Source: Candidatus Magasanikbacteria bacterium CG11_big_fil_rev_8_21_14_0_20_39_34
Lineage (GTDB): Bacteria; Patescibacteriota; Patescibacteriia; Magasanikbacterales; UBA922
Length of the DNA: 64,000 nucleotides
Reading direction: 5' to 3'
Assembly: GCA_002787355.1 (NCBI GenBank)
Contig: PCWN01000007.1
Coordinates: forward strand, 248,996 to 312,995
How positions within the stretch are numbered: position 1 is the first letter of the stretch; each line of letters starts with the position of its first letter. Positions 1 through 64,000 of this stretch are shown here, piece after piece. A program made the translations under genes and the position numbers. The notes under the pieces are model-generated. The model made no database searches. It was not told the DNA's origin and saw only the letters and a list, made by a program, of their open reading frames with translations.

Positions 1-598
1 CACCGGGAAGTTCTGCAGAGGCAATGCGTACTTTGAGTGCTTCTTCATAGTCCATGTCATCTAAAATTACAATAGACTCGTAACTATATAAACTATATTC
101 CTGAATAGTCGCATCAATATCTTCATATGATATACCTGAAATTTTTGAAAGCTTTTTGAGAACAAGCTTCTTCTCTTCCTTATTTTGCGGGAGATCTTGT
201 GGAAGAATAACCAATGCAAAGCTTGGTATATTTTCTGTTAATTGAACACCATTTCTATCAAATATCAAACCTCTTTCCGCCTGAATTGGGAGGGTTCTTT
301 GTCGATTTCCCTCTGCGAGTACTCGCATGTCTTCGCCATGTACAATTTGAAGGTAAAAAAGCCGTATGAGCAAAAGTGAAAATACAATACAGATGAATCC
401 AAAAAAAACTCTGTGACCAGAAAAAAGAAAACTTTTTCCTACATGTTCACCACTAAAAACAACTGGGATTTGCTTGTGTGTTCCTTTTTCAAAATTAAAT
501 GAATCCTCGACCCAATTCAGCCTATATCTCCCAAAAAGTTTTGGGAAATTTTCATTGTCTATCTCGAGTCCAAAGAGATTTTTTTTTCCTTGATCCAT
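1..598 (-). CDS. mrdA: Penicillin-binding protein 2 (peptidoglycan transpeptidase), N-terminal part; the gene runs off the window edge
   Basis: The minus-strand ORF starts with ATG at 598..596 and translates as MDQGKKNLFGLEIDNENFPKLFGRYRL..., with an N-terminal TM helix and an ERGLIFDRNGVQL motif typical of the PBP dimerisation domain. It lies immediately downstream of mreBCD in the conserved order. It is absent from the ORF track because it is truncated by the window edge. Confidence 0.6.
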   Translation of the reverse strand, partial: MDQGKKNLFGLEIDNENFPKLFGRYRLNWVEDSFNFEKGTHKQIPVVFSGEHVGKSFLFSGHRVFFGFICIVFSLLLIRLFYLQIVHGEDMRVLAEGNRQRTLPIQAERGLIFDRNGVQLTENIPSFALVILPQDLPQNKEEKKLVLKKLSKISGISYEDIDATIQEYSLYSYESIVILDDMDYEEALKVRIASAELPG

Positions 599-603
599 AG
601 ATG

Positions 604-1122
604 TTATGAAAAAGCAATTTTTTTATTCCGAAAAATTTTGTGTAAAAATGGATAACTTATGAGAATTGCAGCACCCGTAAAAAGTGCCTCCCAAGCAAAA
701 GTAACTGAAATAAGGATCGCAGAAATGGCAATCTGATGAAAAAATGAAAAAATAAAGAGTACTCCCAAATAGAGTCCACGATATATTGCCAAAGACAGTA
801 CAAGAAGACCAAGTAAAGCAAAGATCGATCTATTCGTAAAGAGGTACATAAAGAGCCAGTATGAAAAAAGTACAGAGATGGGTCCAATAACTAAAAGAAG
901 ACCAAAGGGAGTACCCGTATACAAGTCAAGTATAAAAAAAAGAACAAATGCAACCCAAACAATTCGTCCGGAACCTCCCCAAAAAATAGAATTTACAAAA
1001 AAGAAAAAAAGAATATTGAGATGATCAAACGGATATGGAAGTAAGTAAAGACAAGTAAAATGAAGAAATATTACCAAAAATAAAATACAAATCCAACCAA
1101 TTGTTTTTAAAAGAGAATTCAT
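604..1122 (-). CDS. mreD: Rod shape-determining protein MreD (polytopic membrane protein)
   Basis: A 172-aa highly hydrophobic multi-TM protein directly downstream of mreC, matching the mreBCD operon position. Confidence 0.5.
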   Translation of the reverse strand: MNSLLKTIGWICILFLVIFLHFTCLYLLPYPFDHLNILFFFFVNSIFWGGSGRIVWVAFVLFFILDLYTGTPFGLLLVIGPISVLFSYWLFMYLFTNRSIFALLGLLVLSLAIYRGLYLGVLFIFSFFHQIAISAILISVTFAWEALFTGAAILISYPFLHKIFRNKKIAFS

Positions 1123-1125
1123 ACC

Positions 1126-1923
1126 CTAAGAAATAATAACTGAAACAATATGCACATTCCCTATTTGAGGATATGGTGTCAAAATAGCCCGTTGAAAAGG
1201 TTTGTATGGTTCTTTTTCAGTGGCCTGGATATTTCCTATAATAAGCCCACGGGGAATTTGATCTTCTAAACCGGAGGTAATAACACTATCTCCTACAGAT
1301 ATGACTTCATTTTGTGGAATGAGATTCATACGTACAGATAAACCAAACCCCCCTTCCACAACTCCCATACTTTTTTCTGTATTGAGGACCGTTGCAGCAA
1401 TGGCACTCTGATTATCATATATCAAACGCAAGACACTTTGGTTATCTTCTACACGTGCTATTTTTCCAATAAGATACCCACCACCAGCAATTACGGGTTG
1501 TCCAACTTCTATCCCCTGGTTTCTTCCAAGGTTAATAAGCATGGTATTTCCAACAGGTTCAACATTTAAACCAATTACTTGTGCACTCTTGTACTTATAA
1601 TCTGTCTTCTGTAAAAAGTTGAGTTGCTGTTTGAGCTGTTCGTTTTCATTTTTTAAAAGACCAAGTTGTGTATTGATAAGATCATAATCTTGCTGCCGAG
1701 TTAAAAGATCTTTGTACGCACTTTGGAGATCTTCAATGGATTCAAAATTTACTGTGTTATCATTAATCTGCATGCTCACTGAATAAAGTTCTGTGGAAAC
1801 AGGATTTATGATTCGCCGAATTCCATTTTCAAAAAAATTAAGTACACCAAAATAATGTAAACTAATGGTCACAAGAATGATGACGAAAAAAAGCAATAGA
1901 AATTGCAACTTTTTATTTCTCAT
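1126..1923 (-). CDS. mreC: Rod shape-determining protein MreC
   Basis: It has an N-terminal TM segment, a coiled-coil segment (LNTQLGLLKNENEQLKQQLNFLQK) and a beta-rich C-terminus. It sits between mreB and mreD. Confidence 0.7.
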   Translation of the reverse strand: MRNKKLQFLLLFFVIILVTISLHYFGVLNFFENGIRRIINPVSTELYSVSMQINDNTVNFESIEDLQSAYKDLLTRQQDYDLINTQLGLLKNENEQLKQQLNFLQKTDYKYKSAQVIGLNVEPVGNTMLINLGRNQGIEVGQPVIAGGGYLIGKIARVEDNQSVLRLIYDNQSAIAATVLNTEKSMGVVEGGFGLSVRMNLIPQNEVISVGDSVITSGLEDQIPRGLIIGNIQATEKEPYKPFQRAILTPYPQIGNVHIVSVIIS

Positions 1924-1934
1924 ACCAACTATGC

Positions 1935-2975
1935 TTAATCTCTGGCTGAAGGAAGTGCGATTTCTTTGAGAAGCTGTTCATCTTCAAGAAGGATACCGGT
2001 CCCACGAACCACAGCTGTAAGTGGATCATCAGCTACTCGAACTGGAATTTCTGCTACATTTGCAATAACCTTATCGAGCCCACGCAAAAGTGAACCTCCC
2101 CCTGCAAGAAGAAGACCCCTTTCATGGATGTCTGCGGTAAGTTCTGGTGGAGTCACCTCCAAAGTCATACGTACAAGGTCAAGAATAGCCTTGATGGAAC
2201 GATCAAGTGCAAGTTTTATATGCTCATTACTTACCATAACTTCTCGAGGAAGGCCGGTTACCACATCACGGCCACGCATTGGGAATTCAATTTTTTCATC
2301 TCCCAAAAGTGCAGCCCCAATTTTTATTTTTACTTGTTCTGCATAACTCTCACCAATAAAGAGATTGAACACTTCACGCGCATATTGGATAATATTTCTA
2401 TTCATTTCATCTCCGGCAATATCAATAGAACGCCAGGTAACGACTCCATTAAGAGATATAATAGCAACTTCTGTATTTCCGCCACCAATGTCTACAATCA
2501 TATTTCCAACCGGGTCTTGAATAGGCATTCTACATCCAATAGCAGCAGCCATAGGTTCTTGTACTAAGAACACCTCGCTGGCCCCGGCTGCAATAGTTGC
2601 ATCTTCTACTGCTTTGCGTTCTACTTCGGTTACTTCAAGAGGAACACAAATAACAACTTTTGGCCTATGAGTAAATGAAAGTCCACCTTCACTTACTTTA
2701 GAAAGAAAATATTTCAACATTTTTTCTGCAACTTCATAGTCAGAAATAATACCTCCCGTAAGCGGACGGGTCACCTCAATATGTGGAGGAGTTTTTCCAA
2801 GCATGTCTTTTGCTTCATTTCCCACGGCCAAAATTTGTTCGGTACGGGTATTGACGGCCACAACCGTTGGCTCATTGATAACAATCCCCTTTTCTTGTAC
2901 GTACAACAAAGTATTGGCCGTTCCGAGGTCAATACCAATTTTCATTCCAAACCTATTAAAAATGCGTCTAAACAT
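1935..2975 (-). CDS. mreB: Rod shape-determining actin-like protein MreB
   Basis: It carries the actin/MreB signature IGIDLGTANTLLYV and DIGGGNTEVAIIS over 346 aa. Confidence 0.9.
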   Translation of the reverse strand: MFRRIFNRFGMKIGIDLGTANTLLYVQEKGIVINEPTVVAVNTRTEQILAVGNEAKDMLGKTPPHIEVTRPLTGGIISDYEVAEKMLKYFLSKVSEGGLSFTHRPKVVICVPLEVTEVERKAVEDATIAAGASEVFLVQEPMAAAIGCRMPIQDPVGNMIVDIGGGNTEVAIISLNGVVTWRSIDIAGDEMNRNIIQYAREVFNLFIGESYAEQVKIKIGAALLGDEKIEFPMRGRDVVTGLPREVMVSNEHIKLALDRSIKAILDLVRMTLEVTPPELTADIHERGLLLAGGGSLLRGLDKVIANVAEIPVRVADDPLTAVVRGTGILLEDEQLLKEIALPSARD

Positions 2976-4209
2976 AAATATTTTCTATTTTAACAAACTC
3001 TGCTTCATCTTTGGTACGAAGTTTCATTTCGAGAGTTTCATTTTCCAGTGTCTTTTGACTTACAATATAGCGTTTTGGAATTCCCAAAAGATCACTTTCT
3101 GCAAATTTTTGACCAGCACTTACGTCTTCTCTATCGTCAAAGAGTACCTCAACTCCACTTGCTTTGAGTTTTTGATAAATTTCTTCTGCTTGCTTCTTGT
3201 CATTTTCTTCCCTACAAAGAGAGATGAGATGCACCTGAAATGGGGCCACTGATTCTGGCCACACAATTCCCTTTTCATCTGCAAAACGTTCTACAATAAC
3301 TCCCATCAGTCGAGTAATGCCAATTCCGTAAGAACCAAGGTGGACAGGAATATTTTTTCCGGTATTGTCAACATAATTTAATCCTAACTGTTCGGTCTTG
3401 AGTGTTCCAAAGTTAAAGATATTTCCAACTTCTGCAGTTTTTACCAAAGTAAGTTCCTCTTTGGTTACTCCTAAATCGTTCAACGTTTCTTCATTGAGCA
3501 CTTCTTCATTTATGGCAATGTTCTTTTCTCGATTTATGTAAATCATGTCCTCCCCAGCATCGGTAATGGTTTGAAATTCGTGACTAAACTGCGTAAAGGC
3601 ACCTCCGGAAGCAAATGTTACAAAGGTATCATCTTTGAGCCCAACACGCTCAAATACGCGCATATACGCCTCTATAACCCCATTATAAAATGCTTCATGC
3701 TGTTGTTCATCGGTAGCATAGGAATACATATCTTTCATAACAAATTCCCGACCACGCATAATTCCACTTTTTGCCCGCAACTCATTCCGAAGTTTGGTTT
3801 GAAACTGGTATACATAAATAGGCAGATCCTTGTAACTGGAAATATAGTGCTTCATCATCTCAGTGATTGGTTCTTCATGAGACCATCCAAATCCTAACTC
3901 GACACCATTTTTTAGGGAAGATTTAAACCATACATCAACTTTCTCATCATCCCAACGATCTGTTTGTTCCCAAAGCTCTTTGCGTTGGAGTGCAGTCATG
4001 ATCAATTCTTGTCCTCCAATGGCATCCATTTCCTCACGAACAATCTGTTTTATTTTTTCAAGGACTCGAATACCCAAAGGAAGATATGCATATACACCTG
4101 CCATTTCTTTATAAATATAACCAGCACGAATAAGAAGTTGAGCATTAAATGCTACTTCTCCTGCAGGTGCTTCTTTTCGAGCTTTCGTAAAAAGGAGTGA
4201 TTGACGCAT
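2968..4209 (-). CDS. proS: Prolyl-tRNA synthetase, compact class II form (413 aa, no editing-domain insertion)
   Basis: The N-terminus MRQSLLFTKARKEAPAGEVAFNAQLLIRAGYI matches ProRS, it has class II motifs, and the C-terminal anticodon-binding region includes GIPKRYIVSQKT. Confidence 0.85.
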   Translation of the reverse strand: MRQSLLFTKARKEAPAGEVAFNAQLLIRAGYIYKEMAGVYAYLPLGIRVLEKIKQIVREEMDAIGGQELIMTALQRKELWEQTDRWDDEKVDVWFKSSLKNGVELGFGWSHEEPITEMMKHYISSYKDLPIYVYQFQTKLRNELRAKSGIMRGREFVMKDMYSYATDEQQHEAFYNGVIEAYMRVFERVGLKDDTFVTFASGGAFTQFSHEFQTITDAGEDMIYINREKNIAINEEVLNEETLNDLGVTKEELTLVKTAEVGNIFNFGTLKTEQLGLNYVDNTGKNIPVHLGSYGIGITRLMGVIVERFADEKGIVWPESVAPFQVHLISLCREENDKKQAEEIYQKLKASGVEVLFDDREDVSAGQKFAESDLLGIPKRYIVSQKTLENETLEMKLRTKDEAEFVKIENIYV

Positions 4210-4210
4210 A

Positions 4211-4651
4211 TTATATATGATTATGTTCTTTCAGGCTACGCTTCAACAAATAAGACAAACCCAAAGCTAAGATAAAAAAAGAAAAATTCCATATGGTGAG
4301 TAACCCTCTCCCTTGAAGAAAGAGTAAAAAAATAAGAACGAGAGAGAGAATGAGAGATTGCTTGAAACTTTTGGTAACAAGACGGTAGATCGGGGGCGGA
4401 ACCTTGACTAGGTATGAATAGGCCAAAAAAAATAATAATGAGAATGATCCCACGAATGCAAAACAAAGGCTCAGATAAAAAAAGATAAATCCTAAACTGT
4501 TACTTGTAAAAGGATCAATATTAAAAAGGACTACCACAAAGGAAGCCCAACAGAGAAGGGTTGCCATGAGCATTACGATAATATATTGCTTGAGTTTCAT
4601 AAAAAAAAGCCATTCTATGGCCATTTTATCGTATAAAAGCAATGTTTGCAA
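4211..4651 (-). CDS. Hypothetical membrane protein (about 4 TM)
   Basis: A 146-aa hydrophobic ORF with no recognisable motif. It is tightly packed between proS and the DUF721 gene. Confidence 0.35.
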   Translation of the reverse strand: MQTLLLYDKMAIEWLFFMKLKQYIIVMLMATLLCWASFVVVLFNIDPFTSNSLGFIFFYLSLCFAFVGSFSLLFFLAYSYLVKVPPPIYRLVTKSFKQSLILSLVLIFLLFLQGRGLLTIWNFSFFILALGLSYLLKRSLKEHNHI

Positions 4652-4661
4652 GGGGATGATT

Positions 4662-4952
4662 TTATGAGAGATACCGTATCCTGTCTACCTCTTTTTTCCC
4701 TAATTTTTCATTGATTTTTGCAACTAAATCCTCATGGTGAAGACGAATCTCTTGAGCTATTACACTGCTTGCGCAGGAGACCGTAAGTGTCCTGTTTTTC
4801 AAAAAGAGGGGTCTAATATAAGCCATTTTTTCTTGATCAAAAAAGGAGGCAAAAGCTTTTTCTGCAATCTCAACAACGCGGGATGCATCAATTTGATCTT
4901 GTAGGGAGGTATTTTGCATTTTTTTGCGTATAGCGTCTCCAAGTGATTGCAT
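4662..4952 (-). CDS. DUF721 (DciA-like) small protein
   Basis: A 96-aa protein with the pattern typical of the DUF721 family (LTVSCASSVIAQEIRLHHEDLVAKINEKLG). These are often encoded near replication or repair genes, and here it is adjacent to a helicase-nuclease. Confidence 0.45.
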   Translation of the reverse strand: MQSLGDAIRKKMQNTSLQDQIDASRVVEIAEKAFASFFDQEKMAYIRPLFLKNRTLTVSCASSVIAQEIRLHHEDLVAKINEKLGKKEVDRIRYLS

Positions 4953-4968
4953 GCAATTATACTAAAAG

Positions 4969-7938
4969 TTAAAGTTCTCGATATTCACAAATTTCCTTGA
5001 AATCACAAAATTTACAGGTAAACTTATTGGGTTTTGCAGTAAAGTCTTTGGTATGTATACCATCGATGGTCTTTACTATCTTTGCCTGTAATTTTTCAAG
5101 GTCTTTATTTTCTCCTATAAAACTTGTCTTTACGTTATCATTTAGATAGTAAAAAGTCAACTTGGAGACCGGTCCAATGTGTCTATATTCAGGAAGACTT
5201 TCTGCAGCTATTTGGTAGATAAGCAGCTGCTCTTTATCCTCTGATGTTAGCTTTTCTTTCGTAGCACCCGTTTTATAATCAATAATCTCAATGGACTTAT
5301 CATCATGTTGATCAATCCTATCAATTCTTCCATGAAGAAGATAGTCCCCTACTTGAATCTTAAACCAACTTTCCAATCCCACGGGGACACTCCAATTCCC
5401 TTCTTGAGCTGCATAAAATGTTTGTAAAATTTCTTTTCCTTTTTCAAAGTAACTATCTTTTTGTGATGTACTTTTAAACCAATCATCTATCCAATTCCTT
5501 TTATACAGTGCAAGAAGTTCCTCCAAAGATGGAACTTGTACAGTGTTGCTATCGCGCGGAGGCTGAACAAACTCGGCAAAAAGTGAAACTTGTTTTGCAG
5601 AATTTTTTTCCTGAACCAGTTTATAAAAATCTTGAAGTGTTTTGTGCATGGTATTTCCAAAGCTAAAACTGGCACTTCCTTTCGTGGGAATTTTGAGTAT
5701 ATGTGCAAGTTTGTACTGATACGGACATGTTTCATAAGCCTTGATCTGAGAAAATGAAAATACTTTTGGAATATCATACACAACACCTTGCTTTTCCTGG
5801 GAGATATTTGTCTGTGTATCGGCAATAGAAAAAAGTGCTTCCATGTTCTTTTGAAGATTTTTTTCTTTGGCAATATCAATCCCTGACTCTCCAATAAAAC
5901 GAGAAATTTTTTTCTTTCTTTGTCCACCATAATCATCTGCACTACAGAGATACACACGTTCTTTCGCCCGTGTAAGTGCAACATACATAAGTCTTCTTTC
6001 TTCTTGATAGTGTATTTGGTGAGAAGAAATCTGTTCATGTATAAGCTCTTCTGGGACCTCAATGCCTTTTGATTGGGATCGTGAAGGAAAGCGCTCTTCT
6101 ACTGCGTCTAAAATAAAAACATATCTAAATTCCAAACCCTTGGCCGCATGAACCGTCATGATATTCACTGAATCCGGTGTGTCGGTTGGTTGATAGAGTT
6201 GACCTTCATCTCCAGCATCAAGGATATGTTCATAATTTTTCATAAAATGCTTAAGGTGCGGATCCGTGGTAGTTTGTTCATATTTTGTAAGAAGTTCAAA
6301 GAACTGCTTCAGTTGGTAAATTTGTCGAATGATTTCTGCATTTCCCTCTTCCTCTTTTTGTGTAAGATAAGAAAGATAACCGCTTTGCTCCAAAAATTGA
6401 TACAGTAATGTGGACGGCTTTTGTCCTCGTGCATTTTTCATTCCATCATGGATAATATTAACCACCTTATTACAGATATGAATTCCCTCCTGTGACACCC
6501 CAAACTCAGCAGCACGTTTGAGAAGAACATAGTAAGACAAACTTTTCTTTTTTGAAGCAAAAGTGATTTTTTGTATATCAGATTCTTTGAGTTCTAAAAA
6601 AGGAAGCCGAAGAAGTCGATACATGGCGCTATCTTCTTTATGCTGGTCTAACACACGAAAAAAATTAACACAATCAAGTACAAGCGGTTGGCGAAATAAA
6701 CCAGATGCTGCCAAAAATTCATAAGGAATTTTTGCCTTCTGTAACATATCAATATACGGCGTCGCATGACCATTTGCACGTACAAGAAGCGCAAAATCGT
6801 CCCATACAGCATCTTTATTATCCTGTTTTAAACGCAAAATTTCTTGTGCAACAGAAAAAATAAGATCCGTTTGGGTATCAAAATGAAAATGCTCTACGCT
6901 CTTTTGAGAGCTTTGTTTTTTTTGTGAGATAAGTTTTTTATCCAGCTGTAGTTTTACTTCCAAACGATCTGGATTATTATGCTGTACCAGTGTATGTGCG
7001 GCATCTAATATAGGTTGAGCAGAACGATAATTTTCTGAAAGTACAACTTCATGTGCCGTAGGAAAATCTTCTTTAAAACGCAAAATGTTGGAAACCGATG
7101 CCCCTCGGAACGCATAGATAGCTTGGTCATCATCCCCCACCACAGTAAGGTGTGCATGCTCTGAAAGACACTGGATGAGTCGGTATTGTGACCAATTGAC
7201 ATCTTGAAATTCATCCAAAAGTATATATTTAAATCTTTGTGAAAATTCTTTTTTTATCATTGGTCTTTCCTCCAATAACTTTACAGAGTAATAAATAAGA
7301 TCCGCAAAATCCATGCAAGCATTATCAAGTAACAGCTGATTGTAAACTTTGTACGCTTGTGCAATTTCCAGAAGTCTTTTCTTCTCATCTGCTTCATCCT
7401 CTTGAAACACCCGCTTATTTACATATTCTAGATACTCTTCCGGACTTATCATTTCATCTTTGCATTTTTGAAAATGAGAAATAAAATCATGAATATGTTT
7501 GGTTGGGTTCCCCAAAGGTTTGTAATATTCCAACGGAAACAAATCTAGGTTTTCTTGTACCAAGAGCCAGCATTCTGTTTGAGTCAGAAGTCGAAATTGT
7601 GTTGAAAGTCCAATATCAATACCAAAATTTTCTATAATTTTTTTGCAAAAATTATGAAAAGTAGATATTTGCATATCCAGATACCCAGTTTCCAGAAGAG
7701 CATCTACACGCTCCTCCATTTCAGAAGCCGCTTTTTCTGTAAATGTAATAGCCAAAATTTCCTCAGCCTTTCCCAGTTGGGACTTTATAATATGTGCAAT
7801 TTTTTCAGAAATTACCGTAGTTTTTCCTGTCCCAGCTCCGGCAATAATAAGAAGCGGATTATCAAAATAAAGAACCGCTTCTTTCTGTGCAGCATTGAGT
7901 TGTGTTTGTTTTTTATCCATTTTATTGCCCAAAAACAA
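4969..7938 (-). CDS. UvrD/PcrA-like superfamily 1 helicase fused to a C-terminal PD-(D/E)xK Cas4/AddB-like nuclease domain with a Cys cluster
   Basis: It has Walker A AGAGTGKTT, UvrD-type helicase motifs (VVGDDDQAIYAFRGA, LSENYRS), and a C-terminal ETCPYQYK ... CKFCDFKEICEY (C-x2-C-x5-C) region typical of Fe-S RecB-family nucleases. Total length is 989 aa. Confidence 0.8.
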   Translation of the reverse strand: MFLGNKMDKKQTQLNAAQKEAVLYFDNPLLIIAGAGTGKTTVISEKIAHIIKSQLGKAEEILAITFTEKAASEMEERVDALLETGYLDMQISTFHNFCKKIIENFGIDIGLSTQFRLLTQTECWLLVQENLDLFPLEYYKPLGNPTKHIHDFISHFQKCKDEMISPEEYLEYVNKRVFQEDEADEKKRLLEIAQAYKVYNQLLLDNACMDFADLIYYSVKLLEERPMIKKEFSQRFKYILLDEFQDVNWSQYRLIQCLSEHAHLTVVGDDDQAIYAFRGASVSNILRFKEDFPTAHEVVLSENYRSAQPILDAAHTLVQHNNPDRLEVKLQLDKKLISQKKQSSQKSVEHFHFDTQTDLIFSVAQEILRLKQDNKDAVWDDFALLVRANGHATPYIDMLQKAKIPYEFLAASGLFRQPLVLDCVNFFRVLDQHKEDSAMYRLLRLPFLELKESDIQKITFASKKKSLSYYVLLKRAAEFGVSQEGIHICNKVVNIIHDGMKNARGQKPSTLLYQFLEQSGYLSYLTQKEEEGNAEIIRQIYQLKQFFELLTKYEQTTTDPHLKHFMKNYEHILDAGDEGQLYQPTDTPDSVNIMTVHAAKGLEFRYVFILDAVEERFPSRSQSKGIEVPEELIHEQISSHQIHYQEERRLMYVALTRAKERVYLCSADDYGGQRKKKISRFIGESGIDIAKEKNLQKNMEALFSIADTQTNISQEKQGVVYDIPKVFSFSQIKAYETCPYQYKLAHILKIPTKGSASFSFGNTMHKTLQDFYKLVQEKNSAKQVSLFAEFVQPPRDSNTVQVPSLEELLALYKRNWIDDWFKSTSQKDSYFEKGKEILQTFYAAQEGNWSVPVGLESWFKIQVGDYLLHGRIDRIDQHDDKSIEIIDYKTGATKEKLTSEDKEQLLIYQIAAESLPEYRHIGPVSKLTFYYLNDNVKTSFIGENKDLEKLQAKIVKTIDGIHTKDFTAKPNKFTCKFCDFKEICEYREL

Positions 7939-7949
7939 ATTTTTTAGAT

Positions 7950-7975
7950 ATAAAAACCAGGCATAAAGCCCGGTC
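7950..7975 (-). terminator. Rho-independent terminator downstream of atpC
   Basis: On the minus strand there is a CCGGGC-UUUAU-GCCUGG hairpin followed by a U-run (plus-strand aaaaaccaggcataaagcccgg). Confidence 0.4.
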
Positions 7976-8009
7976 TTATTGTATCAATAAGTTCTCATGC
8001 AAACAAGGC

Positions 8010-8438
8010 TTAATTGAGATGGACTTCCCTATACTTACTTCCTACATGAATACGTGCCAATTCCTTCTCAATTTTTGCTTGTAACAAGGCAAAGTCAACA
8101 TCTGCCAGCTTATCTTCATTTTTGAGGAGTTCTTCTGCACGCTTGAGTGCGTCCTGAGCACGTGAAAGGTCAATTTCCTCTGCACGTTCAGCGGTATCTG
8201 CCATTATATACACTCTACTGTCCGATTGTATCTCCAAAAATCCCCCAGAAACAGCAACATTTATAGTACTCCCATCAACTTTATGAACATTCATCTCACC
8301 AGACTGTAATACAGAAATCAAAGGCGCATGTCTTTCACACACCGTAATCATACCATTGGTGGTAGGAATGGAGACTTTTTCTATTTCGTCGCTGTAGGTC
8401 ACTCCATAGGGAGTAACAATTTTAAAATCAATAGGCAT
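8010..8438 (-). CDS. atpC: F1 ATP synthase epsilon subunit
   Basis: A 142-aa protein, MPIDFKIVTPYGVTYSDEIEKVSIPTTNGMITV, at the last position of the atp operon. Confidence 0.85.
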   Translation of the reverse strand: MPIDFKIVTPYGVTYSDEIEKVSIPTTNGMITVCERHAPLISVLQSGEMNVHKVDGSTINVAVSGGFLEIQSDSRVYIMADTAERAEEIDLSRAQDALKRAEELLKNEDKLADVDFALLQAKIEKELARIHVGSKYREVHLN

Positions 8439-8462
8439 AATATAATGCTAGCGTATAAGTTC

Positions 8463-9875
<1,413 letters not shown>

Positions 9876-9899
9876 TTACAGTTATGTAATTAATGAATC

Positions 9900-10853
9900 T
9901 TATTCAAGTGCTGCCGCTCCTCCTGCAATTTCAGAAATTTCTTGTGTAATAGCAGCCTGTCTTGCCTTGTTAAAGGTCAACGTCAAGGAACCAATCATAT
10001 CCGAGGCGGCCTCACTCGCATTCTTCATAGCTACCATCCGTGCACTATGTTCACTTGCGGCTGACTCAAGTATAGTTTCAAACAACTGTACTTCCACAAG
10101 TCGTGGGATAATAGTATTGAGGATAGTTTCTAAATCCGGTTCAAATAAATAATTTTCAATTGGGAAAGGATCTTTATATGATTCATCCATTTCTTTTGGA
10201 AGTTGTTGCAAAGTTTTTTCCAAATCATGTTCTGAAATAGGAAGTAACTGCCTTATTTTTACCGTTTGAACCAAGGTAGATCCAAAATGTGTATACACAA
10301 CTGCAATCTTTTCATATTTCTTTTTCAAGAAGAGATCTACAACCATGTTGCTAATCGGAAGAACATCTTCGTAGGTTGGCTTTTCTGAAAGCTTATCAAA
10401 CACAGCTACCAAATCCAAACCATTTCTTTTTGCTATTAATGCACTCTTTTTTCCAATCCCCAAAACATCAATTTTTACATCTGACTCAGGTTCAATTTCA
10501 AAATCATTGGTAATTCTATGTTTTGAAAGATTTTGTTTGTCTTGTAAAAGTACTCCACATCTTTTGATTACATTGGCATTAAAACTTCCACATAATCCTC
10601 TATTTGAAGAAATAGCAATCAGTAACATGTTTTTGACTGGTCTTTTTTCTAGGAGAGGAAAATTTGGTTCGTCTACACGCGCAAGATGCGAAAGAATCTC
10701 AAGACAAAGGGACGCGTACATACGTGTAGAGAGTGCCGCATCTACCGCTCTTCGCATCTTTGCAGCAGAAACCATCTCCATTGCCTTGGTGATTTTTTTT
10801 GTGTTCTTTACAGATTTTATTCTGGCATTGATTGCCTTTGTAGAAACGGCCAT
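9900..10853 (-). CDS. atpG: F1 ATP synthase gamma subunit
   Basis: A 317-aa protein with the C-terminal ITQEISEIAGGAAAL helix conserved in gamma subunits. Confidence 0.9.
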   Translation of the reverse strand: MAVSTKAINARIKSVKNTKKITKAMEMVSAAKMRRAVDAALSTRMYASLCLEILSHLARVDEPNFPLLEKRPVKNMLLIAISSNRGLCGSFNANVIKRCGVLLQDKQNLSKHRITNDFEIEPESDVKIDVLGIGKKSALIAKRNGLDLVAVFDKLSEKPTYEDVLPISNMVVDLFLKKKYEKIAVVYTHFGSTLVQTVKIRQLLPISEHDLEKTLQQLPKEMDESYKDPFPIENYLFEPDLETILNTIIPRLVEVQLFETILESAASEHSARMVAMKNASEAASDMIGSLTLTFNKARQAAITQEISEIAGGAAALE

Positions 10854-10879
10854 AGTAGGTTCTTCTTTCTTGGAATCTT

Positions 10880-12373
10880 TTATTGTTTTTTAAATTCATC
10901 AAGAGCAAGTTTCAAATCCTCCACCACTTTATCATCCCACTTTCCTTCACGAATAGTTTCTAATAGTACAGATTTTGTACTTCTCATAAATTGAAGTAAT
11001 TTTTCTTCAACTCCACGAACATTTTCAACATTCTCTGCGTCCAAAAGTCCTTGGCTGGCTGCATATATTGATACAACTTGCTCCTCCACAAGCATTGGAC
11101 TGTATTGTGGTTGTTTCAGAAGTTCAGTAAAACGTCGTCCACGATCAATCTGCTTTTTGGTTTCTGGATCAAGATCTGAACTAAACTGTGCAAAGGCTTC
11201 CAACTCTCGAAACTGGGCCAAACTGAGTTTCAAGGTACCGGCAACTTTTTTCATTGGTTTGGTTTGAGCTGCTCCACCTACACGAGACACAGACAACCCA
11301 ACGTTAATAGCTGGTCGAACGCCTTTGTAGAAGAGATCACTCTCAAGATAAATCTGTCCATCGGTAATAGAAATAACATTCGTAGGAATATATGCAGATA
11401 CATCTCCTGCCTGTGTCTCAATAATTGGCAACGCAGTAATAGAACCTCCGCCATATTTGGTATTCAAACGACATGATCTCTCCAAAAGACGTGAGTGAAG
11501 ATAAAACACATCTCCAGGATACGCTTCACGTCCTGGTGGACGGCGCAAAAGTAATGACATTTCACGATATGCCCAAGCCTGTTTTGTAAGATCATCGTAC
11601 ACAATCAATACATCCTGTCCTTTGTCTGCAAAGTATTCTGCCATGGCAACTCCAGAATATGGAGCTAAATAACTCATAGGTGCTGGTTCTGAGGCTCCGG
11701 CTGTCACCACAATGGTGTAATCCATAGCTCCAAGTTCTTTCAAACGAGCAACAATGCGTGCAACTTTGGATTCCTTTTGTCCAATTGCAACGTAAACACA
11801 GGTCATGTTTTGTCCCTTTTGATTGAGGATAGTGTCAATGGCAATAGAGGTTTTTCCGGTCTGACGATCCCCAATAATCAACTCACGTTGACCACGTCCT
11901 ACCGGAGTCATCGCATCAATTGCTTTGATACCAGTTTGCATAGGAACACTTACGGGTTCACGAGACATCACACCAGAAGCAACTCGTTCGAGTGGATATT
12001 TTTTTGAAGTTTTCAATTCACCTAATCCATCTACCGGTTCACCAAGTGCATTCACCACGCGTCCAATAAGTGCCTCTCCTACGGGAACGGACATAATTTG
12101 TCCGGTTCTCTTTACGGTGTCCCCTTCTTTAATGGCTTTAAAATCCCCCAAAATAATTGCACCAACCGTTTCTTCTTCAAGGTTTAATGCAAGGCCTTTA
12201 ATTCCACCAGGAAATTCAAGCATTTCTTGTGCCTGACATTTTTCCAATCCGGTCATACGAGCAATACCATCTCCAACGGCAATAACGGTTCCAATTTCCT
12301 CAACCTTTATTTCAGTTTTTGATGCTTCAATTTGTTTCTTTAAATTGGCAACGATTTGATCTGTGTGTGACAT
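10880..12373 (-). CDS. atpA: F1 ATP synthase alpha subunit
   Basis: It has GDRQTGKTS Walker A over 497 aa, in the conserved operon order. Confidence 0.95.
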
Positions 12374-12374
12374 A

Positions 12375-12767
12375 CTACTGTTGAATTAATTCTCGTTTTA
12401 GTACTTCAAGTTGTGTTTTTATACTTCCATCTAGGATTTTATCTCCAGTATTGAGGATAATCCCTCCTATGATTGACTCATCAATCTCAGATTGTATATT
12501 TACTTTTTTTCCAAAACTTTTTTTTATTGCATCCAATGTAGAAGGCGCCAGTTTCTTTGCACTTTTTACTTGAATATCAAGTATACCTTCCTTTTTTTTT
12601 GCATATTTTTCAAACTCGGCAATGATATAGTTTACTTTTGAAAAAACGTACTCCCCCTTCAAAAAATTGATAAACTCAGCAATGGCAAGTTCCAACTCTT
12701 CTCCCTTCTTTCCCAACGTTATCTCGTAGAGAATCTTTGCATATTGTCGTGGAATCATTTTAGCCAT
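12375..12767 (-). CDS. atpH: F1 ATP synthase delta subunit (short form, 130 aa)
   Basis: It sits between atpF and atpA, with an OSCP-like C-terminal region. Confidence 0.65.
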
Positions 12768-12788
12768 AAAACCTTACTAAAAAAGAAA

Positions 12789-13295
12789 TTATTTTAATGA
12801 CGCAAGGATATCTTTAATATATTTTTCATCCTTTTTATCATTCAACTTCTCATGGATAATCTTCTCAACTGCAAGAACAACTAGCTCAATCGTCTCACGG
12901 CGCAAAGCATCTCGCATATCGGCTCTATCAATTTCTATATTCTTCTTTGCTTGTGCAATCAAAAGTTCAATTTCCTCTTTTGCCTTTTTCTTCATTTGTT
13001 CTCCTGCTCCCACTGCCTGTTGATGCGAATTTTCAACAATTTTATTGGCTTCAACTTTTGCATTATCAATAATATCCTGTGCCTTTTTTTCTGCCATCTG
13101 CAAATCAGTTTTTGACTTCTCATAGTTCTCCATTCCTTCTGTCATCTTACTTTGTCGTTCATCGATAACCTTCATGATGGGCTTAAATGCAAATTTTTTC
13201 AAAAGCCAGAAGACAACCAAAAAGTTAATAAGGTTGAAAAGTCCCATGTGCCATTCAAAACCAATTTTTCCAAGCGTTTCAAGTATATAATTCAT
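12789..13295 (-). CDS. atpF: F0 ATP synthase subunit b
   Basis: An N-terminal TM helix followed by a long charged coiled coil, at the expected operon position. Confidence 0.7.
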   Translation of the reverse strand: MNYILETLGKIGFEWHMGLFNLINFLVVFWLLKKFAFKPIMKVIDERQSKMTEGMENYEKSKTDLQMAEKKAQDIIDNAKVEANKIVENSHQQAVGAGEQMKKKAKEEIELLIAQAKKNIEIDRADMRDALRRETIELVVLAVEKIIHEKLNDKKDEKYIKDILASLK

Positions 13296-13368
13296 ATATA
13301 AAAAATGCTAAATTATACGGATTCATAACCCCCCAAGTTATGAATACGCACAATGCGTATTCTTAACC

Positions 13369-13584
13369 TTAAATAAGAAAGAATGCCACAAAGGCGTAGA
13401 TAGCGGTAGATTCTGCAAGCGCAACACCAATAATCATTTTGGTGAAAAGGCTTCCTTCGATCTTAGGATTTCTCCCCATTGCCTCAAAGGCTTTTCCGAT
13501 GAGATATCCCTCGCCGATTGCTGAACCAAACATGGAAAGGGTGCAAATTCCCTTTGCAATAAGTCTTGCTGCTTCTAGTTCCAT
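13369..13584 (-). CDS. atpE: F0 ATP synthase subunit c
   Basis: A 71-aa two-helix hairpin protein with the conserved carboxylate in helix 2 (ALAESTAIYAFVAFF). Confidence 0.8.
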   Translation of the reverse strand: MELEAARLIAKGICTLSMFGSAIGEGYLIGKAFEAMGRNPKIEGSLFTKMIIGVALAESTAIYAFVAFFLI

Positions 13585-13624
13585 AGGACTATATTAAGTA
13601 ACTAAATAAAAATAAATAAACCAG

Positions 13625-14416
13625 TTATACTGTGACTTCCTCTTCTTTCTGTACCGCCAAACCGTAATATGCTGCAGTTAATGCTCCAAATACGAGCGCT
13701 TGCAACACTCCTACAAAAATATTCATAGCCAACCATGGGGCAGGTACCACCGCAGCAAAAGCCCCCAGCAATATGGCTGCAAGCATATCTCCCGCAAACA
13801 TATTTCCAAACAAACGTAAAGACAGTGAAATAACTTTTGCAAATTCAGAAACAATATCCAGAAGTCCAATCAAAAAATCGATTATCGCAATAAATCCTTC
13901 ACCAATACTTTTTTTAAATCCTTCATATACTCCCTTAAATTTAAAAAATTTTCCTAAATGCCCAAAAAAACCAAAGGTTTTCATACTTTCATATTGTGTC
14001 CAAAGTACCATAGCAAGAGCGATACTAAATGTAGTATTAAAGTCATTGGTTGGGGTACGGAAGATAGATATCCCTTCATAGGTGATCGAGGTCAGTCCAG
14101 GAATAAGCGCAATAGTATTTGAAAATGCAATAAAAATAAAAAGAGAACCAATGAGTGGAAGGAGCTTACGGGCAGCTTCTTTTCCACCAGCAATTGATTC
14201 TAATAGTCCCAAGAAGAGCTCAAAGATCATTTCTATCGCAGTTTGGAGCTTTGTTGGGGAAAGTTTTTTATGTTTTCGCAGCACTATCAGAAAAAGGATA
14301 AAAAGTAAGGTAACAAAAATGCTCATTATCATTGCATTTGTTACCTGAAGACTACCGATATGTGTGACGATCTCAGGTTGTACAGTTGGTTTTTCTGCTT
14401 GTACCTGGAAAAACAT
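13625..14416 (-). CDS. atpB: F0 ATP synthase subunit a
   Basis: A polytopic membrane protein with the conserved Arg helix (LSLRLFGNMFAGD). Confidence 0.85.
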   Translation of the reverse strand: MFFQVQAEKPTVQPEIVTHIGSLQVTNAMIMSIFVTLLFILFLIVLRKHKKLSPTKLQTAIEMIFELFLGLLESIAGGKEAARKLLPLIGSLFIFIAFSNTIALIPGLTSITYEGISIFRTPTNDFNTTFSIALAMVLWTQYESMKTFGFFGHLGKFFKFKGVYEGFKKSIGEGFIAIIDFLIGLLDIVSEFAKVISLSLRLFGNMFAGDMLAAILLGAFAAVVPAPWLAMNIFVGVLQALVFGALTAAYYGLAVQKEEEVTV

Positions 14417-14419
14417 AGT

Positions 14420-14707
14420 TTATTCTTTTTCTGAATTGAGAAGTTTTTCTTCCTCTTCTTGTACATCCAGCGCATCATATTGGCGTTGAAGTTTCAGATA
14501 GATTCTAATAGTGAGAACCCATGAAAGTATGAAACTTATCAAAAGTATACTGAGAGTTCCATAGGGCTTTATGGAGTAAGTTGTATCAATCCACTTCCCT
14601 ATGAAAAATGCTGCCAATGCTGGAAGAGCAAATATAGCCAGAATCTGAAACATCATTCTAAATGTTTTCTGGACGAGTTCTTCCTTTTTTTGGTATATAG
14701 TCTTCAT
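14420..14707 (-). CDS. Small two-TM protein upstream of atpB, possibly AtpZ/AtpI-like
   Basis: A 95-aa protein with 2 TM helices, immediately upstream of atpB on the same strand (a 3-nt gap). Confidence 0.35.
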   Translation of the reverse strand: MKTIYQKKEELVQKTFRMMFQILAIFALPALAAFFIGKWIDTTYSIKPYGTLSILLISFILSWVLTIRIYLKLQRQYDALDVQEEEEKLLNSEKE

Positions 14708-14802
14708 ATGAAAAACAGCGTTGAAAACGCCGGTATTATACAGATTTTATTTAAATAGGTCAAGTATTTTTTTAAATAAGTTTTTGTGTATAACTCTCAT
14801 CT

Positions 14803-15261
14803 TCAGCTTTTGCCTTGCTTTAGCGCTAAATCTTTAGAAAATAGTATCCTGTTCTCTTGTACAGACTCTGCCGGTTCTACCGAAACAATACAAAAACCAT
14901 GAGAAACGAGATAGGAAAGCATCTCACGCCTTGAGTTGCGAGTTTTTATCGTCATATGTGAATACCCCCTTTTTTGAGCAAAATCAATTCCAAAATCTAT
15001 CATTGCACTCAAAATGCCCTTCCTTCTATATTCTGGGTTTACTCCTGCCATCCAACAGTAAAATGCCCCATCCCCTTCTTTATCATACCATACGCTATAT
15101 CCTATTGGTTCGTCACCTTCATACGCACACAAAAAAAGTGAAGTCTTCCCCTGACAACGTTGTAAAAAATATTCTTCATCAAATGTCCCTGTATCGGTAA
15201 ATTCCTTTACGGTTCTATTTACTCTTACAATGTCTCCAATAGGAGATTCTCTTACTATCAT
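14803..15261 (-). CDS. GNAT family N-acetyltransferase
   Basis: It carries the acetyl-CoA binding motif RRKGILSAMIDFGIDFAQKRGY (Q/RxxGxG/A). Confidence 0.7.
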   Translation of the reverse strand: MIVRESPIGDIVRVNRTVKEFTDTGTFDEEYFLQRCQGKTSLFLCAYEGDEPIGYSVWYDKEGDGAFYCWMAGVNPEYRRKGILSAMIDFGIDFAQKRGYSHMTIKTRNSRREMLSYLVSHGFCIVSVEPAESVQENRILFSKDLALKQGKS

Positions 15262-16100
15262 AGAGGAAGCTGAAAAAGAGTTTTTGCATTTTGGGTGGTT
15301 ATTTTTTCCGCTTCTTCATATGAAAGCTCACGTACCTTTGCAAACATCCGTACAACCTCTTCTACCAAAAAAGGTTCATTCCGTTTTCCACGATTGATTT
15401 GTGGAGTAAGGTATGGTGAATCTGTCTCCACCACAACCCGGTCCAAAGGGATCTTGTTTACCACCTCCAATAGCCATTCCTGTGGTAAAGGATCTGTTTT
15501 CTTGGGTGGAAAAGTAATAACCCCCGTAAATCCTAAGTAAAATCCCATATCTAAATACTTTTCTGCATGATCCCAATTACTGGTATAACAATGAATGGTG
15601 CCTTTTGGAAGTACCTCTAACTGAGAAAGCATCTCTATCAACTCGTCATGTGCATCTCTACAATGAATAACCATGGGAAGATTATGCAGAAGGGCAAAAC
15701 GTATATGATCCTGAAAAACAGATCTTTGTTTTTCTAAAACCTCTTCTTTGGATATATCTTTTGGAATATGGAAAAGATCCAAACCACACTCTCCTATTGC
15801 AATGACTTTTTCATGTTTGGCAAGATCTGCGTAATAGTCCCAATCAAAACTTTCCTCACGGGAAAGAAAGCTACTTTCTTCTTCATCTACGTGCGTAGAA
15901 TGAAGATGAATAGGATGAGTCCCAATACTCGCATAAATATTTTCGTATTGTTCTGCAAGCTCAACCGCCATTCTACTCGTGTCTTTCTGTGTGCCAACCA
16001 TATTCATGAGAACTCCTTTTTCCAAGGATTTTTTCAGCACGGCCTCTCTATCATTTTTGTAGGCTTGAAATTGTATATGACAATGCGTATCAAATAACAT
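15258..16100 (-). CDS. tatD: TatD family metal-dependent DNase/hydrolase
   Basis: The N-terminal MLFDTHCHIQF HxH motif and the TIM-barrel hydrolase pattern over 280 aa. Confidence 0.85.
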   Translation of the reverse strand: MLFDTHCHIQFQAYKNDREAVLKKSLEKGVLMNMVGTQKDTSRMAVELAEQYENIYASIGTHPIHLHSTHVDEEESSFLSREESFDWDYYADLAKHEKVIAIGECGLDLFHIPKDISKEEVLEKQRSVFQDHIRFALLHNLPMVIHCRDAHDELIEMLSQLEVLPKGTIHCYTSNWDHAEKYLDMGFYLGFTGVITFPPKKTDPLPQEWLLEVVNKIPLDRVVVETDSPYLTPQINRGKRNEPFLVEEVVRMFAKVRELSYEEAEKITTQNAKTLFQLPL

Positions 16101-16103
16101 AGA

Positions 16104-17891
16104 TTATTCTTCTATTTCAAAGTGAAAATCTTTATATTCATTCCCATCAAGTTTACTTTTGCTCAGAAAATCATCCATAAATAGTTTTGATTCATTTTCA
16201 TCCATCAAGTCCACCTGACTTTCAACACTTTTCAATGGGAAGGGATAAACAGAAATACTTTTTCCATCTAAAAGAATACCAACACTCAGTCCTTCCTGCG
16301 TTTCTTTTGAAAAATATTGATCAAACACAAAATTTCCCAACGAATAAAATATAGGCCTATTGTGATATATTTCCATTTCTTCTACAACATGTGGATGATG
16401 CCCTATGACCATATCTGCCCCAGCATCTATAAAAGTATGTGCAAGCATTTGTTGGCGAGTATTTGAAATATTTTTATATTCTACACCCCAATGAATATTT
16501 ATTATTATATAATCTACTTCAGAACGAAGGTCTTTCAAGAGCGACTCCATATCGGACACACGAAGTGGTGTAAGCGTATCATCAACACCCACAAAAGCAA
16601 TCTTTTTTTGTGAAATTTCTTTTATAAAAACTGAATCCGTTTTTGAAATTTGCAATGGTTTTCCGTAAAAATCTATGCCAGCATTTGCAAGATTTTTCTT
16701 TGACTCCTCAAAACCTGCACTCCCCATGTCTAAACTATGGTTGTTGGCAAGATTAAAGAGATTGAAATGATACTGTGTCAACATTGGAATAAGTTCTGGT
16801 TCAAATCGGAAAGCAATACTTTTACTGGTAGCCCGTCGAGTATCCGCAAAGGGACCTTCCAAATTTGCAGCGAGAATATCTTGACCAACAAACAGTCCTT
16901 TTTGAGGTTGAGTAATTTTGCTCAAAGGATATTCACTCCCAAAATTTTTGATATGATTTGCGACGTTTCTATCGAGCATAAGGTCACCAAAATTTACTAA
17001 AGAAATCATCACCTGCTCAAGCTTTTCCCCGTCCCCAAACAAGAATTCATTGGAGGAATTCCCTTCATAAAGAACCTTTTGTGATCTAAGTTGTTCCATC
17101 AACTGCAAAAAGAGATATTCTTCAGGAAGCATTTTTGGTTCCTGCATATCAAAAGAAAAATTCCGGAGAGCATGCAAAGCTTTTTCTTTCTGGAAAAAAG
17201 ATACTGATGCATTATCATATTTTGGATACTGTACTGATGATATAACCACAGAATCTTTAGGCAGTTCCTCTGCTAACTTTTTGGCAAGTTCACGAAGAGA
17301 ATCTTCCGAAAATGACTCTCCAAGTAATACAGAAACTATCCGAGCTTTCGGCAAAAATTTTGCAATTGGTGGAATGAAAAAATTCATTTCCTGATTCTGT
17401 ACAAATACAGAATCATTTTTTTCTAATGAAAATTCTTCAGAAATATTGTTTACAATTTTTCTATCTGAGCGAAGCAGCCCATATTCTGTTACAAAGTCAA
17501 AATCGGTGACATATGCCTTTGTCTGCGAATAAGAAGATCCAGCAGCCCCTAAAATAACAATGACTGATGGATGTTGCCCTGCAAGTTCTTTGGCAAAAGA
17601 AGGAAACATATCTTGTGAACTACTCGCAAAAGTAAAAATACCTCCACGTATATCTGCAGGAAATGGTGGAAGTGTAAATGGATTTTCCGGTTCTCTCCCT
17701 TGTGGAGTAATAGGAATCTCCCCTTTTGGCGTGTAATGATAGGGATTGAGTTGCAATATTGCCTGAGAAAATGCCGTCTGTGCCTCGAGGGAACGTACCC
17801 AAAAAGTAGCCGCAGCACTAACTGCCAAAAAAATGACTAAAACCAATGAGAGGAGACGAATGTATCTTTTACCAATGTGTGTATAGGACAT
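16104..17891 (-). CDS. Membrane-anchored CapA/PGA_cap family metallophosphoesterase with an N-terminal extension of about 290 aa of unknown function
   Basis: An N-terminal TM segment. The C-terminal half has NFGDLMLDR ... GHHPHVVEEMEIYHNRPIFYSLGNFVFDQ, characteristic of CapA-type metallophosphatases. Confidence 0.65.
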   Translation of the reverse strand: MSYTHIGKRYIRLLSLVLVIFLAVSAAATFWVRSLEAQTAFSQAILQLNPYHYTPKGEIPITPQGREPENPFTLPPFPADIRGGIFTFASSSQDMFPSFAKELAGQHPSVIVILGAAGSSYSQTKAYVTDFDFVTEYGLLRSDRKIVNNISEEFSLEKNDSVFVQNQEMNFFIPPIAKFLPKARIVSVLLGESFSEDSLRELAKKLAEELPKDSVVISSVQYPKYDNASVSFFQKEKALHALRNFSFDMQEPKMLPEEYLFLQLMEQLRSQKVLYEGNSSNEFLFGDGEKLEQVMISLVNFGDLMLDRNVANHIKNFGSEYPLSKITQPQKGLFVGQDILAANLEGPFADTRRATSKSIAFRFEPELIPMLTQYHFNLFNLANNHSLDMGSAGFEESKKNLANAGIDFYGKPLQISKTDSVFIKEISQKKIAFVGVDDTLTPLRVSDMESLLKDLRSEVDYIIINIHWGVEYKNISNTRQQMLAHTFIDAGADMVIGHHPHVVEEMEIYHNRPIFYSLGNFVFDQYFSKETQEGLSVGILLDGKSISVYPFPLKSVESQVDLMDENESKLFMDDFLSKSKLDGNEYKDFHFEIEE

Positions 17892-17949
17892 GCTATAACA
17901 TTAAAATATATTCAATATAACTGACGTCAAAGAAAAAGAGAATCTTACA

Positions 17950-18489
17950 TTACGGTAATACTACACCTTCTACATAATTGACACTTGATTCTATAATTTT
18001 GAGTGCTGCTGGAAAAAGTGGCCACAAAACAGCACCAATCTCTATGGCAACCGGAGCAAATTGAGAACTTCCCAGAGCGTCAGTAAGATGTTCATTTATG
18101 GGGAAACGCTCAATGAAGTACAGAATAATACCAATAGAAATAACTCCTTCAAAAAAACCAAGTGCCAGTCCTAAAAGCCTATTTATTGATTTTATAAAAG
18201 GTAATCTTGTAACGACATGCAATACTTTGTCTATAAAGAAAAAAGCAAGTCCTACTAATCTATTGATGACAATAAAGGCAACAATGAAAGTGGTTACCTT
18301 TGGCCAATTACTCCCCCAACCAGTAACATGAACAATCCAACTTGCAACAGGTTCGTAGTAATGACTCGACAGGTACACTCCAAGGATGGTTCCAAGAAGA
18401 CTGCCCAAGGTATGGATAAAACCAAACCAAAAACCAAATAATGCAAATCCTCCTACAACAACAAGGATAATTATATCGAGGAGTTCCAT
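17950..18489 (-). CDS. cvpA: CvpA family membrane protein
   Basis: A 179-aa, 4-TM protein with the N-terminus MELLDIIILVVVGGFALFGFWFG typical of the colicin V production protein family. Confidence 0.65.
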   Translation of the reverse strand: MELLDIIILVVVGGFALFGFWFGFIHTLGSLLGTILGVYLSSHYYEPVASWIVHVTGWGSNWPKVTTFIVAFIVINRLVGLAFFFIDKVLHVVTRLPFIKSINRLLGLALGFFEGVISIGIILYFIERFPINEHLTDALGSSQFAPVAIEIGAVLWPLFPAALKIIESSVNYVEGVVLP

Positions 18490-18524
18490 ATTTTTTTGTG
18501 TTTAAACAAAATTAAAAATAGGTA

Positions 18525-20027
18525 TTATGACTCCAAACGCTTAAAAAGGATCTCCCCTTTTGTCACTTCATTCCCCTTTGCAAGAACTCCCCATGCACGT
18601 GCTTGTTCTCCTTGTATTTGTTCGTGTGAAATATGAAGACTTTTTAATATATTTTCAGCAGATTCTGGAAGAAGTGGAAAAAAAGCAATTGCAAGATGTC
18701 TCAAGGATTCCACAAGAACATACAAAAGTGCATCAATGGATTCTCCATTCTTTGCTTTTTCCCAAGGTTTTTCTTCAGATATTTTTGCATCACATTTTGC
18801 GACAAAGCTATTGAGTTCGCGTACAACCTCATCAAAAGAAAATTTTCCAAAAGATTTATCATATCGCCCCCAAAAAGCCCGCACATCAAAAATATCCTCA
18901 CTCTTTTCTGGAATCTTTCCATCACTGTACTTTTCAATCATGGTCAGGATTCTGGAAGTAAGATTTCCTAAACCATTTACCAAATGAGCGGTGTAAAATT
19001 CTTCAAAACGCCTTGTCGAAAAGTCTCCATCCTCATAGGATGGAAGAGCTCCCAAAAGGTAAAAACGCACAGGATCAGTCCCATATTTTTCTACTACATC
19101 CACTGGATTTACCACATTCCCGAGGCTTTTACTCATCTTTTGTCCTTCACTGGTAATAAATCCATGGATAAAAATCTGCTTAGAACTTTCCAGTCCGGCA
19201 GAAAGCAACATTGCCTGCCACATCGCAGATTGCTGTCTTAAGTTATCCTTTCCTGCTACCTGAACTCCCGGCCAATAGGCTCTAAAGTTTTCCTCATCCT
19301 CTGGCCATCCAAGTGTGGAAATATAGTTTACCAAGGCATCAAACCAAACATACATAACATGCGTATCGTCTCCAGGCACAGGAACTCCCCATGGCATTTT
19401 TTCTTTTAATCGTGAAATACTAAAATCCTGTAAACCACCCTCAACAAATTTTCGTATTTCATCCAATCTATGTGCTGGTACTACAAAATCTGGACGTTCA
19501 GAATAGAGTTGCAAAAGTTTCTCTTGGAAAGCGGAAAAACGGAAAAAATAATTCTCCTCTTCTATAAGCTCAATATCGTACTTGATATGCAGCGGACATT
19601 TTCCATCTACCAACTCCGAGTCTGTTTTTTCTAATTCACAACCAACACAATATTTTACTTGATAATTTTTTTTGTAGATATCTCCATTTGCATCACACCG
19701 TTTCCAAAATTCTTGTGCCGCTTGTTTGTGATGAGGATCCGTTGTACGAATAAAATTTGTATAACTGAGATTCAATAACTCGCGCAAAGAATGAAAACGC
19801 GCAGCATATTGATCACAATAGTCTTGAGTATCAATACCCATTTCTTCTGCCTTTCGGTGAATTTTTAGCCCATGCTCGTCCGTACCGGTATTAAATACAA
19901 CCTCTTTTCCAAGAAGTCTTTCATACCGAACCAGAGCATCCGCTTGTATCATTTCCAAAGCAAATCCAATATGTGGGTCTGCATTTACATAGGGCAAGGT
20001 GGTTGTAAGATAATATTTTTCTTTCAT
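18525..20027 (-). CDS. metG: Methionyl-tRNA synthetase (class I, short form)
   Basis: It has the HIGH-like motif PYVNADPHIGFALE, the KMSKS motif KMSKSLGNVV, and Cys-containing zinc knuckles. Confidence 0.9.
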   Translation of the reverse strand: MKEKYYLTTTLPYVNADPHIGFALEMIQADALVRYERLLGKEVVFNTGTDEHGLKIHRKAEEMGIDTQDYCDQYAARFHSLRELLNLSYTNFIRTTDPHHKQAAQEFWKRCDANGDIYKKNYQVKYCVGCELEKTDSELVDGKCPLHIKYDIELIEEENYFFRFSAFQEKLLQLYSERPDFVVPAHRLDEIRKFVEGGLQDFSISRLKEKMPWGVPVPGDDTHVMYVWFDALVNYISTLGWPEDEENFRAYWPGVQVAGKDNLRQQSAMWQAMLLSAGLESSKQIFIHGFITSEGQKMSKSLGNVVNPVDVVEKYGTDPVRFYLLGALPSYEDGDFSTRRFEEFYTAHLVNGLGNLTSRILTMIEKYSDGKIPEKSEDIFDVRAFWGRYDKSFGKFSFDEVVRELNSFVAKCDAKISEEKPWEKAKNGESIDALLYVLVESLRHLAIAFFPLLPESAENILKSLHISHEQIQGEQARAWGVLAKGNEVTKGEILFKRLES

Positions 20028-20052
20028 ATTAAGTGTAGATCGAATAAGGTTC

Positions 20053-20781
20053 TTAAGTATTATACCCCTTTGGACTTACCACAAGGACAAACTCCCCCTT
20101 ATCCGGGATATCCAGAGAGAGTATATCTGAAAGCGTTCCCCTATAGATGCTCTCAAACTTTTTTGTAAGCTCCCGACACACCACCATGGTCCTGTTTTCA
20201 TCAAGCACCTCACTCATTTCCTGTAGACATTTTTTTATTCTATGACTTGATTCAAAAAAGGATACTGTATATTTTGATTCAGATACTTCCTCTAAAAATT
20301 TCCTTCGCTTATTTTTGTGGGGAATAAAACCTAAAAAGAGAAACTTATCTGTAGGGAATCCTGATACTGCAAGTGCTGCAGTAAGAGAACTTGCACCAGG
20401 AATGGGCACAATGTCTATTGCTTCTTCTCCTCTATATTTATTGGTAATGTAGTCTATCAAGACGTTCCCAGGGTCACTTATACCTGGGGTCCCAGCATCG
20501 CTTACCAAGGCAAGGTTTTTTCCTTGTGATAAAAGATCACAAATATGCTGAATTTTTTGATCATTACTGTGGTGATGATAACTCTGCGTTGAGACAGAAA
20601 TTTCATACCTATTCAGGATCTTTTGGGTCACACGTGTATCCTCACACAAAACCAGGTCTACCGTTTTGAGGATCTCCAAAGCACGAAGCGTAATATCTTC
20701 GAGATTTCCAATAGGTGTTGAAACAATATAGAGTGTACCAAACATATGCCAAATAGTACCAAATTTAGTGCATTTTTGCAA
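20053..20781 (-). CDS. rsmI: 16S rRNA (cytidine1402-2'-O)-methyltransferase RsmI
   Basis: The tetrapyrrole-methylase-fold N-terminus LYIVSTPIGNLEDITLRALEILKTVDLVLCEDTR. Confidence 0.85.
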   Translation of the reverse strand: MQKCTKFGTIWHMFGTLYIVSTPIGNLEDITLRALEILKTVDLVLCEDTRVTQKILNRYEISVSTQSYHHHSNDQKIQHICDLLSQGKNLALVSDAGTPGISDPGNVLIDYITNKYRGEEAIDIVPIPGASSLTAALAVSGFPTDKFLFLGFIPHKNKRRKFLEEVSESKYTVSFFESSHRIKKCLQEMSEVLDENRTMVVCRELTKKFESIYRGTLSDILSLDIPDKGEFVLVVSPKGYNT

Positions 20782-20837
20782 ATATAGGAAAAGATAAAAA
20801 AATTTGTTATACTATATGAGTCATTTATCAGTATTTT

Positions 20838-23162
20838 ATGAATAAAAAACACATTCTTCCCGTACTTTCTTTGACTCTTGTTTCGAGTCTGTTTCCTCTT
20901 TTGCAAGCCCTTGCCATAGATGAGGCTGCTTTTAATCCAAACTTTATCATTTCAGATGAGCAACTCGAAGACTCAGACAGCATGAGTAGACGAGATATTC
21001 AAATTTTTTTAGATGATAAAAATAGCACGCTTGCCAACTATTTTACAGAAGATGCAAATGGAAAACGAACGAAAGCATCTGAAATTATCTATGAAGCAGC
21101 CCAAGAATACAAAATAAATCCAAAATATATTTTGGTAAAACTCCAAAAGGAACAAAGTCTTATCACCGACCCAACTCCAACACAGAAACAGCTAGATTGG
21201 GCGGCAGGATATGGAGTCTGTGATAGCTGCAGTATGTCCGACCCAAAAATTCAGAAATTTAAAGGTTTTGGAAAACAAGTTGATAATGCCGCAGGTATCA
21301 TGCGCTGGTACTATGAAAATACAGATACTCAGTCTTGGATTCATAAACCATTTGTGGACTATATTATTGATGGTCAAAATGTGAGTCCTCAAACACAGGC
21401 AACGGCATTTCTCTATACCTACACTCCACATATACATGGAAATCTTAATTTTTGGAAACTTTGGAATGAGTGGTTTAACCAAACCTACCCCAGTGGGACT
21501 CTTCTCAAAGCCATCGGGAGTCCAGACGTATTTCTTATCCAAGATGGAAAAAAACGAAAAATCACAAACTTTCGTGCTCTCATTACACGTTTTGACCCCA
21601 AACTTATTGTAGAGGTCCCCTCTCTTGAACTTTCAACCTATGCAGATGGAGTTCCTATTTCTTTTGCAAACTATTCTATACTTTTTGATGGTGAAAACTA
21701 CTTTCTGCTTGATAATGATTATCTCAGGCCGTTTGCCAGTGCTGAGGTAGTTCGAAAACTTGGATATAATCCAGATGAAATTATCTCTGTAAACAAAAGT
21801 GACCTTGAGGGATACCCAATGAGTGCTCAAATAACCACCTCAAGTGCATCAAACCCTGCTGGGAAAGTCATTGAGCTCAACCAAAAAGGGAGACTCTACT
21901 TCCTCAAAGATGGTGTTTACCACTTTATTCCCAATAAGCAAGTCGCAGAATCAAACTTCCCCGGATATATCCCCGAGAAAGCAGACCTAAGTATTCTTGA
22001 TACGTTTCAGGAAGGAAAGACGTTAGGATTTAAAGATGGTACACTCATTCAGGTGCAAGGGTTTAATAAAATTTATGTCATTGAAAATGGAAAAAAACGT
22101 CATATACCCAATGAAAAAGTTTTCTTGAGTCTTGGATATAAATGGGAAAATGTCATTCCCACAGATTTAGAAACTTCTCTTCTTCATGAAGACGGTCTTC
22201 CAATAGAAGGAAAGCAACAAACCGTGGCACTTCAACCGGCTTCTCTCTCCTCCAATATAACAATAACTCCAACACCAAATTCTCCATCCCCTACACCTAC
22301 TCAACAAAATCCTTTGCCCACACCAACAAAAAATGGCCTGCCTGTTTTTCAAGAAACTGGAATAATGTATGAAACTCCTGGAGTCCCATCCTTTGTAGGA
22401 ACTCCTTATGACACAAAGATAGATTCCTATCTAATTGCAGATTATGATTCTCTGCAAATTCTTGAAGGAAAAAATGTTGACTCACCACGTCCACTTGCTT
22501 CTCTTACCAAAGTTATGGCAGCATATACCATGCTCGAAGAAGGTCTAGATCGGTCTACCGTGTCTATTTATGATGGAAGTAGGCACAAGGCAAGTTACCA
22601 CCGTTTTCGTATCCAAAATGGAGAAGCAATACGAAACCAGGACTTACTGTACTCAATGCTTGTTTCTTCTCTCAATACCCCTTCTATCATGCTGGCAGAT
22701 AGTCTCGCGACCCCAGACATTGTTGTTTCAAAGATGAATGCGAATGCAAAAAATTGGAATCTTAGCCACTCACAATTTGCAGATACATCAGGACTTGATC
22801 TACAAAATTTTTCTACAGCACGTGAGTATCTTTCCCTTTTCAAAAATACTCTGGAAAATAAAGAACTCAAACGCATCCTCAGTCTTGCATCCTATGAATA
22901 TGAAGAGGTCATAGACAAAGATACTCTAAAAATGCACCAAGATACACATTCTAATCAGTTGAAAGCAAAAACGGATCTCCCATTTACCATTACTGCAAGT
23001 AAAACCGGGTACCTCTACGAATCTGGTTTTAATCTTACCATGGTAGTTCAATCTAAACTTACACAAAAGAAATATATAATTATACTTCTGGGAAATCCAG
23101 ACTACACCAATAGATTCAAAGATGCAGAAGCCTTCGCTCGATGGGCTCTTGCTCAGCAATAA
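20838..23162 (+). CDS. Secreted multidomain protein with an N-terminal domain of unknown function, three tandem 55-60-aa repeats, a Pro/Thr-rich linker, and a C-terminal S11 D-Ala-D-Ala carboxypeptidase (PBP5-like) domain
   Basis: It has a signal peptide. The repeats are GSPDVFLIQDGKKRKITNF..., GRLYFLKDGVYHFIPNK... and GFNKIYVIENGKKRHIPNEKVF.... The linker is TPTPNSPSPTPTQQNPLPTPT. The SxxK active site is LASLTKVMAAY, with downstream SxN/KTG-like motifs. Confidence 0.7.
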   Translation: MNKKHILPVLSLTLVSSLFPLLQALAIDEAAFNPNFIISDEQLEDSDSMSRRDIQIFLDDKNSTLANYFTEDANGKRTKASEIIYEAAQEYKINPKYILVKLQKEQSLITDPTPTQKQLDWAAGYGVCDSCSMSDPKIQKFKGFGKQVDNAAGIMRWYYENTDTQSWIHKPFVDYIIDGQNVSPQTQATAFLYTYTPHIHGNLNFWKLWNEWFNQTYPSGTLLKAIGSPDVFLIQDGKKRKITNFRALITRFDPKLIVEVPSLELSTYADGVPISFANYSILFDGENYFLLDNDYLRPFASAEVVRKLGYNPDEIISVNKSDLEGYPMSAQITTSSASNPAGKVIELNQKGRLYFLKDGVYHFIPNKQVAESNFPGYIPEKADLSILDTFQEGKTLGFKDGTLIQVQGFNKIYVIENGKKRHIPNEKVFLSLGYKWENVIPTDLETSLLHEDGLPIEGKQQTVALQPASLSSNITITPTPNSPSPTPTQQNPLPTPTKNGLPVFQETGIMYETPGVPSFVGTPYDTKIDSYLIADYDSLQILEGKNVDSPRPLASLTKVMAAYTMLEEGLDRSTVSIYDGSRHKASYHRFRIQNGEAIRNQDLLYSMLVSSLNTPSIMLADSLATPDIVVSKMNANAKNWNLSHSQFADTSGLDLQNFSTAREYLSLFKNTLENKELKRILSLASYEYEEVIDKDTLKMHQDTHSNQLKAKTDLPFTITASKTGYLYESGFNLTMVVQSKLTQKKYIIILLGNPDYTNRFKDAEAFARWALAQQ

Positions 23163-23171
23163 TAAACATGT

Positions 23172-23963
23172 ATGCAACTTGTATTTTCAGGAATTGTCCC
23201 ACATACCCCCCTTCTTATAGAAAGTATTTCAAAAGAAAAGAAAGACTATCTCCAAAAGAGTCATGCCGCCATTTCTGAACTTGAACAATCCCTTTATGTA
23301 AGTAAGCCTGATGTTTTGATTATTCTCTCACTTCATGAGGGAAGATACGATAATGCTTTTACTATTAATACGCAACCAGAGTTCCTTGCTACCTTTGAAC
23401 AATTTGGTGACCTTTCTACCAAAAAGATTTGGAAGGGAGCTACACATTTAGGTGCTACTATTGCACATAGTGATACTCCCAATACCCTTCCTATACAACT
23501 CGTCTCCGAATCAAAGCTTGATTATGGAACAGCCGTTCCGCTCATACTTCTGACTCAACATCTTCAAAATATAAAAATACTTCCTATTGGATACTCCCAT
23601 CTTTCCCCTAAAGAACATTTTGACTTTGGAAGTCTTATTCGGGAAAGATTAGCGGAATCAAATAAAAGAGTTGCTATCATCGCCTCTGGAGATCTGGCGC
23701 ATACCTTAAGTCCTGCATCCCCTCTTGGGTATCATGAAGATGGACAAAAATTTGATACCTCGATTATTGAAATGCTTCAGTCTGGTAATACGGCAGGCAT
23801 TTTGAACCTTGATCCAGCAATTATTGAAAATGCCAAAGGTGATATCTATAAACCACTTCTTATACTTTTGGGGCTTTTACAGGATATGCGCTTTAATTTC
23901 AAAAATTTATCCTATGAAGCGCCTTTTGGGATAGGTTATCTTGTTGGACAATTTGAATTTTAA
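23172..23963 (+). CDS. LigB-family (class III extradiol dioxygenase subunit B-like / MEMO-like) protein
   Basis: A 263-aa protein with IVPHTPLL near the N-terminus and AIIASGDLAHTLSP, consistent with the LigB/DODA fold. The family assignment is tentative. Confidence 0.4.
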   Translation: MQLVFSGIVPHTPLLIESISKEKKDYLQKSHAAISELEQSLYVSKPDVLIILSLHEGRYDNAFTINTQPEFLATFEQFGDLSTKKIWKGATHLGATIAHSDTPNTLPIQLVSESKLDYGTAVPLILLTQHLQNIKILPIGYSHLSPKEHFDFGSLIRERLAESNKRVAIIASGDLAHTLSPASPLGYHEDGQKFDTSIIEMLQSGNTAGILNLDPAIIENAKGDIYKPLLILLGLLQDMRFNFKNLSYEAPFGIGYLVGQFEF

Positions 23964-23983
23964 AACAATCACAACCGTACGCT

Positions 23984-25861
23984 ATGCTTGTTGAAATTCT
24001 TCCGCTCAGGCAGGTTCCGCGTGCATTGGATCAGCTTACCTACCGCGTACCCAAGGAACTTCTCGACACAATATCTGTGGGTCAAATTGTGAAAGTCCCA
24101 TTTCGGAAGTCTTTTATTTCAGGCCTTGTTTTGTCATTGCACAGCACCGATACTATACACCTCCAGAATATCAAAGATGTAGACTCTATCATTTGTGCTC
24201 TTCCACTTCTTAATCAAGAATATGTCCTCAAGCTCCAGGAAGTTGCTAAAATGTATAGCACCAGTGCCGGGGATCTTGTAAAAAAATGTCTTCCCCCACT
24301 CCAAGTACGAAAGCTCAAGTCTCTAAAGAGCTTTCATCTTCCTCAATATAAAACACAAAAGGGAAAGAAAAAAATTCAATATCATTATTATTCCACACAG
24401 CAAGAGCACGCAAATTTTTTAAAAAAAGCTTCCAAGGGAAAAACTCTTATAATTATCCCTGAAACTTTTTATAAAAACACGCTTCTTTCCATATTCCAAA
24501 ATCAAAAAAATATTCCCATTATTTTTGATAGTTCAGATACAACCAAACAACTCTATGAAAATTGGTTTGCTCTTCACAGCAATGAGTCAAATATTATCAT
24601 AGGTCTTCGAAACGCCGTTTTTTTACCATTGTATCTCTTTGATACTATTATTGTAGATTACGAGCATGAACAAAATCACAAACATTGGGATCAGAAGCCT
24701 CGATTTCATGTCAAAGACGTCTTGGATATTCTTTCCCCCACTTTAAAAGCAAACATTCACTACGCAAGTTTTTGTCCCAGTGTTTCTTCATATCACTCGC
24801 TCTATAATGATATATTTTCCTTTGAAAAAAAGCTTAGTAAAACTACTCTTCTTTTTTCAAAACAAAAATCTTTTCCTTGCATCATTGATATGAAGGATGA
24901 AAAACGTGGCAAGAATTTTTCTTTTTTTTCAGAATATGTACAAAACCTTATTTTTGAAACTGAAGAAAATCTTTTCTTTTACCTCAACCGAAAAGGTTTT
25001 GCACGTTCTGTGGGATGTAGTCATTGCGATAACATAGAATCTTGTGCCAAATGTCATCTTCCACTTACTTATTTTAAGGATGAAAAAGTTTTACGTTGCA
25101 ACTATTGTCAGTATACAGAATCTTTTTCATCTACCTGTAAAAAATGTAAATCTTCTCTCGTTGAGTTGCAAGGTGTTGGGATTGAAATGGTGGAAAGTGA
25201 ACTCAAACGAGCTCTGCCTGATATTAAAAAAAACATTATCCGTATAGACTCCAATACCAGTGAAATCCCTTCATTTTCTGATTCGAGAAATATTGTGGTG
25301 GGTACCGCACGCGCTCTGGGGGTTATTGATTTTAAAAAATTTGATAAAATCATCATACTTGACCTTGATAGGCAGATGCTTATTCCCGAATATATGGCCA
25401 CAGAAAATATGTGGTCTACCCTTTGCTTTTTTGAATTTTTTTCACAATCCATGAGTAAAATAATTATTCAAACCCATAATACACAACACTTTTTACTCAA
25501 ATCCCTTCAGGAAAAAGACCGCTTTTACCGTACCGAGTTGCTTCTACGCAAAGAAACCCTTTATCCGCCCTATATTGCCCTTTCTCGATATTTTTATGGC
25601 GGAAGGTCCCCTGAACTCGCCTATCAGGAGGCAAAGCGCGTATACGACACTCTTAAGCGTACGTTGACAGAAACTCGAAAATCTGTTACTATCATTGGCC
25701 CCATAGAAATGCAGCCCAGATACTTCCGAAATCAGTACTGGTACTGTATAATAGCTAAAATGACAAAAGAAGCCTGGGAAAACGATCTCCCGTGGTTGAA
25801 TGCACACTTTCCCCCATCGTGGAAGGTGGACCCCAACCCTATTTCGCTTCTTTCACCATAA
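23984..25861 (+). CDS. priA: Primosomal protein N' (PriA)-like, with degenerate ATPase motifs
   Basis: It has a PriA-like N-terminus (LTYRVPKEL...VGQIVKVPFRKSFISGLVL) and the PriA Cys-rich region CSHCDNIESCAKCHLPLTY...LRCNYCQY...CKKCKS. Walker A (KKASKGKT) and motif II (VDYEHE) are non-canonical. Confidence 0.55.
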   Translation: MLVEILPLRQVPRALDQLTYRVPKELLDTISVGQIVKVPFRKSFISGLVLSLHSTDTIHLQNIKDVDSIICALPLLNQEYVLKLQEVAKMYSTSAGDLVKKCLPPLQVRKLKSLKSFHLPQYKTQKGKKKIQYHYYSTQQEHANFLKKASKGKTLIIIPETFYKNTLLSIFQNQKNIPIIFDSSDTTKQLYENWFALHSNESNIIIGLRNAVFLPLYLFDTIIVDYEHEQNHKHWDQKPRFHVKDVLDILSPTLKANIHYASFCPSVSSYHSLYNDIFSFEKKLSKTTLLFSKQKSFPCIIDMKDEKRGKNFSFFSEYVQNLIFETEENLFFYLNRKGFARSVGCSHCDNIESCAKCHLPLTYFKDEKVLRCNYCQYTESFSSTCKKCKSSLVELQGVGIEMVESELKRALPDIKKNIIRIDSNTSEIPSFSDSRNIVVGTARALGVIDFKKFDKIIILDLDRQMLIPEYMATENMWSTLCFFEFFSQSMSKIIIQTHNTQHFLLKSLQEKDRFYRTELLLRKETLYPPYIALSRYFYGGRSPELAYQEAKRVYDTLKRTLTETRKSVTIIGPIEMQPRYFRNQYWYCIIAKMTKEAWENDLPWLNAHFPPSWKVDPNPISLLSP

Positions 25862-25878
25862 ATATTTTTGAATTCGTT

Positions 25879-26382
25879 ATGCTCGATATCATTACGGTAC
25901 CAACTCCAAGCCTGCGAAAACGATCCAAAGAAATTGATCATAATTTTTTGGTTTTGGAGGAAACACAACAGTTTATAGATGATATGGTCACAACTATGTA
26001 TGAAGATGATGGGATTGGCCTTGCGGCCCCCCAAGTAGCCCAAAATATTCGTATCTGTGTTATAGGAAAGGAAGCCATTCCCAAAAAACATCACATCAAA
26101 GGAGACCTTATACTCGTGAACCCTACATGGGAAAGAATTTCAAAAAAGACCCTCTGGGATATTGAAGGTTGTCTTTCTGTACCAAGGATTTTTGGAAAAG
26201 TAAAAAGATATAAGGAAATTGAAATAAAAGCATGGGATAGAAACGGCAAACCTCTTTCTTTTGAGGCAAATGACTTTTTGGCCCGTGTTATACAACATGA
26301 AGTAGATCATCTCGACGGAGTTCTTTTCATTGATAAAGCAAGAGATTTATACGAAGTAGAAAGAAAAGACTCACGTCTGTAA
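25879..26382 (+). CDS. def: Peptide deformylase
   Basis: The motifs GIGLAAPQV, EGCLSVP and HEVDHLDG. The ORF track extends it to 25792, but the upstream part overlaps the priA end, so the start is probably the ATG at 25879 (MLDIITVPTP...). Confidence 0.85.
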   Translation: MLDIITVPTPSLRKRSKEIDHNFLVLEETQQFIDDMVTTMYEDDGIGLAAPQVAQNIRICVIGKEAIPKKHHIKGDLILVNPTWERISKKTLWDIEGCLSVPRIFGKVKRYKEIEIKAWDRNGKPLSFEANDFLARVIQHEVDHLDGVLFIDKARDLYEVERKDSRL

Positions 26383-26405
26383 TATACTTACTTATCTTTG
26401 CCCAC

Positions 26406-27347
26406 ATGCAACAAGACTCAGCTCAAAATGGAACCCCTATCGTTTTTTTTGGAACTCAAACATTTGCTTGTCACATTTTACAAGGACTTCTTCAGAGTCC
26501 TTTTTTTCATGTTTCTTTGGTTATTACCCAACCAGATAAACCCGTGGGGAGAAAAAAAGTTCTCACCCCTTCACCGGTAAAAACTCTTGCACAATCTTTT
26601 GAGATACCAACTGAAACTCCCAATTCTTTGAAGAATTATCAAATTCCTCCTGGAAGCCCCGCTCTTGCCGTTGTTGCACAATATGGGAAGATTATTCCAG
26701 AATCTATCCTAAATAGCTTTTCCATGGGTGTTATCAATGTACACACATCTCTTTTGCCAAAATATCGTGGCGCATCCCCCATACAATCTGCTATAGTGAA
26801 TGGAGATACTCAAACTGGGGTGACCATCATGCTTATGGACGTAGGAATGGATACTGGGCCAATTCTCTCTTATGAAACTCTAAGAATTTTACCAGATGAT
26901 ACTTATCCTGAGGTAGATCAAAAACTTGCCAATATTGGTTCAGAGTTACTCCTTCAAACACTCCCAAAAGTTTTGGATGGAACCATTACCCCACAAAAAC
27001 AAAATGATTCTGAAGCCACTGCTTGTAAAATGCTTTCCCGAGAGGATGGAAAAATACACTGGGATACAATGAAGGCAAACCATATATATAACCTATACCG
27101 AGGTCTTACTCCATGGCCTGGAGTTTGGACTACTCTGGATGGTTTACGACTCAAACTTCACAAAATCACTCCTTCAGAGAAAGGAATTCCTGCAGGAGTC
27201 CTCCTCTTTGAAGATGGGAAGATATACGTGGGAGCAATGGAGGGCTCAATAGAAATTTTGGACCTTCAACTTGAAGGAAAACCAAGCATGAATGCACAAA
27301 CCTTTATAAATGGGTTTCAAAAGTATAATCACGCACACTTGATATAG
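26406..27347 (+). CDS. fmt: Methionyl-tRNA formyltransferase
   Basis: It has the formyltransferase motif NVHTSLLPKYRGASPIQ and a C-terminal Fmt domain. This gives a def-fmt gene pair. Confidence 0.9.
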   Translation: MQQDSAQNGTPIVFFGTQTFACHILQGLLQSPFFHVSLVITQPDKPVGRKKVLTPSPVKTLAQSFEIPTETPNSLKNYQIPPGSPALAVVAQYGKIIPESILNSFSMGVINVHTSLLPKYRGASPIQSAIVNGDTQTGVTIMLMDVGMDTGPILSYETLRILPDDTYPEVDQKLANIGSELLLQTLPKVLDGTITPQKQNDSEATACKMLSREDGKIHWDTMKANHIYNLYRGLTPWPGVWTTLDGLRLKLHKITPSEKGIPAGVLLFEDGKIYVGAMEGSIEILDLQLEGKPSMNAQTFINGFQKYNHAHLI

Positions 27348-27353
27348 TGTCAT

Positions 27354-28811
27354 ATGCCCCAAACATTCATATCTGAAAAGATTTGTTTCCATAAGGAAAC
27401 CGTCTTGTATATTCTTACCTTTATTGGACTTCGAATTTTTTCTTACTTATTTACCTCTCATGATATCCTACAAGCAATCTTCTGTTTTGTTTCTATCATG
27501 CTTTTTGGTCTTCTTTACTTTAAAAATGAAGAATATGCTTTTCTCCTTCTCTTGGGCGAGCTCCTCCTTGGCGGATCCGGACACTTATTCGAATTTTTTG
27601 GCCTCTCACTACGACTCCTCCTTCTTATTTGTTTTTCCCTTTTATGGTTTTTACATCACACCCTCTTTTTGAAAACCATAAAGAAGTTCTACATACCACA
27701 TCATATTTTTCATCTTCTCATTGCACTTTCCTTTATTGTCTTTTTTTCTTTTTTTAATGGTTTACAATCAGGACATATCCCCCATAATGTCATCTCTGAC
27801 ACTATTCCATACGTCTATTTTACATTTCTTCTTCCATTCTATTTTCTTCTTCACAATGTTCATACTCAGCATTCGCTTCTTCGTCTTGTGGTCGCTTTTA
27901 TTGTGGGGAGTTCGCTTTTTTCCGTATTTAACTTCGTCATGTTCAGTTCTGGTGCTACAGTCATCCAGGGACCTTACTATTTATGGCTCCGTTGGGTCAA
28001 TTTGGCAAAAATAACAGACATGGGCGAAGGTTTTTTTCGAATCGTTTTACCGGAACATTTTCTTCTTATTCCCATTGCTCTTTTATTGATGTCACTTCTT
28101 ATAACAAAAATGCGTCATTCCAAGTTTTTTATTTTTCTTCTTATTCTCATACTTTTAACAACCATTATTGATCTTTCCAGAACACTCCTTTTGGGATTGG
28201 GAATTGGATCTTTTGTGCTCTTGTATCGTCATAACGTTCTAAGTTGGGTTAAGATCATGCTATTTACACTTCTTATATCTTTTATCCTTTTTGTATCTAT
28301 CAATTTTACAGCAAGCCAAGGGAAAACATTTGGATTTGACCTTTTTACAACCCGAGTAACCAGTCTTATAAACCCAGATACCGAACGAAGTACAAAAACA
28401 CGAATGGCACTCCTACCAGATATTTGGGCACAAATAGAAACGAGCCCCCTTTTTGGTAACGGTCTTGGTGCAGAAGTTACCTACTTTGATACCTATGAGT
28501 CAAAAGAAATAGCCACAACACAACTTGACTGGGGATATTTTGAGTTATTGGTAGAAATTGGAATTTTCGGAGCATTTATCTATTTAAGTGTTATTATACT
28601 TACTCTCTTGGGATTGTTGCATAAGATAAAAAACCATATTCTGCACAAAAGCTTTTATGTGGGTCTTCTTTCTGGCTTTGTTTCCTTACTTTTTATGAAT
28701 ATTACATCCCCAGCACTGTTTCATGTATTTGGTGTCTTTTTTATTGTTATCATAATAAGTATCATCATGCGCCCATATCACCTGCTTGATGCTTTTTTTC
28801 CTCCAGAATAA
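27354..28811 (+). CDS. Polytopic membrane protein, O-antigen ligase/Wzy-like
   Basis: A 485-aa protein with more than 10 TM helices and a loop region (ALLPDIWAQIETSPLFGNGLGAEV) reminiscent of the Wzy_C/O-antigen ligase family. The assignment is tentative. Confidence 0.4.
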   Translation: MPQTFISEKICFHKETVLYILTFIGLRIFSYLFTSHDILQAIFCFVSIMLFGLLYFKNEEYAFLLLLGELLLGGSGHLFEFFGLSLRLLLLICFSLLWFLHHTLFLKTIKKFYIPHHIFHLLIALSFIVFFSFFNGLQSGHIPHNVISDTIPYVYFTFLLPFYFLLHNVHTQHSLLRLVVAFIVGSSLFSVFNFVMFSSGATVIQGPYYLWLRWVNLAKITDMGEGFFRIVLPEHFLLIPIALLLMSLLITKMRHSKFFIFLLILILLTTIIDLSRTLLLGLGIGSFVLLYRHNVLSWVKIMLFTLLISFILFVSINFTASQGKTFGFDLFTTRVTSLINPDTERSTKTRMALLPDIWAQIETSPLFGNGLGAEVTYFDTYESKEIATTQLDWGYFELLVEIGIFGAFIYLSVIILTLLGLLHKIKNHILHKSFYVGLLSGFVSLLFMNITSPALFHVFGVFFIVIIISIIMRPYHLLDAFFPPE

Positions 28812-28814
28812 TCT

Positions 28815-29960
28815 ATGAACAAACATCCACTCACTTGGGTAGAAATATCCGAAAATGCTCTTAAAAATAATGTTTCCCTTCTGCGCAGTATCGTTGGTGA
28901 GCATGTCCTTTTAGCACCTTGCGTGAAAGGGAATGCCTATGGTCATGATCTTCTTACATGTGCAAAAATTTTTGCAGATTTTGGAGCGGATTGGCTTTGT
29001 GTAAATGCATTATTTGAAGCAAAAAAAATTCGAACTATCCTCAAAGATATTCCCATACTTGTTCTTGGATATATCCAGCTTCACGAACTCCAAGAAGCAG
29101 TAGAAAACAATGTCAAACTGGTAGTTTATAATACAGAAACCTTAGAGCAATTAGAGAAAATTGGAGCTACTACTGGGAAAGAAATTGATGTTCATGTAAA
29201 AGCAGAAACTGGGAACAATCGCCAAGGCCTCAAAAAAGATGAACTTGTGACCTTTTGTAAAGAGGTCAAGAAGAAAAAACATCTTCGTCTTGAGGGTATA
29301 TACACACATTTTGCAAATATTGAAGACACCACTGACCACAGCTATGCCATGCAACAGCTCCAAACTTTTCACGATATTCTTTTAGAACTTGAAAATAAAG
29401 GAATTGTTATTCCCATTAAGCATTGTGCCAACTCAGCGGCTACACTGCTATTCTCAGAAACTCATTTTAACATGGTACGACCAGGAATTGCTTCCTATGG
29501 CCTCTGGCCTTCCAACGAAACCTATGTTTCTTATCTTTCATCTGGAAAAAGTCCCCTTATGCTTTCCCCTGCACTTGCATGGAAAACAAAAATAGCCCAG
29601 GTAAAAGAAATCGATGCCGGACAGTTTATTGGTTATGGCTGCACCTACAAGACAACCCATCAAACACGATTGGCAATTCTCCCTATTGGATATTATGATG
29701 GATATGATAGAAAGCTTTCCAATCAAGCCTATGTGCTCATACACGGAAAACGCGCCCCTATTCGAGGACGCGTTTGCATGAATATAGTTATGGTAGATGT
29801 AACAGATATCCCAGATGTACACATAGAGGATGAGGTGGTGCTTCTTGGATCATCGGGAAGTGAACGCATTACCGCAGAGCAACTCGGAAACTGGACCGGT
29901 TCCATTAATTATGAAGATGTTACCCGTATTCGTGAATCTATTCTCCGTATTTCTGTGTAA
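28815..29960 (+). CDS. alr: Alanine racemase
   Basis: The PLP-binding site LAPCVKGNAYGHDL over 381 aa with a C-terminal beta domain. Confidence 0.9.
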   Translation: MNKHPLTWVEISENALKNNVSLLRSIVGEHVLLAPCVKGNAYGHDLLTCAKIFADFGADWLCVNALFEAKKIRTILKDIPILVLGYIQLHELQEAVENNVKLVVYNTETLEQLEKIGATTGKEIDVHVKAETGNNRQGLKKDELVTFCKEVKKKKHLRLEGIYTHFANIEDTTDHSYAMQQLQTFHDILLELENKGIVIPIKHCANSAATLLFSETHFNMVRPGIASYGLWPSNETYVSYLSSGKSPLMLSPALAWKTKIAQVKEIDAGQFIGYGCTYKTTHQTRLAILPIGYYDGYDRKLSNQAYVLIHGKRAPIRGRVCMNIVMVDVTDIPDVHIEDEVVLLGSSGSERITAEQLGNWTGSINYEDVTRIRESILRISV

Positions 29961-29962
29961 TT

Positions 29963-30550
29963 TTATAATGGAAGAGTAAGGTTAATACCGGAACCAATGG
30001 GTTGACCACTGGCATTCATTCCTACGGGAGCCGGATCAAAATTTACTGCAATAGGCATAAGATCCCCCGTAAGGGTAGAGTGATAGATCATTTTATTTTT
30101 TCTTCCGTATTCATACACTTCCTTTGTCACTTTTACATCTTGCTCACAGTATTCCTTTATCAAATCAATTTTTCCTTCTTTAAACCACTCCATAGCCTGC
30201 AGTCCATCTGCACTTTTTTGTATTTGCAATGTTGCCTTTGCTACATCATCTAATTTCAATCTTTTTCCAAAAGAATCTTTGATGACTTTCAACAAATCCA
30301 AGTGAGGAATTTGGGTAAGATCACCTGCATAGTACTTATTGAGGATAGGAAGATCAAAATGTGCGCTATTATATCCTATTATTCTTTCTGCTTTTTCAAG
30401 CAATGGCCAAAGCTCTGAAAGCTCATGTTCTTCAAAAGATCTATATGAATCATGCTCAAATTCATAAATGGATACCACAGTGATTTTCATACTCATGATA
30501 TCGCGGATATCTCCAATGGTTTCTATATCAAAAACAATTTCTCGTGACAT
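29963..30550 (-). CDS. DnaQ-like DEDD 3'-5' exonuclease
   Basis: Exo I motif FDIETIG, Exo II motif GYNSAHFDLPIL, and a C-terminal YxxxD-containing motif. Confidence 0.6.
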   Translation of the reverse strand: MSREIVFDIETIGDIRDIMSMKITVVSIYEFEHDSYRSFEEHELSELWPLLEKAERIIGYNSAHFDLPILNKYYAGDLTQIPHLDLLKVIKDSFGKRLKLDDVAKATLQIQKSADGLQAMEWFKEGKIDLIKEYCEQDVKVTKEVYEYGRKNKMIYHSTLTGDLMPIAVNFDPAPVGMNASGQPIGSGINLTLPL

Positions 30551-30561
30551 AATGCTTCCAT

Positions 30562-30915
30562 TTATTTTACTTTTTTAAACTTTACAGTAAAAACTGGTTC
30601 ATATTCATTCTCGTATTGGTCATTTACACTTACCGATTGTCCTTTTACATACTGGTTGAGGGTAATATCAGTTAACATTTCCTGATCTGATTCAATATCA
30701 ATCTTTATATCATCCATCTGAATAAATTCTTTTGAAAATTGTTCTTTTACCGTGTTTTCTATCTGTTTTTTTCTCTCACGAAAGGTCTTAAGCTCATCGG
30801 AAACATCCGTATATTCAGATACTGAAGAGAGTGCTTCTCTATATGCCTTGTTTATCTCTCTCAGCTTTTTTTTATTTTCTTCTATTCTCACAAAAATTTC
30901 CTGTAGGTCTTGCAT
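30562..30915 (-). CDS. Hypothetical coiled-coil protein
   Basis: A 117-aa charged protein predicted to be helical, with no recognisable motif. Confidence 0.3.
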   Translation of the reverse strand: MQDLQEIFVRIEENKKKLREINKAYREALSSVSEYTDVSDELKTFRERKKQIENTVKEQFSKEFIQMDDIKIDIESDQEMLTDITLNQYVKGQSVSVNDQYENEYEPVFTVKFKKVK

Positions 30916-30980
30916 AGACTACATAATTATAATGATTAGTTACAACAGTATATCACAGTTAAAACTCTTTGTTAAGAAAT

Positions 30981-31009
30981 AAAAAAACGAGTTCTTTACT
31001 CGTTTTTTT
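30981..31009 (-). terminator. Rho-independent terminator downstream of msrB (bidirectional architecture)
   Basis: The sequence aaaaaaaCGAGTtctttACTCGttttttt is a perfect hairpin flanked by A- and T-runs. Confidence 0.55.
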
Positions 31010-31024
31010 ATAATTCAATTTTTT

Positions 31025-31408
31025 CTAGTCCTCACCTTTTTTCTTAAAATCCAAGGCACAAGAGTTAATACAATATCTTTGCCCTGTGTTTGTGGGACCA
31101 TCATTAAATACATGTCCAAGATGAGATGAACAAGCCTTACAAGTGACCTCGGTACGCATCATTCCATGACTTGTATCTGTAGTAAGCACCACATGCTCAA
31201 GATTTTCTGGTTTATCAAAGCTTGGCCAACCACTCCCAGAATCAAATTTAGCATCTGAACTAAAGAGGTCTGCACCGCATGCAGCGCATTGATACATACC
31301 ATTCTCATGATGTTTATAATATTTTCCCGAAAAAGGAGCCTCTGTCCCCTTTTGTCTGAGAACAGCATATTGTTCTTCGGTAAGTTTTTCCTTGTATTCG
31401 TCTTCCAT
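31025..31408 (-). CDS. msrB: Peptide-methionine (R)-S-oxide reductase MsrB
   Basis: It has the two CxxC pairs and the [17 protein letters not shown] / RYCINS signature. Confidence 0.9.
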
Positions 31409-31414
31409 AGAATA

Positions 31415-33538
31415 TTATTTAGTATTAACAAGTTTATAATGTGCAAGAGAAAAACGCAAGGTTTCATACGGAATATTCCCTTCAAAATATTCAAATACGG
31501 GACTCAACTTTTCCGGATAACCATTCTTATCTACATAGTCTATGACCTGCTGGAGTTGCTCTTGGTTTACCAGCTTTTCAATTTCAATTGGTTGCCCCAT
31601 TTCATAGAGCTTTGCCAGATGTGCATAGATGGTTCCCGTATTCAAATTCCTTTCTTTTGCAATTTGTTCCGGGCTCCATCCCTTCTTATAATAGTCAAAG
31701 GTTACTACATAGGTTGCGCCTTGGATTTTTTTTCCTTCTTTTGTCTTTTTTTTGAGAAAATCCATGAGCAACTGGAGAATCTCTTCACCATACATTCTAT
31801 ACTTTGTTTGTCCAATTCCATTTATGCTGAGAAGATCCTCTTCTGTGGAAGGAAGCTTCTGTGCTATTTCCTCAAGAGTTGCATCTGAGGCAACCAGATA
31901 GGCTGCAATATCTTTTGCTTTTGCCACCTGTTGCCGCCATTTTTTGAGAAGTAAGTACAGTTCTTCTTGTGCGGATTCACGTGTTGTGGAACGCTGTTGT
32001 TGCCGCTTTATGGTTTCTTCTCTATCCAATAACCTTGCAAACTGTACCTTCTGTTTCCCAAGCAAAACTTCCTTCCCATAATCCGTTATCTGTAAAGTAC
32101 TTCCTCTATCATAGGCAATCTCCAAAAGGCCTAGATTGAGCATCTGGATAATATACTGCTGCCACTCGGGTGGAGAAATGTCTTTTCCTACCCCAAAGGT
32201 CTTAATTTTGTCATATCCATGAAATAAAATCTCATGCCTTTGAGAACCACGAAGGACATCTATGAGTATTCCCGCAGAAACTCTTCCCTGGAGTCGAAAA
32301 ACGGCAGAGAGTGCCTTCTGAGCTATGAGGCTTCCATCAAAAAATTCTGGTGGAGCATCACAAACATCACAGGCTCCACAATCTTTATGTACAGACTGTC
32401 CCAAATAGTTTAAGAGTATTCTTCTCCTACAGATAAGTGCATCTGCATACTGTTGCATACGCTGCAGTTTGGAATACTGTGTTTGGTTATTTTTACTTTC
32501 ACGTATAAGTTCTCGAAGAGTAATCACATCTGCAAAACTATAAAACAAAAAAGTATCTGCAGGCTGTCCATCACGTCCGGCACGCCCAATCTCCTGATAA
32601 TAGCTCTCTATATTTTTTGGAAGATTATAGTGAATAATATAACGAACGTTGGACTTATCAATCCCCATTCCAAAAGCAACCGTGGCACACATTACCTGAA
32701 TGTCCCCTTTTGCAAACTGTTCTTGCGTCTTTTCACGTTCTGATTTTTCCATCCCTGCGTGATAGGCAGCAACTGATATCCCAATTTTTTTGAGTTGATC
32801 CGCAACCTTTTCTGTTGATTTTCGAGATAAACAATAAATAATCCCCGAGTCTTCTTTTTTCCCCTGAATATACTTTCTGATAAATTGGATCCGTCCATTT
32901 GCTGGCAATACATTGAGGCGCAGATTTGGCCTATCAAAAGAAGAAACAAAAATTTCAGGGTGTTTCATGCAAAGCTGATCGACAATATCCCTCCTGGTAA
33001 GTTTATCTGCCGTTGCAGTGAGTGCCACAATGGGCACACCCGGAAATTGAGATTTTAATATACCAAGTTTGGTATATTCTGTACGAAAATCATGTCCCCA
33101 ACTTGAGATACAATGTGCTTCATCTATAGCAAATAAACTTATGGTTTTTTTGGAAAGCATGAAGAGCATTTGTGGACTCAAAAGTTTTTCTGGAGAAACA
33201 TATAATAATTTAAGTTTTCCCCTTTGAAATAAATCTTCCACTTCATCCTGCTCCTTCATGCTTTGTGAACTATTAAAGTATGCAGCCGGTACTCCATTTT
33301 GCTGTAAGCTCATGACTTGATCTTTCATTAAAGATATCAAAGGACTCACCACAATTGCAACTCCCTCAAACACAAGAGCAGGTATCTGAAAACACAGTGA
33401 CTTTCCCCCACCCGTTGGCATGAGTACCAGTGTATCTTTTTTCTTGAGTATTGCCTCTATAACCTTTGCCTGATTCTCTCGAAATTCACGAAACCCAAAC
33501 GTATCATTCAATATTTTTTTTGCTGCTTGTATATCCAT
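31415..33538 (-). CDS. recQ: ATP-dependent DNA helicase RecQ with an extra C-terminal HTH-like domain
   Basis: It has MPTGGGKSLCFQ Walker A, the DEAH box, the RecQ Zn-binding CxxC motifs, an HRDC region and an additional C-terminal tail of about 100 aa. Confidence 0.9.
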   Translation of the reverse strand: MDIQAAKKILNDTFGFREFRENQAKVIEAILKKKDTLVLMPTGGGKSLCFQIPALVFEGVAIVVSPLISLMKDQVMSLQQNGVPAAYFNSSQSMKEQDEVEDLFQRGKLKLLYVSPEKLLSPQMLFMLSKKTISLFAIDEAHCISSWGHDFRTEYTKLGILKSQFPGVPIVALTATADKLTRRDIVDQLCMKHPEIFVSSFDRPNLRLNVLPANGRIQFIRKYIQGKKEDSGIIYCLSRKSTEKVADQLKKIGISVAAYHAGMEKSEREKTQEQFAKGDIQVMCATVAFGMGIDKSNVRYIIHYNLPKNIESYYQEIGRAGRDGQPADTFLFYSFADVITLRELIRESKNNQTQYSKLQRMQQYADALICRRRILLNYLGQSVHKDCGACDVCDAPPEFFDGSLIAQKALSAVFRLQGRVSAGILIDVLRGSQRHEILFHGYDKIKTFGVGKDISPPEWQQYIIQMLNLGLLEIAYDRGSTLQITDYGKEVLLGKQKVQFARLLDREETIKRQQQRSTTRESAQEELYLLLKKWRQQVAKAKDIAAYLVASDATLEEIAQKLPSTEEDLLSINGIGQTKYRMYGEEILQLLMDFLKKKTKEGKKIQGATYVVTFDYYKKGWSPEQIAKERNLNTGTIYAHLAKLYEMGQPIEIEKLVNQEQLQQVIDYVDKNGYPEKLSPVFEYFEGNIPYETLRFSLAHYKLVNTK

Positions 33539-33570
33539 ACCAAAACCATTGTATCAAATTTTTTGAGATC

Positions 33571-33605
33571 AAAAAAGGGGCAAAAAGAAGCCCCTTTTTC
33601 TTTTT
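33571..33605 (-). terminator. Rho-independent terminator downstream of the giant surface-protein gene
   Basis: The sequence aaaaaaGGGGCaaaaagaaGCCCCttttt is a GC hairpin with flanking A/T runs. Confidence 0.55.
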
Positions 33606-33615
33606 AAATTCTGAG

Positions 33616-36600
33616 TTATAGGCTAAATAGAGCGGATATTTCAGGTTGTGTTAAAACACGGTTATATACCCGTACATCATCCATATAACCAGAAAATGGC
33701 TGTGTTCCGGTTCCAGATTGATTTTTGTCATGGAACTTCGTATCATTGTTGGTTGCTCCAACTCCAATGTCACCACTATGAGACCACACCTGTGATCCCT
33801 CACCAGACGCACGAAGGCTTCCATTGAGATATCCTCGTAGAGCATCTTGTGTACGTGTTGTTCCACCCTGGAGTGTGAGTACAACAGAATACCAATTTCC
33901 TGGAGTAATAGTTCCCAGATCTAAGAAGGTTCCCCTCCAACCAGACTCGTTGGTAGGTTCATTCCAACCACCAACATACAGATGTCCGGCATCTATATAG
34001 ATATTGAGCCCCCTTGAGGTTCCTCCTTCTTCAAAGAGAACTTGACGAGAAGAAACAGCACTTGGATTAAATACCAATGAAATACTTCTTGCTGTTTGTA
34101 CCGCAGTATTCATAAGCGGACTATCCTTAAAGTGAATGTAGTCATCTACTCCATCAAATGAAGCTGACTCACCATACTTTCCATTCTGAACCACTTGTAC
34201 ACCATTTTTTAATTCACCATTATTTCCAAGTCCTGAATAGTCCCAAGCATACGTTCCTTCAATCACAAAGGGAAGCTGCATCACCAAACTTGTTCTTGAA
34301 AGCGGATCATTCTTCACTTCAAAAGGAAGTCGTGCATCTGACGCCTGGTCATGAAGCAATGCAACCTCTGAGGCATCCAATTCTCGGTTGTAAATCTTGA
34401 GTTCATCAATTGATCCCAAAAGTGAAGACGCACCGGAACCAGACTTTGCTCCATCGTGAAAGAGCGTATCACTATTTACAGCTCCTACTCCAATACCGCC
34501 TGAGTGATCCCAGAGTTGGGATCCCATACCTTCCTCGAAAAGTACTCCATCTACATACCCCTTCAAAGCTTTTGCTTGTAATGTTGTTCCCCCGTTTAAT
34601 GTCAGAACAACATGATGCCAAACACCAGACTGAATAGCTGCGGTAGACAAATACGTCCCCTGCCAGCCACTTTCATTTGTGGGAGTATTCCATCCTGCTA
34701 CATAGAGTTTTCCTGAGTCAATATAGAGAGATAATCCTCGCACCGTTCCACCCTCTTCATACAAAACCTGACGTTTTGAGATGTCAAAAGCTTGAAACCA
34801 GAGAGAAATACTCCTCTGACCATAAATACCAAGGTTGGTATCATCGGAATTTGGAACCTTTACATAATCTGCATTTCCATCCAAAGTGAGTGATCCTTGA
34901 CTATGACCAAATACAGGATTTATATATGCATTCCCTGAAAGTGTAGCATTATGTGAAGCAGGTGATGCATCCGTGAGATCAAAATCAAAATGATAGTCCC
35001 CCACCAACCCAACTGGAGAAACATCTTGTGGTGGTGGAACACTTTGCGCTTCTACGGTAAAACTGTGTTGTGACTTGTTTGCCACAGTCCAAGAATTCGC
35101 CAACACATTTCCCGCTACATCTTTCACATTCTCAACGGCAAAGTAATAAGATACCCCATAGTCAAGTGGCAGTGTTGTATTGAAGGTTGCAACTTTATTT
35201 TGTGAGTTAAGTGTTAAGCTATTCAAGAATACCACCGTATCATCACTCATACGTCTGAGTTGCAAGTTTGTATAATTTACGGTAGCGGGATCCACTGCCT
35301 CGCTGAAGGTAATAAATGGAACAACATCCACAGAAACATTTTGCTCAAGAGCTGCGGGACTCTGGAGAGTAACCGTAGGCGCAAGTACATCTTGTTGATC
35401 TGGGGTAAGCGGATCACAGTCCTCATCTTTGCCATTATTGGCAATCTCAATCGCCCCTGGGTGTACGCTCGCGTCATTGTCATTGCAATCTATCTGAGAG
35501 TTATACCCATCCGCATCAGCATCAAGGAAATCCCGTGTTACTGGGTTGCAATCATTATCCACTCCATCGTAGAGTACTTCTGTAGCTCCTGGGTGGATAC
35601 TGGCATCATTGTCATTACAGTCTACTGTTGAAGAGTATCCATCCGCATCGGCATCAACTTCAACTGGTGGTTCCACTGGGCCTGGATTGCTTGATTCTAT
35701 TATTTGTGCAAGTTCTAATCGTGCAGCTTCCCAAGTATCTGGATCAATTGACCAACTAATGTCTGTGTGCTTCCAGCTTGCTCCAGGTTCTTCTACACCT
35801 ACTTCCCACAATACTTTAGGAATAATCTCTTGAATTATTTGATCTACCCTTTGTGGGTCAACGGCACTTGCCAAAGCAAGGTAGTCTGCATCTTGAATAC
35901 CTCTTCTCCAGTATTTCAAACGAAGACTCGCAATTGGACCATTCATACCATAGGACTCTTCTCTATGCCGAACATCGGTTCCAGGATAAAACAATACTCC
36001 GTCTCCATTTCCTATTGGAGTATACTGACTGGCACCCGTTTCCCCTCTTCCACCTTCCGGATCCGTGCTATTGTCATACTGAGTTTGATTTCCAAAGGTT
36101 TGAGCATGGGTAAAGAGATTTGTATGAGGAGCATTTCCCTCATCCTGTGATGAACCATTGAAATTATGGTAATAGGTACTCTCCCAATAAAACCATCTAT
36201 CAATCCCTTCCTTATACTGTGTCCAAGGAATGGTACGCAAAGCAACACCATCATCTTCTGTCATAAAGGTTCCTGTTGCTGGTCGTGCGCCATTATAGAA
36301 GTAAAGCCTCTTTCCTGGATCATTTTTGTAGAATGGGGTATTTTTTGTTCCCCAATCCGTTGGTGCCACAGAAAAGGTAGTCGGAGAAATATCTACAGAA
36401 GGCATCTGTGTTCTTCCCGTATCTGCTCCAGCCGTCACCAAGGTCATAAGCGCACTTCCTGGACCGCTACTTTGCTCAATATCTTGTGCCCATCTTTGGA
36501 GTTTGTCATAGTTTCCGCCGGGTTCATCCATAAGATATACAAAGTGCTCTACATCTGGGGCATTTTGGTTAAACCAACTCTGCCAGGCATCAGCATGTCT

Positions 36601-39072
36601 TTGTAATTCTCCTCTATCCAGCCAATCATAAATGCTCCCTGAAAAGTCTCTGTTATCATTCCATGCCCAAGCAATGGCTCCATAGGTTCCAATAGAATAT
36701 ACTCCATTACCTACTCCAACTCCAGGGCCTTTATATCCGTTTTGTGCCGTAAAGAGGTTTCCATTCAAACGTGGAATCCAAGCATCATTTGGTCTATTAT
36801 TTCCTGCACCTTCATCAATCAGTGAAATTTTGTGTCGGTGTGCCATGAGAAAATAATTATCCACCAAAGTAGAGTTTGTATATCCATACCTTCCTTGAAT
36901 TTGACCATCCGGTTCTCCTGAGATAAAAAGCATGGTCTTTGAAGTTGGTTCATCCGGCAATACAAAGTTTTTTACTTCAAGTTGAACCGGAACAAAAGAA
37001 ATATTCCCATTTTGATTCACTTTTACCTGCCCTTGGTAGATTCCAGCAGGTGCATCTTTTGGAATATAGATGTCCGCCCAAATACTTTGATTCTCACCTG
37101 AGGGAATTGTAAATGGTTGTTCCAACTCCAGAGGAACTGCAATATCTGGGTAGTATTTATCGTGATCTGGTCTATCTGTCCAATTATATCCTGTACCCCA
37201 TCCACGTGCATCATGTGGTCTTTGCAAACGCAATGGCGTGTGTCTCTGGTCATACTGTCCATAGCCAAGGGTACTCACACCTTTTATTTGAAGATAACGA
37301 ACATAAAAGAGCTCAATATCTCGATTGGTCCAGTCAAAAAGGGTATTTTTATCTCCACTATAGGGTGCAGAACCAATTCTATAATTGCCTGGCCCTGTAA
37401 GCTCATCAAAAGTAACATTTAGGTTTCCAGCTGCGGTATTGCCCGCTTCTAACACTAAGTTAAAAGCTACCACCTCATTTTTTGCACCAAATAACTGTAC
37501 TTGTTGCCCATTCCAGGCACTATTCACAATACTATTTGGGTTATTACTGAACCGAAGTTCATCTTTGGTCACCTTATCTTCCCCATTATTTGCCCAAATT
37601 CCCGTAAGATTTCCACCAACAGAGACAGGAATATCAATAGAAAAGTTACTATTGGATACCCGAACTTCATTGTTATCGAAATAGCTTTTTAAAGTCAGTA
37701 AGATAGCAGATCCATCTGAGGGTAAATTAGTATTGAGAAGTTGCTGAGTTCCATTTAATCCTGTATATGCAGAAAACTGACTTGGATTTTGTGCTGTTCC
37801 TACCAAAAGATCATAACTATTTGCATCTACCTCCTGCCATGATACCGTCACATTCTTACTGCTGAGTACTGCATTATTTTGAGGTTGGAGTATCTGAGAA
37901 GCAAGTGGAACAATATTTCTTACATGTGCTGTAAATTTATATCCCGTTGCAGAATATTGTGCCGGATCTACTTCGTAACCCGTGCTATTATTTGCATAAA
38001 TGCGTACATAAAACGTTCTTCCATCTTCTGGAAGGTTATCAATGGTAATGGAATTTGTTTTTGTTGTAAACCAACCACTTCCTGCAAGCGTGCCCGAGAT
38101 ACTTCCTACCGAGTCCCCAATGGCCAACGCATAGTGATCCAAACGTGAGTCTACTACAGGATTCCACTGCAGTGTAAGACTTGTAGATGGCAACTGCTGA
38201 GGAACAGAGGTATCCCCTGTATTTTGTTGTTGGTAAAAGGAAGAGTCAGGAGCTGTGAGCTGAAGTGGGCTCAATGCAGGATCCACCACCGGTGGTTCAA
38301 CGACAGGTCCACTCACATCTACCGAAAAAGTACTTTGGGATTCCAATGCTCCACTTCCCGCAAAATTGCTTCTGAGTGTCAAATACACCAAAGAACCATC
38401 TGTTGGAAGGTTGGCATCAAGTAATTTTTGTGTTGTTTGTATTCCGGTATAGGTAGCAAACGCTTCTTTATTCTGAGCTGTTCCTACGAAAAGATCATAT
38501 GTTTGTGCCCCAACATCTTGCCATTGGACTGTTATCGAGTCTGTATTGAGAACCGTGCCATCTTGTGGTTGTATTATGTTTGCTGCTACCTCAACGACAC
38601 CTCCTGTGTTTGAAGTAAACTTGTATGTTTTTGCAGAAAACTGCCCTGAATCAACTTCGTAACCACTACTATTGTTTGCAAAAATTCTTATATAAAAGTC
38701 GCGACCATCGCTTGGAAGATCCGTAAGCGTAAGAGAGTTATTTCGTGTTGTTAACCAACCTCCTGTAGGTAATATTCCCGTGATACTCCCGGGAGTATCC
38801 CCTACGGCAAGCGCATAATGATCAAAATTTGTATGCGACACGATATTCCACTCTAAAGAAAGCGTGGTACTCGGTAATGATTCCGGTATGGAATTATCAT
38901 CCGTATATAATTGCTGGTAGTACCTCGAGTCAACACTGGTAAGCTCCAGAGGATTCCCTGTGGCATATGCAGGCGTAATCAAACTCAGAGGTCCTAATCC
39001 TGGTACAATTGCTGTCACCACTATAACCAGTATTTTGAAAGCATGTACAATCCCCCTATATAGTTTATTCAT
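33616..39072 (-). CDS. Giant (1818 aa) secreted/surface multidomain protein. It has a signal anchor, a roughly 215-aa module duplicated in tandem, a central hydrolase-like region of about 600 aa, two Asp/Cys-rich putative metal-binding motifs, a bacterial Ig-like (SbsA-type) domain, and two C-terminal concanavalin-A/LamG-like lectin domains
   Basis: The N-terminal hydrophobic signal is KILVIVVTAIVPG. Residues about 40-255 and 265-480 are clearly homologous (LELTSVDSRYYQQLYTDDNSIPESLPSTTLSLEWN... versus LQLTAPDSSFYQQQNTGDTSVPQQLPSTSLTLQWN...). DADADGYSSTVDCNDNDASIHPG... occurs twice. The two LamG-like units contain LYVAGWNTPTNESGWQG and LYVGGWNEPTNESGWRG. Confidence 0.8.
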   Translation of the reverse strand: MNKLYRGIVHAFKILVIVVTAIVPGLGPLSLITPAYATGNPLELTSVDSRYYQQLYTDDNSIPESLPSTTLSLEWNIVSHTNFDHYALAVGDTPGSITGILPTGGWLTTRNNSLTLTDLPSDGRDFYIRIFANNSSGYEVDSGQFSAKTYKFTSNTGGVVEVAANIIQPQDGTVLNTDSITVQWQDVGAQTYDLFVGTAQNKEAFATYTGIQTTQKLLDANLPTDGSLVYLTLRSNFAGSGALESQSTFSVDVSGPVVEPPVVDPALSPLQLTAPDSSFYQQQNTGDTSVPQQLPSTSLTLQWNPVVDSRLDHYALAIGDSVGSISGTLAGSGWFTTKTNSITIDNLPEDGRTFYVRIYANNSTGYEVDPAQYSATGYKFTAHVRNIVPLASQILQPQNNAVLSSKNVTVSWQEVDANSYDLLVGTAQNPSQFSAYTGLNGTQQLLNTNLPSDGSAILLTLKSYFDNNEVRVSNSNFSIDIPVSVGGNLTGIWANNGEDKVTKDELRFSNNPNSIVNSAWNGQQVQLFGAKNEVVAFNLVLEAGNTAAGNLNVTFDELTGPGNYRIGSAPYSGDKNTLFDWTNRDIELFYVRYLQIKGVSTLGYGQYDQRHTPLRLQRPHDARGWGTGYNWTDRPDHDKYYPDIAVPLELEQPFTIPSGENQSIWADIYIPKDAPAGIYQGQVKVNQNGNISFVPVQLEVKNFVLPDEPTSKTMLFISGEPDGQIQGRYGYTNSTLVDNYFLMAHRHKISLIDEGAGNNRPNDAWIPRLNGNLFTAQNGYKGPGVGVGNGVYSIGTYGAIAWAWNDNRDFSGSIYDWLDRGELQRHADAWQSWFNQNAPDVEHFVYLMDEPGGNYDKLQRWAQDIEQSSGPGSALMTLVTAGADTGRTQMPSVDISPTTFSVAPTDWGTKNTPFYKNDPGKRLYFYNGARPATGTFMTEDDGVALRTIPWTQYKEGIDRWFYWESTYYHNFNGSSQDEGNAPHTNLFTHAQTFGNQTQYDNSTDPEGGRGETGASQYTPIGNGDGVLFYPGTDVRHREESYGMNGPIASLRLKYWRRGIQDADYLALASAVDPQRVDQIIQEIIPKVLWEVGVEEPGASWKHTDISWSIDPDTWEAARLELAQIIESSNPGPVEPPVEVDADADGYSSTVDCNDNDASIHPGATEVLYDGVDNDCNPVTRDFLDADADGYNSQIDCNDNDASVHPGAIEIANNGKDEDCDPLTPDQQDVLAPTVTLQSPAALEQNVSVDVVPFITFSEAVDPATVNYTNLQLRRMSDDTVVFLNSLTLNSQNKVATFNTTLPLDYGVSYYFAVENVKDVAGNVLANSWTVANKSQHSFTVEAQSVPPPQDVSPVGLVGDYHFDFDLTDASPASHNATLSGNAYINPVFGHSQGSLTLDGNADYVKVPNSDDTNLGIYGQRSISLWFQAFDISKRQVLYEEGGTVRGLSLYIDSGKLYVAGWNTPTNESGWQGTYLSTAAIQSGVWHHVVLTLNGGTTLQAKALKGYVDGVLFEEGMGSQLWDHSGGIGVGAVNSDTLFHDGAKSGSGASSLLGSIDELKIYNRELDASEVALLHDQASDARLPFEVKNDPLSRTSLVMQLPFVIEGTYAWDYSGLGNNGELKNGVQVVQNGKYGESASFDGVDDYIHFKDSPLMNTAVQTARSISLVFNPSAVSSRQVLFEEGGTSRGLNIYIDAGHLYVGGWNEPTNESGWRGTFLDLGTITPGNWYSVVLTLQGGTTRTQDALRGYLNGSLRASGEGSQVWSHSGDIGVGATNNDTKFHDKNQSGTGTQPFSGYMDDVRVYNRVLTQPEISALFSL

Positions 39073-39230
39073 AAAAAATTTGTTAAGATTGCACCCCCAA
39101 CGTAGTAAATTTTTGTTTTTATTACATACGGAGAAATTTTAAAATTAGAACCCTCCATCGCTGTAATCATAACATAAAGAAAAAAGAATGCAAACTGTGT
39201 GCACCCTTTCTTCTGCTTCTCTTTTTTTGA

Positions 39231-41498
39231 CTAGTTTACCACCTCAAAATCTGGCTGATTCTTATCTTTTTTTAGTTCAATTTTAGATATTTCAGACAAG
39301 TCAGAAAGCGCGTGGGCCTTGAGATATATATTTGAGAATGTATATAAAACATCGCCAATATACAAAGAACGAAGTACATTATTATCATAGTAGTTATATC
39401 CCCAAAAGAAATCACTTTCAGCAGGTGCTCCTCCATCGGAATGATCAATTTTTCCTTTGAGTTCAATTTTATCTGCAGTTATTTCAAACACCGCAGCACC
39501 AGAGAAAGTAAGTTTTCCCCAAGATTCTCCCCCAATTGATTCTCGCAAGCTTACGGGAATGGCCAAAAGATTTTTTTCTTTTGAGAATAAGAATGCTTTA
39601 TGATCATAGAGTGCAATGGAATCACTTCCTCCATCTCCAAGAGTTGCCGTTGTCTTTTCCTTTGGATTTGATACATCTGATACATCGAAAAGTGAAATTT
39701 TGATTCCCTTTGTTACAACAGAACCATATGAATTTTGCATAGTATCTTTTCCTATTCCAATAAGCGTATTCTCATCATAGGGGTGAAGATAATTTGAGAA
39801 TCCTGGCACTTTTAATTTTCCAAGGACTTTGGGCGCCTTTGGATCCAGTAAGTCAATTACAAATAGTGGGTCCACCTGTTCAAATGTTGTCATGTATGCC
39901 CTATTTTGCATAAACCTCACTGAATAAATTCGTTCTTCTGGTGCAAGATTGGTGAGACTTCCCACAATCTTCATATCTGCATCAAGCACATAGAGATTGC
40001 TAAAGGATTTCTTTTCTTCATCCGTGAGATATTGACTCCAGAGATTTCCACGAGTCGTAGCAATTCTAAAGTATCCTCCTGATTCATCCATAGAAAACTG
40101 ATTGAGAACACTTCCGGGAACTTCTCCTGTTTTTTCAAAGTGGATCTGACCATCTTGTAAAGCAATTTTATGAACAACAGTTTTTTCTATCTCCCCTATC
40201 AACTTGGAATATTTTTCTCTCATCATGGTATCAAATTGATCCTGAAGTGTCTTCTGCTGTTCTGGCGTCTGAGAATCTGCATATGCATAAAGAATCTGAC
40301 GGATTTTGTCTCTCTTTTCCCAGTCGGAAAGAATGAATTTTTCTACCGATTCAATTTTTTGAACTTTGAGTTTATCTTCAGCATTCAAAAGAGGAAAAAA
40401 GAGTGTTTTACTTACCTCAAACTCTATTTCTGATTCATCCAAATATTTTGTGTGCGTAAGATACATGGCATTTTCTGAAACATACATATTCTGTTGCCAA
40501 GGAAGAAGGAAAACATTTGCACTCACGGGCATGTCTGGGTTGACAATGTTAATGGCAGAAACCGTTACATAATTGAGGTTATTATAGGGAACATCAAAAT
40601 AATACACTTCCGGTAAAAGACAATTTGGCTTGTCATTACAATCCATTACCGTTTTTTCACCATTTACAATCATTTCCGGCAAGAGTGGACGCGGACCACC
40701 GCCATAGAAGGAGTTATATTTATCAGTTACAAAGTAAACATAATTCCCAATCATGCGGGAATTATTATAATTCCCTTCCAAATCCATATCTTTTATTTGC
40801 TTTGGATTTTTTTTGTCAGAGATGTCAAAAACCTTAAAGAAGGTGTACTGACTCTGTCCCCAAGGTGCAAAACTTTTTGATGTCTCTATAGGCTGAAATT
40901 GTGTATCACTTCCAAAAACAACCAACCTATCTCCTGAAATATAGAGTTCTTGTGGGCGAGAACGGAAAGCGATTTTTGAAAGGATTTGAGCGTTTTCAGC
41001 AGGATACGCATCCAAAATAAAGAGATCATTCTTTACGACCGCATAAACATACTTTCCATCTGTTTTTATAATATCTGATTCATCCACTCCCTGCACTTGA
41101 ACATTTGTTTGTGAGTAATCCGAAGTATTTGCTGCTGTGGGCATAGGTACTGGTGCACCAGCAACCGCATCATTCATCATTGGAGCTGCCATAGCCATGG
41201 TTTCCATCTTCATACTTCCGCCGGCACCCATTCCGCCACCCAAGGCTGACGGTTCATTATTTTTGAGAAACATGGCCAATTCACCAAGGTCCTTAAATTT
41301 CTTTAAGGTTCCTTGCTTTTGAAGTTCTTGATCCAGACTCTGAGAAGTGAGGTTTCCATTGGTAGGCTGTTGTGTTGTCTCACTCCCTGGCTTTTGGCTT
41401 GATGGAGCTGGTGTTACGGATCCCATCTTCCATGACATACTACAACCACCCAAAAAAAGCGTTGCAAAAAGTAAAAATGGAATATATTTTTTATACAT
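39231..41498 (-). CDS. Lipoprotein with a C-terminal beta-propeller domain (COG4880-like secreted beta-propeller protein)
   Basis: It has the lipobox LFLGGC|S, a low-complexity Ser/Gln/Met/Ala-rich linker, and a large beta-rich C-terminal region. It is co-oriented with and immediately upstream of the giant protein gene. Confidence 0.55.
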   Translation of the reverse strand: MYKKYIPFLLFATLFLGGCSMSWKMGSVTPAPSSQKPGSETTQQPTNGNLTSQSLDQELQKQGTLKKFKDLGELAMFLKNNEPSALGGGMGAGGSMKMETMAMAAPMMNDAVAGAPVPMPTAANTSDYSQTNVQVQGVDESDIIKTDGKYVYAVVKNDLFILDAYPAENAQILSKIAFRSRPQELYISGDRLVVFGSDTQFQPIETSKSFAPWGQSQYTFFKVFDISDKKNPKQIKDMDLEGNYNNSRMIGNYVYFVTDKYNSFYGGGPRPLLPEMIVNGEKTVMDCNDKPNCLLPEVYYFDVPYNNLNYVTVSAINIVNPDMPVSANVFLLPWQQNMYVSENAMYLTHTKYLDESEIEFEVSKTLFFPLLNAEDKLKVQKIESVEKFILSDWEKRDKIRQILYAYADSQTPEQQKTLQDQFDTMMREKYSKLIGEIEKTVVHKIALQDGQIHFEKTGEVPGSVLNQFSMDESGGYFRIATTRGNLWSQYLTDEEKKSFSNLYVLDADMKIVGSLTNLAPEERIYSVRFMQNRAYMTTFEQVDPLFVIDLLDPKAPKVLGKLKVPGFSNYLHPYDENTLIGIGKDTMQNSYGSVVTKGIKISLFDVSDVSNPKEKTTATLGDGGSDSIALYDHKAFLFSKEKNLLAIPVSLRESIGGESWGKLTFSGAAVFEITADKIELKGKIDHSDGGAPAESDFFWGYNYYDNNVLRSLYIGDVLYTFSNIYLKAHALSDLSEISKIELKKDKNQPDFEVVN

Positions 41499-41578
41499 AA
41501 TTTTATTTGTGAAAAATAAATGTTTATCTGTTGCTATTATACCATATTTTCAGAAAAAATGCAGTATAACTCCATTTT

Positions 41579-42355
41579 TTATTTTTTCACTATGGTATGG
41601 AGTACAGAGATAATTTTTTTGTTTACTTCTTCTACTTCTTTCTTTGAACGTCTATAATCATGACCAATTTGAGGAAAGAAGATATATTTTTTGGGCTCAT
41701 GGGCAAAAGAGAACAGTTCTTCAATTTCTTCCTTTGGTACAATGACATCTTGCCCGCCGGCCACACAGATAAAGGGCACATGAAGATCCTTGATTACCTC
41801 CATGGCACTGTATTTGTCTCTATCCAAAACATGAGCAAATGGAACAGCAAATTCCCTTGTACCTTCCATATCATTGGGGAGATCCCTTTTGGAAATATGG
41901 ATATGTTCCTGTTCCCACTCTTCACGTTTTTTTCCTACCATAGGACCCGTGGATGGCATGATGGCAAGAACTGCCGAGATGCTTTTCTCTTTTACTGCAA
42001 AAAGAATAGAAACCTGTCCGCCACGACTATGTCCTCCAAGCAATACCTCATTATATTCTCCTCCCTTTTTCATATATTCAAGTACGGTTTGAATATCTAA
42101 AATGTATTGCGTTGTTGTATAATCTTCTATGTTTCCTTCACTTTCCCAAGTTCCGGTTGGATCAAAACGTACCACAGTATATCCATCTATACATAAACTT
42201 TCTGCCAAAGAAACAAGATGAAGATAATCCTTGGAATCCAAAAAACCCGGGCAAAGAATTGCCAACTTCCTCGTATTTTGTTCATTTTGATGAATTGCAA
42301 TACTCAAATCTCCTTTTGGAGAAGGGATCATTTTTTTAAAAATATGCATACGCAT
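41579..42355 (-). CDS. Alpha/beta-hydrolase fold serine hydrolase
   Basis: The nucleophile elbow is GHSRGG (GxSxG) over 258 aa. Confidence 0.7.
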   Translation of the reverse strand: MRMHIFKKMIPSPKGDLSIAIHQNEQNTRKLAILCPGFLDSKDYLHLVSLAESLCIDGYTVVRFDPTGTWESEGNIEDYTTTQYILDIQTVLEYMKKGGEYNEVLLGGHSRGGQVSILFAVKEKSISAVLAIMPSTGPMVGKKREEWEQEHIHISKRDLPNDMEGTREFAVPFAHVLDRDKYSAMEVIKDLHVPFICVAGGQDVIVPKEEIEELFSFAHEPKKYIFFPQIGHDYRRSKKEVEEVNKKIISVLHTIVKK

Positions 42356-42357
42356 CT

Positions 42358-42984
42358 CTATAATGGCAAAAAGAGTTTTTCTAATTCTTTTTGTTCCTTT
42401 TCAAAAAGCTTTGCCTTATATATTTTTTCTACAATTTCCTGTTCAGCAAAATTTTTATTATGAACTACAAGATCTGTAAATTCTTCAAAGGTAACCGGTT
42501 TCAAAGTAATTTTTTCTCCTCCATCCAGCTCGAGTTCTGCAACTTTTTTCAATCCCTTGGCAACAAAGGTGTAGACTACCCAATCTATTTTGGGAGTGGG
42601 GTGTTGTGCATCCCATAAAATAAATTCTTCTGCTTCATAACCACTTTCTTCCAAAAGTTCCCTTTTTGCCGCAGCTAAAATATCTTCTCCGTCATCCACT
42701 CTTCCACCGGTAGCACCTATGTAGGGCTCCTTACCTGGCTGTTCTTGTTCTGTCAGAAGAATACGCCCATCATCCAATACCGGAAAGACCACCACGGTAT
42801 CCGGACGTTTCAATTTTTCAAAAATGGCAGTTGTCCCATCAAAAAGTTTTTGTTCCCACTGATATACATCAAAAATAACACCATCAAATACTTTTTTGGC
42901 ATGATCTGGTATGGGTTGTACTGATTCAGGACGTAAAATATCCATATAAAAATTATTCATTAATAATATACCATTCTCCCTCAC
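42358..42984 (-). CDS. NUDIX hydrolase
   Basis: The Nudix box is GGRVDDGEDILAAAKRELLEESG. Confidence 0.75.
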   Translation of the reverse strand: MRENGILLMNNFYMDILRPESVQPIPDHAKKVFDGVIFDVYQWEQKLFDGTTAIFEKLKRPDTVVVFPVLDDGRILLTEQEQPGKEPYIGATGGRVDDGEDILAAAKRELLEESGYEAEEFILWDAQHPTPKIDWVVYTFVAKGLKKVAELELDGGEKITLKPVTFEEFTDLVVHNKNFAEQEIVEKIYKAKLFEKEQKELEKLFLPL

Positions 42985-43612
42985 TTATGACTTCCATATT
43001 CCCGTCCACTACCTTCAATGCAGACTGGTCATCCAGAACATACATGGTTTCTGTCATACCACTTGTCGCTTGAGCTATATTTTCTTTACGAAGTTTTGGA
43101 AACCAAACACTATTGAGATGAGGCACAACGTAATAATCAACCAAATGCAATCCTGGAATATCTTGCTTTTCATCCAAATCTTCTTCAAATAATTCTTGGG
43201 ACATACGCAGGGCCAAATCTTTTGATACGATAATACTTCCCGCACTCACTCCCACATATACTTTATTTTCAAGCAACTCCGGCAACATCTTGGTCAATCC
43301 GGATTTTTCTATCCATCGCATGAGATGATATGTATTTCCTCCTTCAAAATACAAAACATCTGCATTTTCTAATTTTGTTCTCAAAAGATCCGGTTCAAGA
43401 GCAGAAATGTCTGCAATGTCTATTTCTGCAAAACCACATTGTTGCAAAGAAACCAAATCCTCAATGAGCCATCCCTTATCCCCTACTTCTACATTTGAAG
43501 CGGTTGGGATAAATGCCAACTTTGTCTGTTCGGGTGTTTTGCCTACCAACTCAAATAAGGCTTTTTTGAGAGATTCATTGCGTATTCCCGCAGAAGTAAG
43601 AAGAAGTTTCAT
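42953..43612 (-). CDS. Peptidase S51 (dipeptidase E / cyanophycinase-like) family protein
   Basis: It has the class-I glutamine-amidotransferase-like fold with Ser nucleophile context VGVSAGSII. The N-terminus MKLLLTSAG is typical of PepE. Confidence 0.65.
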   Translation of the reverse strand: MKLLLTSAGIRNESLKKALFELVGKTPEQTKLAFIPTASNVEVGDKGWLIEDLVSLQQCGFAEIDIADISALEPDLLRTKLENADVLYFEGGNTYHLMRWIEKSGLTKMLPELLENKVYVGVSAGSIIVSKDLALRMSQELFEEDLDEKQDIPGLHLVDYYVVPHLNSVWFPKLRKENIAQATSGMTETMYVLDDQSALKVVDGNMEVISEGEWYIINE

Positions 43613-43666
43613 AGATATTGATATTAGGTAATTTTACGTACACAAAAATAGTTAATGTGAGAGAAC

Positions 43667-44293
43667 ATGTTTACCTTCACAGTATACCAAACGCTTGAAT
43701 TCCCAGCAATTATTGGTATACTCAAAGGGAAATGTATTCAATTATTTGCTATGTCAACCATTCGTTTTACAACCAAACTTCTTACTATTGGATCCACTAC
43801 CCTTGTACACCTTCCCCTGAGCGCTAGTAAAAAGCTCCCTTCTCGTGGGATGGTTATGGTGGACGGAAATATCAATGGTTTTGATTTTCAGGCCCCCTTG
43901 GAGCCGGATGGAAAAGAAAGTCACTGGTTTGAGGTAGAGAAGGCTCTACTCAACGGAACAGGAATAAAGCCAGGAGATACACTCACACTTACCATTACTC
44001 CATCCAAGAATTGGCCAGATCCAAAAATACCAAAAGACTTCCAAGAAGTTCTTTTTGCCAATACAGAAGCCAAAAAAACCTGGATGGATACCACTCCCCT
44101 TGCCCGTTGGGACTGGATACGTTGGATACGATCCACCAAACAACCGGAGACAAGAAAGAGACGTATTGAAGTAGCTTGCTCAAAACTTGAATCTGGAAAA
44201 AAAAGACCCTGTTGTTTCAATAGGAATCTTTGCACACAACCATCCGTATCACACAATGGAATCCTTCTTGAGAATACAGAGTCAAAAAAATAA
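43667..44293 (+). CDS. DUF1905 plus YdeI/OmpD-associated (bacteriocin-protection-like) domain protein
   Basis: The DUF1905-like region is MVMVDGNINGFDFQAPLEPDGKESHWFEV, and the C-terminal YdeI-like region is TWMDTTPLARWDWIRWIRSTKQPETRKRRIE. Confidence 0.5.
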   Translation: MFTFTVYQTLEFPAIIGILKGKCIQLFAMSTIRFTTKLLTIGSTTLVHLPLSASKKLPSRGMVMVDGNINGFDFQAPLEPDGKESHWFEVEKALLNGTGIKPGDTLTLTITPSKNWPDPKIPKDFQEVLFANTEAKKTWMDTTPLARWDWIRWIRSTKQPETRKRRIEVACSKLESGKKRPCCFNRNLCTQPSVSHNGILLENTESKK

Positions 44294-44326
44294 TTACACT
44301 CTATTTATTCACTTGAGTAAAAAAAT

Positions 44327-44560
44327 ATGAAACATATTCACTTGAAGCCAAGCTGGACAACCATTATCCTCTTTATGGCAATTATTCTTGCTCCCATCAT
44401 AGACGGCTACCCTGCTTTTGTCTTATTTTTTACGTATATAAAACTTGGTGAATTTTCTGCCCTTTTACTTATCCTTGGTTTTTTTGTATTTGCCTATATG
44501 GTTGCATACATGTTATCAAGAGGAATACTCTACACAAAAAATAGGTTGATGAGAAGATAA
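44327..44560 (+). CDS. Small two-TM membrane protein
   Basis: A 77-aa hydrophobic protein with no known motif. Confidence 0.3.
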   Translation: MKHIHLKPSWTTIILFMAIILAPIIDGYPAFVLFFTYIKLGEFSALLLILGFFVFAYMVAYMLSRGILYTKNRLMRR

Positions 44561-44588
44561 TCAAAAATTTGGATACCCTAAAAATGAT

Positions 44589-44960
44589 TTGTTTATGAAA
44601 ACATTTGTACAGTTTTTACTGAGTCTTCTTACAAGTATACTTCTTGGCATCTTGGGGCTTGGTGTCGGTGCCACTATTGGCGGTAATTTTGGTTTTCCTG
44701 CATTTGGGGGAAATGTTGGATATGAAGCCGGAGGTGTTTTTTTTGCAATTTTGGGAATTTCTTTGGGTAGCTTTTTCTTTTTTACATTACAAAATAAATT
44801 ACAATCAAAACAATTTCAATTCAAAATGCTCCTTGCAACTGCACTTACATTTTTTAAAGGAAACAAACCAAAAGCAAATTTAAAAATATGTTTCCAGTCT
44901 TTACTATTTATATTTCAAATTCTTGATCAACTTCTGCTAGATGTGTTTTTAACTCGTTAA
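44589..44960 (+). CDS. Small Gly-rich membrane protein
   Basis: A 123-aa protein with an N-terminal TM helix and Gly-rich hydrophobic segments (GVGATIGGNFGFPAFGGNVGYEAGG). Confidence 0.3.
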   Translation: MFMKTFVQFLLSLLTSILLGILGLGVGATIGGNFGFPAFGGNVGYEAGGVFFAILGISLGSFFFFTLQNKLQSKQFQFKMLLATALTFFKGNKPKANLKICFQSLLFIFQILDQLLLDVFLTR

Positions 44961-45876
44961 TCCCAGCGTCAAGAGCGTCAATATAAACTTCAAGTTCATA
45001 ATTTTCAAAATTGCCGGTTTGTTGAAATGTTTCAATTTTGCCAAATACATAATCTAATTTTTTGATTACTTCTTCTGTTCCTGGAATCCTCAAAGTTTCT
45101 CCAAATTTACCATAACGATTTTCCAAGCCTCTTTTTATCTTTTTATATAGCTTGTGATAATGATTAAAACTAGGCCACGCTAAAGGGTGACCCCATTGAA
45201 CGCCATAAATAAGATTTATCTGATACAGAGAAGGCTTATTTAACAAATCGGCTAATTTTTCATTTTTGAATTTTGTTTTGTGTTCTTTCTCTTCTTTTTG
45301 AATTTCTTTCATAACCATTTCTAATTCATTTCCGAGATGTTTATCTTGCTGACTGATGATATCCGCAAATTTTATGGTTTTACTTTCTGTTTTTGAGTGC
45401 ATCCACAACCTATATCTGAAACCGTCTTTGCTCAAAGATGAGCGGTCAATGGTACAAGAGGTAATTTCGTCATTTTCATACTTTGATTTATTACCTCTAT
45501 TTTCCTTTTTTACAGGGTGTCCGATGGTTTCATTTCTGACTTGTCTAATTTTAAAAAGTTCGGAATATTTATTGTCTGTACAATTAATTTTTTTGCTTAT
45601 ACCAAATAAAGATATTTTCAAAAAGTTTACAGCGTCTTGCTGGATAAAAAGAGCTTGTAAAAGTCCATAGGTTGCTAAATATGGGTTTTTTATAAATAAA
45701 TCGTTCGAATTTTTTTGGAAATCTTCTATTGCCAAGCAGGTATCTTCCAGCGTATCTAATGCCGCACAAAATTGATTCCAGTCGCCACTCTGTTTTCTGG
45801 AATAAACTTGAGTCTTTTTTATTGTGGAGCTATTAAAAAGCTCCCTGATTTGATGGGTGATTTCTGTAACGAGCAT
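44908..45876 (-). CDS. Hypothetical island protein with a HEPN-like Rx5H motif, a possible abortive-infection-type RNase
   Basis: A 322-aa protein. KIRQVRNETIGHP fits the HEPN Rx(4-6)H signature in a predicted helical N-terminal region. Its codon usage is more AT-rich than neighbouring housekeeping genes. No other recognisable domain was seen. Confidence 0.35.
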   Translation of the reverse strand: MLVTEITHQIRELFNSSTIKKTQVYSRKQSGDWNQFCAALDTLEDTCLAIEDFQKNSNDLFIKNPYLATYGLLQALFIQQDAVNFLKISLFGISKKINCTDNKYSELFKIRQVRNETIGHPVKKENRGNKSKYENDEITSCTIDRSSLSKDGFRYRLWMHSKTESKTIKFADIISQQDKHLGNELEMVMKEIQKEEKEHKTKFKNEKLADLLNKPSLYQINLIYGVQWGHPLAWPSFNHYHKLYKKIKRGLENRYGKFGETLRIPGTEEVIKKLDYVFGKIETFQQTGNFENYELEVYIDALDAGINELKTHLAEVDQEFEI

Positions 45877-45923
45877 ATCTTATAAATAAAAAGGAAAGAA
45901 ATTTTTGGTTTTCTGCCGCCGCT

Positions 45924-46058
45924 TCACTCCTCCAAAAAGGCTAATAAGTATAGTTTAACATTTTTGCAGAGTTTACGCCCGCCTTTTCTCCGTCGTTTGC
46001 GTCGGCGCGAGGCGCGACGGTAACTCGGAAGTCCACTCACGCTTCGCAAGCAAATCAT
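45924..46058 (-). CDS. Tiny (44 codon) arginine/lysine-rich ORF in a GC-rich spacer; it may be a structured non-coding element instead
   Basis: It translates as MICLRSVSGLPSYRRASRRRKRRRKGGRKLCKNVKLYLLAFLEE. The ATG is 9 nt downstream of, and in frame with, the TAA stop of the NDT-like gene. The region is locally GC-rich (CGN codons or a GC hairpin CGTCGGCGCGAGGCGCGACG). It is below the ORF-track size cut-off. Confidence 0.2.
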   Translation of the reverse strand: MICLRSVSGLPSYRRASRRRKRRRKGGRKLCKNVKLYLLAFLEE

Positions 46059-46067
46059 ATTTTGTTC

Positions 46068-46436
46068 TTACATTTGATTCAGAATTTGTTCAATTCCAAA
46101 AATTAATTCTTTATTATTAGAATATTCAACAAAGTTCTTTGAAACTACTTTTAATGAACCTGATACTTTTGAACCTTTTTTGAAAATACATACTATTGGA
46201 ACTCCGTATGTGTCTGCCCAACCTAATTCAATTCCTAAACCAGTAGCTGGTTCAGAAACTTCTGCAATTAATAATTCTGCTTCATTTTTCAAATAGTCTT
46301 TGGAATTGAATGGTTCATCAGAAGTTTCATGAGGTAAAACAAAAGTATGTTCACCATTTAAGGAACTTTGTCTAATTGGTTCATATAATTCTTTTTTGAA
46401 GTCAAAACTTCTTGAATGTGCAACGTAAATCTTCAT
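46068..46436 (-). CDS. Nucleoside 2-deoxyribosyltransferase-like (NDT/SLOG-clade Rossmann-like) small protein
   Basis: A 122-aa protein. The N-terminus KIYVAHSRSFDF and the C-terminal ATGLGIELGWADTYGVPIV match the NDT-family pattern (K-I-Y-x-A... / D-x-G-T-x-x-E-x-G-x-A-x-x-x-G-K/V-P-V) with the catalytic Glu. It is a very AT-rich gene. Confidence 0.5.
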   Translation of the reverse strand: MKIYVAHSRSFDFKKELYEPIRQSSLNGEHTFVLPHETSDEPFNSKDYLKNEAELLIAEVSEPATGLGIELGWADTYGVPIVCIFKKGSKVSGSLKVVSKNFVEYSNNKELIFGIEQILNQM

Positions 46437-46575
46437 AAAGTAAAAAATTGATTGTTTATATATAAATCTGATGGTGCAAAACTTGATTACTCCTAATGTT
46501 CACGTATATCTGATGTTGCAACCGCAGCGAGCACTACCGCCCAAGCAACAGCAGGAGCGAGCCAGATATACGCTA

Positions 46576-47139
46576 TTACGAGTTGTAATTTCTAAAACTA
46601 TTCCTCATTCCAGCTGCATCATTTAATATTTCGTACTTATTCCCCACAATCCGAAAATGTCTAGAAAAATAATACTTCTTAGAAGAACTGTTTAGAGCCC
46701 AATAGATAATTTCTATTTTAGATGTACCTATTATATCTGTGGGTTTGGTGTTTGGTATTCTATAACTCTTTGAGTGATGTTTAAGACTTTGGTCTGGATA
46801 CAAAATCACACTTTCATCATTGGCTGATTTGCTTTTTTCACCATTGAATTCGGACATCCCGATAAATTGAATAGGGACTTTTCCCACGTTCTTCACAGAA
46901 TAAAAAAACTGTATAAAATCTGTCGTCTCACTCAAATTTTTTCCGTCACCGCTTACAATTAATTCAATATCACGCTCTATTGTTACATATGGGGTTGTAA
47001 ATAGTTCAAGTTGCTTCTCCGACACATTTGAAAGGACGTGCGTTTTATATGTATACCAAATCGTAATTATAACAAGAACTATTGTTGAAAGCGCTTGAAC
47101 AGCAGCCACGTTTTCGTTTAAAAATTTAATTAAATACAT
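46576..47139 (-). CDS. Hypothetical N-terminally membrane-anchored protein
   Basis: A 187-aa protein with one N-terminal TM helix (LSTIVLVIITIWYTY) and a beta-rich soluble part. No motif was recognised. Confidence 0.35.
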   Translation of the reverse strand: MYLIKFLNENVAAVQALSTIVLVIITIWYTYKTHVLSNVSEKQLELFTTPYVTIERDIELIVSGDGKNLSETTDFIQFFYSVKNVGKVPIQFIGMSEFNGEKSKSANDESVILYPDQSLKHHSKSYRIPNTKPTDIIGTSKIEIIYWALNSSSKKYYFSRHFRIVGNKYEILNDAAGMRNSFRNYNS

Positions 47140-47253
47140 AGTTTTAGAAATTATTTCAGCTGACGTCTATGAATAGTCGAAGTTTGAAAGTGCTAAAATG
47201 GGAGCCTTAGCGACCCACCACTGCCAAATTTGGGTGAGTGAGCGTTAAAAAAA

Positions 47254-47487
47254 TTATTTCAAAAATTTGTATTCAATAAATAATCCTATTAGTACAGGCA
47301 CAGTGCCAATAACAATAAGCCAAAACGTTTTAGGACGTTTTTCAATAAATTCATGCAGTATGCGACTTTTTATCATTTTTGTTCCTTGCCCATCAATCTT
47401 TGCACCTTGAATATCGCAATCTTCAAATGTGTTATCTTTTGCCTCTTTTCTGACATGAAGGGAGAATTTTTGATTATTTTTGGTCAT
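47254..47487 (-). CDS. Small tail-anchored membrane protein
   Basis: A 77-aa protein with a C-terminal TM helix (TFWLIVIGTVPVLIGLFIEY). Confidence 0.3.
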   Translation of the reverse strand: MTKNNQKFSLHVRKEAKDNTFEDCDIQGAKIDGQGTKMIKSRILHEFIEKRPKTFWLIVIGTVPVLIGLFIEYKFLK

Positions 47488-47548
47488 ATTTTTGAAATAA
47501 TTTTTACCGAGTGAATCGACTATACTGTATTAGCAGATGTAATGCCAC

Positions 47549-48244
47549 TTAGATTTTACTGCTTAGATGCTTAACAATTTTTTGGATTTCTTTTAGAGAC
47601 TTCTGCATAAGCGTCAATGCAGAAATATTGACACTATCAAATTTGAAATCAACCCACAAAATTCTTTTCACCTGAATTGAAGGATTTGGAAATGGCATAT
47701 TTGTTGTTTGGTCTACTTCAGATCCAAAAATTCTTGCTCCCTTTCCGAATTTTGCAAGTTTCGGATTATAAGACAGGCCGCCACCTTGAATGTGGTCAAC
47801 ATCCACACATTCTTGCTCTTCTCTTGTTTGTTCAATGAGGTCAACATGCTTGTTTCCTATGTTTACATCGTTAAATTGCTTCAACCACATTTGTTCTTGC
47901 CCCTGAAATGGCTGAATTGATAACAAGTATGAATAAAGATCGAGATTACCATCTTTAAGTCCGGGGAACCATTTATTTATACACTTTTCGAAACTTGTCA
48001 AATCGGGAAGGATCGGGAAATAAAAAATCTTGCTTCCTTGATTATTTACAACCGAACTTTCACGAATTTCATTTGCTAGATAGTCAAGTACTGAGCGAAT
48101 ATTTTCAAAAAGATTTTTTATTTCCACCTTCAATTCAGGTTTAATTTGCTTCTTATGCAGGGAATTATTGTATTCCTTTGTGATCTCCTCTAATTGTTGA
48201 GCAGCCTTCTTTAACAGTGCTTTTATACTTTTTGCTCTTTTCAT
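47549..48244 (-). CDS. Hypothetical island protein (231 aa)
   Basis: It is the first gene of the minus-strand island gene string and has no recognisable motif. A helical N-terminus is predicted. Confidence 0.35.
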   Translation of the reverse strand: MKRAKSIKALLKKAAQQLEEITKEYNNSLHKKQIKPELKVEIKNLFENIRSVLDYLANEIRESSVVNNQGSKIFYFPILPDLTSFEKCINKWFPGLKDGNLDLYSYLLSIQPFQGQEQMWLKQFNDVNIGNKHVDLIEQTREEQECVDVDHIQGGGLSYNPKLAKFGKGARIFGSEVDQTTNMPFPNPSIQVKRILWVDFKFDSVNISALTLMQKSLKEIQKIVKHLSSKI

Positions 48245-48332
48245 AATTTTTAGTTAAATGGCACCATTTCCGCTAACGTTTCTAAGTATGTAAAATTTTA
48301 CTGAAATAGTCTGGAAAATTGGGCGATGCCCC

Positions 48333-48361
48333 TTGACGAAGCCGATTAATTTTAATACAAT
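48333..48361 (+). promoter_or_regulatory. Near-consensus sigma70-type promoter (TTGACG-17 nt-TACAAT)
   Basis: TTGACG is at 48333-48338 and TACAAT at 48356-48361, with a 17-nt spacer. No protein-coding gene follows on this strand. Confidence 0.5.
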
Positions 48362-48367
48362 GAATGA

Positions 48368-48556
48368 GACCGCCTTACGTGGCGCCTGCTGTGTAACAGC
48401 CGAAAGGTGCGTGTACCAGTAGTTTCAGGCACGAGGAACTTAAAAATGCTGGGACCAGAATAGAACTTGACCTGCTATTTATAGCAGAGATAGTGATTCC
48501 CTAACCATGCGGTTTCTAGGACTGTCTCGAGATCCATTTGAGGCGGTTTTTTTTTG
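48368..48556 (+). ncRNA. Candidate sRNA of about 190 nt (identity unknown; 6S-like architecture is possible)
   Basis: It lies downstream of the promoter above. It is GC-rich relative to the genome. The 5' ACCGCCU pairs with the 3' AGGCGGU as a closing stem, followed immediately by U9. It has internal hairpins such as CUGCUAUUUAUAGCAG. No ORF is present. Confidence 0.4.
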
Positions 48557-48591
48557 CTAAAAACAAATTACTCCGACATTTTCCTAACTAG

Positions 48592-48678
48592 CGGAGAAGG
48601 CGGGATTCGAACCCGCGGTACGGTTTCCCGTACACATCCTTTCCAAGGATGCGCATTCGACCACTCTGCCACCTCTCC
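48592..48678 (-). tRNA. tRNA-Ser (anticodon GGA), class II with a long variable arm; CCA is not encoded
   Basis: It folds by hand into a cloverleaf. The acceptor stem is GGAGAGG/CTTCTCC, the anticodon stem-loop is CATCC-TTGGAAA-GGATG, the variable arm is TACGG-GAAA-CCGTA, and the T-arm is GCGGG-TTCGAAT-CCCGC. Confidence 0.9.
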
Positions 48679-48697
48679 GTAATATATGTTCCTCTTT

Positions 48698-49471
48698 TTA
48701 GGAGCTTTTCTTTTTCCTCAAAAATATCCAAACTCCCAAACAGAACAAGACTATAGAAAAATATTGCGCCGGTGTCAAGCCCAAAATACGCACGTCCGAG
48801 TAGATAAGATCCGTGGCTCTATAGAAATCAAGAAAAAATCGTACAAAACCGTAGTACATGGCCACTATTCCTGCAAAAAACCCTGTGGAAAATTTCTTTT
48901 TGCGGACAAAGAAAAAGGCAAGAGCAAGCGGAATCATGGCAAGAATTTCCATCAACGCCATGTCCAAGCGTGGTCCTCCCGGACTTTTGAGTGCTAAAAG
49001 AGAATGAGACAACGTTCCCGGATGATCATGGATAAGAAAACATCCTACTCTTCCAACAATCCAACCAAACACCGCTCCAAACGCAAAGATATCCAAAATT
49101 TCTGATAAATCCTTTTTGGAAAACGATGCTTTTTTTCTGGCGTAGTAGAGTCCACCCAAAAATGCTCCAACAAAACCTCCGTAGGAAGAAAGTCCCCCTT
49201 CCCATACTTTTATAATATCTATGGGATGAGCCAGGTAAAATGACAGATCATAAAAAAGAATATGAAAGACCCGAGAAAAAACAAGACCAAAGAGAATAGC
49301 ATAGCTTGCCATATCAATAAGTTTTTCTGCCACTTCTTTTGAAAACAGTCTTTTTGCTCTTTTATAAATAATAAAAACAGAAAGTAACATTCCAAGCGCA
49401 ACAAAAAATCCCCATACTTGAATAGGTATGGGACCCAGATGTACAACGGTAAATTGAAAGTATGGAATCAT
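48698..49471 (-). CDS. lgt: Prolipoprotein diacylglyceryl transferase
   Basis: A polytopic membrane protein with the Lgt signature region GRVGCFLIHDHPG and a typical N-terminus. Confidence 0.85.
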   Translation of the reverse strand: MIPYFQFTVVHLGPIPIQVWGFFVALGMLLSVFIIYKRAKRLFSKEVAEKLIDMASYAILFGLVFSRVFHILFYDLSFYLAHPIDIIKVWEGGLSSYGGFVGAFLGGLYYARKKASFSKKDLSEILDIFAFGAVFGWIVGRVGCFLIHDHPGTLSHSLLALKSPGGPRLDMALMEILAMIPLALAFFFVRKKKFSTGFFAGIVAMYYGFVRFFLDFYRATDLIYSDVRILGLTPAQYFSIVLFCLGVWIFLRKKKSS

Positions 49472-49477
49472 AAAAAA

Positions 49478-50824
49478 TTAGTTACTTTTCCACTCTGAAA
49501 TAACTTCAAAAATTTGTTCTTCGTTGTCTACTATCTGGTAGAGCTCATCATCTTCATCAGAAACTGTATCTACATCATGCACCAATACCTTCTTGATAAA
49601 TTTGTGAAGTGGCAACCAAAATTTATGATCCACAAGAATAACCGGACGTTTCTTTATCTTACTTGTTTGCATCAATGTTAACACCTCAAAGAGTTGGTGC
49701 AAGGTACCAAACCCTCCAGGAAAAAATATAAAGGCATCAGAAGGTGCTGTCACAATAAGTTTTCTGGTAAACGGAAATTTGAAAATAATAGAATCTGTAA
49801 GGTAAGAATTTACTTCCTTGTGGCCAGCAACTTCCATACCAATTCCAATGGATCTTCCTCCCTCATGAAAAGCTCCTCGATTTACCGCCTCTGCAATTCC
49901 ATATTTTCCTCCTGTAATAACCGTATATCCATGTTTTACCGCCAACTTTCCAACTTTGAGTGCAGACTGATAGTATGGACTTTTCTTTGGAATACTTTTT
50001 GTTCCCAAAATAGTAACATCCTTATCCAGACCACTCACAAATTCAAATCCCTGAACTAACTCTGACATGATTCTAAAAACTCGCCAGTTCACATTTTCTA
50101 AACAGTGAAAGTTATCTGCAGAGAGATCACATGTCTGATTATGTGCGTCATCATGTCCTTTAATATATTTAAAAGCTTCTTGTGCACTGTCTACCACATG
50201 CCAGCTGTTTATTTGTTCTGCGGTCATAGACCCCGCTCCCTCAATGCAACATGATTTCAAAAACTTAATAAGTGGCTTCCAGTATGATGAACCAACGAGA
50301 ATAATTGGTGATTTATTCATCATCCCCAACTCCATAAGGTCTACAACTTCAAAAAACTCATCCATGGTTCCAAATCCTCCCGGAAAATACACAAAAGCAT
50401 GCGCAGGAGACGTAAGCATTACCTTTCTGGTGAAGAAGTAGTTAAATGAAGTAGATCGAGTTACATAAGGATTCAAGACTTGTTCAAAAGGAAGCTCAAT
50501 ATTTAATCCCACAGATTGGCCCTTCCCCTCAAATGCCCCTTTGTTTGCCGCTTCCATAATCCCCGGTCCCCCTCCGGTAATAGTAGTAAAATTATTTTCC
50601 GCTAAAATTTTTCCAATTTCATAGGCTACTTTGTAATAAGATTCATCTGGATGAAATCTGGCAGAACCTAAAATAGTCACTTCATTTTTTAATTCAGAAA
50701 GAAATTGATATCCCTCCACAAATTCCGCCATGATACGAAAAATTCTCCATGATTGACGGAAATCCCCTTTTTCACGCATGATATATCCAAACCTCCTTTT
50801 ATGGTTGTATGGTTTTTTCTTCAT
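49478..50824 (-). CDS. Tandem-duplicated LOG family protein (two TIGR00730-type Rossmann domains fused)
   Basis: It has two copies of the PGGxGTxxE motif (FPGGFGTMDEFFEV and FPGGFGTLHQLFEV), each preceded by a GGGPGIMEA / TGGKYGIAEA nucleotide-binding motif. Confidence 0.75.
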   Translation of the reverse strand: MKKKPYNHKRRFGYIMREKGDFRQSWRIFRIMAEFVEGYQFLSELKNEVTILGSARFHPDESYYKVAYEIGKILAENNFTTITGGGPGIMEAANKGAFEGKGQSVGLNIELPFEQVLNPYVTRSTSFNYFFTRKVMLTSPAHAFVYFPGGFGTMDEFFEVVDLMELGMMNKSPIILVGSSYWKPLIKFLKSCCIEGAGSMTAEQINSWHVVDSAQEAFKYIKGHDDAHNQTCDLSADNFHCLENVNWRVFRIMSELVQGFEFVSGLDKDVTILGTKSIPKKSPYYQSALKVGKLAVKHGYTVITGGKYGIAEAVNRGAFHEGGRSIGIGMEVAGHKEVNSYLTDSIIFKFPFTRKLIVTAPSDAFIFFPGGFGTLHQLFEVLTLMQTSKIKKRPVILVDHKFWLPLHKFIKKVLVHDVDTVSDEDDELYQIVDNEEQIFEVISEWKSN

Positions 50825-50842
50825 AAAAATGATTATGGTGAG

Positions 50843-51046
50843 TTATGTGGTAAACCAAGAACGAATGTCTTTGCAAGCAAAAGTTCTCTCTTCTCCTTTT
50901 TCCGTATCAAGTGCTCGCAAACACCACTGAGCTTCTCCATGCCATGGAGTCTCTGTAAAAATTATTTCTTTTGGAATAATGGTTCGTACCCTTGTTTCTC
51001 CCTGCCAATTGGTATACAAAATTTTTATTTCTTTTTCCTTCTCCAT
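50843..51046 (-). CDS. Small hypothetical protein (67 aa)
   Basis: The ORF is compact between LOG and gatA, with Trp/Glu-rich sequence ILYTNWQGETRVR...WHGEAQWCLRALDTEKGEERTF. The family was not recognised. Confidence 0.3.
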   Translation of the reverse strand: MEKEKEIKILYTNWQGETRVRTIIPKEIIFTETPWHGEAQWCLRALDTEKGEERTFACKDIRSWFTT

Positions 51047-51052
51047 AAATGA

Positions 51053-52474
51053 TTATTGGATCTGATGCCCCACCCTCAACAAAAGTTCTTCAGACATCCT
51101 TTTGCCCATGATCTGCAATCCAACCGGTAGACCCGCAGTAGTATTCCCAGCAGGAAGAGATATGCCAGGGATTCCAGCCACTGCCGCAGGACCTACAAAA
51201 ATATCTGCCAAATACATAGCCAGCGGATCACTTGATTTTTCTCCTAAATCAAATGCCGGAAATGGTGACGTTGGTGTTACCAAAACATCTACCTCTCTAA
51301 AAACGCGTTCAAAGTCTTGACTGATCAATGTACGCACTTTTTGAGCTTTTCGGTAATAGGCATCATAGTATCCAGCAGACAATGCATAGGTACCAATCAT
51401 AATGCGTCTTTTTACTTCTTCAGGAAATCCTTTTGCACGAGATTGTGCATATATGCCAAGAAGAGTATCTGCTTCTTCACGGACTCCATAGCGGATTCCA
51501 TCAAGCCGCCCCAAGTTTGAACTGTCTTCTGAAGGAACTAGAATATAATAGACCGGAACGGCATATTTGGTATAGGGAAGACTTACCTCCACCAACTCAC
51601 ATCCTAATTCTTTAAACTGTTGTATTTTTTTCTCAACCAATACTCTTGTTTCTTCATCCATTCCAGCCATTTCAAAATATTCTTTTGGAACTCCAACCCG
51701 TAAACCTGAAATGTCTTCTTCCAAATGTTCTCCATAATGTGGAACCGGAACATCTACCGTTGTTCCATCTTTTTCATCTTTTCCGGCCATTGCCTCAAGA
51801 ATGATTGCTATATCTTCTGAAGTTTTTGCAATGGGTCCTACCGTATCCAAAGAACTGGCCATAGGCATGATTCCATAGCGTGAATTTCTTCCATAGCTTG
51901 GCCGTAAACCAACCACTCCACACAAACTTGCCGGAAAACGAATAGATCCTCCAGTATCTTCCGCAATACCATATATACACATATGATCTGCAACGGATGC
52001 CGCAGAACCACCGGAAGACCCACCTGCTACTTTGGAGAGGTCATGTGGATTTTTTACCGGTCCATACATGGAGTTTTCGTTACTTGCACCATGCCCAAAG
52101 GCATCACAGTTTACCTTCCCAAGAATAACGCCACCCTGCTCTTGAATTTTTTTAATAACCGTAGCAGGATAGGGTGCAATATAATTATCCAAAATCTTTG
52201 CAGATCCTGTAGAACGCATATCTTCCACACAGATAGCATCTTTCACTGAATATGGAATACCTGTAAGCATTTTTTGTTGGCCGGACGCAATCATCTCATC
52301 TGCACGTTTTGCCTGTTCCAAAGCAACTTCTGAGGCAACGGTAATAAATGCATTGATGTCTTTATTCCTTTCCTCTATACGCTTCAAACAAGCCTGTGTT
52401 AACTCAACAGAAGAAAATTTCTTTTCCTTTAACCCCTCATAGGCTTGTTTTAAAGTAAGTTCATTCAAATTCAT
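51053..52474 (-). CDS. gatA: Glutamyl/aspartyl-tRNA amidotransferase subunit A
   Basis: The amidase signature GGSSGGSAASVA with Ser-cisSer-Lys triad context. Confidence 0.9.
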   Translation of the reverse strand: MNLNELTLKQAYEGLKEKKFSSVELTQACLKRIEERNKDINAFITVASEVALEQAKRADEMIASGQQKMLTGIPYSVKDAICVEDMRSTGSAKILDNYIAPYPATVIKKIQEQGGVILGKVNCDAFGHGASNENSMYGPVKNPHDLSKVAGGSSGGSAASVADHMCIYGIAEDTGGSIRFPASLCGVVGLRPSYGRNSRYGIMPMASSLDTVGPIAKTSEDIAIILEAMAGKDEKDGTTVDVPVPHYGEHLEEDISGLRVGVPKEYFEMAGMDEETRVLVEKKIQQFKELGCELVEVSLPYTKYAVPVYYILVPSEDSSNLGRLDGIRYGVREEADTLLGIYAQSRAKGFPEEVKRRIMIGTYALSAGYYDAYYRKAQKVRTLISQDFERVFREVDVLVTPTSPFPAFDLGEKSSDPLAMYLADIFVGPAAVAGIPGISLPAGNTTAGLPVGLQIMGKRMSEELLLRVGHQIQ

Positions 52475-52477
52475 ACT

Positions 52478-52771
52478 CTATTCAAAAACTTTTTTTACTT
52501 TGAGTAATGATCCAACCTTTTCTGGAAAAGCATTTATAATTTTTTGTTGAACCGCATCATTTGGCTCTCCCACGGTATCTTCTCGTGTCACATTCATAAG
52601 CCCGGTTACCTGACAGGTTTCTTCTACATCTTCGGTATCTACTTCATTTAATATTTCAATATAATCAAAAATTACCGAAAGTTGTTCGGCATAGATTTCT
52701 TTTTCTGAGTCAGAAAGCTCAAGTCGTGCTAAAAGAGCAATCTCCTCTATTTCATGCGGAGTTAATTTCAT
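52478..52771 (-). CDS. gatC: Glutamyl/aspartyl-tRNA amidotransferase subunit C
   Basis: A 97-aa protein directly upstream of gatA with a typical GatC N-terminus (EIEEIALLARLELSDSEKE). Confidence 0.8.
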   Translation of the reverse strand: MKLTPHEIEEIALLARLELSDSEKEIYAEQLSVIFDYIEILNEVDTEDVEETCQVTGLMNVTREDTVGEPNDAVQQKIINAFPEKVGSLLKVKKVFE

Positions 52772-52869
52772 AGTGAATTTAGTCCTATTTTAATACAATG
52801 TAGCCTTCTATGCAAGTTCTCTTCTTGCTCTGAGACACTAGACATTTCTTTTTTTCTATGCTTAAATGA

Positions 52870-53040
52870 AAGAGCTATTGCCCACCACGGCAAAGAGGGG
52901 TTTCCCTGATCGTCAGGGAGTCGGCAGTCCACCAAGTTGGGGCAACCGCGAGGTCTGTGTCCAATGCCGATAAGCGCTTTCTTCCTCGGTCAAAAGCGCT
53001 TACCCTCTTGACCCAACCCCAAAAAAAGGATAAGTATGTA
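52870..53040. ncRNA. GC-rich multi-hairpin structured element of unknown function; strand unresolved
   Basis: It has consecutive perfect hairpins: UUGCC-N7-GGCAA, CCCUGA-UCG-UCAGGG, and AAGCGCUUU-N11-AAAGCGCUU. Its GC content is well above the local background. Both strands carry only short overlapping ORFs. A weak hairpin plus T8 follows at 53043-53070. Confidence 0.3.
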
Positions 53041-53089
53041 AAAAAGCCCTTAATTTAGGCTTTTTTTTGTTTTATACACAGGTCTCCTC

Positions 53090-53118
53090 TTGACAAAATA
53101 TAAAAAATGGTATATATT
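53090..53118 (+). promoter_or_regulatory. Near-consensus sigma70-type promoter (TTGACA-17 nt-TATATT)
   Basis: TTGACA is at 53090-53095 and TATATT at 53113-53118, with a 17-nt spacer. Confidence 0.5.
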
Positions 53119-53123
53119 GGCGA

Positions 53124-53357
53124 GTCGACGTCTGAAGATTCAGGTAGTTGAAGAAAACCGGAAGGACATAGAAGCCTTCAACAAACGGTATTCCGAAAAC
53201 ACCCACACCCGAATCGACGGATTCTCTCACCCTCTGACCGAGGACCACCAGTCTCGACCTTTGCCCGGGGTCACTGGTGATGGAGGGATCGTCTCGAGCT
53301 CCAAGCTCCTGACGTCGACACTCCAATAAAGAGTCTCAATAATGGGGCTTTTTTTGT
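53124..53357 (+). ncRNA. Candidate sRNA of about 230 nt (identity unknown)
   Basis: It lies downstream of the promoter above. It is GC-rich. A 5' GAGUCGACGUC pairs with a 3' GACGUCGAC-A-CUC closing stem. An internal stem is GUUGAAG...CUUCAAC. It ends in GGGGCUUUUUUU. The overlapping 79-aa ORF (53090..53329) starts at TTG inside the -35 box and is rejected as coding. Confidence 0.4.
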
Positions 53358-53421
53358 TTGTACAAAATTTTTTTGTATTGTATAAAGATTGTCTGTCATT
53401 AACTGGATTACGTGCAGGTAG

Positions 53422-53533
53422 GTAGATTGCCACGCTGTATACTCAGCTCGCAATGACAATTTGTCTCTGCCTCCGGATGACCCCCTCCTCTCCGTCATTG
53501 CGAGGAGTCCGTAGAGACGACGTGGCAATCTTC
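53422..53533. repeat. Long nested near-perfect palindrome (stem-loop of about 110 nt) immediately 3' of ligA
   Basis: The outer arms are GTAGATTGCCACG / CGTGGCAATCT(T)C. The inner arms are ACTC-ag-CTCGCAATGAC / GTCATTGCGAG-GAGT. This gives about 26 bp of pairing around a 36-nt C/U-rich loop (GTCTCTGCCTCCGGATGACCCCCTCCTCTCC). Confidence 0.5.
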
Positions 53534-53550
53534 GTGTTAGAAAAGAAATT

Positions 53551-55611
<2,061 letters not shown>

Positions 55612-56538
55612 CTACTTTATAAGTGCGGAACCTTCTTCAGAAAATGGGTTCCCCTTTTTGTATTCACTCCACGCCTGAAAAACATAGGCAACGGTTTTCT
55701 CAGGAAATTCGGTATCTGCAAACCAACCACAGATCCCACTTTTTTCTTTTTCACTTGCAAATGGTTCTCCTTCCCATTCTTCACACATAAAATATATATC
55801 CATGTATGCTCGTCCTCGGTTTCTATATCGAGTATGAATGTGCTTTAAATTTTCCTTCTTGATGTGAACTCCTGCTTCTTCTTCTGCCTCACGAATAGCC
55901 GCACTATACAAAGATTCTGCCTCCTGTGCATGTCCGGAAGGAAGTCCAAAAAAACCATCCATATACCCAGTATTTGCTCGCTCTATAAGGAAAATTTTAT
56001 TTTCTCGTACCAAAAATACAAACACCGCAACATGCGTTTGCAAACGTACTTCACCGGTCTCTGGGAGATCAGAAAATGGGACCGTAATTTTTTCTTCTTC
56101 TTTTATATTCAACTGATCACGACATTGCGATACCATGGCCTCTGCATCTTCATCATTTTCTAGTGTAAAAATAAGAAAATCACCTCTTCCGGAAATATGA
56201 TGTGTAGAAATTTCCATTCCTTGGTAACTCCAACAATGTGTTGTTCTATGCAATACTGCTTTTACTCCATACTTTTCTGAAAGTTCTGCAATTTTTGCCT
56301 CTACATCCTGCAATGGCGTATTTTGAACCAAATCAAAGCCCGAATTTCTTTTTTTTAACTCTATAAGAGTCTGGGATCTCCCCTCTTCTATAATTTTTAC
56401 TACACCACCATCTGGCACTGCAAAATAAATATCAATTACTTGTTTTTCTAATTCAAAAATTGCCCCAAATGCAGAAAGTGCATGATCCATTTTGTGAATA
56501 GATTCTATACGATATTTTATTTCATGTTTCATACACAA
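55612..56538 (-). CDS. CYTH (CyaB/thiamine-triphosphatase-like) domain fused to a NUDIX hydrolase domain
   Basis: The N-terminal half has the CYTH pattern (HEIKYRI, QVIDIYF, LIELKK, GDFLIFTLE). The C-terminal half has the Nudix box GHAQEAESLYSAAIREAEEEAGV. Confidence 0.6.
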   Translation of the reverse strand: MCMKHEIKYRIESIHKMDHALSAFGAIFELEKQVIDIYFAVPDGGVVKIIEEGRSQTLIELKKRNSGFDLVQNTPLQDVEAKIAELSEKYGVKAVLHRTTHCWSYQGMEISTHHISGRGDFLIFTLENDEDAEAMVSQCRDQLNIKEEEKITVPFSDLPETGEVRLQTHVAVFVFLVRENKIFLIERANTGYMDGFFGLPSGHAQEAESLYSAAIREAEEEAGVHIKKENLKHIHTRYRNRGRAYMDIYFMCEEWEGEPFASEKEKSGICGWFADTEFPEKTVAYVFQAWSEYKKGNPFSEEGSALIK

Positions 56539-56942
56539 TTTTTAAGAGCAAAACGAGCAGAATCTGAGAGATCCATTTTTTCCAATGCATACGAAATGGA
56601 AACAAATCCATATCCCTGCCCTTCTTGTAAATTAATAGCTACGGGTTCTAAAAAATGAGCTTGAAAAAAAGTATACAAACAATCTATCCCAGGAATAGAA
56701 ACATTTTCCATACAAACGTCAAACGGAATTCCCGACAACCCTGTTTCTTCTTCTACCTCTCGAGAAATTGCCTCTCTATCTGTTTCACCTTCTTCCACAT
56801 GACCACCAAAAAGCGACCATTGATTTGGAAAGGCTATCTCTGGTTTGTTATCCCGATGCATTAAAAGGATTCGTCCCTTATCATCAAAACACAATGCACC
56901 TACAATTTTTTTTATCATACTGTAAGAAACCTTAAGTACCAA
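56529..56942 (-). CDS. NUDIX hydrolase (MutT-like)
   Basis: The Nudix box is GGHVEEGETDREAISREVEEETGL over 137 aa. Confidence 0.75.
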   Translation of the reverse strand: MVLKVSYSMIKKIVGALCFDDKGRILLMHRDNKPEIAFPNQWSLFGGHVEEGETDREAISREVEEETGLSGIPFDVCMENVSIPGIDCLYTFFQAHFLEPVAINLQEGQGYGFVSISYALEKMDLSDSARFALKNCV

Positions 56943-57697
56943 TCAATGACAGCCGTCCCCCATAACAGTGTGGCAAAAGTAGCAATACTTAAATATGTTC
57001 CAAATGGAGTCTGAGAAGCGAGAGTCTTTTTCTTGAGTGCTACTAGCACCAAACTCACCAAAGCACCGCCTACATATGCTAACATAAGTGCTACCAAAAT
57101 CCCAGGAAACCCAAGTATTACCCCCATAAAGAATCCAAGACGCACATCCCCACCACCAATCCATCTTCCTTTTGAAAGCATATATTGCAAAAAGAAAAAA
57201 CCAAAACCTATGAGAATACCCCAGGCAAGGCTATTGAAGCTCTGCCATCCAAAAAATACTGCAAAGGGAAGCAAAAGGACAGCTGGAAGCGTAGACCAAG
57301 CATCGTGAATCTCACCAAATTTTAGATCATAAAAAAAGGTAAATCCAAGAATACAAAATAAAATGAGATTTCTAAAAAAAAGCAAAGAAAACGCATACTG
57401 GTCCGCAAGCAAGATAAGACAAAAACCAAGAGCAAAACCAAGTTCTGCAAGAAAAAACGTGTAGGAAAGACGTTCTTTGGTATATCTGGATCTTCCTCCT
57501 TGGAGAATAAAGCTTACCAAAGGAATATTTTCAAACCAACGCAAAGCCTTTTCCGTATGAATGCATTTTGATCTTCCACGGAAAATAGATTGCCCATGAT
57601 GTTTTCTGTATACCCAAGCATGGATAAAACTTCCAAAGCAGGCCCCAAGACAAAATAATACAAAAAGTAAAAGAAAATTCTCCATATGGGATATCAA
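56915..57697 (-). CDS. pilD: Prepilin peptidase (A24 family)
   Basis: A polytopic membrane protein with GGGDVRLGFFMG (the A24 catalytic Asp context) and an N-terminal Cys-containing cytoplasmic segment. Confidence 0.8.
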   Translation of the reverse strand: MISHMENFLLLFVLFCLGACFGSFIHAWVYRKHHGQSIFRGRSKCIHTEKALRWFENIPLVSFILQGGRSRYTKERLSYTFFLAELGFALGFCLILLADQYAFSLLFFRNLILFCILGFTFFYDLKFGEIHDAWSTLPAVLLLPFAVFFGWQSFNSLAWGILIGFGFFFLQYMLSKGRWIGGGDVRLGFFMGVILGFPGILVALMLAYVGGALVSLVLVALKKKTLASQTPFGTYLSIATFATLLWGTAVIDWYLRFLTV

Positions 57698-57773
57698 AAA
57701 TAATAGTTATACCTATTATACCACAAAAAAACACCGCTCCTTTGAGGAACGGTGTTTTTGACTATATCCACGA

Positions 57774-58217
57774 CTAGTTTGTTATACCATCTTGTGTTGC
57801 AGTAAATGCTCCTGCGTTAAGTGGTGAAACATTTGTCTCAAGAGATCCTGTAATCGAAAATCTTGTACCGGTAGAAGAGTATCGATATTCAAAACTTCCC
57901 GGGTCAGATGGAACGAGTCCCATATATGGACTAGATCCACAACTTGCAGCATCCGTAAATCCACTTGCAGCATTTAGACAGGTTGTCGTAGAAGCTCCAA
58001 GAACGATGCCTTGTTGACTTGGGTATGCGTTTTGATCGGTATAATACAGTTCCAAAGCTGTTTGGACCTGTTTTATATCTGAAAGACGTTTTGAGTCTCT
58101 TGCTTTTGTTCTTGCAGAACCGAGTGCGACTACAGCAAGTGTAGACAACAAACCGATGATTGCAATTACAACCAAAAGCTCAATAAGTGTAAAACCCTTT
58201 TTATTCATGTTTGTCAC
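57774..58217 (-). CDS. Type IV pilin / pseudopilin
   Basis: The N-terminal class III signal and methylation motif [27 protein letters not shown]. Confidence 0.8.
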
Positions 58218-58288
58218 CTCCCCTCATAGTGGTTTCGTTCATATTTGAATCCATCAAAAAGCAGACGCTACAATCTCTGTAACATCTC

Positions 58289-58675
58289 CTAAATATTTAG
58301 GACTTTTTTTACTTTCTCCACCGTTTCAGATGGCTTGAAATGAGCCTTGATGAGGTAGTCCTCCGCTCCAAGGTCAAGCCCTTTGTCTACATCATCCTTT
58401 TGACCAAGATTGGTTAAAAGGATAACGGGAATATCGGCAACTTCTTTGTCTGCTTTGGCATGCTCGAGTACCGTAAACCCATCCATTTTGGGAAGCAGGA
58501 TATCTAATAAAACAATATCTGGTTTTTTCTTTTTAATATCTGCAAGTCCAGATTCACCATTATCTGAAACGCTTACCTTGAACCCTTCCATTTCAAATTT
58601 AGTTTTGTAAATATTTGCCAAAAACGAATCATCTTCAATGATAAGTACATGAACGTTTTCTACTTTTTTGGGCAT
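58289..58675 (-). CDS. Stand-alone response-regulator receiver (CheY-like) protein
   Basis: The acidic pocket DD, the phospho-acceptor context DIVLLDILLPKMDG, and T/K signature residues over 128 aa. It is embedded between pilM and the pilin gene. Confidence 0.8.
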   Translation of the reverse strand: MPKKVENVHVLIIEDDSFLANIYKTKFEMEGFKVSVSDNGESGLADIKKKKPDIVLLDILLPKMDGFTVLEHAKADKEVADIPVILLTNLGQKDDVDKGLDLGAEDYLIKAHFKPSETVEKVKKVLNI

Positions 58676-58776
58676 AAGGAATGTAATTTAAACACTTCAA
58701 ACTTAGTATATCAAAATATTGGTTTTCCTACAACACTCACATTATTCTACAAAAAGAAAATTATTGCAATACAGTT

Positions 58777-59946
58777 TTACACAATGTTGCGCATAGCAAG
58801 CCCAATGGTTACTCCCATACGTGGCCCAATGGTATCCAATACGGATTTTAATCCCTGTTGGTACACCACCCTTGCCCATGGATCTCCTACAAAAACACGC
58901 ATAGGAAAACGCTGTTCTATAAAATCTTTAAACAAAGGAAAAACCGCGGAACCTCCAGTCAAGATGATCTTTTCAGGTTTTTTTTCTTCATTTCCATTTT
59001 GTTTCAAAAACAAATTAAAACTGTATTCAATTTCTTTGATAATAGGGTCTATAACCGGATGAAATAAACTATCTGGGACATTCATCTTTTCTTGATCGCT
59101 GATATCTAGCTTTATCTGTTGTGCAAGTTTTTGGTCTACTCCAAGATGTGCCGCCAAAATAGTATCAATAGACTGCCCACCCATTTGGATACTTCTGTGG
59201 GTCATAGGGAGTCCCTGATCTACAATAAAAAAGTTGGTACGCTCCGCTCCAATATCTACAATCATGGATGTAGATTTATCAAGACCCACAAGTGCACGAG
59301 CAAGAGCAAAAGCTTCTGTTTCCAACTCCTGAAGTTGCAATCCAGCTTTTTCAAAGATAGCGGTATAAAAAGCTACCAGTTGTTTGGGAGCTGCCGTGAC
59401 CAAATATTTAAAAAACTTTGGATCACGCCCATCTATATCTGGAACCTTCTGGAAAACAATTTGCATATCATCAATTTCATTGGGAAGCATCTTCTTTATC
59501 TTTGCGCGGATATGATGATTGAGTTCTTTTTCATCTACCTTTGGGAGGGTCACCAATGCATGAAAGATATAGGAAACCGGCAAACTTGCCGTTGCGTAAG
59601 AAGATGTCACCTTTGCTTCTTTGAGAAGTTGTTTCAAAATAGCACCGTATTTTTCTACACGTGCATCATCTTCAAAATGAGCAAATTTGGTTGACTTTTG
59701 TTTTTTTGGTTCTTCTTTTTCCATTTCCGGCCGCATACGTGGAGCAATCTGATGAATCTCTGGCATGGGTTCTTCTGCCAACTCATCATGATGCACTCCA
59801 TGTAAATGGACATCCAAATCCGCATCAGCAAGACCATATGTCCACAATTGTGGCCGCCCTTTTGTTTTTTTGAGCTCCACAAGTTTTATTCCACCCGCAC
59901 CAATGTCTACTCCCAAAAAAGAATCACTTTTATTTTTTCCAAACAT
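58777..59946 (-). CDS. pilM: Type IV pilus assembly ATPase-like protein PilM
   Basis: The actin-like fold N-terminus FLGVDIGAGGIKLVEL and PilM-type architecture over 389 aa. Confidence 0.8.
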   Translation of the reverse strand: MFGKNKSDSFLGVDIGAGGIKLVELKKTKGRPQLWTYGLADADLDVHLHGVHHDELAEEPMPEIHQIAPRMRPEMEKEEPKKQKSTKFAHFEDDARVEKYGAILKQLLKEAKVTSSYATASLPVSYIFHALVTLPKVDEKELNHHIRAKIKKMLPNEIDDMQIVFQKVPDIDGRDPKFFKYLVTAAPKQLVAFYTAIFEKAGLQLQELETEAFALARALVGLDKSTSMIVDIGAERTNFFIVDQGLPMTHRSIQMGGQSIDTILAAHLGVDQKLAQQIKLDISDQEKMNVPDSLFHPVIDPIIKEIEYSFNLFLKQNGNEEKKPEKIILTGGSAVFPLFKDFIEQRFPMRVFVGDPWARVVYQQGLKSVLDTIGPRMGVTIGLAMRNIV

Positions 59947-60135
59947 ACATTATAAAAATGGAAAATCAATAAATATTGTGTTTATTATACCATACCTTTC
60001 TTTTTTAAGAAAACATATTACGCAAACCAATCAAAAATTAATGGTAGACTCCTCTCTTTTTTGGAGAAATAGTACCTTGCCAAAAGTGGATAAAACCGTT
60101 ACACTTCAACCATAGATTATGAATATACATCCCTT

Positions 60136-61494
60136 ATGATACATCTTTTTAATACCCTCAGCAGAAAGAAAGAACCCCTGGAAGCGATTACTCCCGGACA
60201 CATTGGTCTGTATACTTGTGGCCCTACCGTTTACAATTATGTTCACATTGGGAACCTCAGAACCTATGTCTTTGAAGATATTCTTGTCCGAGCTCTCAAG
60301 GCGAAAGGCTACCAAGTAAATCATGTCATGAATATTACCGATGTAGGACATATCACCGGTGACGCAGATCTTGGTGAGGATAAAATGGAAAAAGGATCAA
60401 AGCGAGAAGGAAAATCCGCTTGGGATATTGCACGCATGTATACACAGGCTTTTGAGCAAAATATGATTGACCTCAATATTTTGGAGCCAAATACCTGGTG
60501 TAAAGCTACAGACCACATTCCTGAGCAGATTGCTATGGTGCAAACACTCATGGACAAGGGTTTTACCTATGAAACCAGTGACGCCCTATACTTTGATACG
60601 ACCAAGATTGATGATTACGGAAAACTCGCGAACCTCCAAAATCAACAACTCCAAGCAGGGGCCCGCGTAGAAATGGGAGAAAAAAAGAACCCGCACGACT
60701 TTGCTCTTTGGAAATGGAGCAAAGAAGGAGAAAATAGACAGATGGAATGGGATGCATTTGGAAGAAAAGGATTCCCCGGCTGGCACATAGAATGTAGTGC
60801 CATGGCGGTAAAGTATCTTGGAGAACATTTTGATATTCATTGTGGAGGGATTGATCATATTCCGGTGCATCATACCAATGAGATTGCACAGACGGAGGCA
60901 GCAACCGGTATAAAGCCTTGGGTAAATTTTTGGCTTCATGGAGAATTTCTTCTTATAGATAGTGAAAAAATGGCAAAATCTGGAGAAAACTTTATTACTC
61001 TGCAAACCCTTAAAGAAAAAAATATTGATCCCCTTGCCTATCGTTTCTTCCTCTTGCAAACGCACTACCGCAAGCAGCTCAATTTTTCTTTTGAGGCACT
61101 GGAGGCTGCAGCGGCCGGGTACAAAAAGCTCAAGCGTATGGTACGCGAAATTCCAGAGCATACCGCACGCGACCCTCGCATTCATGAGGAATTTATGAAA
61201 GCCGTGAAAGATGACCTCAACATGCCAGAAGCTTTGGCGGTACTCTTTATGGGACTCAAAGATAACCTCGTAGACCTCGAAACCATAATTGAATTTGACA
61301 AGATTCTTGGACTTAGACTCCATGATATAGAAAAAGTAGATATCTCAGATGATGTACAGTCTCTGCTTGATCGCCGACAAAAAGCTCGTGATGAAAAAAA
61401 TTGGGAGCTTGCAGATCTTCTGCGTGAGGAGATCCAATCCCTTGGGTATGTGCTTGAGGACACAAGTGATGGTCAGAAGGTAGAGAGGGAATAA
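60136..61494 (+). CDS. cysS: Cysteinyl-tRNA synthetase
   Basis: The HIGH region YTCGPTVYNYVHIGNLRT, the KMSKS motif KMAKSGENF, and the zinc-binding Cys/His residues. Confidence 0.9.
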   Translation: MIHLFNTLSRKKEPLEAITPGHIGLYTCGPTVYNYVHIGNLRTYVFEDILVRALKAKGYQVNHVMNITDVGHITGDADLGEDKMEKGSKREGKSAWDIARMYTQAFEQNMIDLNILEPNTWCKATDHIPEQIAMVQTLMDKGFTYETSDALYFDTTKIDDYGKLANLQNQQLQAGARVEMGEKKNPHDFALWKWSKEGENRQMEWDAFGRKGFPGWHIECSAMAVKYLGEHFDIHCGGIDHIPVHHTNEIAQTEAATGIKPWVNFWLHGEFLLIDSEKMAKSGENFITLQTLKEKNIDPLAYRFFLLQTHYRKQLNFSFEALEAAAAGYKKLKRMVREIPEHTARDPRIHEEFMKAVKDDLNMPEALAVLFMGLKDNLVDLETIIEFDKILGLRLHDIEKVDISDDVQSLLDRRQKARDEKNWELADLLREEIQSLGYVLEDTSDGQKVERE

Positions 61495-61515
61495 ATATTA
61501 AAAAAAGTTGCCAGT

Positions 61516-61998
61516 ATGTTAAAAGCCATTCTTAGTGACTTATCTCGTACACTCCTGTTCCCTGTGGATGAAAACTATACAGGAAAACTTAATGCACTTC
61601 ATGAAAGCTTAAAGGAAGATCCCAATTATGACATTCATAAATATTTTTTTCTGAATGAAGAACTTCTTTCTTTTTATAAAAGTATAAATAAACATATAGA
61701 TATCTATATGTTTACCACAAAATATATTCAAGAATGGCCACCACTAAAAGAACAAATGAATGGAATATTTAAAGATATTTTTAGTGGTGCACGTCTCAAC
61801 TTGAAAAAAGATGATCCAGAGGCATATAACAGAATTGCAGAAAAGATTGGACTTGAACCAAGTGAAATACTTTTTATTGACGATAGTGAAGCAAATACAG
61901 ATGCAGCAAAAGAAGCTGGTTTATTTACCATACTTTTTGAATCAAAACAAAAGGCAATTATAGATCTCAAAAAGGCATTGGAAAATTCCACAACATAG
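61516..61998 (+). CDS. HAD-superfamily hydrolase-like protein
   Basis: The N-terminus LSDLSRTLL (HAD motif I-like) and the C-terminal ILFIDDSEANTDAAKEAGL (motif IV-like). The assignment is tentative. Confidence 0.45.
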   Translation: MLKAILSDLSRTLLFPVDENYTGKLNALHESLKEDPNYDIHKYFFLNEELLSFYKSINKHIDIYMFTTKYIQEWPPLKEQMNGIFKDIFSGARLNLKKDDPEAYNRIAEKIGLEPSEILFIDDSEANTDAAKEAGLFTILFESKQKAIIDLKKALENSTT

Positions 61999-62006
61999 AA
62001 GCTTAG

Positions 62007-62471
62007 ATGGCAACCATTCTCCCCTACACAGAAACATATAAAGATGAAGTGATTCATCTTATTTTACAAGTGTATGAAAGCGAGTTACATTTTGTTGGAT
62101 ATGAGCGGCCCGATATTTATGATGTATCCGGTACATACCAGAAGAGTGACCGCAGTAACTTTTGGATAGCACTGGAAAACAATGAATTGGTAGGTACCGC
62201 TGCTATTTTTGAAAAAACCACGGATATTGCATACCTCAAAAGAATGATCGTAAGGAAAGATTATCGTAAGCAAGGACTTGGGAGAGAACTCTTGGATACA
62301 GCACTTTCTTTTGCAAAAGAAAACGGATATAAAACTGTTTATGCGGGAACGGTTCTTGAAAACCCCAATGCTATTGCATTCTATAAACGCAATGGCTTTG
62401 TAGAAGAACAACCAGCCCCAATAGATATCACAGCCTCCGGTGACTCTATTTGTCTGAAAAAAAGTTTATAA
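62007..62471 (+). CDS. GNAT family N-acetyltransferase
   Basis: The acetyl-CoA binding motif RKDYRKQGLGRELLDTALSFAKENGY. Confidence 0.75.
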   Translation: MATILPYTETYKDEVIHLILQVYESELHFVGYERPDIYDVSGTYQKSDRSNFWIALENNELVGTAAIFEKTTDIAYLKRMIVRKDYRKQGLGRELLDTALSFAKENGYKTVYAGTVLENPNAIAFYKRNGFVEEQPAPIDITASGDSICLKKSL

Positions 62472-63013
62472 AGGGATTACTAATCTATACGTATATGGAT
62501 GAAAGAAGAATGCAGGATTTATTCCATACCATAAGTCAAGATATTACAAATACTCCTGAAAATGCAGCAATGGTTTACAGATCAATGGTAAGTCAACTCA
62601 ACAAAGCAGGAAGAAAAGATATTCTTGATAATCCTATACTCTTAGATCTTGGTGGAGGAAAAGGTGAACTTTCAAAATATTTAAACCAACAAGGAGTTAC
62701 ATCAATAAGTCTTGATTATGACTCGGCAGGAGTTTCAGCAGAAGCAAACCCTGTAAAAGCAGATGCTTACCATATGCCTTTTGCAGATTCCAGTATAGAT
62801 ATAGTGCATGGCAGAGGAACCTTCGATGATACCAAGTACACACATGATTTTCCAAAACTTATAGCAGAAATAGCTCGTGTATTAAAACCAAAAGGTATCC
62901 TCTCTATAATGGACTACTCCCCGCCACCAGATACTGAGCTTGAAAAATTTTTTAAACGACTTACGGATCCAGATGACGATACATTCGCTTTATGGGAAAA
63001 AAGAGAAAGTTAA
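62450..63013 (+). CDS. Class I SAM-dependent methyltransferase
   Basis: Motif I is ILLDLGGGKGELS, and the acidic motif II is SLDYD. Confidence 0.7.
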   Translation: MSEKKFIKGLLIYTYMDERRMQDLFHTISQDITNTPENAAMVYRSMVSQLNKAGRKDILDNPILLDLGGGKGELSKYLNQQGVTSISLDYDSAGVSAEANPVKADAYHMPFADSSIDIVHGRGTFDDTKYTHDFPKLIAEIARVLKPKGILSIMDYSPPPDTELEKFFKRLTDPDDDTFALWEKRES

Positions 63014-63049
63014 AATGATTGAGAAAAATATAAAGTAATGTCTTAGTTT

Positions 63050-63373
63050 ATGAAATCCATAAAATTTAGAGAAAATTTGAGTAAACTTATTCTTCAGGGA
63101 GAAAAGGACACCACATGGAGACTCTTTGATGATAAGGATTTGACAGAAGGTGATGTGCTCAATTTTTTGGTATGGGAAACAGGAGAAGAATTTGCGACAG
63201 CAAAAATTATAGACGTAAAAGAAACGACTTTCCAAAACCTAACAGAGGAAGACTGGGCCGGACATGAAAAATTTGTTTCAGATGAAGAAATGTATAAAAG
63301 GTATACAGAATATTACAAACGTGAAGTAACACCTGACACAAAAGTAAAAATCATAAAGTTTGAATTGGTATGA
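63050..63373 (+). CDS. ASCH (PUA-like) domain protein
   Basis: A 107-aa protein with an N-terminal LILQGEKDTTWR pattern typical of ASCH domains. Confidence 0.5.
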   Translation: MKSIKFRENLSKLILQGEKDTTWRLFDDKDLTEGDVLNFLVWETGEEFATAKIIDVKETTFQNLTEEDWAGHEKFVSDEEMYKRYTEYYKREVTPDTKVKIIKFELV

Positions 63374-63813
63374 AAACTTCCCAATGTGACTTTTGTAGTC
63401 TTCCAGAAATTCAAATGCGCACCATATTAGAAGATGAATACGCTTGGGCCTTTCCTACCAAAATGCCTATTGTCCCCGGACATATACTTATCTGTCCCAA
63501 ACGGTGTATTGCCGTAATAGATGATCTCCAACCACAAGAATGGGCCTCTATTCTACAAATTACCCTACTCCTAAAAAAAGCACTTCAAAAATCATTTGGT
63601 GCCGTGGGATTTAACTACGCACTCAACGAGCATGAAGTTGCAGGTCAAACAGTTCCGCATATCCATTTTCATCTCATACCAAGAAAAGAAGGAGACACAG
63701 GCATTTGGAATTATGAACCCAGAAAATTTCTTTACCGCCCAGATAGGAGAACAACGACTCCTGAAGAAGAAATTCTTGAAATCACGAGTATTTTGAAAAA
63801 TGCCCTGCAGTAG
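63370..63813 (+). CDS. HIT family nucleotide hydrolase/transferase
   Basis: The histidine triad is VPHIHFHLIPR. Confidence 0.8.
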   Translation: MKTSQCDFCSLPEIQMRTILEDEYAWAFPTKMPIVPGHILICPKRCIAVIDDLQPQEWASILQITLLLKKALQKSFGAVGFNYALNEHEVAGQTVPHIHFHLIPRKEGDTGIWNYEPRKFLYRPDRRTTTPEEEILEITSILKNALQ

Positions 63814-63910
63814 TGTAGGAGGGTTTTAGATATATAAAACCCTCCATGAATACTCGAAACGCCTACCAAAGTTTTATCAAATTTTACATTGATTCACAAT
63901 AATTAAATAA

Positions 63911-63939
63911 AAATACTCTTTTCTGAAGAGTATTTTTAT
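63911..63939 (+). terminator. Rho-independent terminator after the HIT gene
   Basis: AAATACTCTT-ttctg-AAGAGTATTT is a perfect 10-bp hairpin followed by TTTAT. Confidence 0.5.
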
Positions 63940-64000
63940 CTTGTCTTTTTATTTTTTAAGTAGCACTTCTTTCTTCTTGAAGCCCATCAATAAACTTTTG

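Follow-up and report, generated by a model that had tools for sequence, protein, structure and literature searches.

The window analysed here is a stretch of 64,000 nucleotides from the genome of a Candidatus Magasanikbacteria member (CPR/Patescibacteria), a groundwater bacterium with a tiny genome. Two co-directional genes, referred to as A and B, are the subject of this analysis:

33616 to 39072, minus strand: gene A, encoding an 1818-aa secreted multidomain protein (from the open reading frame list)
39231 to 41498, minus strand: gene B (PIR04166.1), encoding a 755-aa lipoprotein with a Beta_propel match (PF09826, E 3e-157)
33572 to 33599, strand not assigned: candidate terminator of gene A, a GC-rich hairpin with A/T runs on either side, lying between the A stop codon and the RecQ start (-16.9 kcal/mol, z -2.55)

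Both open reading frames are exactly as first read from the sequence in length, orientation and coordinates, and all of the domains named in that sequence-only reading, for A and B alike, are found where it had placed them. It had also described the genome as otherwise dominated by minimal housekeeping genes, and the genes around A and B serve housekeeping or envelope functions. Protein A is deposited as a "hypothetical protein" (PIR04165.1, COV59_03195) in a Candidatus Magasanikbacteria MAG. Independent ENA, JGI and Logan assemblies contain the identical protein on 12 contigs, with the same genes around it, which excludes misassembly as the origin of this gene. The hairpin beyond its stop codon is likely to be the terminator for gene A.

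Gene B lies upstream of A across a gap of 158 nt, and two further features are relevant to the relationship between them:

41442 to 41498, minus strand: signal peptide and lipobox of B, read from the sequence (MYKKYIPFLLFATLFLGG-C19, with the lipobox LFLGG-C19)
39178 to 39214, minus strand: terminator-like hairpin after the B stop codon (-16.5 kcal/mol, z -2.78), overlapping a promoter-like site (39194 to 39166) upstream of A

The description of B as a beta-propeller lipoprotein stands, given the PF09826 match, a lipobox cysteine (Cys19) with a family conservation of 90% or more, and an Lgt gene in the window (48698 to 49471). B is modelled as a propeller into which a helical segment (aa 355-437) is inserted, and its PDB matches are of the generic WD40 type only. 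B is a full-length Pfam match to the COG4880/PF09826 secreted beta-propeller proteins, with 3861 homologues, mostly from Patescibacteria, at about 50% identity. Nothing notable sets it apart from this family, except that the DUF5656 and PDZ genes that are its recurrent neighbours elsewhere are both missing beside B here.

The two genes had been proposed to form a single surface module, in which the propeller lipoprotein would anchor or partner a giant lectin/Ig protein and attach the cell to host glycans. Such a dedicated apparatus would suit two adjacent, co-directional genes whose products are both exported, B being probably lipid-anchored and A having no anchor of its own, and lectin, FN3 and beta-propeller surface proteins of the CPR have been put forward widely as host-interaction factors (PMC5220378, PMC13059738). 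However, the adjacency is not conserved: no Beta_propel gene is found within about 8 kb of the catalytic module of A at any of 79 genome loci, and neither a GH123-like gene nor the N-terminal, MopE or Big_5 modules of A are found near B homologues at any of 83 loci. The large B family keeps different company, SLH domains anchor the CPR homologues of the catalytic module with no propeller partner involved, and the stretch between B and A holds a terminator-like hairpin together with a promoter-like site, as judged by consensus and folding energy. A two-gene apparatus is thus very improbable. Gene B is a neighbour of A whose functional link to it is not supported, belonging to a ubiquitous CPR family with other neighbours, and would have a separate envelope role. 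Read-through transcription from B into A may occur.

Protein A itself is divided, from the N-terminus to the C-terminus, as follows:

38962 to 39072, minus strand: N-terminal signal sequence (aa 1-37), made up of a basic n-region, a hydrophobic core of 19 aa and AYA↓TG (aa 35-39)
38314 to 38955, minus strand: duplicated module, copy 1 (aa 40-253), with an FN3-type domain and, after it, a second beta-rich sub-domain
37630 to 38271, minus strand: duplicated module, copy 2 (aa 268-481), with its best fn3 stretch at aa 293-371
35686 to 37617, minus strand: GH123-like catalytic module (aa 486-1129, 644 aa), with a beta-sandwich on the N-terminal side and then a (beta/alpha)8-type barrel
36523 to 36528, minus strand: Asp849-Glu850, the predicted catalytic DE pair in YLMDEPGG, from conservation and alignment
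35398 to 35658, minus strand: two MopE-type Asp/Cys-rich motifs (aa 1139-1225; PF11617, 69 bits, 2 stretches), with one Cys pair each
35086 to 35388, minus strand: Big_5 (SbsA-type) bacterial Ig-like domain (aa 1229-1329; PF13205, 44.9 bits)
34354 to 35016, minus strand: Laminin_G_3/concanavalin-like domain 1 (aa 1353-1573; PF13385, PDB match 4qvs)
33628 to 34272, minus strand: Laminin_G_3/concanavalin-like domain 2 (aa 1601-1815; Pfam), at the protein end

The signal segment is the sole hydrophobic segment of the protein. It had been read as a signal anchor, and although the hydrophobic N-terminus is real, AYA↓TG follows the AXA rule, which makes a cleavable Sec signal peptide the likelier assignment; the N-terminus is probably of this kind. 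Protein A ends with the second LamG domain, and no C-terminal anchor motif is present. Homologues of its catalytic module carry signal peptides together with extracellular anchors (SLH domains, T9SS tails, dockerins or malectin). The duplication of about 215 residues noted earlier corresponds to two copies that are 53% identical over 214 aligned positions, and PF00041 (fn3) matches this region in two stretches at 40.6 bits (cut-off 25).

The central region, previously described as about 600 aa of glycoside-hydrolase-like character, is a discrete module of 644 aa, and its assignment can be narrowed to a GH123-type fold. Pfam GH123_N_2 (28.1 bits) and GH123_N (22.4 bits) exceed their cut-offs, while GH123_cat, at 14.8 bits, stays below its gathering threshold of 23.1; NCBIfam gave no match. 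In a structural model of aa 486-1129 (pTM 0.88), about 100 residues fall under pLDDT 50, some of them in loops with a possible influence on the shape of the active site. The top 22 Foldseek matches to this model are all GH123-type beta-N-acetylgalactosaminidases (beta-NGAs), led by NgaCa (E 1.5e-29, TM 0.75 on the target), and the next class begins at E ~1e-6 and TM ~0.2. Sequence-profile matches of the module in the PDB are likewise GH123-type beta-NGAs only, and the barrel region, profiled by itself, gave no sequence match there.

The YLMDEPGG (aa 846) and GVLFYPG (aa 1025) motifs both fall on family-invariant positions. All 34 family members compared, from many phyla, carry Asp849-Glu850, and about 110 further positions are likewise invariant among them. 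The model places the pair at the C-terminal end of a strand predicted at 357-364 (module numbering). In an extended hhalign comparison, two independent profile alignments, passing here through a low-confidence stretch, match it to the DE of NgaCa, NgaBa, NgaCp and NgaBf. The GDGVLFYPG...SLRLK motif near the C-terminus of the module corresponds, in the sequence-profile alignment, to a Tyr/Arg region that is conserved in NgaCa and NgaAt. In the beta-NGAs, mutagenesis has established the DE motif as catalytic, with a retaining mechanism (PMC11087588). The central region of A is thus, from modelling and sequence comparison, a GH123-type fold with an intact and invariant predicted catalytic Asp-Glu pair, which argues that protein A is primarily an enzyme and not just an adhesin.

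More than 1350 homologues (1352) cover 99-100% of the module at about 50% identity (45-55% over the full 644 aa), share the invariant residues, and span more than 15 phyla. They are annotated as DUF4091, DUF6067 or glycoside hydrolase domain-containing proteins, and no characterised member was found among them. The usual form is a stand-alone secreted protein of about 650 aa (650-750 aa), or a fusion to SLH, malectin or dockerin domains, a T9SS tail or FN3 arrays. It could be argued that A is a non-catalytic adhesin, with a degenerate, lectin-like module that only binds glycans, given the sub-threshold GH123_cat score and the abundance of binding-type FN3, Ig and LamG domains. Yet the DE pair and the other invariant positions are retained throughout the family, most members stand alone as enzymes would, and identity of about 50% across phyla fits a selected active site, so that this proposal is scarcely credible.

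The remainder of the protein resembles a targeting region. The DCNDNDxxxxPG motifs, SbsA-type Ig domain and two LamG domains named in the sequence-only reading are matched by PF11617, PF13205 and PF13385, respectively. DCND occurs at aa 1151 and 1195, with a PDB match to MopE (2vov), and the only four cysteines of the protein (1152, 1175, 1196 and 1219) all lie within these motifs. The LamG_3 domains are 46% identical to each other, and the tandem shows 52-57% identity to tails found on CPR exo-proteins with different heads, such as phytase/SdiA-like and GDSL lipase domains. A paralogue in the same genome (COV59_02685) shares the tail; Big_5 is missing from the otherwise similar tail of the paralogue P0241. 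The MopE-LamG x2 tail recurs as a cassette on other CPR exo-enzymes, and LamG_3 elsewhere accompanies GH9 and another GH123-like module. The full FN3x4 - catalytic - MopEx2 - Big_5 - LamGx2 architecture is absent from the clade members of the catalytic module that were examined, one of which (P0379) has a single C-terminal LamG_3.

With its export signal, GH123-like module and LamG_3 domains, A is, as had been suggested, a secreted carbohydrate-active protein. We favour, with a probability of roughly 0.6, a secreted modular glycoside hydrolase of Magasanikbacteria, transcribed alone and targeted by its LamG domains, that trims HexNAc polysaccharide, with B as an unrelated neighbour. After Sec export, the four FN3-type beta-sandwich domains would serve as a spacer, and catalysis would fall to the 644-aa module. 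On the model of GH123 and related Nga enzymes, it would cleave a beta-linked N-acetylhexosamine (most likely beta-GalNAc) by a retaining, substrate-assisted mechanism, in which Asp849 would orient the 2-acetamido group of the substrate and Glu850 would serve as acid/base. This catalytic head would be joined, through the disulfide-stabilised MopE motifs and the Ig domain, to the LamG_3 cassette, which most likely binds a glycan or other surface ligand and so holds the enzyme on its target. The likeliest role would be trimming of HexNAc polysaccharide, either on a partner cell or within the surrounding matrix, for access or for amino-sugar scavenging.

It may be instead that A acts on the exopolysaccharide or secondary cell-wall polymer of its own cell, like PslG, PelA, BcsZ and Sph3, with LamG binding the producer's surface polymer. 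Peribacteria/Patescibacteria versions of the module carry three SLH domains, which tether them to the producer's wall, and Wzy_C, PGA_cap and further envelope genes lie some 5-17 kb from A within the window. In other phyla, genes for exopolysaccharide production recur weakly among 75 catalytic-module loci (GT4 at 8, GT2 at 6, Wzy-like and epimerase at 5 each, Wza-like at 4, Wzz and deacetylase at 3 each). Such families are common in any genome, however, and most of these loci lack them; A is itself flanked by RecQ, MsrB and hydrolases instead of a polysaccharide cluster, and the malectin domains of the Bdellovibrionales version point to foreign glycans. Action on the cell's own polymer seems unlikely.

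The closest known system is NgaCa from Cohnella abietis (PDB 8k2f/8k2g; Sumida et al. 2024, PMC11087588), a Group 1 oligosaccharide-releasing beta-N-acetylgalactosaminidase that is the best match of the module in sequence profile (E 1e-19; hhalign probability against Group 1 of 99.2%, over the beta-sandwich) as well as in structure. Both proteins combine an N-terminal beta-sandwich with a barrel, conserve the YPD and NQxIWxD positions, and align at the DE and at a C-terminal G-x-G-x-L-x-YPG ... S-x-RLK motif. Since NgaCa is a cleft-type enzyme, A may cleave within a longer chain. However, at only 18% identity, neither GalNAc versus GlcNAc specificity nor endo versus exo action is transferable to A. 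The module of A also exceeds NgaCa by about 140 residues and carries insertions in both the sandwich (module residues about 83-150) and the barrel (about 484-538), and it is embedded, with predicted activity, in an 1818-aa protein, whereas NgaCa is a stand-alone enzyme of 513 aa.

CAZy GH123 enzymes (NgaP, CpNga123 5fqe, BvGH123 5l7r) share the fold at Foldseek E ~1e-20 and the DE pair, implying retaining, substrate-assisted chemistry in A. They differ in having only 12-13% identity to it and in acting as exo-enzymes through pocket-like active sites, A being nearest to the cleft-type Group 1. Large CPR surface proteins, such as those of Absconditicoccaceae (PMC13059738), resemble A in exceeding 1500 aa and in their signal peptides, FN3 and concanavalin-type domains and CPR origin, and host attachment is already the standard literature reading of such proteins (PMC5220378, PMC13059738). 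A differs in bearing an apparently intact predicted glycosidase module, which suggests that, unlike these proposed host-interaction factors, it is an enzyme first.

The sequence-only reading of this stretch joined two neighbouring genes into one surface module. Both open reading frames are found where it placed them:

33616-39072, minus strand: gene A, encoding a putatively secreted protein of 1818 aa (PIR04165.1, locus tag COV59_03195)
39231-41498, minus strand: gene B, encoding a beta-propeller lipoprotein of 755 aa (PIR04166.1, locus tag COV59_03200)

The genes are co-directional, with B located 158 nt upstream of A, and both products are deposited as 'hypothetical protein' in a Candidatus Magasanikbacteria MAG, recognised by exact sequence match, whose lineage on record is Patescibacteria group > Parcubacteria group. 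Every domain named earlier in the two proteins is recovered by Pfam, and an NCBIfam scan of both gives nothing meaningful. Independent assemblies from ENA, JGI and Logan contain 12 contigs on which an identical A protein sits among the same genes, which rules out misassembly or contamination. The premise of a largely housekeeping background also holds: the rest of the window consists of housekeeping genes (ATP synthase, MetRS, CysRS, LigA, GatA, PriA, RecQ and a UvrD-type helicase) and envelope genes (Alr, Wzy_C, PGA_cap and DD-carboxypeptidase). The GC content along A is 0.41-0.43 versus about 0.38 for the window; this difference is too small to argue from, and recent horizontal acquisition of A was rejected as a compositional argument.

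Two other genes in the window carry long unassigned regions. A 774-aa protein (20838-23162, plus strand) has an S11 D-Ala-D-Ala carboxypeptidase domain at its C-terminus (residues 525-750), preceded by about 520 residues with no Pfam match at E <= 1e-5. The envelope-related gene at 16104-17891 (minus strand) encodes a 595-aa protein with a PGA_cap (CapA-like capsule synthesis) domain at residues 298-525, the approximately 300 N-terminal residues lying outside any assigned domain. The lowest GC content in the window, 0.34 versus about 0.38, is found at approximately 43600-48500, where several open reading frames, such as that at 44908-45876 (322 aa), are without a recorded Pfam family. This stretch ends near a tRNA-Ser(GGA) at 48591-48678 and may be a genomic island carrying lineage-specific or mobile genes.

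Protein A begins with a hydrophobic export segment, as had been proposed. Its reading as a signal anchor is less likely, since the AYA|TG that follows the segment favours cleavage, and the N-terminus reads more naturally as a cleavable signal peptide. This segment is the only hydrophobic one in A, and the protein has only four cysteines, all paired within its MopE motifs, a pattern expected for an exported protein. With its length of more than 1500 aa, its export signal and adhesion-type domains, and its origin in a CPR genome, A has the sequence features of the CPR giant surface proteins, a class described in PMC13059738.

The core of A is a 644-aa module (residues 486-1129, from which module numbering restarts), located in the central region that had been described as hydrolase-like; the motifs YLMDEPGG and GVLFYPG that suggested this fall at residues 846 and 1025. 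The module is a discrete unit: 1352 homologous proteins span 99-100% of it at about 50% identity. Most of these are 650-750 aa long, with a signal peptide as the only addition, and others are fusions with SLH, T9SS-tail, dockerin and other extracellular domains. Further combinations of the module are with two malectin domains in a Bdellovibrionales MAG (L035) and with a single LamG_3 domain (P0379). Few are named, as 'DUF4091', 'DUF6067' or 'glycoside hydrolase domain-containing', and a literature search on DUF6067 found no functional information. A scan of species-representative genomes yields 260 relatives, of which 79 loci, at 45-53% identity, were kept. These represent more than 15 phyla, including Chloroflexota, Delta- and Alphaproteobacteria, Myxococcota, Bdellovibrionota, Elusimicrobiota, Planctomycetota, Verrucomicrobiota and Acidimicrobiia, as well as the CPR lineages WWE3 and Peribacteria and a 'Patescibacteria group' MAG. 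Predatory lineages stand out among these best 79 loci (Bdellovibrionota/Oligoflexia 8, Myxococcota about 6, Bradymonadales 1, with CPR at 4), in a list that is ranked by similarity and is thus not an unbiased test of predator enrichment.

The family assignment begins at the N-terminal beta-sandwich, which is homologous to GH123_N: two GH123 N-terminal models match A just above their cut-offs (PF22680 at 28.1 bits, cut-off 27; PF19543 at 22.4 bits, cut-off 22). Profiles of the characterised enzymes, covering their first approximately 400 residues (Supplementary Data 3 of PMC11087588), were compared with the module by hhalign. The Group 1 profile aligns with 99.2% probability (E 2.6e-19) over module residues 3-235, and the YPD and NQxIWxD positions of the beta-sandwich are matched. 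The GH123_cat model PF13320 scores 14.8 bits on A, under its gathering cut-off of 23.1, which would place the module in a distant sister clade and not among curated GH123 members. A 1366-aa protein from the representatives library (P0363) has two tandem GH123-like catalytic modules, the second of which passes GH123_cat at 51 bits; it could be a bridge from the clade of A to curated GH123.

Structure prediction leads to the same family. The AlphaFold model of the module (pTM 0.88, from a 34-sequence alignment) has the beta-sandwich plus (beta/alpha)8 barrel that characterises GH123-type enzymes (PMC11087588). In a Foldseek search of the PDB, the best 22 matches are all GH123 or GH123-like beta-N-acetylgalactosaminidases (E 1.5e-29 to 1.7e-17, TM on target 0.60-0.76), headed by the Group 1 enzyme NgaCa (8k2g; E 1.5e-29, TM 0.75 on target), and the next class of fold is far behind, from E about 1e-6 and TM about 0.2. 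A sequence-profile search of the PDB with the module likewise matches GH123-type enzymes alone.

In GH123-type enzymes, a DE motif has been identified as catalytic by mutagenesis, and the mechanism is retaining and substrate-assisted (PMC11087588). The candidate counterpart in A is Asp849/Glu850, invariant in 34 of 34 family members and located at the end of a predicted strand (357-364 in the module model). In extended hhalign alignments, this pair falls over the DE of NgaCa and, independently, over that of NgaBa/NgaCp/NgaBf, in a stretch of low confidence. A profile of the barrel alone has no match among PDB sequences even at E 10, so the DE assignment is based on the fold, conservation and these extended alignments; it draws on four concordant, individually imperfect lines, namely fold, invariance, strand position and alignment register. 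Also present are a tyrosine and an arginine that belong to the small set of conserved residues by which the N-terminal domain is locked to the C-terminal 'DUF4091' region (PMC11087588). Both are invariant in the family of A, and GDGVLFYPG...SLRLK of A corresponds to the Tyr/Arg region of both NgaCa and NgaAt: by HMMER, NGDGVLFYPG...SLRLKYWRRGIQD of A aligns with NGEGMLVYPG...SIRLKAIRKGIED of NgaCa, and the same motif aligns with GDGVLYYPG...SLRLE of NgaAt.

We conclude that the module represents a clade that is a distant sister to GH123 and Groups 1-4. Of these, Group 1 is the closest, and the catalytic machinery of the module appears to be intact. The identity to NgaCa is 18%, and substrate specificity is thus not transferable to A. 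The hypothesis that follows is that A is a candidate retaining beta-N-acetylhexosaminidase with Asp849/Glu850 as its catalytic pair. A purely adhesive, non-catalytic A, which its many binding-type domains might bring to mind, is unlikely in view of the invariant active-site residues.

The accessory domains surround this core on both sides, and those proposed earlier are borne out. Upstream, the duplicated module of about 215 aa is a repeat of residues 40-253 and 268-481 that is 53% identical over 214 positions, with an FN3 domain in each copy. Downstream, the two Asp/Cys-rich motifs correspond to two stretches of the putative metal-binding, MopE-type PF11617 (69 bits, cut-off 27; cysteine pairs 1152/1175 and 1196/1219), the SbsA-type Ig domain to Big_5 (44.9 bits) and the two LamG domains to two stretches of PF13385 Laminin_G_3 (105 bits, cut-off 27.6).

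Other CPR proteins have tails that are 52-57% identical to the tandem LamG cassette, although their heads differ from that of A: these are phytase/SdiA-regulated-like (among others in Doudnabacteria), of the GDSL lipase type, or unassigned in proteins of about 1,800 aa. The closest relative is COV59_02685 (P0241; partial, 700 aa), in which the end of a phytase/SdiA-regulated-like head is followed by MopEx2-LamGx2 with no Big_5 insert, the tail being 57-59% identical to that of A. It lies outside the window; from the COV59 prefix that it shares with A it is taken to be a paralogue elsewhere in the same genome, so that two or more different exo-proteins of this genome carry the tail. The two LamG domains of A are 46% identical to each other, lower than the identity of tails between proteins, and this suggests that the cassette moves as a unit. 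When residues 620-1818 are used as a query, each of the best 150 of 25,602 matches covers either the catalytic part or the tail, and the complete architecture of A is not seen among them. On a 585-kb CPR contig (JGI 3300071326; L009:1-5022), a 2,410-aa protein combines GDSL lipase, MopE and Laminin_G_3 domains. This further giant exo-enzyme of CPR, whose tail is of a comparable type, is located some 3 kb upstream of a B homologue and is not adjacent to the propeller gene.

Gene B is, as had been proposed, a beta-propeller lipoprotein. PF09826 (Beta_propel) covers it over profile positions 1-495 of 495 (E 3e-157), and it has an N-terminal lipobox, LFLGG-C19, whose Cys19 is at least 90% conserved in the family; an Lgt gene is encoded in the window. 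B is modelled as a propeller into which a helical bundle is inserted, and a PDB fold search with this model returned only generic WD40-type propellers (TM <= 0.26), with no functional lead. Residues 55-80, approximately, are modelled as a short, confident helix-strand-helix between two disordered linkers. The UniRef name of B is 'Copper amine oxidase-like N-terminal domain-containing protein', and Pfam finds no such domain. The family comprises 3861 matches at about 50% identity, with Falkowbacteria, Parcubacteria and 'Patescibacteria group' as named sources, and a literature search on PF09826 found no functional information. An envelope role is our best guess for B, given the lipid anchor and the PDZ and membrane-protein neighbours of its relatives in other genomes.

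The pairing of A and B in the sequence-only reading is not supported, and considerable evidence speaks against it: adjacency of the two is absent from all relatives checked, whichever gene is taken as the starting point. No Beta_propel homologue is found near the catalytic module in 79 loci (flanks up to 8 kb), and none of these loci encodes the N-terminal, MopE/Big_5 or LamG modules of A. Conversely, a GH123-like gene is found at 0 of 83 loci of B relatives (about 1 Mb in total, 41 of them at least 10 kb long), a weak LamG match occurs in only two of the 83, and six annotated neighbourhoods agree. The recurrent neighbours of the B family are different. A DUF5656-type membrane protein is encoded at 21 of 81 loci, a PDZ protein at 19 of 81 and, at some, a T2SSE ATPase; none of these genes is near B in the window. 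Among CPR loci (L092, L108, L006, L009 and about 20 more), genes for a DUF5656-type multi-pass membrane protein and a PDZ protein often come after the Beta_propel gene, and one for a T2SSE/PilT-like ATPase sometimes comes before it. Such a neighbourhood is a more plausible setting for the family of B than gene A is. Within the 158-nt gap, a terminator-like hairpin followed by a U-rich tract is predicted from folding energy (-16.5 kcal/mol, z -2.8), as stable as the hairpin after A (-16.9 kcal/mol). A promoter-like site predicted by consensus, which has an extended -10 element, overlaps this hairpin. An anchored two-protein apparatus, for which the adjacency in this genome would speak, is the least supported of the explanations considered, and annotation should keep B apart from any system that includes A.

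The best-supported reading is that A is a secreted, modular, retaining beta-N-acetylhexosaminidase that would be transcribed separately from B. The FN3, MopE and Ig domains may serve as spacers, and the LamG cassette may keep the enzyme on a glycan-bearing surface. The target would most likely be an exogenous polysaccharide, from either the matrix or the envelope of a partner cell. A rival to be taken seriously is that A trims the surface polymer of its own cell. Versions of the module tethered behind three N-terminal SLH domains in other CPR (L021 and L028, Peribacteria and Patescibacteria-group MAGs) are consistent with that role, as is the recurrence of the module beside exopolysaccharide genes in other phyla (GT4 at 8 of 75 loci, and others); however, this recurrence is weak and is absent in this genome. 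It was also set aside as too weak to build on for a general linkage of the catalytic clade to exopolysaccharide clusters.

CPR bacteria are generally regarded as living at the expense of other cells, and to our knowledge a biochemical function that can be tested is available for very few of their surface proteins. The 'hypothetical protein' A now has a concrete hypothesis attached to it. The uncharacterised GH123 sister clade to which it belongs comprises more than 1,300 sequence clusters in more than 15 phyla, and the Pfam catalytic model misses the copy in A. The MopE-LamGx2 tail may serve for targeting, and its ligand could then give a clue to the partner organism. The negative result for the pair is equally useful, as it guards against annotating B as the partner of A. 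A bolder proposal, and one that we consider improbable, is that the module represents a fifth GH123-like lineage of secreted, endo-acting beta-N-acetylhexosaminidases directed at a widespread bacterial glycan, and that the CPR tail belongs to an 'address label' toolkit for feeding on the host envelope. On this proposal the family, which is approximately 50% identical from Chloroflexota to Bdellovibrionota to CPR, would act on a surface or matrix glycan, and MopE-LamGx2 would be a lineage-specific shuffled label bringing GH123-like, phytase/SdiA-like and GDSL lipase heads to one partner-cell surface.

A literature search combining GH123 and CPR terms found no relevant paper. Among CPR, large surface proteins that carry lectin, FN3 and propeller domains form a recognised theme and are considered candidate host-interaction factors (PMC5220378, PMC13059738), and the general idea is therefore not new. 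What is new with respect to these systems is the assignment of a GH123-type catalytic core to a 'hypothetical protein', the placement of that core in an uncharacterised clade that is large and highly conserved, and of which the copy in A lies under the threshold of the Pfam catalytic model, and the recognition of the MopE-LamGx2 tail as a reused CPR cassette.

Follow-up and report, generated by a model that had tools for sequence, protein, structure and literature searches.

An orphan gene block beyond tRNA-Ser in a Magasanikbacteria genome as a probable remnant of an integron-type gene-cassette array

How did five consecutive orphan genes come to lie downstream of lgt and tRNA-Ser(GGA) in a Candidatus Magasanikbacteria bacterium, and do they belong together? 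A first-pass annotation of the 64-kb stretch of DNA analysed here (the window) had described them as an AT-rich accessory island adjoining the 3' end of the tRNA and as a candidate defence locus. All five minus-strand ORFs, A to E, are present at the sizes it gave (Table 1), and its compositional description is borne out: the GC content of the block is 34.8% compared with 38.1% for the window, a value within the bottom 2.3% for windows of that size, and the most AT-rich 3.8-kb stretch of the window is located at 44450-48240 (33.5% GC). In detail, the coding GC of ORFs A-E ranges from 0.29 to 0.35 and GC3 of ORF D is 0.146. The spacers are indeed long, measuring 61, 114, 139 and 191 nt versus a median intergenic distance of 20.5 nt in the window, and three of them rank among the six longest of the window's 66.

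Table 1. Coordinates of the features discussed; positions refer to the window, except for the two recombinases, which are given in their own contigs.
Feature	Position	Strand	Length	Basis or remark
lgt	48698-49471
tRNA-Ser(GGA)	48591-48678	-		ARAGORN; Rfam tRNA 58.9 bits
Candidate structured RNA in tRNA/ORF A gap	~48360-48562	+		fold, promoter-like site, terminator-like hairpin
Non-coding gap tRNA/ORF A	48245-48590	.	346 nt
ORF A	47549-48244	-	231 aa	ORF list
ORF B	47254-47487	-	77 aa	ORF list
Degenerate, 5'-truncated attC-like element, B/C spacer	47155-47284	-		R2 17.2 bits, E=0.18
ORF C	46576-47139	-	187 aa	ORF list
attC-like site, C/D spacer	46488-46584	-		R2 covariance model 48.8 bits, E=8.8e-9; R1 73.3 bits
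ORF D	46068-46436	-	122 aa	ORF list
D/E spacer	45877-46067	-	191 nt	GC-rich, end ...GCAAAAAT-GTTAAAC
ORF E	44908-45876	-	322 aa	ORF list
Small membrane-protein ORF	44589-44960	+	about 121-123 aa	low GC like block
Small membrane-protein ORF	44327-44560	+	77 aa	low GC like block
DUF1905/OmdA gene	43667-44293	+		between ORF E and S51 peptidase
L102 tyrosine recombinase	4063-4902	-		followed by eight sites separating plus-strand ORFs
L106 tyrosine recombinase	223-1074	-		followed by array

The flanks have to be described differently. A non-coding gap separates the tRNA from ORF A, so that the block does not adjoin the tRNA 3' end; lgt brackets one side as proposed, but three plus-strand genes intervene between ORF E and the S51 peptidase on the other. 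As the first-pass annotation had noted, no tyrosine recombinase or integrase is encoded within the 64-kb window, and the 22-nt 3' end of the tRNA, which is the only tRNA of the window, occurs a single time even with up to three mismatches allowed. Both hallmarks of a tRNA-targeting island, an integrase beside the tRNA and a repeat of its 3' end at the far boundary, are lacking here. The string gatA-LOG-lgt-tRNA-Ser is kept in about 19 Magasanikbacteria-like relatives, the region beyond tRNA-Ser differs from genome to genome among them, and ORFs A-E are absent downstream of tRNA-Ser in all of them. The tRNA gene is the conserved edge of a variable region, and the reading of the block as accessory, compositionally deviant and horizontally mobile is supported.

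The statement that no recombination site is visible is superseded by attC-like elements in the spacers. In intact arrays of other contigs, the layout of such a site starts with an R'' box (xxxTAAC) and a single unpaired A; an L'' arm of 10-11 nt and its complement L' then flank a centre that varies, and (G)AAC leads into the R' box (GTTRRRY). The site in the C/D spacer reads TCGTAAT-A-GCGTATATCTG ... CAGATATACGT-GAAC-ATTAGGA; its core pair is altered from C-G to T-A (AAC to AAT, GTT to ATT), and the stop codon of ORF C falls inside its R'' box. A covariance model built from 25 copies of six other loci and containing zero window sequence (R2) detected this site as the one statistically solid match in the window (E=8.8e-9). 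A marginal second match (E=0.18), about 570 nt apart, lies in the B/C spacer, ends with CGACTATTCATAG-AC-GTCAGCT and is related by nhmmer and alignment to intergenic elements of the contigs L106 and L108. All other R2 matches in the window have E>=2, and the A/B spacer, the D/E spacer and the 3' flank of ORF E contain no detectable attC-like site. The D/E spacer matched neither R1 nor R2, and its fold is no better than that of shuffled sequences (z about 0 to -1.2); it may represent a junction or a site that has decayed.

The spacer elements were found again in other contigs with compensatory changes in the arms. In a MAFFT alignment of 12 copies, a 16-pair structure comprising R''/R' and L''/L' is 87.8% paired compared with 25-34% for slid controls, both sides have changed in 11 of the 16 pairs, and none of 500 shuffles reached the observed covariation. 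The family has the hallmark of attC sites, an imperfect R''(RYYYAAC)/L''...L'/R'(GTTRRRY) palindrome in which structure is kept more than sequence, and its R' cores include GTTAGCT, GTTAAAT, GTTGTGA, GTTAAGC and GTTAGGC. Loci of E, D and A homologs (0.65 Mb) contain 33 site matches, every one in the orientation of the genes and grouped into arrays in L082/L116, L102, L105-L108 and L164; lgt control loci totalling 1.14 Mb gave none, and neither did the loci of A homologs. The majority of E and D homologs are located outside arrays of this family.

Two of these arrays, in other Patescibacteria contigs, are accompanied by a tyrosine recombinase that is transcribed divergently from the array. In L102 the array includes a D homolog with 89% identity and in L106 an E homolog with 90% identity, and a cassette comprises between one and three ORFs of like orientation with an attC-like site behind them. 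L106 and L107 share 4678 nt at 100% identity, starting exactly at GTTATGT; as both are metagenome contigs, misassembly at a repeat could conceivably have produced this breakpoint. Upstream of GTTATGT, L106 carries the recombinase and ACATAAC-TGA, and L107 the attC of another cassette. The features of an integron array, namely co-oriented cassettes, a divergent integrase, attI and a G|TT crossover, are found together in L102 and L106, that is in related loci rather than in the window. The recombinases of L102 and L106 have about 280 residues and align with IntI1 minus its insertion of about 42 residues (patch III). They score 232.8 bits with TIGR02249, below the cut-off of 265, and 242 bits with the XerA-type model NF040815, above the cut-off of 220. 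The IntI-specific domain is held to be essential for recognition of folded attC sites. An IntI with this domain, as in a complete integron, is encoded neither in the window nor in L102 or L106, and because the recombinases lack it, we infer a role in cassette recombination from their position only; this Xer-like enzyme would then be the recombinase acting on the attC-like sites.

Taken together, we consider the block to be probably (about 0.68) what remains of a gene-cassette array of the integron type that lies beyond lgt and tRNA-Ser and resembles a CALIN. Recombination at the G|TT of an R' or attI core would add or remove cassettes, and the genes of the window seem to have arrived in this way, A-E being unrelated cargo from independent arrivals and not parts of one machine. 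In this view, ORF E is missing the partner gene that once preceded it, some 10 codons of its own N-terminus and the site that followed it. Since the sites are mutated and the window encodes no recombinase, the array appears as a fossil; with an altered core pair, a truncated B/C site and no recombinase within 64 kb it is most likely frozen. The definition of a CALIN asks for two or more attC sites within 4 kb of each other and for the absence of a neighbouring integrase (PMC9668308, PMC9024848), to which one solid and one marginal site correspond only loosely. Decayed arrays that lack an integrase are common (PMC9024848, PMC9668308, bioRxiv 10.1101/2024.07.02.601686), and the arrays of chromosomal integrons are known to store defence genes (bioRxiv 10.1101/2024.07.02.601686). 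The arrays share with sedentary chromosomal integrons and CALINs the short ORFs, co-oriented and for the most part without promoters, an imperfect R''(..AAC)/L''...L'/R'(GTTRRRY) palindrome behind each ORF, the divergent recombinase beside the first cassette (L102, L106), the G|TT crossover and a cargo rich in orphan, restriction-modification (R-M) and other defence-type genes. They differ in that the recombinases of L102 and L106 lack the IntI-specific domain of about 42 residues, and the window copy in that it has one solid site, an ATT core and no recombinase.

The main competitor, which we regard as unlikely, is a generic islet at a tRNA-Ser hotspot formed by non-integron routes (a decayed integrative element, transformation or illegitimate recombination), in which the lone good site hitch-hiked with D or C. 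In its favour, only one site is robust, ORFs A and B lack a cassette signature of any kind, the flank downstream of tRNA-Ser varies in relatives without attC-like sites, and the 5' end of ORF E and its 3' flank resemble products of illegitimate recombination. Against it, neither an integrase nor a repeat of the tRNA 3' end was found, two adjacent spacers share one element family in gene orientation, and the closest E homologs (90-92% identity) as well as the close D homolog (89%) are cassette-borne. Furthermore, the homology between the window and the D cassette of L102 begins just 3' of the R' core of the C/D site.

The idea that A-E form one multi-gene anti-phage system, with D as an NDT/SLOG-like sensor or enzyme working jointly with the membrane proteins B and C and a HEPN RNase E, now seems very improbable. 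In its favour are the co-orientation, AT-richness and orphan character of the five genes, an invariant R-x5-H in the E family, a HEPN-like fold of ORF A, and the R-M, Shedu or AAA_15 genes that frequently neighbour E homologs. For the most part this reading is already refuted, since its members fail to co-occur: no partner of the set was present in 80 loci of E homologs, 6 of D homologs and 10 of A homologs, the proposed pairing of NDT-like and transmembrane genes did not recur at any homolog locus, and outside the source population A-E never occurred together, neither in about 96 homolog loci nor in about 190 related loci. In addition, the long spacers hold elements resembling recombination sites rather than operon junctions. 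The recommended HMM searches for defence homology gave nothing in its favour, as A-E have no significant match in Pfam, PADLOC, NCBIfam or PHROGs and PADLOC-DB v2 defence models yielded nothing better than E=0.011; the best match of ORF A was phrog_13652 (E=3e-5).

By its sequence, ORF D is a member of the NDT superfamily, closest to DNPH1/Rcl-type N-glycosidases, which confirms the earlier assignment as NDT-like, and it may act as a nucleotide N-glycosidase or deoxyribosyltransferase. ORF D alone matches PF05014 with E=0.051, below the Pfam threshold, but several of its at least 450 homologs (58-91% identity) carry this domain, and the family profile matches DNPH1/Rcl in the PDB with E=1.4e-6 (MilB, E=7e-4; NDT, E=0.07). 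The match spans the GLGIELGWA motif and covers the catalytic-Glu motif AEVSxPxTGLGIELGWA; with G66, G68, E70 and G72 invariant, this agrees with the marks by which the NDT/DNPH1 superfamily is recognised, a Rossmann-like fold with the catalytic Glu in hGxGxExG and a profile match. Unlike DNPH1/Rcl and NDT, ORF D is short (122 aa), with only about 40 residues aligning. The family is very common in Patescibacteria, being a cassette in L102 and a gene in mostly housekeeping rather than defence contexts elsewhere (e.g., folD|D|pilB-PBP2, pheS-pheT|D), which further argues against a dedicated defence system.

The family of ORF E has no annotation and is very large, with 2201 clusters (50% identity, E<=1e-3), and D41, D45, Q74, Q80, R111, R114 and H120 are invariant in it; the predicted structure of ORF E is helical with a small beta-sheet (pLDDT 89). 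Homologs in L082, L105-L108 and L164 have cassette contexts, and elsewhere E is often the last gene of an R-M cassette or neighbourhood. HEPN membership is judged by a four-helix up-down bundle, an Rx4-6H motif and resemblance, in sequence or in structure, to HEPN families already known. The Rx5H motif reported earlier is present (R114-x5-H120), and ORF E may be an R-M-associated, possibly HEPN-like, effector. ORF A, whose homologs are orphan, solitary genes across several phyla, combines an N-terminal HEPN-like four-helix domain with a beta domain further on and a helix at its C-terminus and is a putative HEPN-fold protein. ORF B has a hydrophobic helix at the C-terminus and no homolog in any fetched locus, ORF C a hydrophobic helix at the N-terminus and no match in viral contigs or phages; both are presumably orphan membrane proteins.

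It is hardly credible that A-E are ordinary lineage-specific genes with REP-like repeats or terminators as spacers: orphan genes are frequent in Patescibacteria and shuffled sequences fold as stably as the spacers (z between 0 and -1.25), but the sites lack a T-run, keep their R''/R' boxes around covarying arms, are strictly co-oriented in arrays beside a divergent recombinase, coincide with a breakpoint exactly at GTT and have no copy in the 1.14 Mb of control loci.

More tentatively, and with somewhat less than even chances, Patescibacteria might carry a distinct integron-like system that combines classical attC-type sites with a compact Xer-like recombinase without the IntI-specific domain and whose cassettes include whole R-M modules and the E family, the block being its fossil. 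Patescibacteria are not mentioned in the integron surveys accessible to us. If this holds true, E and A would be new cassette-borne HEPN-like defence or toxin families. HEPN-domain toxins and Abi-type HEPN proteins (e.g., the SO_3166 toxin of HEPN-MNT, AbiU2) are among the nearest known systems.

The plus strand adds two minor observations. The non-coding stretch separating ORF A from the tRNA contains a promoter-like site (48333-48361) and, at 48518-48550, a hairpin that resembles a terminator and has a T-run; the candidate RNA at 48360-48562 has neither an Rfam match nor a homolog among the fetched loci, and its 203-nt fold reaches -64.4 kcal/mol (z=-3.1), a stability attained by none of 200 shuffles. 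At the other end of the block, the larger of the two small membrane-protein ORFs (TM123) shares 53 nt with the 3' end of ORF E; the tail of TM123 is antisense to the conserved C-terminus of ORF E and matches the antisense strand of the E homologs in L105-L108.

The five minus-strand ORFs A to E, which the first-pass annotation had described as an AT-rich block without housekeeping homology, are present in the noted sizes (see table). The source is a Patescibacteria genome; ORF A shows 100% identity to COV59_03255 from Candidatus Magasanikbacteria bacterium CG11_big_fil_rev, which occurs on contigs of up to 506 kb. The AT-richness is confirmed, as the GC content of the block is 34.8% compared with 38.1% for the window, which is the lowest 2.3% among equal-sized windows, and the stretch from 44450 to 48240 is the most AT-rich 3.8 kb in the whole 64 kb. 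Coding GC ranges from 0.29 to 0.35 across A-E, and the GC3 of D (0.146) is by far the lowest in the window, in which values of 0.25-0.35 are typical. The spacers are indeed unusually long, with 61, 114, 139 and 191 nt in the block versus a median intergenic distance of 20.5 nt in the window. HMM searches against Pfam, PADLOC, NCBIfam and PHROGs gave no significant match for any of the five ORFs and none for the flanking genes scanned along with them.

Coordinates of the features in the window and on contigs used for comparison
Feature	Sequence	Position	Strand	Remark
ORF A	window	47549-48244	minus	231 aa
ORF B	window	47254-47487	minus	77 aa
ORF C	window	46576-47139	minus	187 aa
ORF D	window	46068-46436	minus	122 aa
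ORF E	window	44908-45876	minus	322 aa
B/C attC-like site	window	47155-47284	minus	R2: 17.2 bits, E=0.18
C/D attC-like site	window	46488-46584	minus	R2: 48.8 bits, E=8.8e-9
tRNA-Ser(GGA)	window	48591-48678	minus	
lgt	window	48698-49471		
Overlap of E and convergent ORF	window	44908-44960		53 nt
Candidate small RNA	window	48333-48562	plus	
gatC-ligA gap	window	52772-53550		~780 nt
Integron-like element	L102	4063-9760		
Tyrosine recombinase	L102	4063-4902	opposite	279 aa; followed by eight sites separating plus-strand ORFs
Integron-like element	L106	223-8867		
Tyrosine recombinase	L106	223-1074	opposite	283 aa; 37% identical to L102 enzyme
Region compared at breakpoint (attI-like side)	L106	1075-1120		
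Region compared at breakpoint (attC of another cassette)	L107	1335-1470		
Array unit 1	L082			N6_N4 MTase, MvaI/BcnI REase, E homolog
Array unit 2	L082			DUF218
Array unit 3	L082			epimerase
Array unit 4	L082			532 aa
A homolog	L097	8001-8690		
Second 229-aa gene	L097	12477-13166		
Weak attC-like match	L097	10810-10888		25.1 bits, E=0.008

The B/C and C/D spacers resemble intergenic sequence beside E homologs on three other contigs (L106-L108), and a D homolog on L102 is preceded by sequence similar to the 52 nt in front of D. In the aligned elements the hairpin arms vary between the copies yet remain complementary and are followed by a conserved ...AAC-GTTAG. Reading the sequence of L106 and L102, we found a regular unit after nearly every ORF. 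An R'' box (xxxTAAC) comes first, then a single unpaired A and an L'' arm of 10-11 nt; behind a variable centre follow the complementary L' arm, (G)AAC and an R' box (GTTAGCT, GTTAAAT, GTTGTGA, GTTAAGC or GTTAGGC). The elements thus share the layout of integron attC sites, which is RYYYAAC ... GTTRRRY. When 12 copies were aligned with MAFFT, pairing in the 16-pair structure amounted to 87.8% versus 25-34% with slid partners, 11 pairs show changes on both sides, and none of 500 shuffles reached the observed covariation.

A first covariance model (R1) detected 33 copies in 0.65 Mb of E, D and A loci, all in gene orientation and clustered as arrays, and not a single copy in the lgt control loci (1.14 Mb); attC-like sites were not found in the A-homolog loci. 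As R1 contained the C/D copy of the window, a second model (R2) was built only from 25 copies of L082, L102, L105, L106, L108 and L164 and was run with filters off across the whole window. Besides the C/D and the B/C site (see table) no further match below E=2 was obtained, and both models gave nothing above noise in the A/B spacer, the D/E spacer, the 3' flank of E and the tRNA gap. The C/D site reads TCGTAAT-A-GCGTATATCTG ... CAGATATACGT-GAAC-ATTAGGA, and its R'' box holds the stop codon of C. Its core pair is T-A instead of the canonical C-G (AAC to AAT, GTT to ATT), a compensated change unique to this site among the 12 aligned copies. The B/C copy has lost the 5' arm and carries GTC where GTT is expected. 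A reading of the four spacers as terminators or small RNAs was dismissed, as the spacers are not more stable as RNA than shuffles.

We read the block as a fossil, that is a decayed integron-like cassette array, and give this interpretation a probability of roughly 0.7. The cassettes would have been captured long ago and later eroded by point mutation and illegitimate recombination. One site with a mutated core and one truncated site are left in the window, and no tyrosine recombinase is encoded anywhere in the 64 kb, in line with the first-pass annotation; a recombinase supplied in trans from another genomic place may act on the array. The homology to L102 around D sets in immediately 3' of the R' core, which is where a cassette boundary is expected, and the sequence downstream of D has diverged. 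In the closest relatives of E (L105-L108, 90-92% identity) the gene comes second in a cassette of two, its start lies about 10 codons further upstream, and an attC-like site is found some 120 nt behind it; in the window E has no such partner, earlier start or downstream site. The 3' end of E overlaps a convergent ORF for a 123-aa membrane protein. The tail of this protein is antisense of the conserved E C-terminus, which suggests that its frame was lengthened by running on into DNA that had been inserted. A contig of low coverage from a different sample (L092, from position 4912) agrees with the window at 99.8% identity as far as the middle of E (window 45124). Beyond this point follow an ADH-like gene and a fragment of an IS1595-like transposase, and E is cut to 256 aa; the contig represents either a variant strain or an assembly chimera.

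The main rival explanation, a generic islet at a tRNA hotspot in which an attC-like site is only a stray, seems unlikely to us; the window holds two attC-like matches in adjacent spacers.

Gene content downstream of the tRNA was compared in 80 lgt neighbourhoods fetched from species representatives, of which the closest lgt is 53% identical. The gatA-LOG-lgt order is kept in the Magasanikbacteria-like subset, and in about 19 of these neighbourhoods tRNA-Ser(GGA) directly follows lgt. A-E as well as the S51 peptidase, NUDIX and DUF1905 genes are all missing downstream in the fetched loci. In one relative (L044) a conserved block begins directly after the tRNA, two others (L040 and L036) have three unrelated genes inserted there, and a further two (L005 and L007) carry differing small genes followed by a block common to both. 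Because gene content after the tRNA differs among the relatives, this is a variable region in this clade. The block does not begin immediately at the tRNA as had been claimed, as a 346-nt non-coding gap separates tRNA and A, and the 3' end of the tRNA is not repeated in the window, which agrees with the reported absence of an att direct repeat. On the other side an S51 peptidase is present as described, but it does not directly bracket the block, since three plus-strand genes lie between it and E. One is a DUF1905/OmdA gene and the other two are AT-rich and code for small membrane proteins, the last being the ORF that overlaps the 3' end of E. No downstream gene of the lgt relatives has a homolog in the window, and the far boundary of the insertion could not be fixed by synteny because of the large distance to these relatives, whose lgt is no more than 53% identical.

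The proposal of a single NDT, membrane and HEPN system did not survive the comparison, as A-E were never found together outside the source population in a tblastn search of all fetched loci. The 80 E loci all lacked A-D; A, B, C and E were missing from every D locus, and no A locus contained B-E; the sole co-occurrence is on near-identical contigs from the source population. Homologs of D sit between folD and pilB-PBP2 or straight after pheS-pheT, and the families of A and E show no detectable relationship (hhalign, probability 0.2%). The combination is probably an accident of cassette juxtaposition. The earlier interpretation thus holds in part, in that the block is an accessory and mobile one, but it does not form a single system.

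A word-index search for E gave 76 homologs (27-93% identity), JGI metagenomes contributed 408 relatives, and an exhaustive profile search yielded 2201 clusters at the 50% identity level. The predicted structure (pLDDT 89) is helical with a three-stranded sheet at 138-169, and D41, D45, G71, Q74, Q80, R111, R114 and H120 are among the invariant residues of the family. Members are otherwise uniform in length (about 310-330 aa), and three of them (P0266, P0311 and P0373 with 574, 542 and 487 aa) have C-terminal extensions of 170-250 aa. The most frequent Pfam families among 149 non-redundant nearest neighbours of E homologs are N6_Mtase (5), N6_N4_Mtase (3) and Eco57I (3), together with the type I R-M subunits Methylase_S (3) and HSDR_N (3), and ResIII, AAA_15/AAA_21 and SMC_N are also among the commonest; housekeeping genes occur as well, a PADLOC scan agrees with this picture, and the tally is descriptive, having no matched control for R-M enrichment. 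Further E homologs lie next to a Shedu-like SduA_C gene with AAA_15 and next to a SIR2 gene on a Marinobacter plasmid. E is most likely an accessory effector that travels with R-M modules.

ORF A has 44 homologs, including solitary copies at 42-46% identity on non-Patescibacteria contigs beside transposase fragments. On a Bacteroidota-like contig (L097) a weak attC-like match lies between an A homolog and a second 229-aa gene about 4 kb apart, the latter being below the tblastn threshold for A homology. Searched against Pfam, 27 members each of the A and E families gave noise alone; phages and plasmids yielded one distant A match (Bacillus phage) and one E match (Marinobacter plasmid), and viral contigs scanned for D, C and the E family yielded nothing. 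The NDT-like assignment of D is correct, with DNPH1/Rcl N-glycosidases as nearest relatives within the NDT superfamily. D has at least 450 homologs, and in spite of its low GC3 its conservation in Magasanikbacteria, Uhrbacteria and Harrisonbacteria (58-91% identity) far exceeds that of the neighbouring core gene lgt (at most 53%). Functions of D, B and C are putative; B and C are orphan membrane proteins, for which neither the fetched loci nor phages gave a homolog.

Beyond the window, intact arrays in Patescibacteria offer a wider lead, as they pair attC-type sites with a compact Xer-like recombinase. On a 385-kb contig (L082) successive sites bracket four separate units. One plus-strand ORF in the L102 array is a D homolog (89% identity), and the recombinase of L106 is followed by an array including an E homolog at 90% identity; both contigs carry complete integron-like elements. 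The metagenome contigs L106 and L107 are 100% identical over 4678 nt beginning precisely at GTTATGT. Upstream of this point L106 carries the gene of the recombinase together with ACATAAC-TGA, which is the inverted counterpart of the core and thus an attI-like site, and L107 carries the attC of another cassette (...CGAAAC). A recombination breakpoint at the G|TT core between attI-like and attC-like sites is characteristic of integron cassettes being inserted or excised, and judged by sequence both contigs would differ by the natural gain or loss of a cassette at the canonical crossover.

The L102 enzyme matches NCBIfam NF040815, the model of XerA-type "site-specific tyrosine recombinase/integron integrase", with 242 bits (cut-off 220). 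Against TIGR02249 (integron integrase) it scores 232.8 bits in two separate stretches, which is below the cut-off of 265, and its identity to IntI1 is 33%. Aligned with the IntI1 of pZS50, both Patescibacteria recombinases lack the insertion of about 42 residues that forms the IntI-specific domain, in contrast to IntI. The L102 and L106 elements thus appear integron-like on every sequence criterion tried and fail one feature, the IntI-specific domain, that is regarded as defining for IntIs (PMC9668308). If this is true, integron-style gene capture is at work in ultra-small, host-dependent Patescibacteria by a recombinase without the very domain by which integron integrases are both defined and found computationally. 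IntegronFinder and other standard tools depend on the IntI-specific domain, and such elements would therefore be listed as orphan attC clusters alone. They would also bear on the evolution of attC recognition from Xer-type recombinases and provide a gene-flow route, including R-M and further defence cargo, for a group with tiny genomes. We found no mention of Patescibacteria in the archaeal-integron paper and the IntegronFinder 2 survey, and full-text searches of a limited library gave no paper describing such elements, which is not proof of novelty. For annotation, co-oriented orphan genes with long spacers need not be one "system", as the spacers can reveal independent cassettes. Furthermore, the E family comprises over 2,000 clusters at 50% identity, is not covered by a Pfam model and often has R-M genes as neighbours, which makes it a concrete candidate for defence screens.

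Two non-coding stretches of the window deserve mention. A candidate small RNA on the plus strand of the gap between tRNA-Ser and ORF A has a promoter-like TTGACG-17-TACAAT ahead of about 190 nt that are closed by a 12-bp helix (GAGACCGCCUUA / UUUGAGGCGGUUU) with a run of U behind it. Its fold has a z-score of -3.1, and none of 200 shuffles is equally stable; no counterpart was obtained from Rfam or from the fetched loci, and Rfam searches of the window and of the block returned the tRNA as sole match. The gap between gatC and ligA is relatively GC-rich and apparently non-coding, with a dubious 108-aa ORF, two terminator-like hairpins and only noise in Rfam, and the synteny between the window and a contig from the same population (L087) breaks within it at 53460.

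What the first reader, a model, noticed from the sequence alone, without database searches (positions are those of the whole stretch)
46068..46436. Small nucleoside-2-deoxyribosyltransferase-like (NDT/SLOG clade) protein next to membrane proteins
The 122-aa ORF keeps the two hallmark segments of the NDT fold. These are an N-terminal KIYVAHS strand and a C-terminal GLGIELGWADTYGVPIV segment containing the Glu that acts as nucleophile in bona fide deoxyribosyltransferases. A stand-alone minimal NDT-like domain encoded beside two small TM proteins suggests a nucleotide- or nucleoside-processing sensor/effector pair rather than salvage metabolism. A separate, clearly housekeeping SLOG-family gene (the tandem LOG at 49478..50824) lies about 3 kb away, so this one is an extra, divergent copy.
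Basis: partly seen in the sequence, partly recalled or inferred. Interest (0 to 1): 0.6.

Follow-up and report, generated by a model that had tools for sequence, protein, structure and literature searches.

The report
DNPH1-like glycosidase on an integron cassette
The small ORF is a real, conserved enzyme of the nucleoside-deoxyribosyltransferase/DNPH1 fold. It is not paired with the membrane proteins beside it, because it is a mobile integron gene cassette sitting in a decayed cassette array of a Candidate Phyla Radiation bacterium.

Summary
ORF 46068-46436 (minus strand, 122 aa) is real, conserved and under purifying selection. Its model (pLDDT 96) has an NDT-superfamily fold closest to DNPH1/Rcl nucleotide N-glycosidases. 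The Glu of GLGIELG and the N-terminal Tyr are (near-)invariant.

The interpretation does not hold. The flanking ORFs, including the two single-TM proteins, have no homolog in any of 91 loci that carry a family member. The gene shows no detectable relationship to the nearby tandem LOG gene.

The gene is an integron cassette. A significant attC site (46486-46586, E=1.3e-3 over 64 kb) abuts its 5' leader. In three other assemblies, 81-90% identical copies sit in different attC arrays, two of them next to integron-type tyrosine recombinases, and DNA homology starts exactly at the attC R' core. The window's array has no integrase and is partly decayed. It sits just after tRNA-Ser.

The family is uncharacterised. 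It is found in CPR bacteria, DPANN archaea and a few Bacillota. It has its own invariant residues (His7, Tyr18, His36, Trp73, Tyr105) and Ser/Thr where DNPH1 has its catalytic Asp. The most likely function is a (deoxy)nucleotide N-glycosidase; NUDIX neighbours and fusions fit that. The substrate is unknown.

The parts
46068..46436 (-). 122-aa NDT-superfamily (DNPH1-like) ORF. Predicted nucleophile Glu70 in G66-L-G-I-E-L-G-W73. Also Tyr4, His7, Tyr18, Pro35-His36-Glu37, Ser45, Glu59, Ser94, Tyr105.
46437..46497 (-). Cassette 5' leader of 61 nt, from the attC R' core to the ATG. It is 75-96% identical among the four cassette copies, which is more conserved than synonymous sites. It may carry a promoter or regulatory element (inferred).
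46486..46586 (-). attC recombination site. R'' is GTAAT, L'' is GCGTATATCTG, L' is CAGATATACGT, R' is ATTAGG. The canonical AAC/GTT triplets have changed to AAT/ATT, a compensatory pair change. It marks the 5' boundary of the NDT-like cassette and overlaps the stop of the 187-aa ORF.
   Evidence: CM R1 scores 28.3 bits, E=1.3e-3 over 64 kb, the top hit of the window. The expected hairpin forms, z=-2.1. DNA homology with L004, L008 and L013 starts here.
45877..46067 (-). GC-rich spacer downstream of the ORF, where the cassette's own attC should be. No attC is detectable, so it is degenerate or replaced. Homology to the other cassette copies ends about 15 nt after the stop codon.
46576..47139 (-). 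187-aa ORF with one N-terminal hydrophobic segment. A separate cassette with no family assignment. Not a conserved partner.
47153..47279 (-). Weak, decayed attC-like site. It has the CACCCAAAT loop motif shared with the long attCs of L004 and L008, and a terminal R' GACGTCAGCTGAAAT.
   Evidence: CM 11.8 bits, not significant alone. The R' 15-mer matches with 2 mismatches. Motif comparison.
47254..47487 (-). 77-aa ORF with one C-terminal hydrophobic segment. Unrelated cassette content.
47549..48244 (-). 231-aa ORF, first gene of the block. Its only hit is phrog_13652 (unknown function, E=3e-5).
48266..48280 (-). Near-consensus R' core AACGTTAGCGGAAAT, one mismatch from the L004/L008 consensus. 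It lies just upstream of the first ORF and is the proximal boundary of the array.
   Evidence: two matches in the window, both in spacers of this block on this strand; 0.17 expected
48591..48678 (-). tRNA-Ser(gga). The variable block begins immediately 3' of it. The LigA-GatCA-LOG-Lgt-tRNA-Ser synteny is conserved in a distant Magasanikbacterium and breaks right after the tRNA.
44908..45876 (-). 322-aa ORF of a CPR-restricted orphan family. Elsewhere it sits in unrelated contexts with no attC and no NDT-like gene. It is the distal neighbour, and whether it belongs to the array is uncertain.

Best explanation
The ORF encodes a minimal, stand-alone member of an uncharacterised clade of the nucleoside 2-deoxyribosyltransferase / DNPH1 superfamily. 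The clade is spread through CPR bacteria and DPANN archaea, with a few Bacillota. In this genome (Candidatus Magasanikbacteria) the gene is an integron gene cassette in a short, integrase-less, partly decayed cassette array just downstream of tRNA-Ser, so its neighbours are unrelated cargo. Proposed mechanism, inferred by analogy with DNPH1: a retaining N-glycosidase. Glu70 attacks C1' of a (2'-deoxy)nucleoside 5'-monophosphate to form a covalent sugar-phosphate-enzyme ester. Tyr4 positions the nucleophile and favours deoxyribose. The invariant His36, with Glu37 (Glu in 68 and Asp in 6 of 85 sequences), sits on the loop after strand 2 and plays the leaving-group and water-activating roles of DNPH1 His56 and Glu55. 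Ser94 contacts the 5'-phosphate. The result is removal of a (possibly non-canonical) nucleotide from the pool, releasing the base and deoxyribose-5-phosphate. Shown: the ORF, its conservation, the fold, conservation of the nucleophile motif, the attC site, cassette mobility, and the lack of conserved partners. Inferred: the chemistry, nucleotide rather than nucleoside as substrate, the residue roles, and dimerisation.
For: Fold and family: PDB phmmer and hmmsearch give best hits to Rcl/DNPH1 (E 1e-5 to 1e-6), aligning AEVSEPATGLGIELG with AEVTQPSLGVGYELG. The AF2 model has pLDDT 96. Foldseek top hits are DNPH1, BcmB and MilB, with a true NDT entry lower. Conservation in 85 species-level sequences: Glu70, His7, Tyr18, Pro35, His36, Trp73 and Tyr105 are invariant; Tyr4 82/85, Glu59 82/85, Ser94 78/85. 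With the offset of 34 fixed by the aligned block, Ser94 falls on DNPH1 Ser128, the phosphate ligand from the partner chain, and Tyr4 matches Tyr24, whose Tyr/Phe state tracks deoxyribose versus ribose preference (PMC10603095). Nucleotide link: NUDIX is the top recurrent neighbour (8 loci), and two independent NUDIX fusions occur among the representatives. Cassette status: a covariance model built from 12 attC sites (pairing 77% against 25-40% when slid) finds 46486-46586(-) at E=1.3e-3, the top hit in 64 kb. Copies 81-90% identical lie in other arrays (L004, L008, L013), and DNA homology begins at the R' core. L004 and L008 have divergent recombinases scoring 217-233 bits on TIGR02249 (integron integrase) and 215-242 bits on NF040815. 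attC hits on the gene's strand occur in 10 family loci, and the cassette-borne copies fall in at least 4 clades. The R' 15-mer occurs twice in the window, both times in spacers of this block. Purifying selection: dN/dS 0.09-0.23.
Against: No activity data exist. The Pfam score is below the gathering cut-off. The DNPH1 general-acid Asp80 aligns to Ser/Thr45, never Asp. The nearby acidic residue 47 is D or E in only 60 of 85. DNPH1's Gly-rich phosphate loop GSIRGG is HSRSFDF here. The second phosphate Ser (DNPH1 S98) is Ala in the window protein and Ser in only 42 of 85. The substrate could therefore differ from a dNMP. The window has only one statistically significant attC. The gene's own 3' attC is not detectable and the window has no integrase. 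The surviving attC has AAT/ATT instead of AAC/GTT, so the cassette is probably no longer mobile here. The NUDIX neighbours may reflect one or two conserved syntenies in one archaeal clade rather than many independent events.
Confidence: 0.55

Rival explanations
1. It is a true nucleoside 2'-deoxyribosyltransferase (or nucleoside hydrolase) that swaps or releases bases on deoxynucleosides, as salvage for a nucleotide-auxotrophic symbiont.
For: The GLGIELGWA motif also resembles the Lactobacillus NDT nucleophile motif (recalled from memory, not tested). Some sources annotate family members as 'nucleoside 2-deoxyribosyltransferase'. The family is concentrated in CPR and DPANN organisms, which depend on scavenging. 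The DNPH1 phosphate loop and the S98 equivalent are not conserved.
Against: Sequence and structure searches rank DNPH1, BcmB and MilB (nucleotide N-glycosidases) above NDTs: PDB E=1e-6 against 0.18 for 7m5h. Ser94 is conserved at the position of DNPH1 Ser128. NUDIX fusions and neighbours point to phosphorylated substrates. At 122 aa the protein is about 35-45 residues shorter than the classical NDTs as I recall them (about 157-167 aa), which use C-terminal residues from the partner chain (memory, not tested).
Confidence: 0.2
2. The cassette-borne copies are anti-phage effectors. They would hydrolyse phage-specific modified nucleotides (for example hydroxymethyl-dUMP or -dCMP), or deplete nucleotides during infection. 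This would be a nucleotide-pool counterpart of the integron-encoded DNA glycosylases.
For: The gene is carried on integron cassettes in at least 4 clades. Integron cassettes are enriched in compact single-domain defence enzymes, including glycosylases against modified phage DNA (bioRxiv 10.1101/2025.10.29.685425; titles). The closest characterised relatives, DNPH1 and MilB, are specific for hydroxymethyl pyrimidine nucleotides (PMC10603095).
Against: No PADLOC hit. Most family members are in ordinary chromosomal contexts next to housekeeping genes. There is no phage-related neighbour signal. Nothing here speaks to substrate specificity.
Confidence: 0.12
3. One reading: an NDT/SLOG-like nucleotide sensor or effector working together with the two adjacent small membrane proteins.
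For: Physical adjacency and shared strand in this one genome, stable across 24 contigs of the same population.
Against: The TM proteins have no homolog in any of 91 family loci. attC sites or remnants separate the genes. The same cassette has entirely different neighbours in L004, L008 and L013. No defence-system model hits any of them.
Confidence: 0.03
4. It is a non-catalytic ligand-binding domain, a nucleotide or nucleoside sensor that has kept the fold but lost the canonical acid/base residue.
For: Ser/Thr sits at the aligned position of the catalytic Asp.
Against: The nucleophile Glu and the surrounding GxGIELGW motif are invariant, as are two His and two Tyr, across 85 diverse sequences. 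That pattern is typical of an active site. The protein is stand-alone with no output domain. In DNPH1 itself a second residue (Glu55), not Asp80, activates the water.
Confidence: 0.05

Closest known systems
DNPH1 / Rcl (2'-deoxynucleoside 5'-phosphate N-hydrolase; PDB 4FYH, 8OS9, 9IA6)
   Same: Best sequence and fold match. Same strand order. Tyr after strand 1. AEV-x-x-P-x-x-G-x-G-x-E-L-G nucleophile block. A conserved Ser at the position of the partner-chain phosphate ligand Ser128. A His/Glu pair on the loop after strand 2.
   Different: 122 aa against 174 aa. The segment between strand 2 and the next helix is much shorter, so by sequence length there is no room for DNPH1's shielding loop. 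Asp80 aligns to Ser/Thr45. GSIRGG is replaced by HSRSFDF, with His7 invariant. Arg after ELG is replaced by invariant Trp73. There are extra invariant residues Tyr18 and Tyr105. Identity is only about 20-25%.
MilB / BcmB / BlsM (CMP and hydroxymethyl-CMP N-glycosidases of nucleoside-antibiotic pathways; PDB 4OHR, 4JEN, 5VTO)
   Same: Same fold and nucleophile Glu; among the top Foldseek and hmmsearch hits.
   Different: MilB has Phe where this family has Tyr, which correlates with ribose rather than deoxyribose substrates. These enzymes sit in biosynthetic clusters. Identity is 12-21%.
Type I/II nucleoside 2'-deoxyribosyltransferases (PF05014; e.g. PDB 7M5H)
   Same: Same superfamily and the same Glu nucleophile motif.
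   Different: Weaker matches: Pfam 14 bits against a 28.8 cut-off, PDB E=0.18. The classical enzymes are longer and act on nucleosides.
Integron gene cassettes / CALIN arrays (attC-bounded promoterless genes)
   Same: The R''-L''...L'-R' imperfect palindromes show covariation. Arrays are same-strand and read away from a divergent tyrosine recombinase in L004 and L008. The cassette homology breakpoint lies at the R' core.
   Different: In the window there is no integrase, only one significant attC, and the AAC/GTT triplets are mutated. The L004/L008 recombinases are short (270-279 aa), score below the TIGR02249 cut-off, and match it in two stretches, so they look closer to XerA-type. The cassette carries a conserved 61-nt leader.
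LOG / SLOG (PF03641), the neighbouring tandem gene at 49478-50824
   Same: A Rossmann-like nucleotide-binding fold in the broad sense.
   Different: No detectable profile similarity (hhalign probability 0.5%). The NDT-like family profile does not match any LOG domain of that protein. The LOG gene is part of a conserved housekeeping synteny.
Integron-encoded antiviral DNA glycosylases (Dag families; bioRxiv 10.1101/2025.10.29.685425)
   Same: Compact single-domain enzymes that cleave N-glycosidic bonds and are carried as integron cassettes.
   Different: Different folds (HhH, UDG). They act on DNA, not free nucleotides. They were shown in Vibrio, not CPR. No defence evidence exists here.

Membership tests
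NDT superfamily (PF05014-type fold) | Flavodoxin-like alpha/beta fold with five parallel strands | tested here: met
   AF2 pLDDT 96.1 with five strands and helices in the expected order. Foldseek TM 0.7-0.78 to DNPH1, BcmB and MilB.
NDT superfamily (PF05014-type fold) | Nucleophile Glu in the G-x-G-x-E-L-G motif at the start of the helix after strand 3 | tested here: met
   Glu70 is invariant in 85/85 and aligns to the rat Rcl and human DNPH1 nucleophile.
NDT superfamily (PF05014-type fold) | Passes the Pfam PF05014 gathering threshold | tested here: not met
   14.1 bits against 28.8. Only a minority of homologs carry a precomputed PF05014 hit.
DNPH1/Rcl | Catalytic triad Tyr24 - Asp80 - Glu104 | tested here: not met
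   Tyr4 (82/85) and Glu70 (85/85) are present. By hmmsearch and hhalign, Asp80 aligns to position 45, which is Ser 57 and Thr 23 of 85 and never Asp. This is alignment-based; no structural superposition was possible.
DNPH1/Rcl | Glu55-His56 on the helical element after strand 2 (water activation, leaving-group contact) | tested here: inconclusive
   The invariant Pro35-His36, followed by Glu37 (68/85), occupies the same loop but in reversed order. The spatial equivalence was not checked.
DNPH1/Rcl | 5'-phosphate ligands Ser98 and Ser128' plus the GSIRGG loop | tested here: inconclusive
   Ser94 (78/85) falls on Ser128 by the fixed offset. Position 64 is Ala in the window protein and Ser in 42/85. 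The loop is HSRSFDF, not Gly-rich.
DNPH1/Rcl | Hydrolysis of dNMP or hmdUMP; homodimer | not testable with these tools
   Needs an enzyme assay and a multimer model or crystal structure.
LOG / SLOG (PF03641) | Profile similarity to LOG domains | tested here: not met
   No PF03641 hit at E<=1. hhalign against the window's LOG protein gives probability 0.5%.
Integron gene cassette | Bounded 5' by the R' core of an attC site, same orientation as the array | tested here: met
   attC 46486-46586(-) scores 28.3 bits, E=1.3e-3. Homology with three other cassette copies starts at the R' core.
Integron gene cassette | Own attC site at the 3' end of the cassette | tested here: not met
   Nothing was detected in 45877-46067. 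It is met in the orthologous cassettes: L004 6411-6506, L008 6432-6539, L013 1386-1478.
Integron gene cassette | Integron integrase adjacent to the array | tested here: not met
   No tyrosine recombinase in the 64-kb window (tblastn). Present in L004 and L008. The window's array is therefore CALIN-like at best.
Known anti-phage defence systems (PADLOC-DB) | Match to a defence-protein model | tested here: not met
   No hit for the NDT-like protein. Its neighbours give only chance-level hits.
tRNA-targeting integrative island | Direct repeat of the tRNA 3' end at the distal boundary, plus an integrase | tested here: not met
   The 23-nt tRNA-Ser 3' end occurs only once in the window at up to 3 mismatches. 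No integrase.

The most novel reading that the evidence does not exclude
The cassette-borne members of this family are a new class of integron-carried antiviral or nucleotide-pool-policing enzymes in CPR bacteria. They would be minimal DNPH1-like N-glycosidases with a His/His/Tyr/Trp active site lacking the canonical Asp. They would destroy phage-type modified (deoxy)nucleotides before these can be polymerised. This would act on the nucleotide pool, where the recently described integron-encoded DNA glycosylases act on DNA.
Probability: 0.12. Interest if true: 0.75.

Novelty: new variant of a known kind. Interest (0 to 1): 0.4.

Why it matters
As found, the result is modest but useful in three ways. 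First, it removes a false lead: adjacency to membrane proteins inside an integron array says nothing about function. Second, it defines an uncharacterised, well-conserved clade of the NDT/DNPH1 superfamily with its own invariant residues. The clade is concentrated in CPR and DPANN organisms, which must scavenge nucleotides, so its substrate would say something about how these symbionts process or police their nucleotide pools. Third, it documents clear attC-type cassette arrays with short integron/XerA-like recombinases in CPR genomes, with one gene family caught in both chromosomal and cassette states. That is good material for studying how cassettes arise. My full-text searches found no study dedicated to integrons in CPR, and none linking NDT-like proteins to integron cassettes.

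Tried and rejected
- PADLOC, NCBIfam and PHROGs scans of the ORF and its neighbours gave nothing usable.
- An Rfam scan of the window found only the tRNA.
- The BFVD viral fold search gave only remote NDT-like and TIR-like matches. The IMG/VR scan found a single family member in 2.9 million contigs, so the family is not typically phage-borne.
- The sister-genome approach through Lgt failed. The nearest relative is 76% identical on a 2.5-kb contig that ends just past Lgt. Only distant synteny (L097) could be used.
- The tRNA-island hypothesis was rejected: no att repeat and no integrase.
- Simple regex searches for the textbook RYYYAAC/GTTRRRY cores were uninformative, because these attCs use a GCTAAC/GTTAGC variant. 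A covariance model replaced them.
- Fusion partners were mostly uninformative apart from NUDIX twice and Peptidase_S51 once. The PQ-loop case may be a gene-calling artefact.
- The promoter scan found no consensus sigma-70 site in the conserved leader.
- PDB sequence searches for the 322-aa and 231-aa neighbours found nothing meaningful.

Full report
OBSERVATION. The ORF exists as described, on the minus strand, at 46068..46436 (122 aa). KIYVAHS is residues 2-8 and GLGIELGWADTYGVPIV is residues 66-82. It is a real gene. The 5.8-billion-protein set holds 450 homologs, nearly all 118-128 aa, and the representative library holds 1178 clusters at E<=1e-3, 155 of them at E<=1e-30. Among close copies dN/dS is 0.09-0.23. 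The exact protein is annotated as a hypothetical protein of a Candidatus Magasanikbacteria MAG. It recurs on 24 contigs, and the four places read in detail (seven more were judged similar) show the same local gene order.

FOLD AND FAMILY. Pfam alone is unconvincing: PF05014 at E=0.051, 14.1 bits against a cut-off of 28.8. PADLOC, NCBIfam and PHROGs give nothing. PDB sequence searches hit Rcl/DNPH1 at E=1e-5 with the single sequence and 1e-6 with the family profile. They align AEVSEPATGLGIELG to AEVTQPSLGVGYELG, so Glu70 falls on the DNPH1 nucleophile. An AlphaFold2 model built from a 27-sequence alignment is very confident (pLDDT 96.1, pTM 0.89). By Foldseek it is closest to DNPH1/Rcl, then to the CMP N-glycosidases BcmB and MilB, with a true NDT entry lower.

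CONTEXT: THE NEIGHBOURS ARE UNRELATED CASSETTES. The block at 44.9-48.25 kb has low-GC gene bodies and GC-richer spacers. Two close homologs sit in same-strand arrays of small unrelated genes that read away from a divergent tyrosine recombinase: L004 (85% identity) and L008 (89%). Their spacers carry unmistakable attC-type sites of the form CAGCTAAC - imperfect palindrome - GTTAGCTG(AAAT). Twelve such sites align with paired R''/R' and L''/L' arms. Pairing is 77% against 25-40% when the partners are slid, and the covariation score is 0.31 against 0.05-0.11, with 0 of 500 shuffles reaching it. The recombinases score 217-233 bits on the integron-integrase model TIGR02249 (below its 265 cut-off, matched in two stretches) and 215-242 bits on NF040815, 'XerA / integron integrase'.

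A covariance model of the attC sites finds 46486-46586(-) as the top hit of the whole 64-kb window (28.3 bits, E=1.3e-3). This site lies directly upstream of the NDT-like ORF and folds into the expected hairpin (z=-2.1). A weak hit at 47153-47279(-) carries the CACCCAAAT loop motif and a terminal GACGTCAGCTGAAAT. The R' 15-mer AACGTTAGCTGAAAT occurs twice in the window at up to 2 mismatches, both times on the minus strand in spacers of this block (0.17 expected). DNA alignment of the window copy with L004, L008 and L013 shows homology starting exactly at the R' core. It runs through a 61-nt leader and the ORF and ends about 15 nt after the stop.

attC hits on the gene's strand occur in 10 family loci, and the cassette-borne copies fall in at least four clades of the family tree. 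An 85%-identical copy (L001) is an ordinary chromosomal gene between FolD and a T2SS ATPase, with no attC and a different upstream region. In the window the gene's own 3' attC is undetectable and there is no recombinase. The surviving attC has AAT/ATT in place of the AAC/GTT triplets. The array is therefore a decayed, CALIN-like remnant. It starts right after tRNA-Ser(gga). The upstream LigA-GatCA-LOG-Lgt-tRNA-Ser synteny is conserved in a distant Magasanikbacterium and breaks at the tRNA. A tRNA-island origin is not supported, because the tRNA 3' end is not repeated.

TESTING THE 'PARTNER' IDEA. None of the window's neighbouring ORFs has a tblastn hit in any of 91 loci that encode a family member. 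Clustering of the three genes on either side across about 85 loci gives no cluster present in more than 8 loci. The 322-aa neighbour belongs to a CPR-restricted orphan family. Its relatives sit in unrelated contexts with no NDT-like gene and no attC. The NDT-like family has no detectable similarity to the tandem LOG gene (hhalign probability 0.5%), and that LOG gene is part of the conserved housekeeping synteny. The sensor/effector reading and the 'divergent LOG copy' reading are both rejected.

FUNCTIONAL CLUES. The only suggestive recurring association is with NUDIX hydrolases. They are the largest neighbour cluster (8 loci), and there are two independent NDT-like plus NUDIX fusion proteins. 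Single loci show ThyX, dUTPase and Fpg (L006) or FolD (L001) nearby. One fusion is to Peptidase_S51. The window itself has NUDIX and S51 genes about 2.5 kb away, outside the array. The taxonomic spread covers many Patescibacteria lineages, Woese-, Nano- and Nanohaloarchaeota, and a few Bacillota. This fits a role in handling scavenged nucleotides. The family is nearly absent from viral contigs.

MOST LIKELY MECHANISM (inferred). The enzyme is a retaining N-glycosidase acting on a (2'-deoxy)nucleoside 5'-monophosphate. Glu70 forms the covalent intermediate. Tyr4 orients it and favours deoxyribose. His36 and Glu37 handle the leaving group and the water. Ser94 from a partner subunit holds the phosphate. 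I put about 0.95 on NDT-superfamily membership, about 0.85 on cassette status, and about 0.45 on dNMP N-hydrolase chemistry specifically.

NOVELTY AND VERDICT. The protein is a divergent, uncharacterised clade of a known superfamily, with a changed catalytic constellation and a minimal size. That makes it a new variant of a known kind, not a new kind. It is mildly interesting in itself, because my literature searches found no study dedicated to integrons in CPR and none on NDT-like cassettes. Interest is 0.4.

Noticed in passing
window 46451-46464 and 46053-46066; L008 about 5905-5920 and 6370-6385; L004 and L013 equivalents: A 13-14 nt inverted repeat brackets the NDT-like ORF in the cassette copies. 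TCAAGTTTTGCCCC lies in the leader and GGGGCAAAACTTGA lies right after the stop codon. It is perfect in L008, near-perfect in L004 and L013, and degraded in the window. It is neither part of the attC nor an ordinary terminator. Its purpose is unknown; it could be a long-range mRNA stem or a relic of how the cassette was formed.
   Followed up: partly
window 46437-46497 (-): The 61-nt leader between the attC R' core and the ATG is 75-96% identical among cassette copies, more conserved than synonymous sites in the ORF (56-79% identical). Integron cassettes are usually promoterless, so this may be a cassette-borne promoter or regulatory element. The consensus sigma-70 scan found nothing there.
   Followed up: partly
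L004 1456-2268(-), L008 3063-3902(-): The recombinases next to the CPR cassette arrays are short (270-279 aa). They match the integron-integrase model in two stretches below its cut-off and match the archaeal XerA/integron-integrase model about equally well. They may lack the extra domain that I recall as typical of bacterial IntI; that domain was not checked here.
   Followed up: partly
window 47488-47548 and 47153-47180 (-): The short spacer after the 231-aa ORF has an R''/L''-like start (ACATCTGCTAATACAGTATAGTCGA) but no R'. The complementary 8-mer (TCGACTAT) and an R' (GTCAGCTGAAAT) appear only after the 77-aa ORF. The 77-aa ORF may therefore lie inside a disrupted or very long attC, but this could be chance.
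   Followed up: no
window 48245-48590: A 345-nt GC-richer non-coding stretch lies between tRNA-Ser and the first ORF of the block, with no Rfam hit. The sequence right after the tRNA (TAGTTAGGAAAATGTCG) resembles L008 TAGTTAGCCAAAATGTCG, which is part of a small palindrome beside that locus's integrase. This may be a remnant of an attI-like region.
   Followed up: no
window 44908-45876 (-): The 322-aa ORF belongs to a small CPR-restricted orphan family (76 hits, no Pfam or PDB match). It contains RNETIGH, which fits the Rx4-6H pattern of HEPN nucleases. This is untested.
   Followed up: partly
window 42358-42984 (NUDIX) and 42953-43612 (Peptidase_S51), minus strand: Both domain types occur fused to members of the NDT-like family elsewhere (NUDIX in P0247 and P0206; S51 in P0201). 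In this genome they lie about 2.5 kb from the NDT-like gene but outside the cassette block. This may be coincidence or a weak functional link.
   Followed up: partly
window 49478-53000; L097 2842-8833: The gene order LigA-GatC-GatA-(67 aa)-tandem LOG-Lgt-tRNA-Ser(gga) is conserved between this genome and a Magasanikbacterium whose Lgt is only 55% identical. Synteny ends exactly at the tRNA.
   Followed up: yes
L034-type entries (e.g. L015, L023, L026, L030, L042): Several species-representative MAGs that carry family members are titled 'uncultured Gammaproteobacteria', 'Pseudomonadales' or 'Methanosarcinales', yet their proteins cluster among CPR and DPANN sequences. The record titles may be mislabelled.
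   Followed up: no

Follow-up and report, generated by a model that had tools for sequence, protein, structure and literature searches.

Beside a tRNA-Ser gene, within the 64-kb stretch of DNA that we analysed (the window), lie 224 nt whose layout, on balance, probably marks a genuine small RNA gene, one that would be restricted to its species (or to a narrow clade) and would specify a self-contained, stable and structured RNA of ~180 nt. A promoter, a closing helix aligned with the predicted start (P1), four hairpins, a terminator hairpin and a tract of nine T residues (T9) all fall within these 224 nt, and the case for the RNA rests on these features coinciding in order and in register, since no single one of them suffices. 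The stretch has this anatomy, lacks coding potential, belongs to no Rfam family and is absent from the syntenic position in relatives. That it constitutes an independent non-coding transcription unit is partly supported, the support being that of its sequence anatomy. While the initial annotation found the RNA reminiscent of 6S RNA, it should not be annotated as such; as it stands, the candidate is a new, unconserved example of a familiar kind, the orphan intergenic sRNA. Bacteria of the Candidate Phyla Radiation (CPR) have tiny genomes and few classical regulators, and most lineages are without cultures; to our knowledge, almost nothing is known of their regulatory and structural RNAs.

Promoter, terminator and setting of the predicted RNA

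The promoter, TTGACG-17-TACAAT, is present exactly where the initial annotation had placed it and, as judged by a promoter scan that scores the consensus match only, agrees with the consensus at 10 of 12 positions with the optimal 17-nt spacer (Table 1). The claim that it is one of the best promoters of the window needs toning down: the match is good but not exceptional, as the 64-kb window contains 31 promoter-like sites of at least 10/12, which are not rare in AT-rich DNA. The promoter is of the same type as that of the neighbouring tRNA-Ser gene (TTGACA-17-TATAGT), and the latter indicates that canonical sigma-70-type promoters are evidently in use here. Sigma-70 promoter geometry would put the start of the RNA at 48367–48369, 6–8 nt past the -10 hexamer (~48368). 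As had been proposed, the promoter drives no protein gene: there is no ORF of at least 30 aa inside the transcript, and its strand carries no gene downstream, the next genes (tRNA-Ser, lgt and LOG) being located on the opposite strand.

At the other end of the unit, AGGCGGT (48540–48546) is complementary to ACCGCCT at the start (48369–48375) and nine U residues follow directly. Both the pairing and the U9 are thus as originally described, with the pairing extending to 10 bp. Runs of nine or more T residues are found only three times in the 64 kb, the T9 of the RNA being one of them. It had been suggested that the closing stem together with U9 forms the terminator. While the stem and U9 are indeed there, we found an ordinary local hairpin besides (48519–48549), comprising 13 pairs (several of them G-U) and a 5-nt loop, with a folding energy of -13.6 kcal/mol and a z of -3.42; it sits directly before the U tract and by its sequence qualifies as an intrinsic terminator. 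The local hairpin and P1 compete for one and the same 3' strand.

The proteins flanking the site, Lgt and a 231-aa protein, are identical to NCBI COV59_03265 and COV59_03255 of a CG11 groundwater metagenome-assembled genome, the organism being an uncultivated Candidatus Magasanikbacteria bacterium (Patescibacteria/CPR), and since the tRNA is the sole locus tag between the two, the RNA region is unannotated at NCBI. A JGI 'gene' call over the region is spurious, as it lies on the opposite strand and meets a stop after 20 codons. The tRNA-Ser(GGA) gene and the RNA are convergent, with 35 nt between the 3' end of the tRNA gene and the U tract. The G+C content of the RNA is 49.7%, while the window averages 38.1% and the adjacent island of small genes 33.7%; the description of the RNA as GC-rich therefore holds relative to its surroundings, by 12–16 points, but the absolute value is just 49.7%.

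Table 1. Features of the predicted RNA and of the neighbouring tRNA gene (positions in the window)
Feature	Position	Strand	Basis or remark
-35-like hexamer TTGACG	48333..48338	+	Promoter scan, sequence read
-10-like hexamer TACAAT	48356..48361	+	Promoter scan; 17-nt spacer from -35
Predicted RNA, ~180 nt plus U tail	48368..48556	+	No ORF, fold, GC content
P1, 5' arm GACCGCCUUA	48368..48377	+	Pairs with 48539-48548
Hairpin A: 11 bp, CGAA bulge	48382..48410	+	Pair probabilities 0.80-0.99
Hairpin B: 5+6 bp, 8-nt loop AGGCACGA, 7-nt A-rich bulge UAAAAAU	48416..48452	+	Pair probabilities 0.61-0.99
Hairpin C: perfect 6-bp stem CUGCUA/UAGCAG, loop UUUA	48472..48487	+	Pair probabilities 0.69-0.99
Hairpin D: 7-bp outer stem, internal loop, inner 4+3-bp stem	48488..48527	+	Outer-stem probabilities 0.72-0.99
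Alternative local terminator hairpin	48519..48549	+	Terminator scan and folding
P1, 3' arm (UUGAGGCGGUU region)	48539..48548	+	Pairs with 48368-48377, runs into T9
T9 tract, predicted U tail of intrinsic terminator	48547..48555	+	Sequence read
tRNA-Ser(GGA)	48591..48678	-	ARAGORN and Rfam; context, outside the RNA
Promoter of tRNA-Ser, TTGACA-17-TATAGT	48778-48750	-	Promoter scan; ~400 nt from the RNA promoter

Predicted fold of the RNA

The 189-nt plus strand has a minimum free energy (MFE) of about -61.5 kcal/mol with a z of -2.93, and only 1 of 200 dinucleotide shuffles folds as well; the minus strand folds less well (z of -1.54). When composition is corrected for by regressing MFE on it over 2838 equally long windows, the stability is moderate, with a residual z of -2.0 and 80 of the 2838 windows (2.8%, ~3%) being as good. 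Both the MFE and the centroid structure are a multi-helix junction in which P1 closes four well-defined hairpins, bearing out the internal hairpins of the initial annotation, and the ensemble is well defined, with helix probabilities mostly of 0.8–1.0 and a mean base-pair distance of 18. Hairpin A also allows an alternative reading with a GAAA tetraloop at 48399–48408. The first base of P1 is the predicted start; its 10 bp have pair probabilities of 0.7–1.0 and the duplex of its 5' and 3' arms amounts to -15.9 kcal/mol, pairing as good with the 3' strand being achieved by 1.6e-4 of the 12-mers of the window. Leaving the 5' end unpaired costs 9.4 kcal/mol, as judged by the best such fold compared with the full-length fold containing P1. 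Since a helix precedes the U tract in both conformers, there is no obvious on/off switch.

From this layout we infer the transcription of the RNA, its ends, its refolding, its stability and its mode of action. RNA polymerase carrying the housekeeping sigma factor would start at ~48368 from TTGACG-17-TACAAT and stop in U9, the fast-forming local hairpin at 48519–48549 being the one that would drive termination first. Once released, the RNA would refold to the form of lowest energy: the 3' strand would now pair with the initial 10 nt as P1, and P1 would close the four-hairpin junction and hide both ends. With both ends hidden in P1, the RNA should be long-lived.

Distribution of the RNA and the neighbouring cassettes

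To follow the site across genomes, we gathered relatives and contigs of the same species via the Lgt protein. An identical Lgt is encoded on ten fetched contigs from several samples, among them ENA ERZ27293414 and ERZ27293400 and JGI 3300004209, 3300004208 and 3300004196; seven of the ten span the site and the RNA is 100% identical in all seven. As all of these copies are identical and come from the same species, they hold no information on covariation. One contig (L007) carries 9 SNPs in 4.9 kb, none of them in the RNA, and the other contigs are identical; given that only 0.35 SNPs are expected in the RNA, the lack of SNPs there is uninformative. The contig of the nearest other organism (L011, Lgt 76% identical) ends inside the tRNA. 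The conservation that the initial annotation proposed to look for was not found: four family-level relatives (L012, L013, L128 and L129; Lgt 55–56%) keep the order GatCA-LOG-Lgt-tRNA-Ser(GGA) and have no such RNA at the syntenic tRNA-Ser flank. What the 3' side of the tRNA holds in these four is a small basic ORF, an interrupted second tRNA-like copy, an immediately adjacent gene and an AT-rich spacer, all unrelated to the RNA, and synteny breaks at this flank in all the relatives examined.

Searches beyond the syntenic site were likewise negative. A single-sequence covariance model, blastn and nhmmer yielded no homolog in 131 loci (~650 kb), collections of phages and plasmids gave no match to the RNA, and neither did five exact-pattern scans of viral contigs. 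Within the window, no paralogs, repeats or complementary sites of the RNA exceed chance, and when the exposed segments of the RNA were compared with the start regions of 64 window ORFs as mRNA targets, nothing stood out (best -15.5 kcal/mol). The absence in relatives fits a young or acquired gene and, equally, a non-functional sequence.

The latter is the foremost rival reading: there may be no functional RNA gene here, and the features may co-occur by chance or constitute a relic, for instance a terminator orphaned beside the tRNA by rearrangements and cassette insertions, any transcript being noise. The lack of conservation, in the four syntenic relatives and elsewhere alike, speaks for it, as do the 2.8% of windows that match the fold-energy residual, the 31 promoter-like sites of at least 10/12 and the break of synteny at the tRNA 3' flank in every relative examined. 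It does not, however, account well for a promoter, a start-aligned P1 (1.6e-4), four hairpins, a terminator with a z of -3.4 and a rare T9 coinciding in register, nor for a G+C content raised by 12–16 points in the absence of coding. We therefore consider it unlikely, while giving it real weight.

On its upstream side the RNA adjoins a low-GC block of five genes, encoding proteins of 231, 77, 187, 122 and 322 aa that have no Pfam match. The 231-aa gene is divergent from the RNA. Homologs of its product (~230 aa) are found in many phyla and, rarely, on viral contigs; the protein has a weak PHROG match and a confidently predicted fold with no match in the PDB, and PADLOC returned no credible match among the neighbours. 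Conserved imperfect inverted repeats bracket the gene (upstream TTAGCGGAAATGRTGCC; downstream, on the other strand, TTAGCRGATGTRATGCC), and these are common to this genome and to the closest homologs while the surrounding genes differ. Having its own inverted repeats in differing surroundings, the 231-aa gene acts like a ~750-bp cassette that moves independently. The right-hand repeat of this cassette stops at 48278, which leaves 53 nt to the RNA promoter, and the RNA is absent beside every 231-aa homolog locus examined, including those encoding 55–82% identical proteins. Flanking inverted repeats are present at the following two genes of the block too (77 and 187 aa). The RNA thus has a tRNA gene on one side and a series of small inserted cassettes on the other, and it lies outside the one cassette that can be traced. 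In two other loci (L121 and L126), the 231-aa cassette is likewise bordered by stretches rich in G+C and in hairpins.

The proximity of this block raises the possibility that the RNA is a partner of the island, working in an antitoxin-like, guide-like or regulatory manner with one of the neighbouring ORFan proteins. It lies directly beside the five Pfam-less genes, with the 231-aa gene divergent from it, and the distribution of the 231-aa protein (many phyla, rare viral occurrences) together with its weak PHROG match resembles that of defence or mobile genes. We nevertheless hold a partnership to be improbable, since the examined homologs of the 231-aa protein, the 55–82% identical ones included, have no RNA next to them and the inverted repeats of the 231-aa gene exclude the RNA; of the five ORFans, this comparison traced the 231-aa gene. 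The RNA itself has neither tandem nor direct repeats, which argues against a type III toxin-antitoxin RNA, and the neighbours include no RT, TnpB/IscB, IS110-type or cas gene as judged by Pfam and PADLOC, which argues against a retron RNA and against guide RNAs (omega RNA, bridge RNA, tracrRNA).

Returning to the small RNA gene that we favour: being a stand-alone gene that is absent from relatives and sits at a tRNA-flanking, cassette-rich spot, it is read as accessory rather than as housekeeping in the way 6S RNA is. Such an accessory RNA would act in trans, with its fold and its exposed loops engaging mRNAs or a protein partner.

Comparison with known RNA classes and wider meaning

We searched the whole window with Rfam 15 (4227 families), and at the gathering score only the tRNA scores. 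With the cut-off relaxed to E<=10 on isolated sequences of 371 nt and 197 nt, the covariance search that the initial annotation had proposed gave no 6S, no SRP and no other family, but terminator look-alikes only, these sub-threshold matches being terminator-type models aligned to the hairpin at 48519–48549. The covariance models of SRP RNA, RNase P RNA and tmRNA matched neither the window nor the isolated sequence, and there was no Rfam match to a known cis-regulatory element, such a match being what the initial annotation had named as refuting the candidate. The literature searched offered no paper joining 'Candidate Phyla Radiation' with '6S RNA'; the sole relevant match for non-coding RNA in the CPR was TIGR-Tas, which does not apply, as both the repeat array and the Nop-domain protein are missing here.

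In character the RNA is close to generic stand-alone bacterial sRNAs, species-specific and intergenic, which are often neighbours of tRNA genes or islands. It shares with them a sigma-70-type promoter, the lack of an ORF, a terminator hairpin with a U tract, an intergenic position adjoining both a variable region and a tRNA gene, and a narrow phylogenetic range. It differs from them in being unusually structured (five helices), with a sealed 5' end and no obvious single-stranded seed. With bacterial Y RNAs and other protein-scaffold RNAs it has in common that the termini form a closing stem, that the 3' tail is rich in U and that the fold is compact; unlike Y RNA, it has no Rfam match and no tRNA-like module, as there is no T-arm before the 3' strand, and no Ro/Rsr-type gene is present among the neighbours for which Pfam matches are available. 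The lack of a T-arm before the 3' strand, together with the silence of ARAGORN and Rfam, also led us to reject a tRNA-like or tmRNA-like reading. As in a tRNA, the residues after the 7-bp stem are U and A.

A further class to consider is that of orphan riboswitch-derived sRNAs and riboswitch-controlled antisense RNAs, such as Listeria SreA/SreB, Rli55/EutX and AspocR. Shared with these are an aptamer-like junction closed by P1, a terminator at the end, convergent genes and the lack of a gene on the same strand, while the RNA differs in matching no riboswitch class, in having two conformers that are both predicted to terminate, and in not being conserved. A conventional riboswitch or cis-regulatory leader we rejected, as there is no regulated gene downstream on the same strand and no aptamer family match. 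What could be imagined instead is an orphan riboswitch-like sensor: the folded junction, possibly aided by a ligand, would stop transcription at U9, and otherwise antisense transcription would read through into tRNA-Ser, lgt and LOG. Riboswitch-controlled antisense transcripts have precedents in Listeria AspocR and Clostridium ubiG-mccBA. A complex P1-closed junction of the kind seen in many aptamers, convergent genes just 35 nt downstream and two competing partners for the 3' strand of the terminator would all suit such a sensor. We find it quite improbable, however, in view of the helix that stands before the U tract in both conformers with no obvious anti-terminator, the lack of a riboswitch family match, and the lack of conservation in a kind of RNA whose aptamers are normally widely conserved.

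The signal could also reside in the DNA rather than in a transcript, the stretch being a miniature inverted-repeat element, the remnant of an attachment site, or a structured target or landing pad for the neighbouring cassettes. Terminal inverted repeats of 7–10 bp, the location next to the 3' end of a tRNA gene, where integration classically occurs, the flanking inverted repeats of three adjacent genes and the GC-rich, hairpin-rich stretches that abut the 231-aa cassette in the two other loci are all in keeping with this. A MITE or other repeated mobile element was rejected on the grounds that the sequence is single-copy in the window and the 131 loci, without so much as a fragment elsewhere in them, and has no target-site duplication; furthermore, there is no repeat of the tRNA 3' end and no integrase or transposase nearby, and the strand asymmetry in folding, the promoter and the U tract point to RNA. 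We give a DNA-level element very little credence.

As for 6S RNA (ssrS), the size and the paired termini that prompted the comparison are real: the RNA is ~180 nt, within the 160–200 nt used as the size range, and has a 10-bp P1. It also resembles 6S RNA in being non-coding and in having a strong promoter of its own. The resemblance does not extend to the structure. When pairs were allowed solely between the 5' half and the 3' half, the best rod-like fold reached -43.6 kcal/mol, falling 17.8 kcal/mol short of the MFE and being less stable than shuffled sequences are on average (-49), while the same test on an E. coli 6S RNA sequence, used as a rough calibrator only, gave -80.4 versus -80.5 kcal/mol, a loss of 0.1 kcal/mol. 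The central bubble of 6S type, another check put forward in the initial annotation, is absent from the predicted fold, which is a branched multi-helix junction, and the best rod fold has no central bubble between long helices either. Although 6S sequences diverge strongly, and the length of ~180–190 nt, the paired termini and the strong promoter would suit one, a divergent 6S RNA binding the sigma-70 holoenzyme by open-promoter mimicry is hardly credible given the lack of a family match at E<=10, the cost of the rod and, unlike for a housekeeping RNA, the absence from the syntenic site of four relatives.

An unannotated RNA gene running from promoter to terminator is a concrete target for metatranscriptomes and a seed for a covariance model. 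Should expression be confirmed, together with conservation across a wider clade, it would be a new RNA family and, with the similar unit at 53.1 kb described below, would suggest that annotation based on Rfam overlooks several stable RNAs in each CPR genome; if it is an orphan of one species, it would be an ordinary accessory sRNA or noise, of little general consequence. More speculatively, and in our view rather doubtfully, the RNA may be the first representative to be seen of a class, as yet undescribed, of stable RNAs of the junction type in CPR bacteria, the traits of which would be a canonical promoter, pairing of the outermost nucleotides at the two ends, and a 3' strand with two successive roles, in the terminator and then in the closing helix. 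The window contains at least one further RNA-like unit that is Rfam-negative and of like construction, located at 53119–53352, with a TTGACA-17-TATATT promoter, termini paired over ~11 bp and a z of -3.66. If the proposed class is real, the units together would indicate that the reduced genomes of CPR bacteria harbour a hidden repertoire of structured RNAs. At the spot syntenic to 53119–53352, a relative carries a promoter-plus-terminator unit of ~330 nt.

A repeat-bounded gene in the variable block beside the RNA

The 231-aa gene, an ORFan of the low-GC island to the left of the RNA under study, is bracketed by imperfect, conserved inverted repeats. Since homologs with 61–82% identity to its product lie between the same two repeats in unrelated gene neighbourhoods (the loci compared with the window cassette were L117, L118/L119, L121, L126 and L127), the gene and its repeats appear to form a mobile, single-gene cassette of about 750 bp. 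Many phyla contain more distant homologs, most of which do not have such flanking repeats (median z −0.4). The protein model is a confident one (pLDDT 90), comprising a helical bundle and a beta domain, and has no match in the PDB.

Inverted repeats also overlap the start and stop regions of the 77-aa and 187-aa genes (46576–47505), which come next after the 231-aa gene. When the energy of the duplex between the 5′ and 3′ flanks was compared to that of a reference set of 64 ORFs (mean −14.7 kcal/mol, sd 4.7), both the 77-aa gene (−26.0 kcal/mol) and the 231-aa gene (−27.5 kcal/mol) were outliers; the 187-aa gene scored only −16.3 kcal/mol, since the compared flanks do not fully cover its repeat arms. 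The flank pairing at these island genes may reflect either cassette mobility or pairing of the mRNA ends.

Further left, between the 322-aa and 122-aa genes, the intergenic stretch 45905–46060 is GC-rich (up to 53%) and contains GCGAAGC-type motifs prone to hairpin formation; in L121 and L126, GC-rich hairpin clusters of similar appearance adjoin the 231-aa cassette. The strain variant L007, which has 9 SNPs in 4.9 kb relative to the window, departs from it inside the 322-aa gene, leftwards of 45124, with other genes beyond. The block to the left of the RNA under study is therefore variable within the population, with the RNA itself unchanged.

The 284-nt gene annotated by JGI opposite the RNA in two contigs of the same species is a spurious call: its translation ends after 20 codons, and it does not indicate coding.

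Coordinates of the features in the window and in related contigs
Feature	Position	Strand	Detail
187-aa gene inverted-repeat pair	46586-46601 / 47138-47153		16 nt, perfect
77-aa gene inverted-repeat pair	47249-47269 / 47485-47505		21 nt, 95% complementary
231-aa gene	47549-48244	-	within repeat-bounded segment 47529-48278
Left inverted repeat of 231-aa gene	47529-47547		TTAGCAGATGTAATGCCAC
Right inverted repeat of 231-aa gene	48260-48278		reverse complement = TTAGCGGAAATGGTGCC
JGI-annotated 'gene', 284 nt	L005 4254-4537; L006 5213-5496 (= window 48254-48537)	-	
First gatC-ligA stretch	52830-53070	+	terminator at end, AAAGCCC...GGCUUUUUUUU
Second RNA-like unit	53090-53352	+	promoter TTGACA-17-TATATT
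Second gatC-ligA stretch	53400-53540		ends paired, 11 bp (AGATTGCCACG / CGTGGCAATCT)
L013 unit	L013 205-560	reverse	promoter TTGACA-17-TATGAT

RNA-like and GC-rich elements near 53 kb

An unannotated RNA-like unit near 53.1 kb is built on the same design as the RNA under study. Its GC-rich body of about 205 nt has ends paired over about 11 bp (GAGUCGACGUC / GACGUCGAC) and is followed by a separate terminator hairpin; the fold has an MFE of −83 kcal/mol (z −3.66). Rfam at E<=10 gave no match for this unit, which resembles the RNA under study neither in sequence nor by model comparison.

Two further hairpin-rich stretches with up to 57–59% G+C are located in the 780 nt that separate gatC from ligA. 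The second contains a GTCATTGCGAGG-type motif, and L002 diverges from the window exactly within it, at 53460, which suggests either that this element is repeated or that a breakpoint, from recombination or assembly, lies here.

Corresponding regions in two family-level relatives

In the relative L013 (Lgt identity 55%), the gatC-ligA gap carries a promoter-plus-terminator unit in the same orientation: downstream of the promoter it is GC-rich for about 330 nt and then ends in a strong terminator (ACGGACAGCGGCCUG...CAGGCCGCUGUCCGU and a U run). This unit has no Rfam match and no sequence similarity to the window units. Past tRNA-Ser(GGA) in L012, a second tRNA-Ser-like sequence (3122–3320) is broken up by GC-rich insertions. 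Its acceptor and T-arm halves can be recognised, but ARAGORN makes no call on it; it may be a duplicate that was disrupted, or a copy with an intron.
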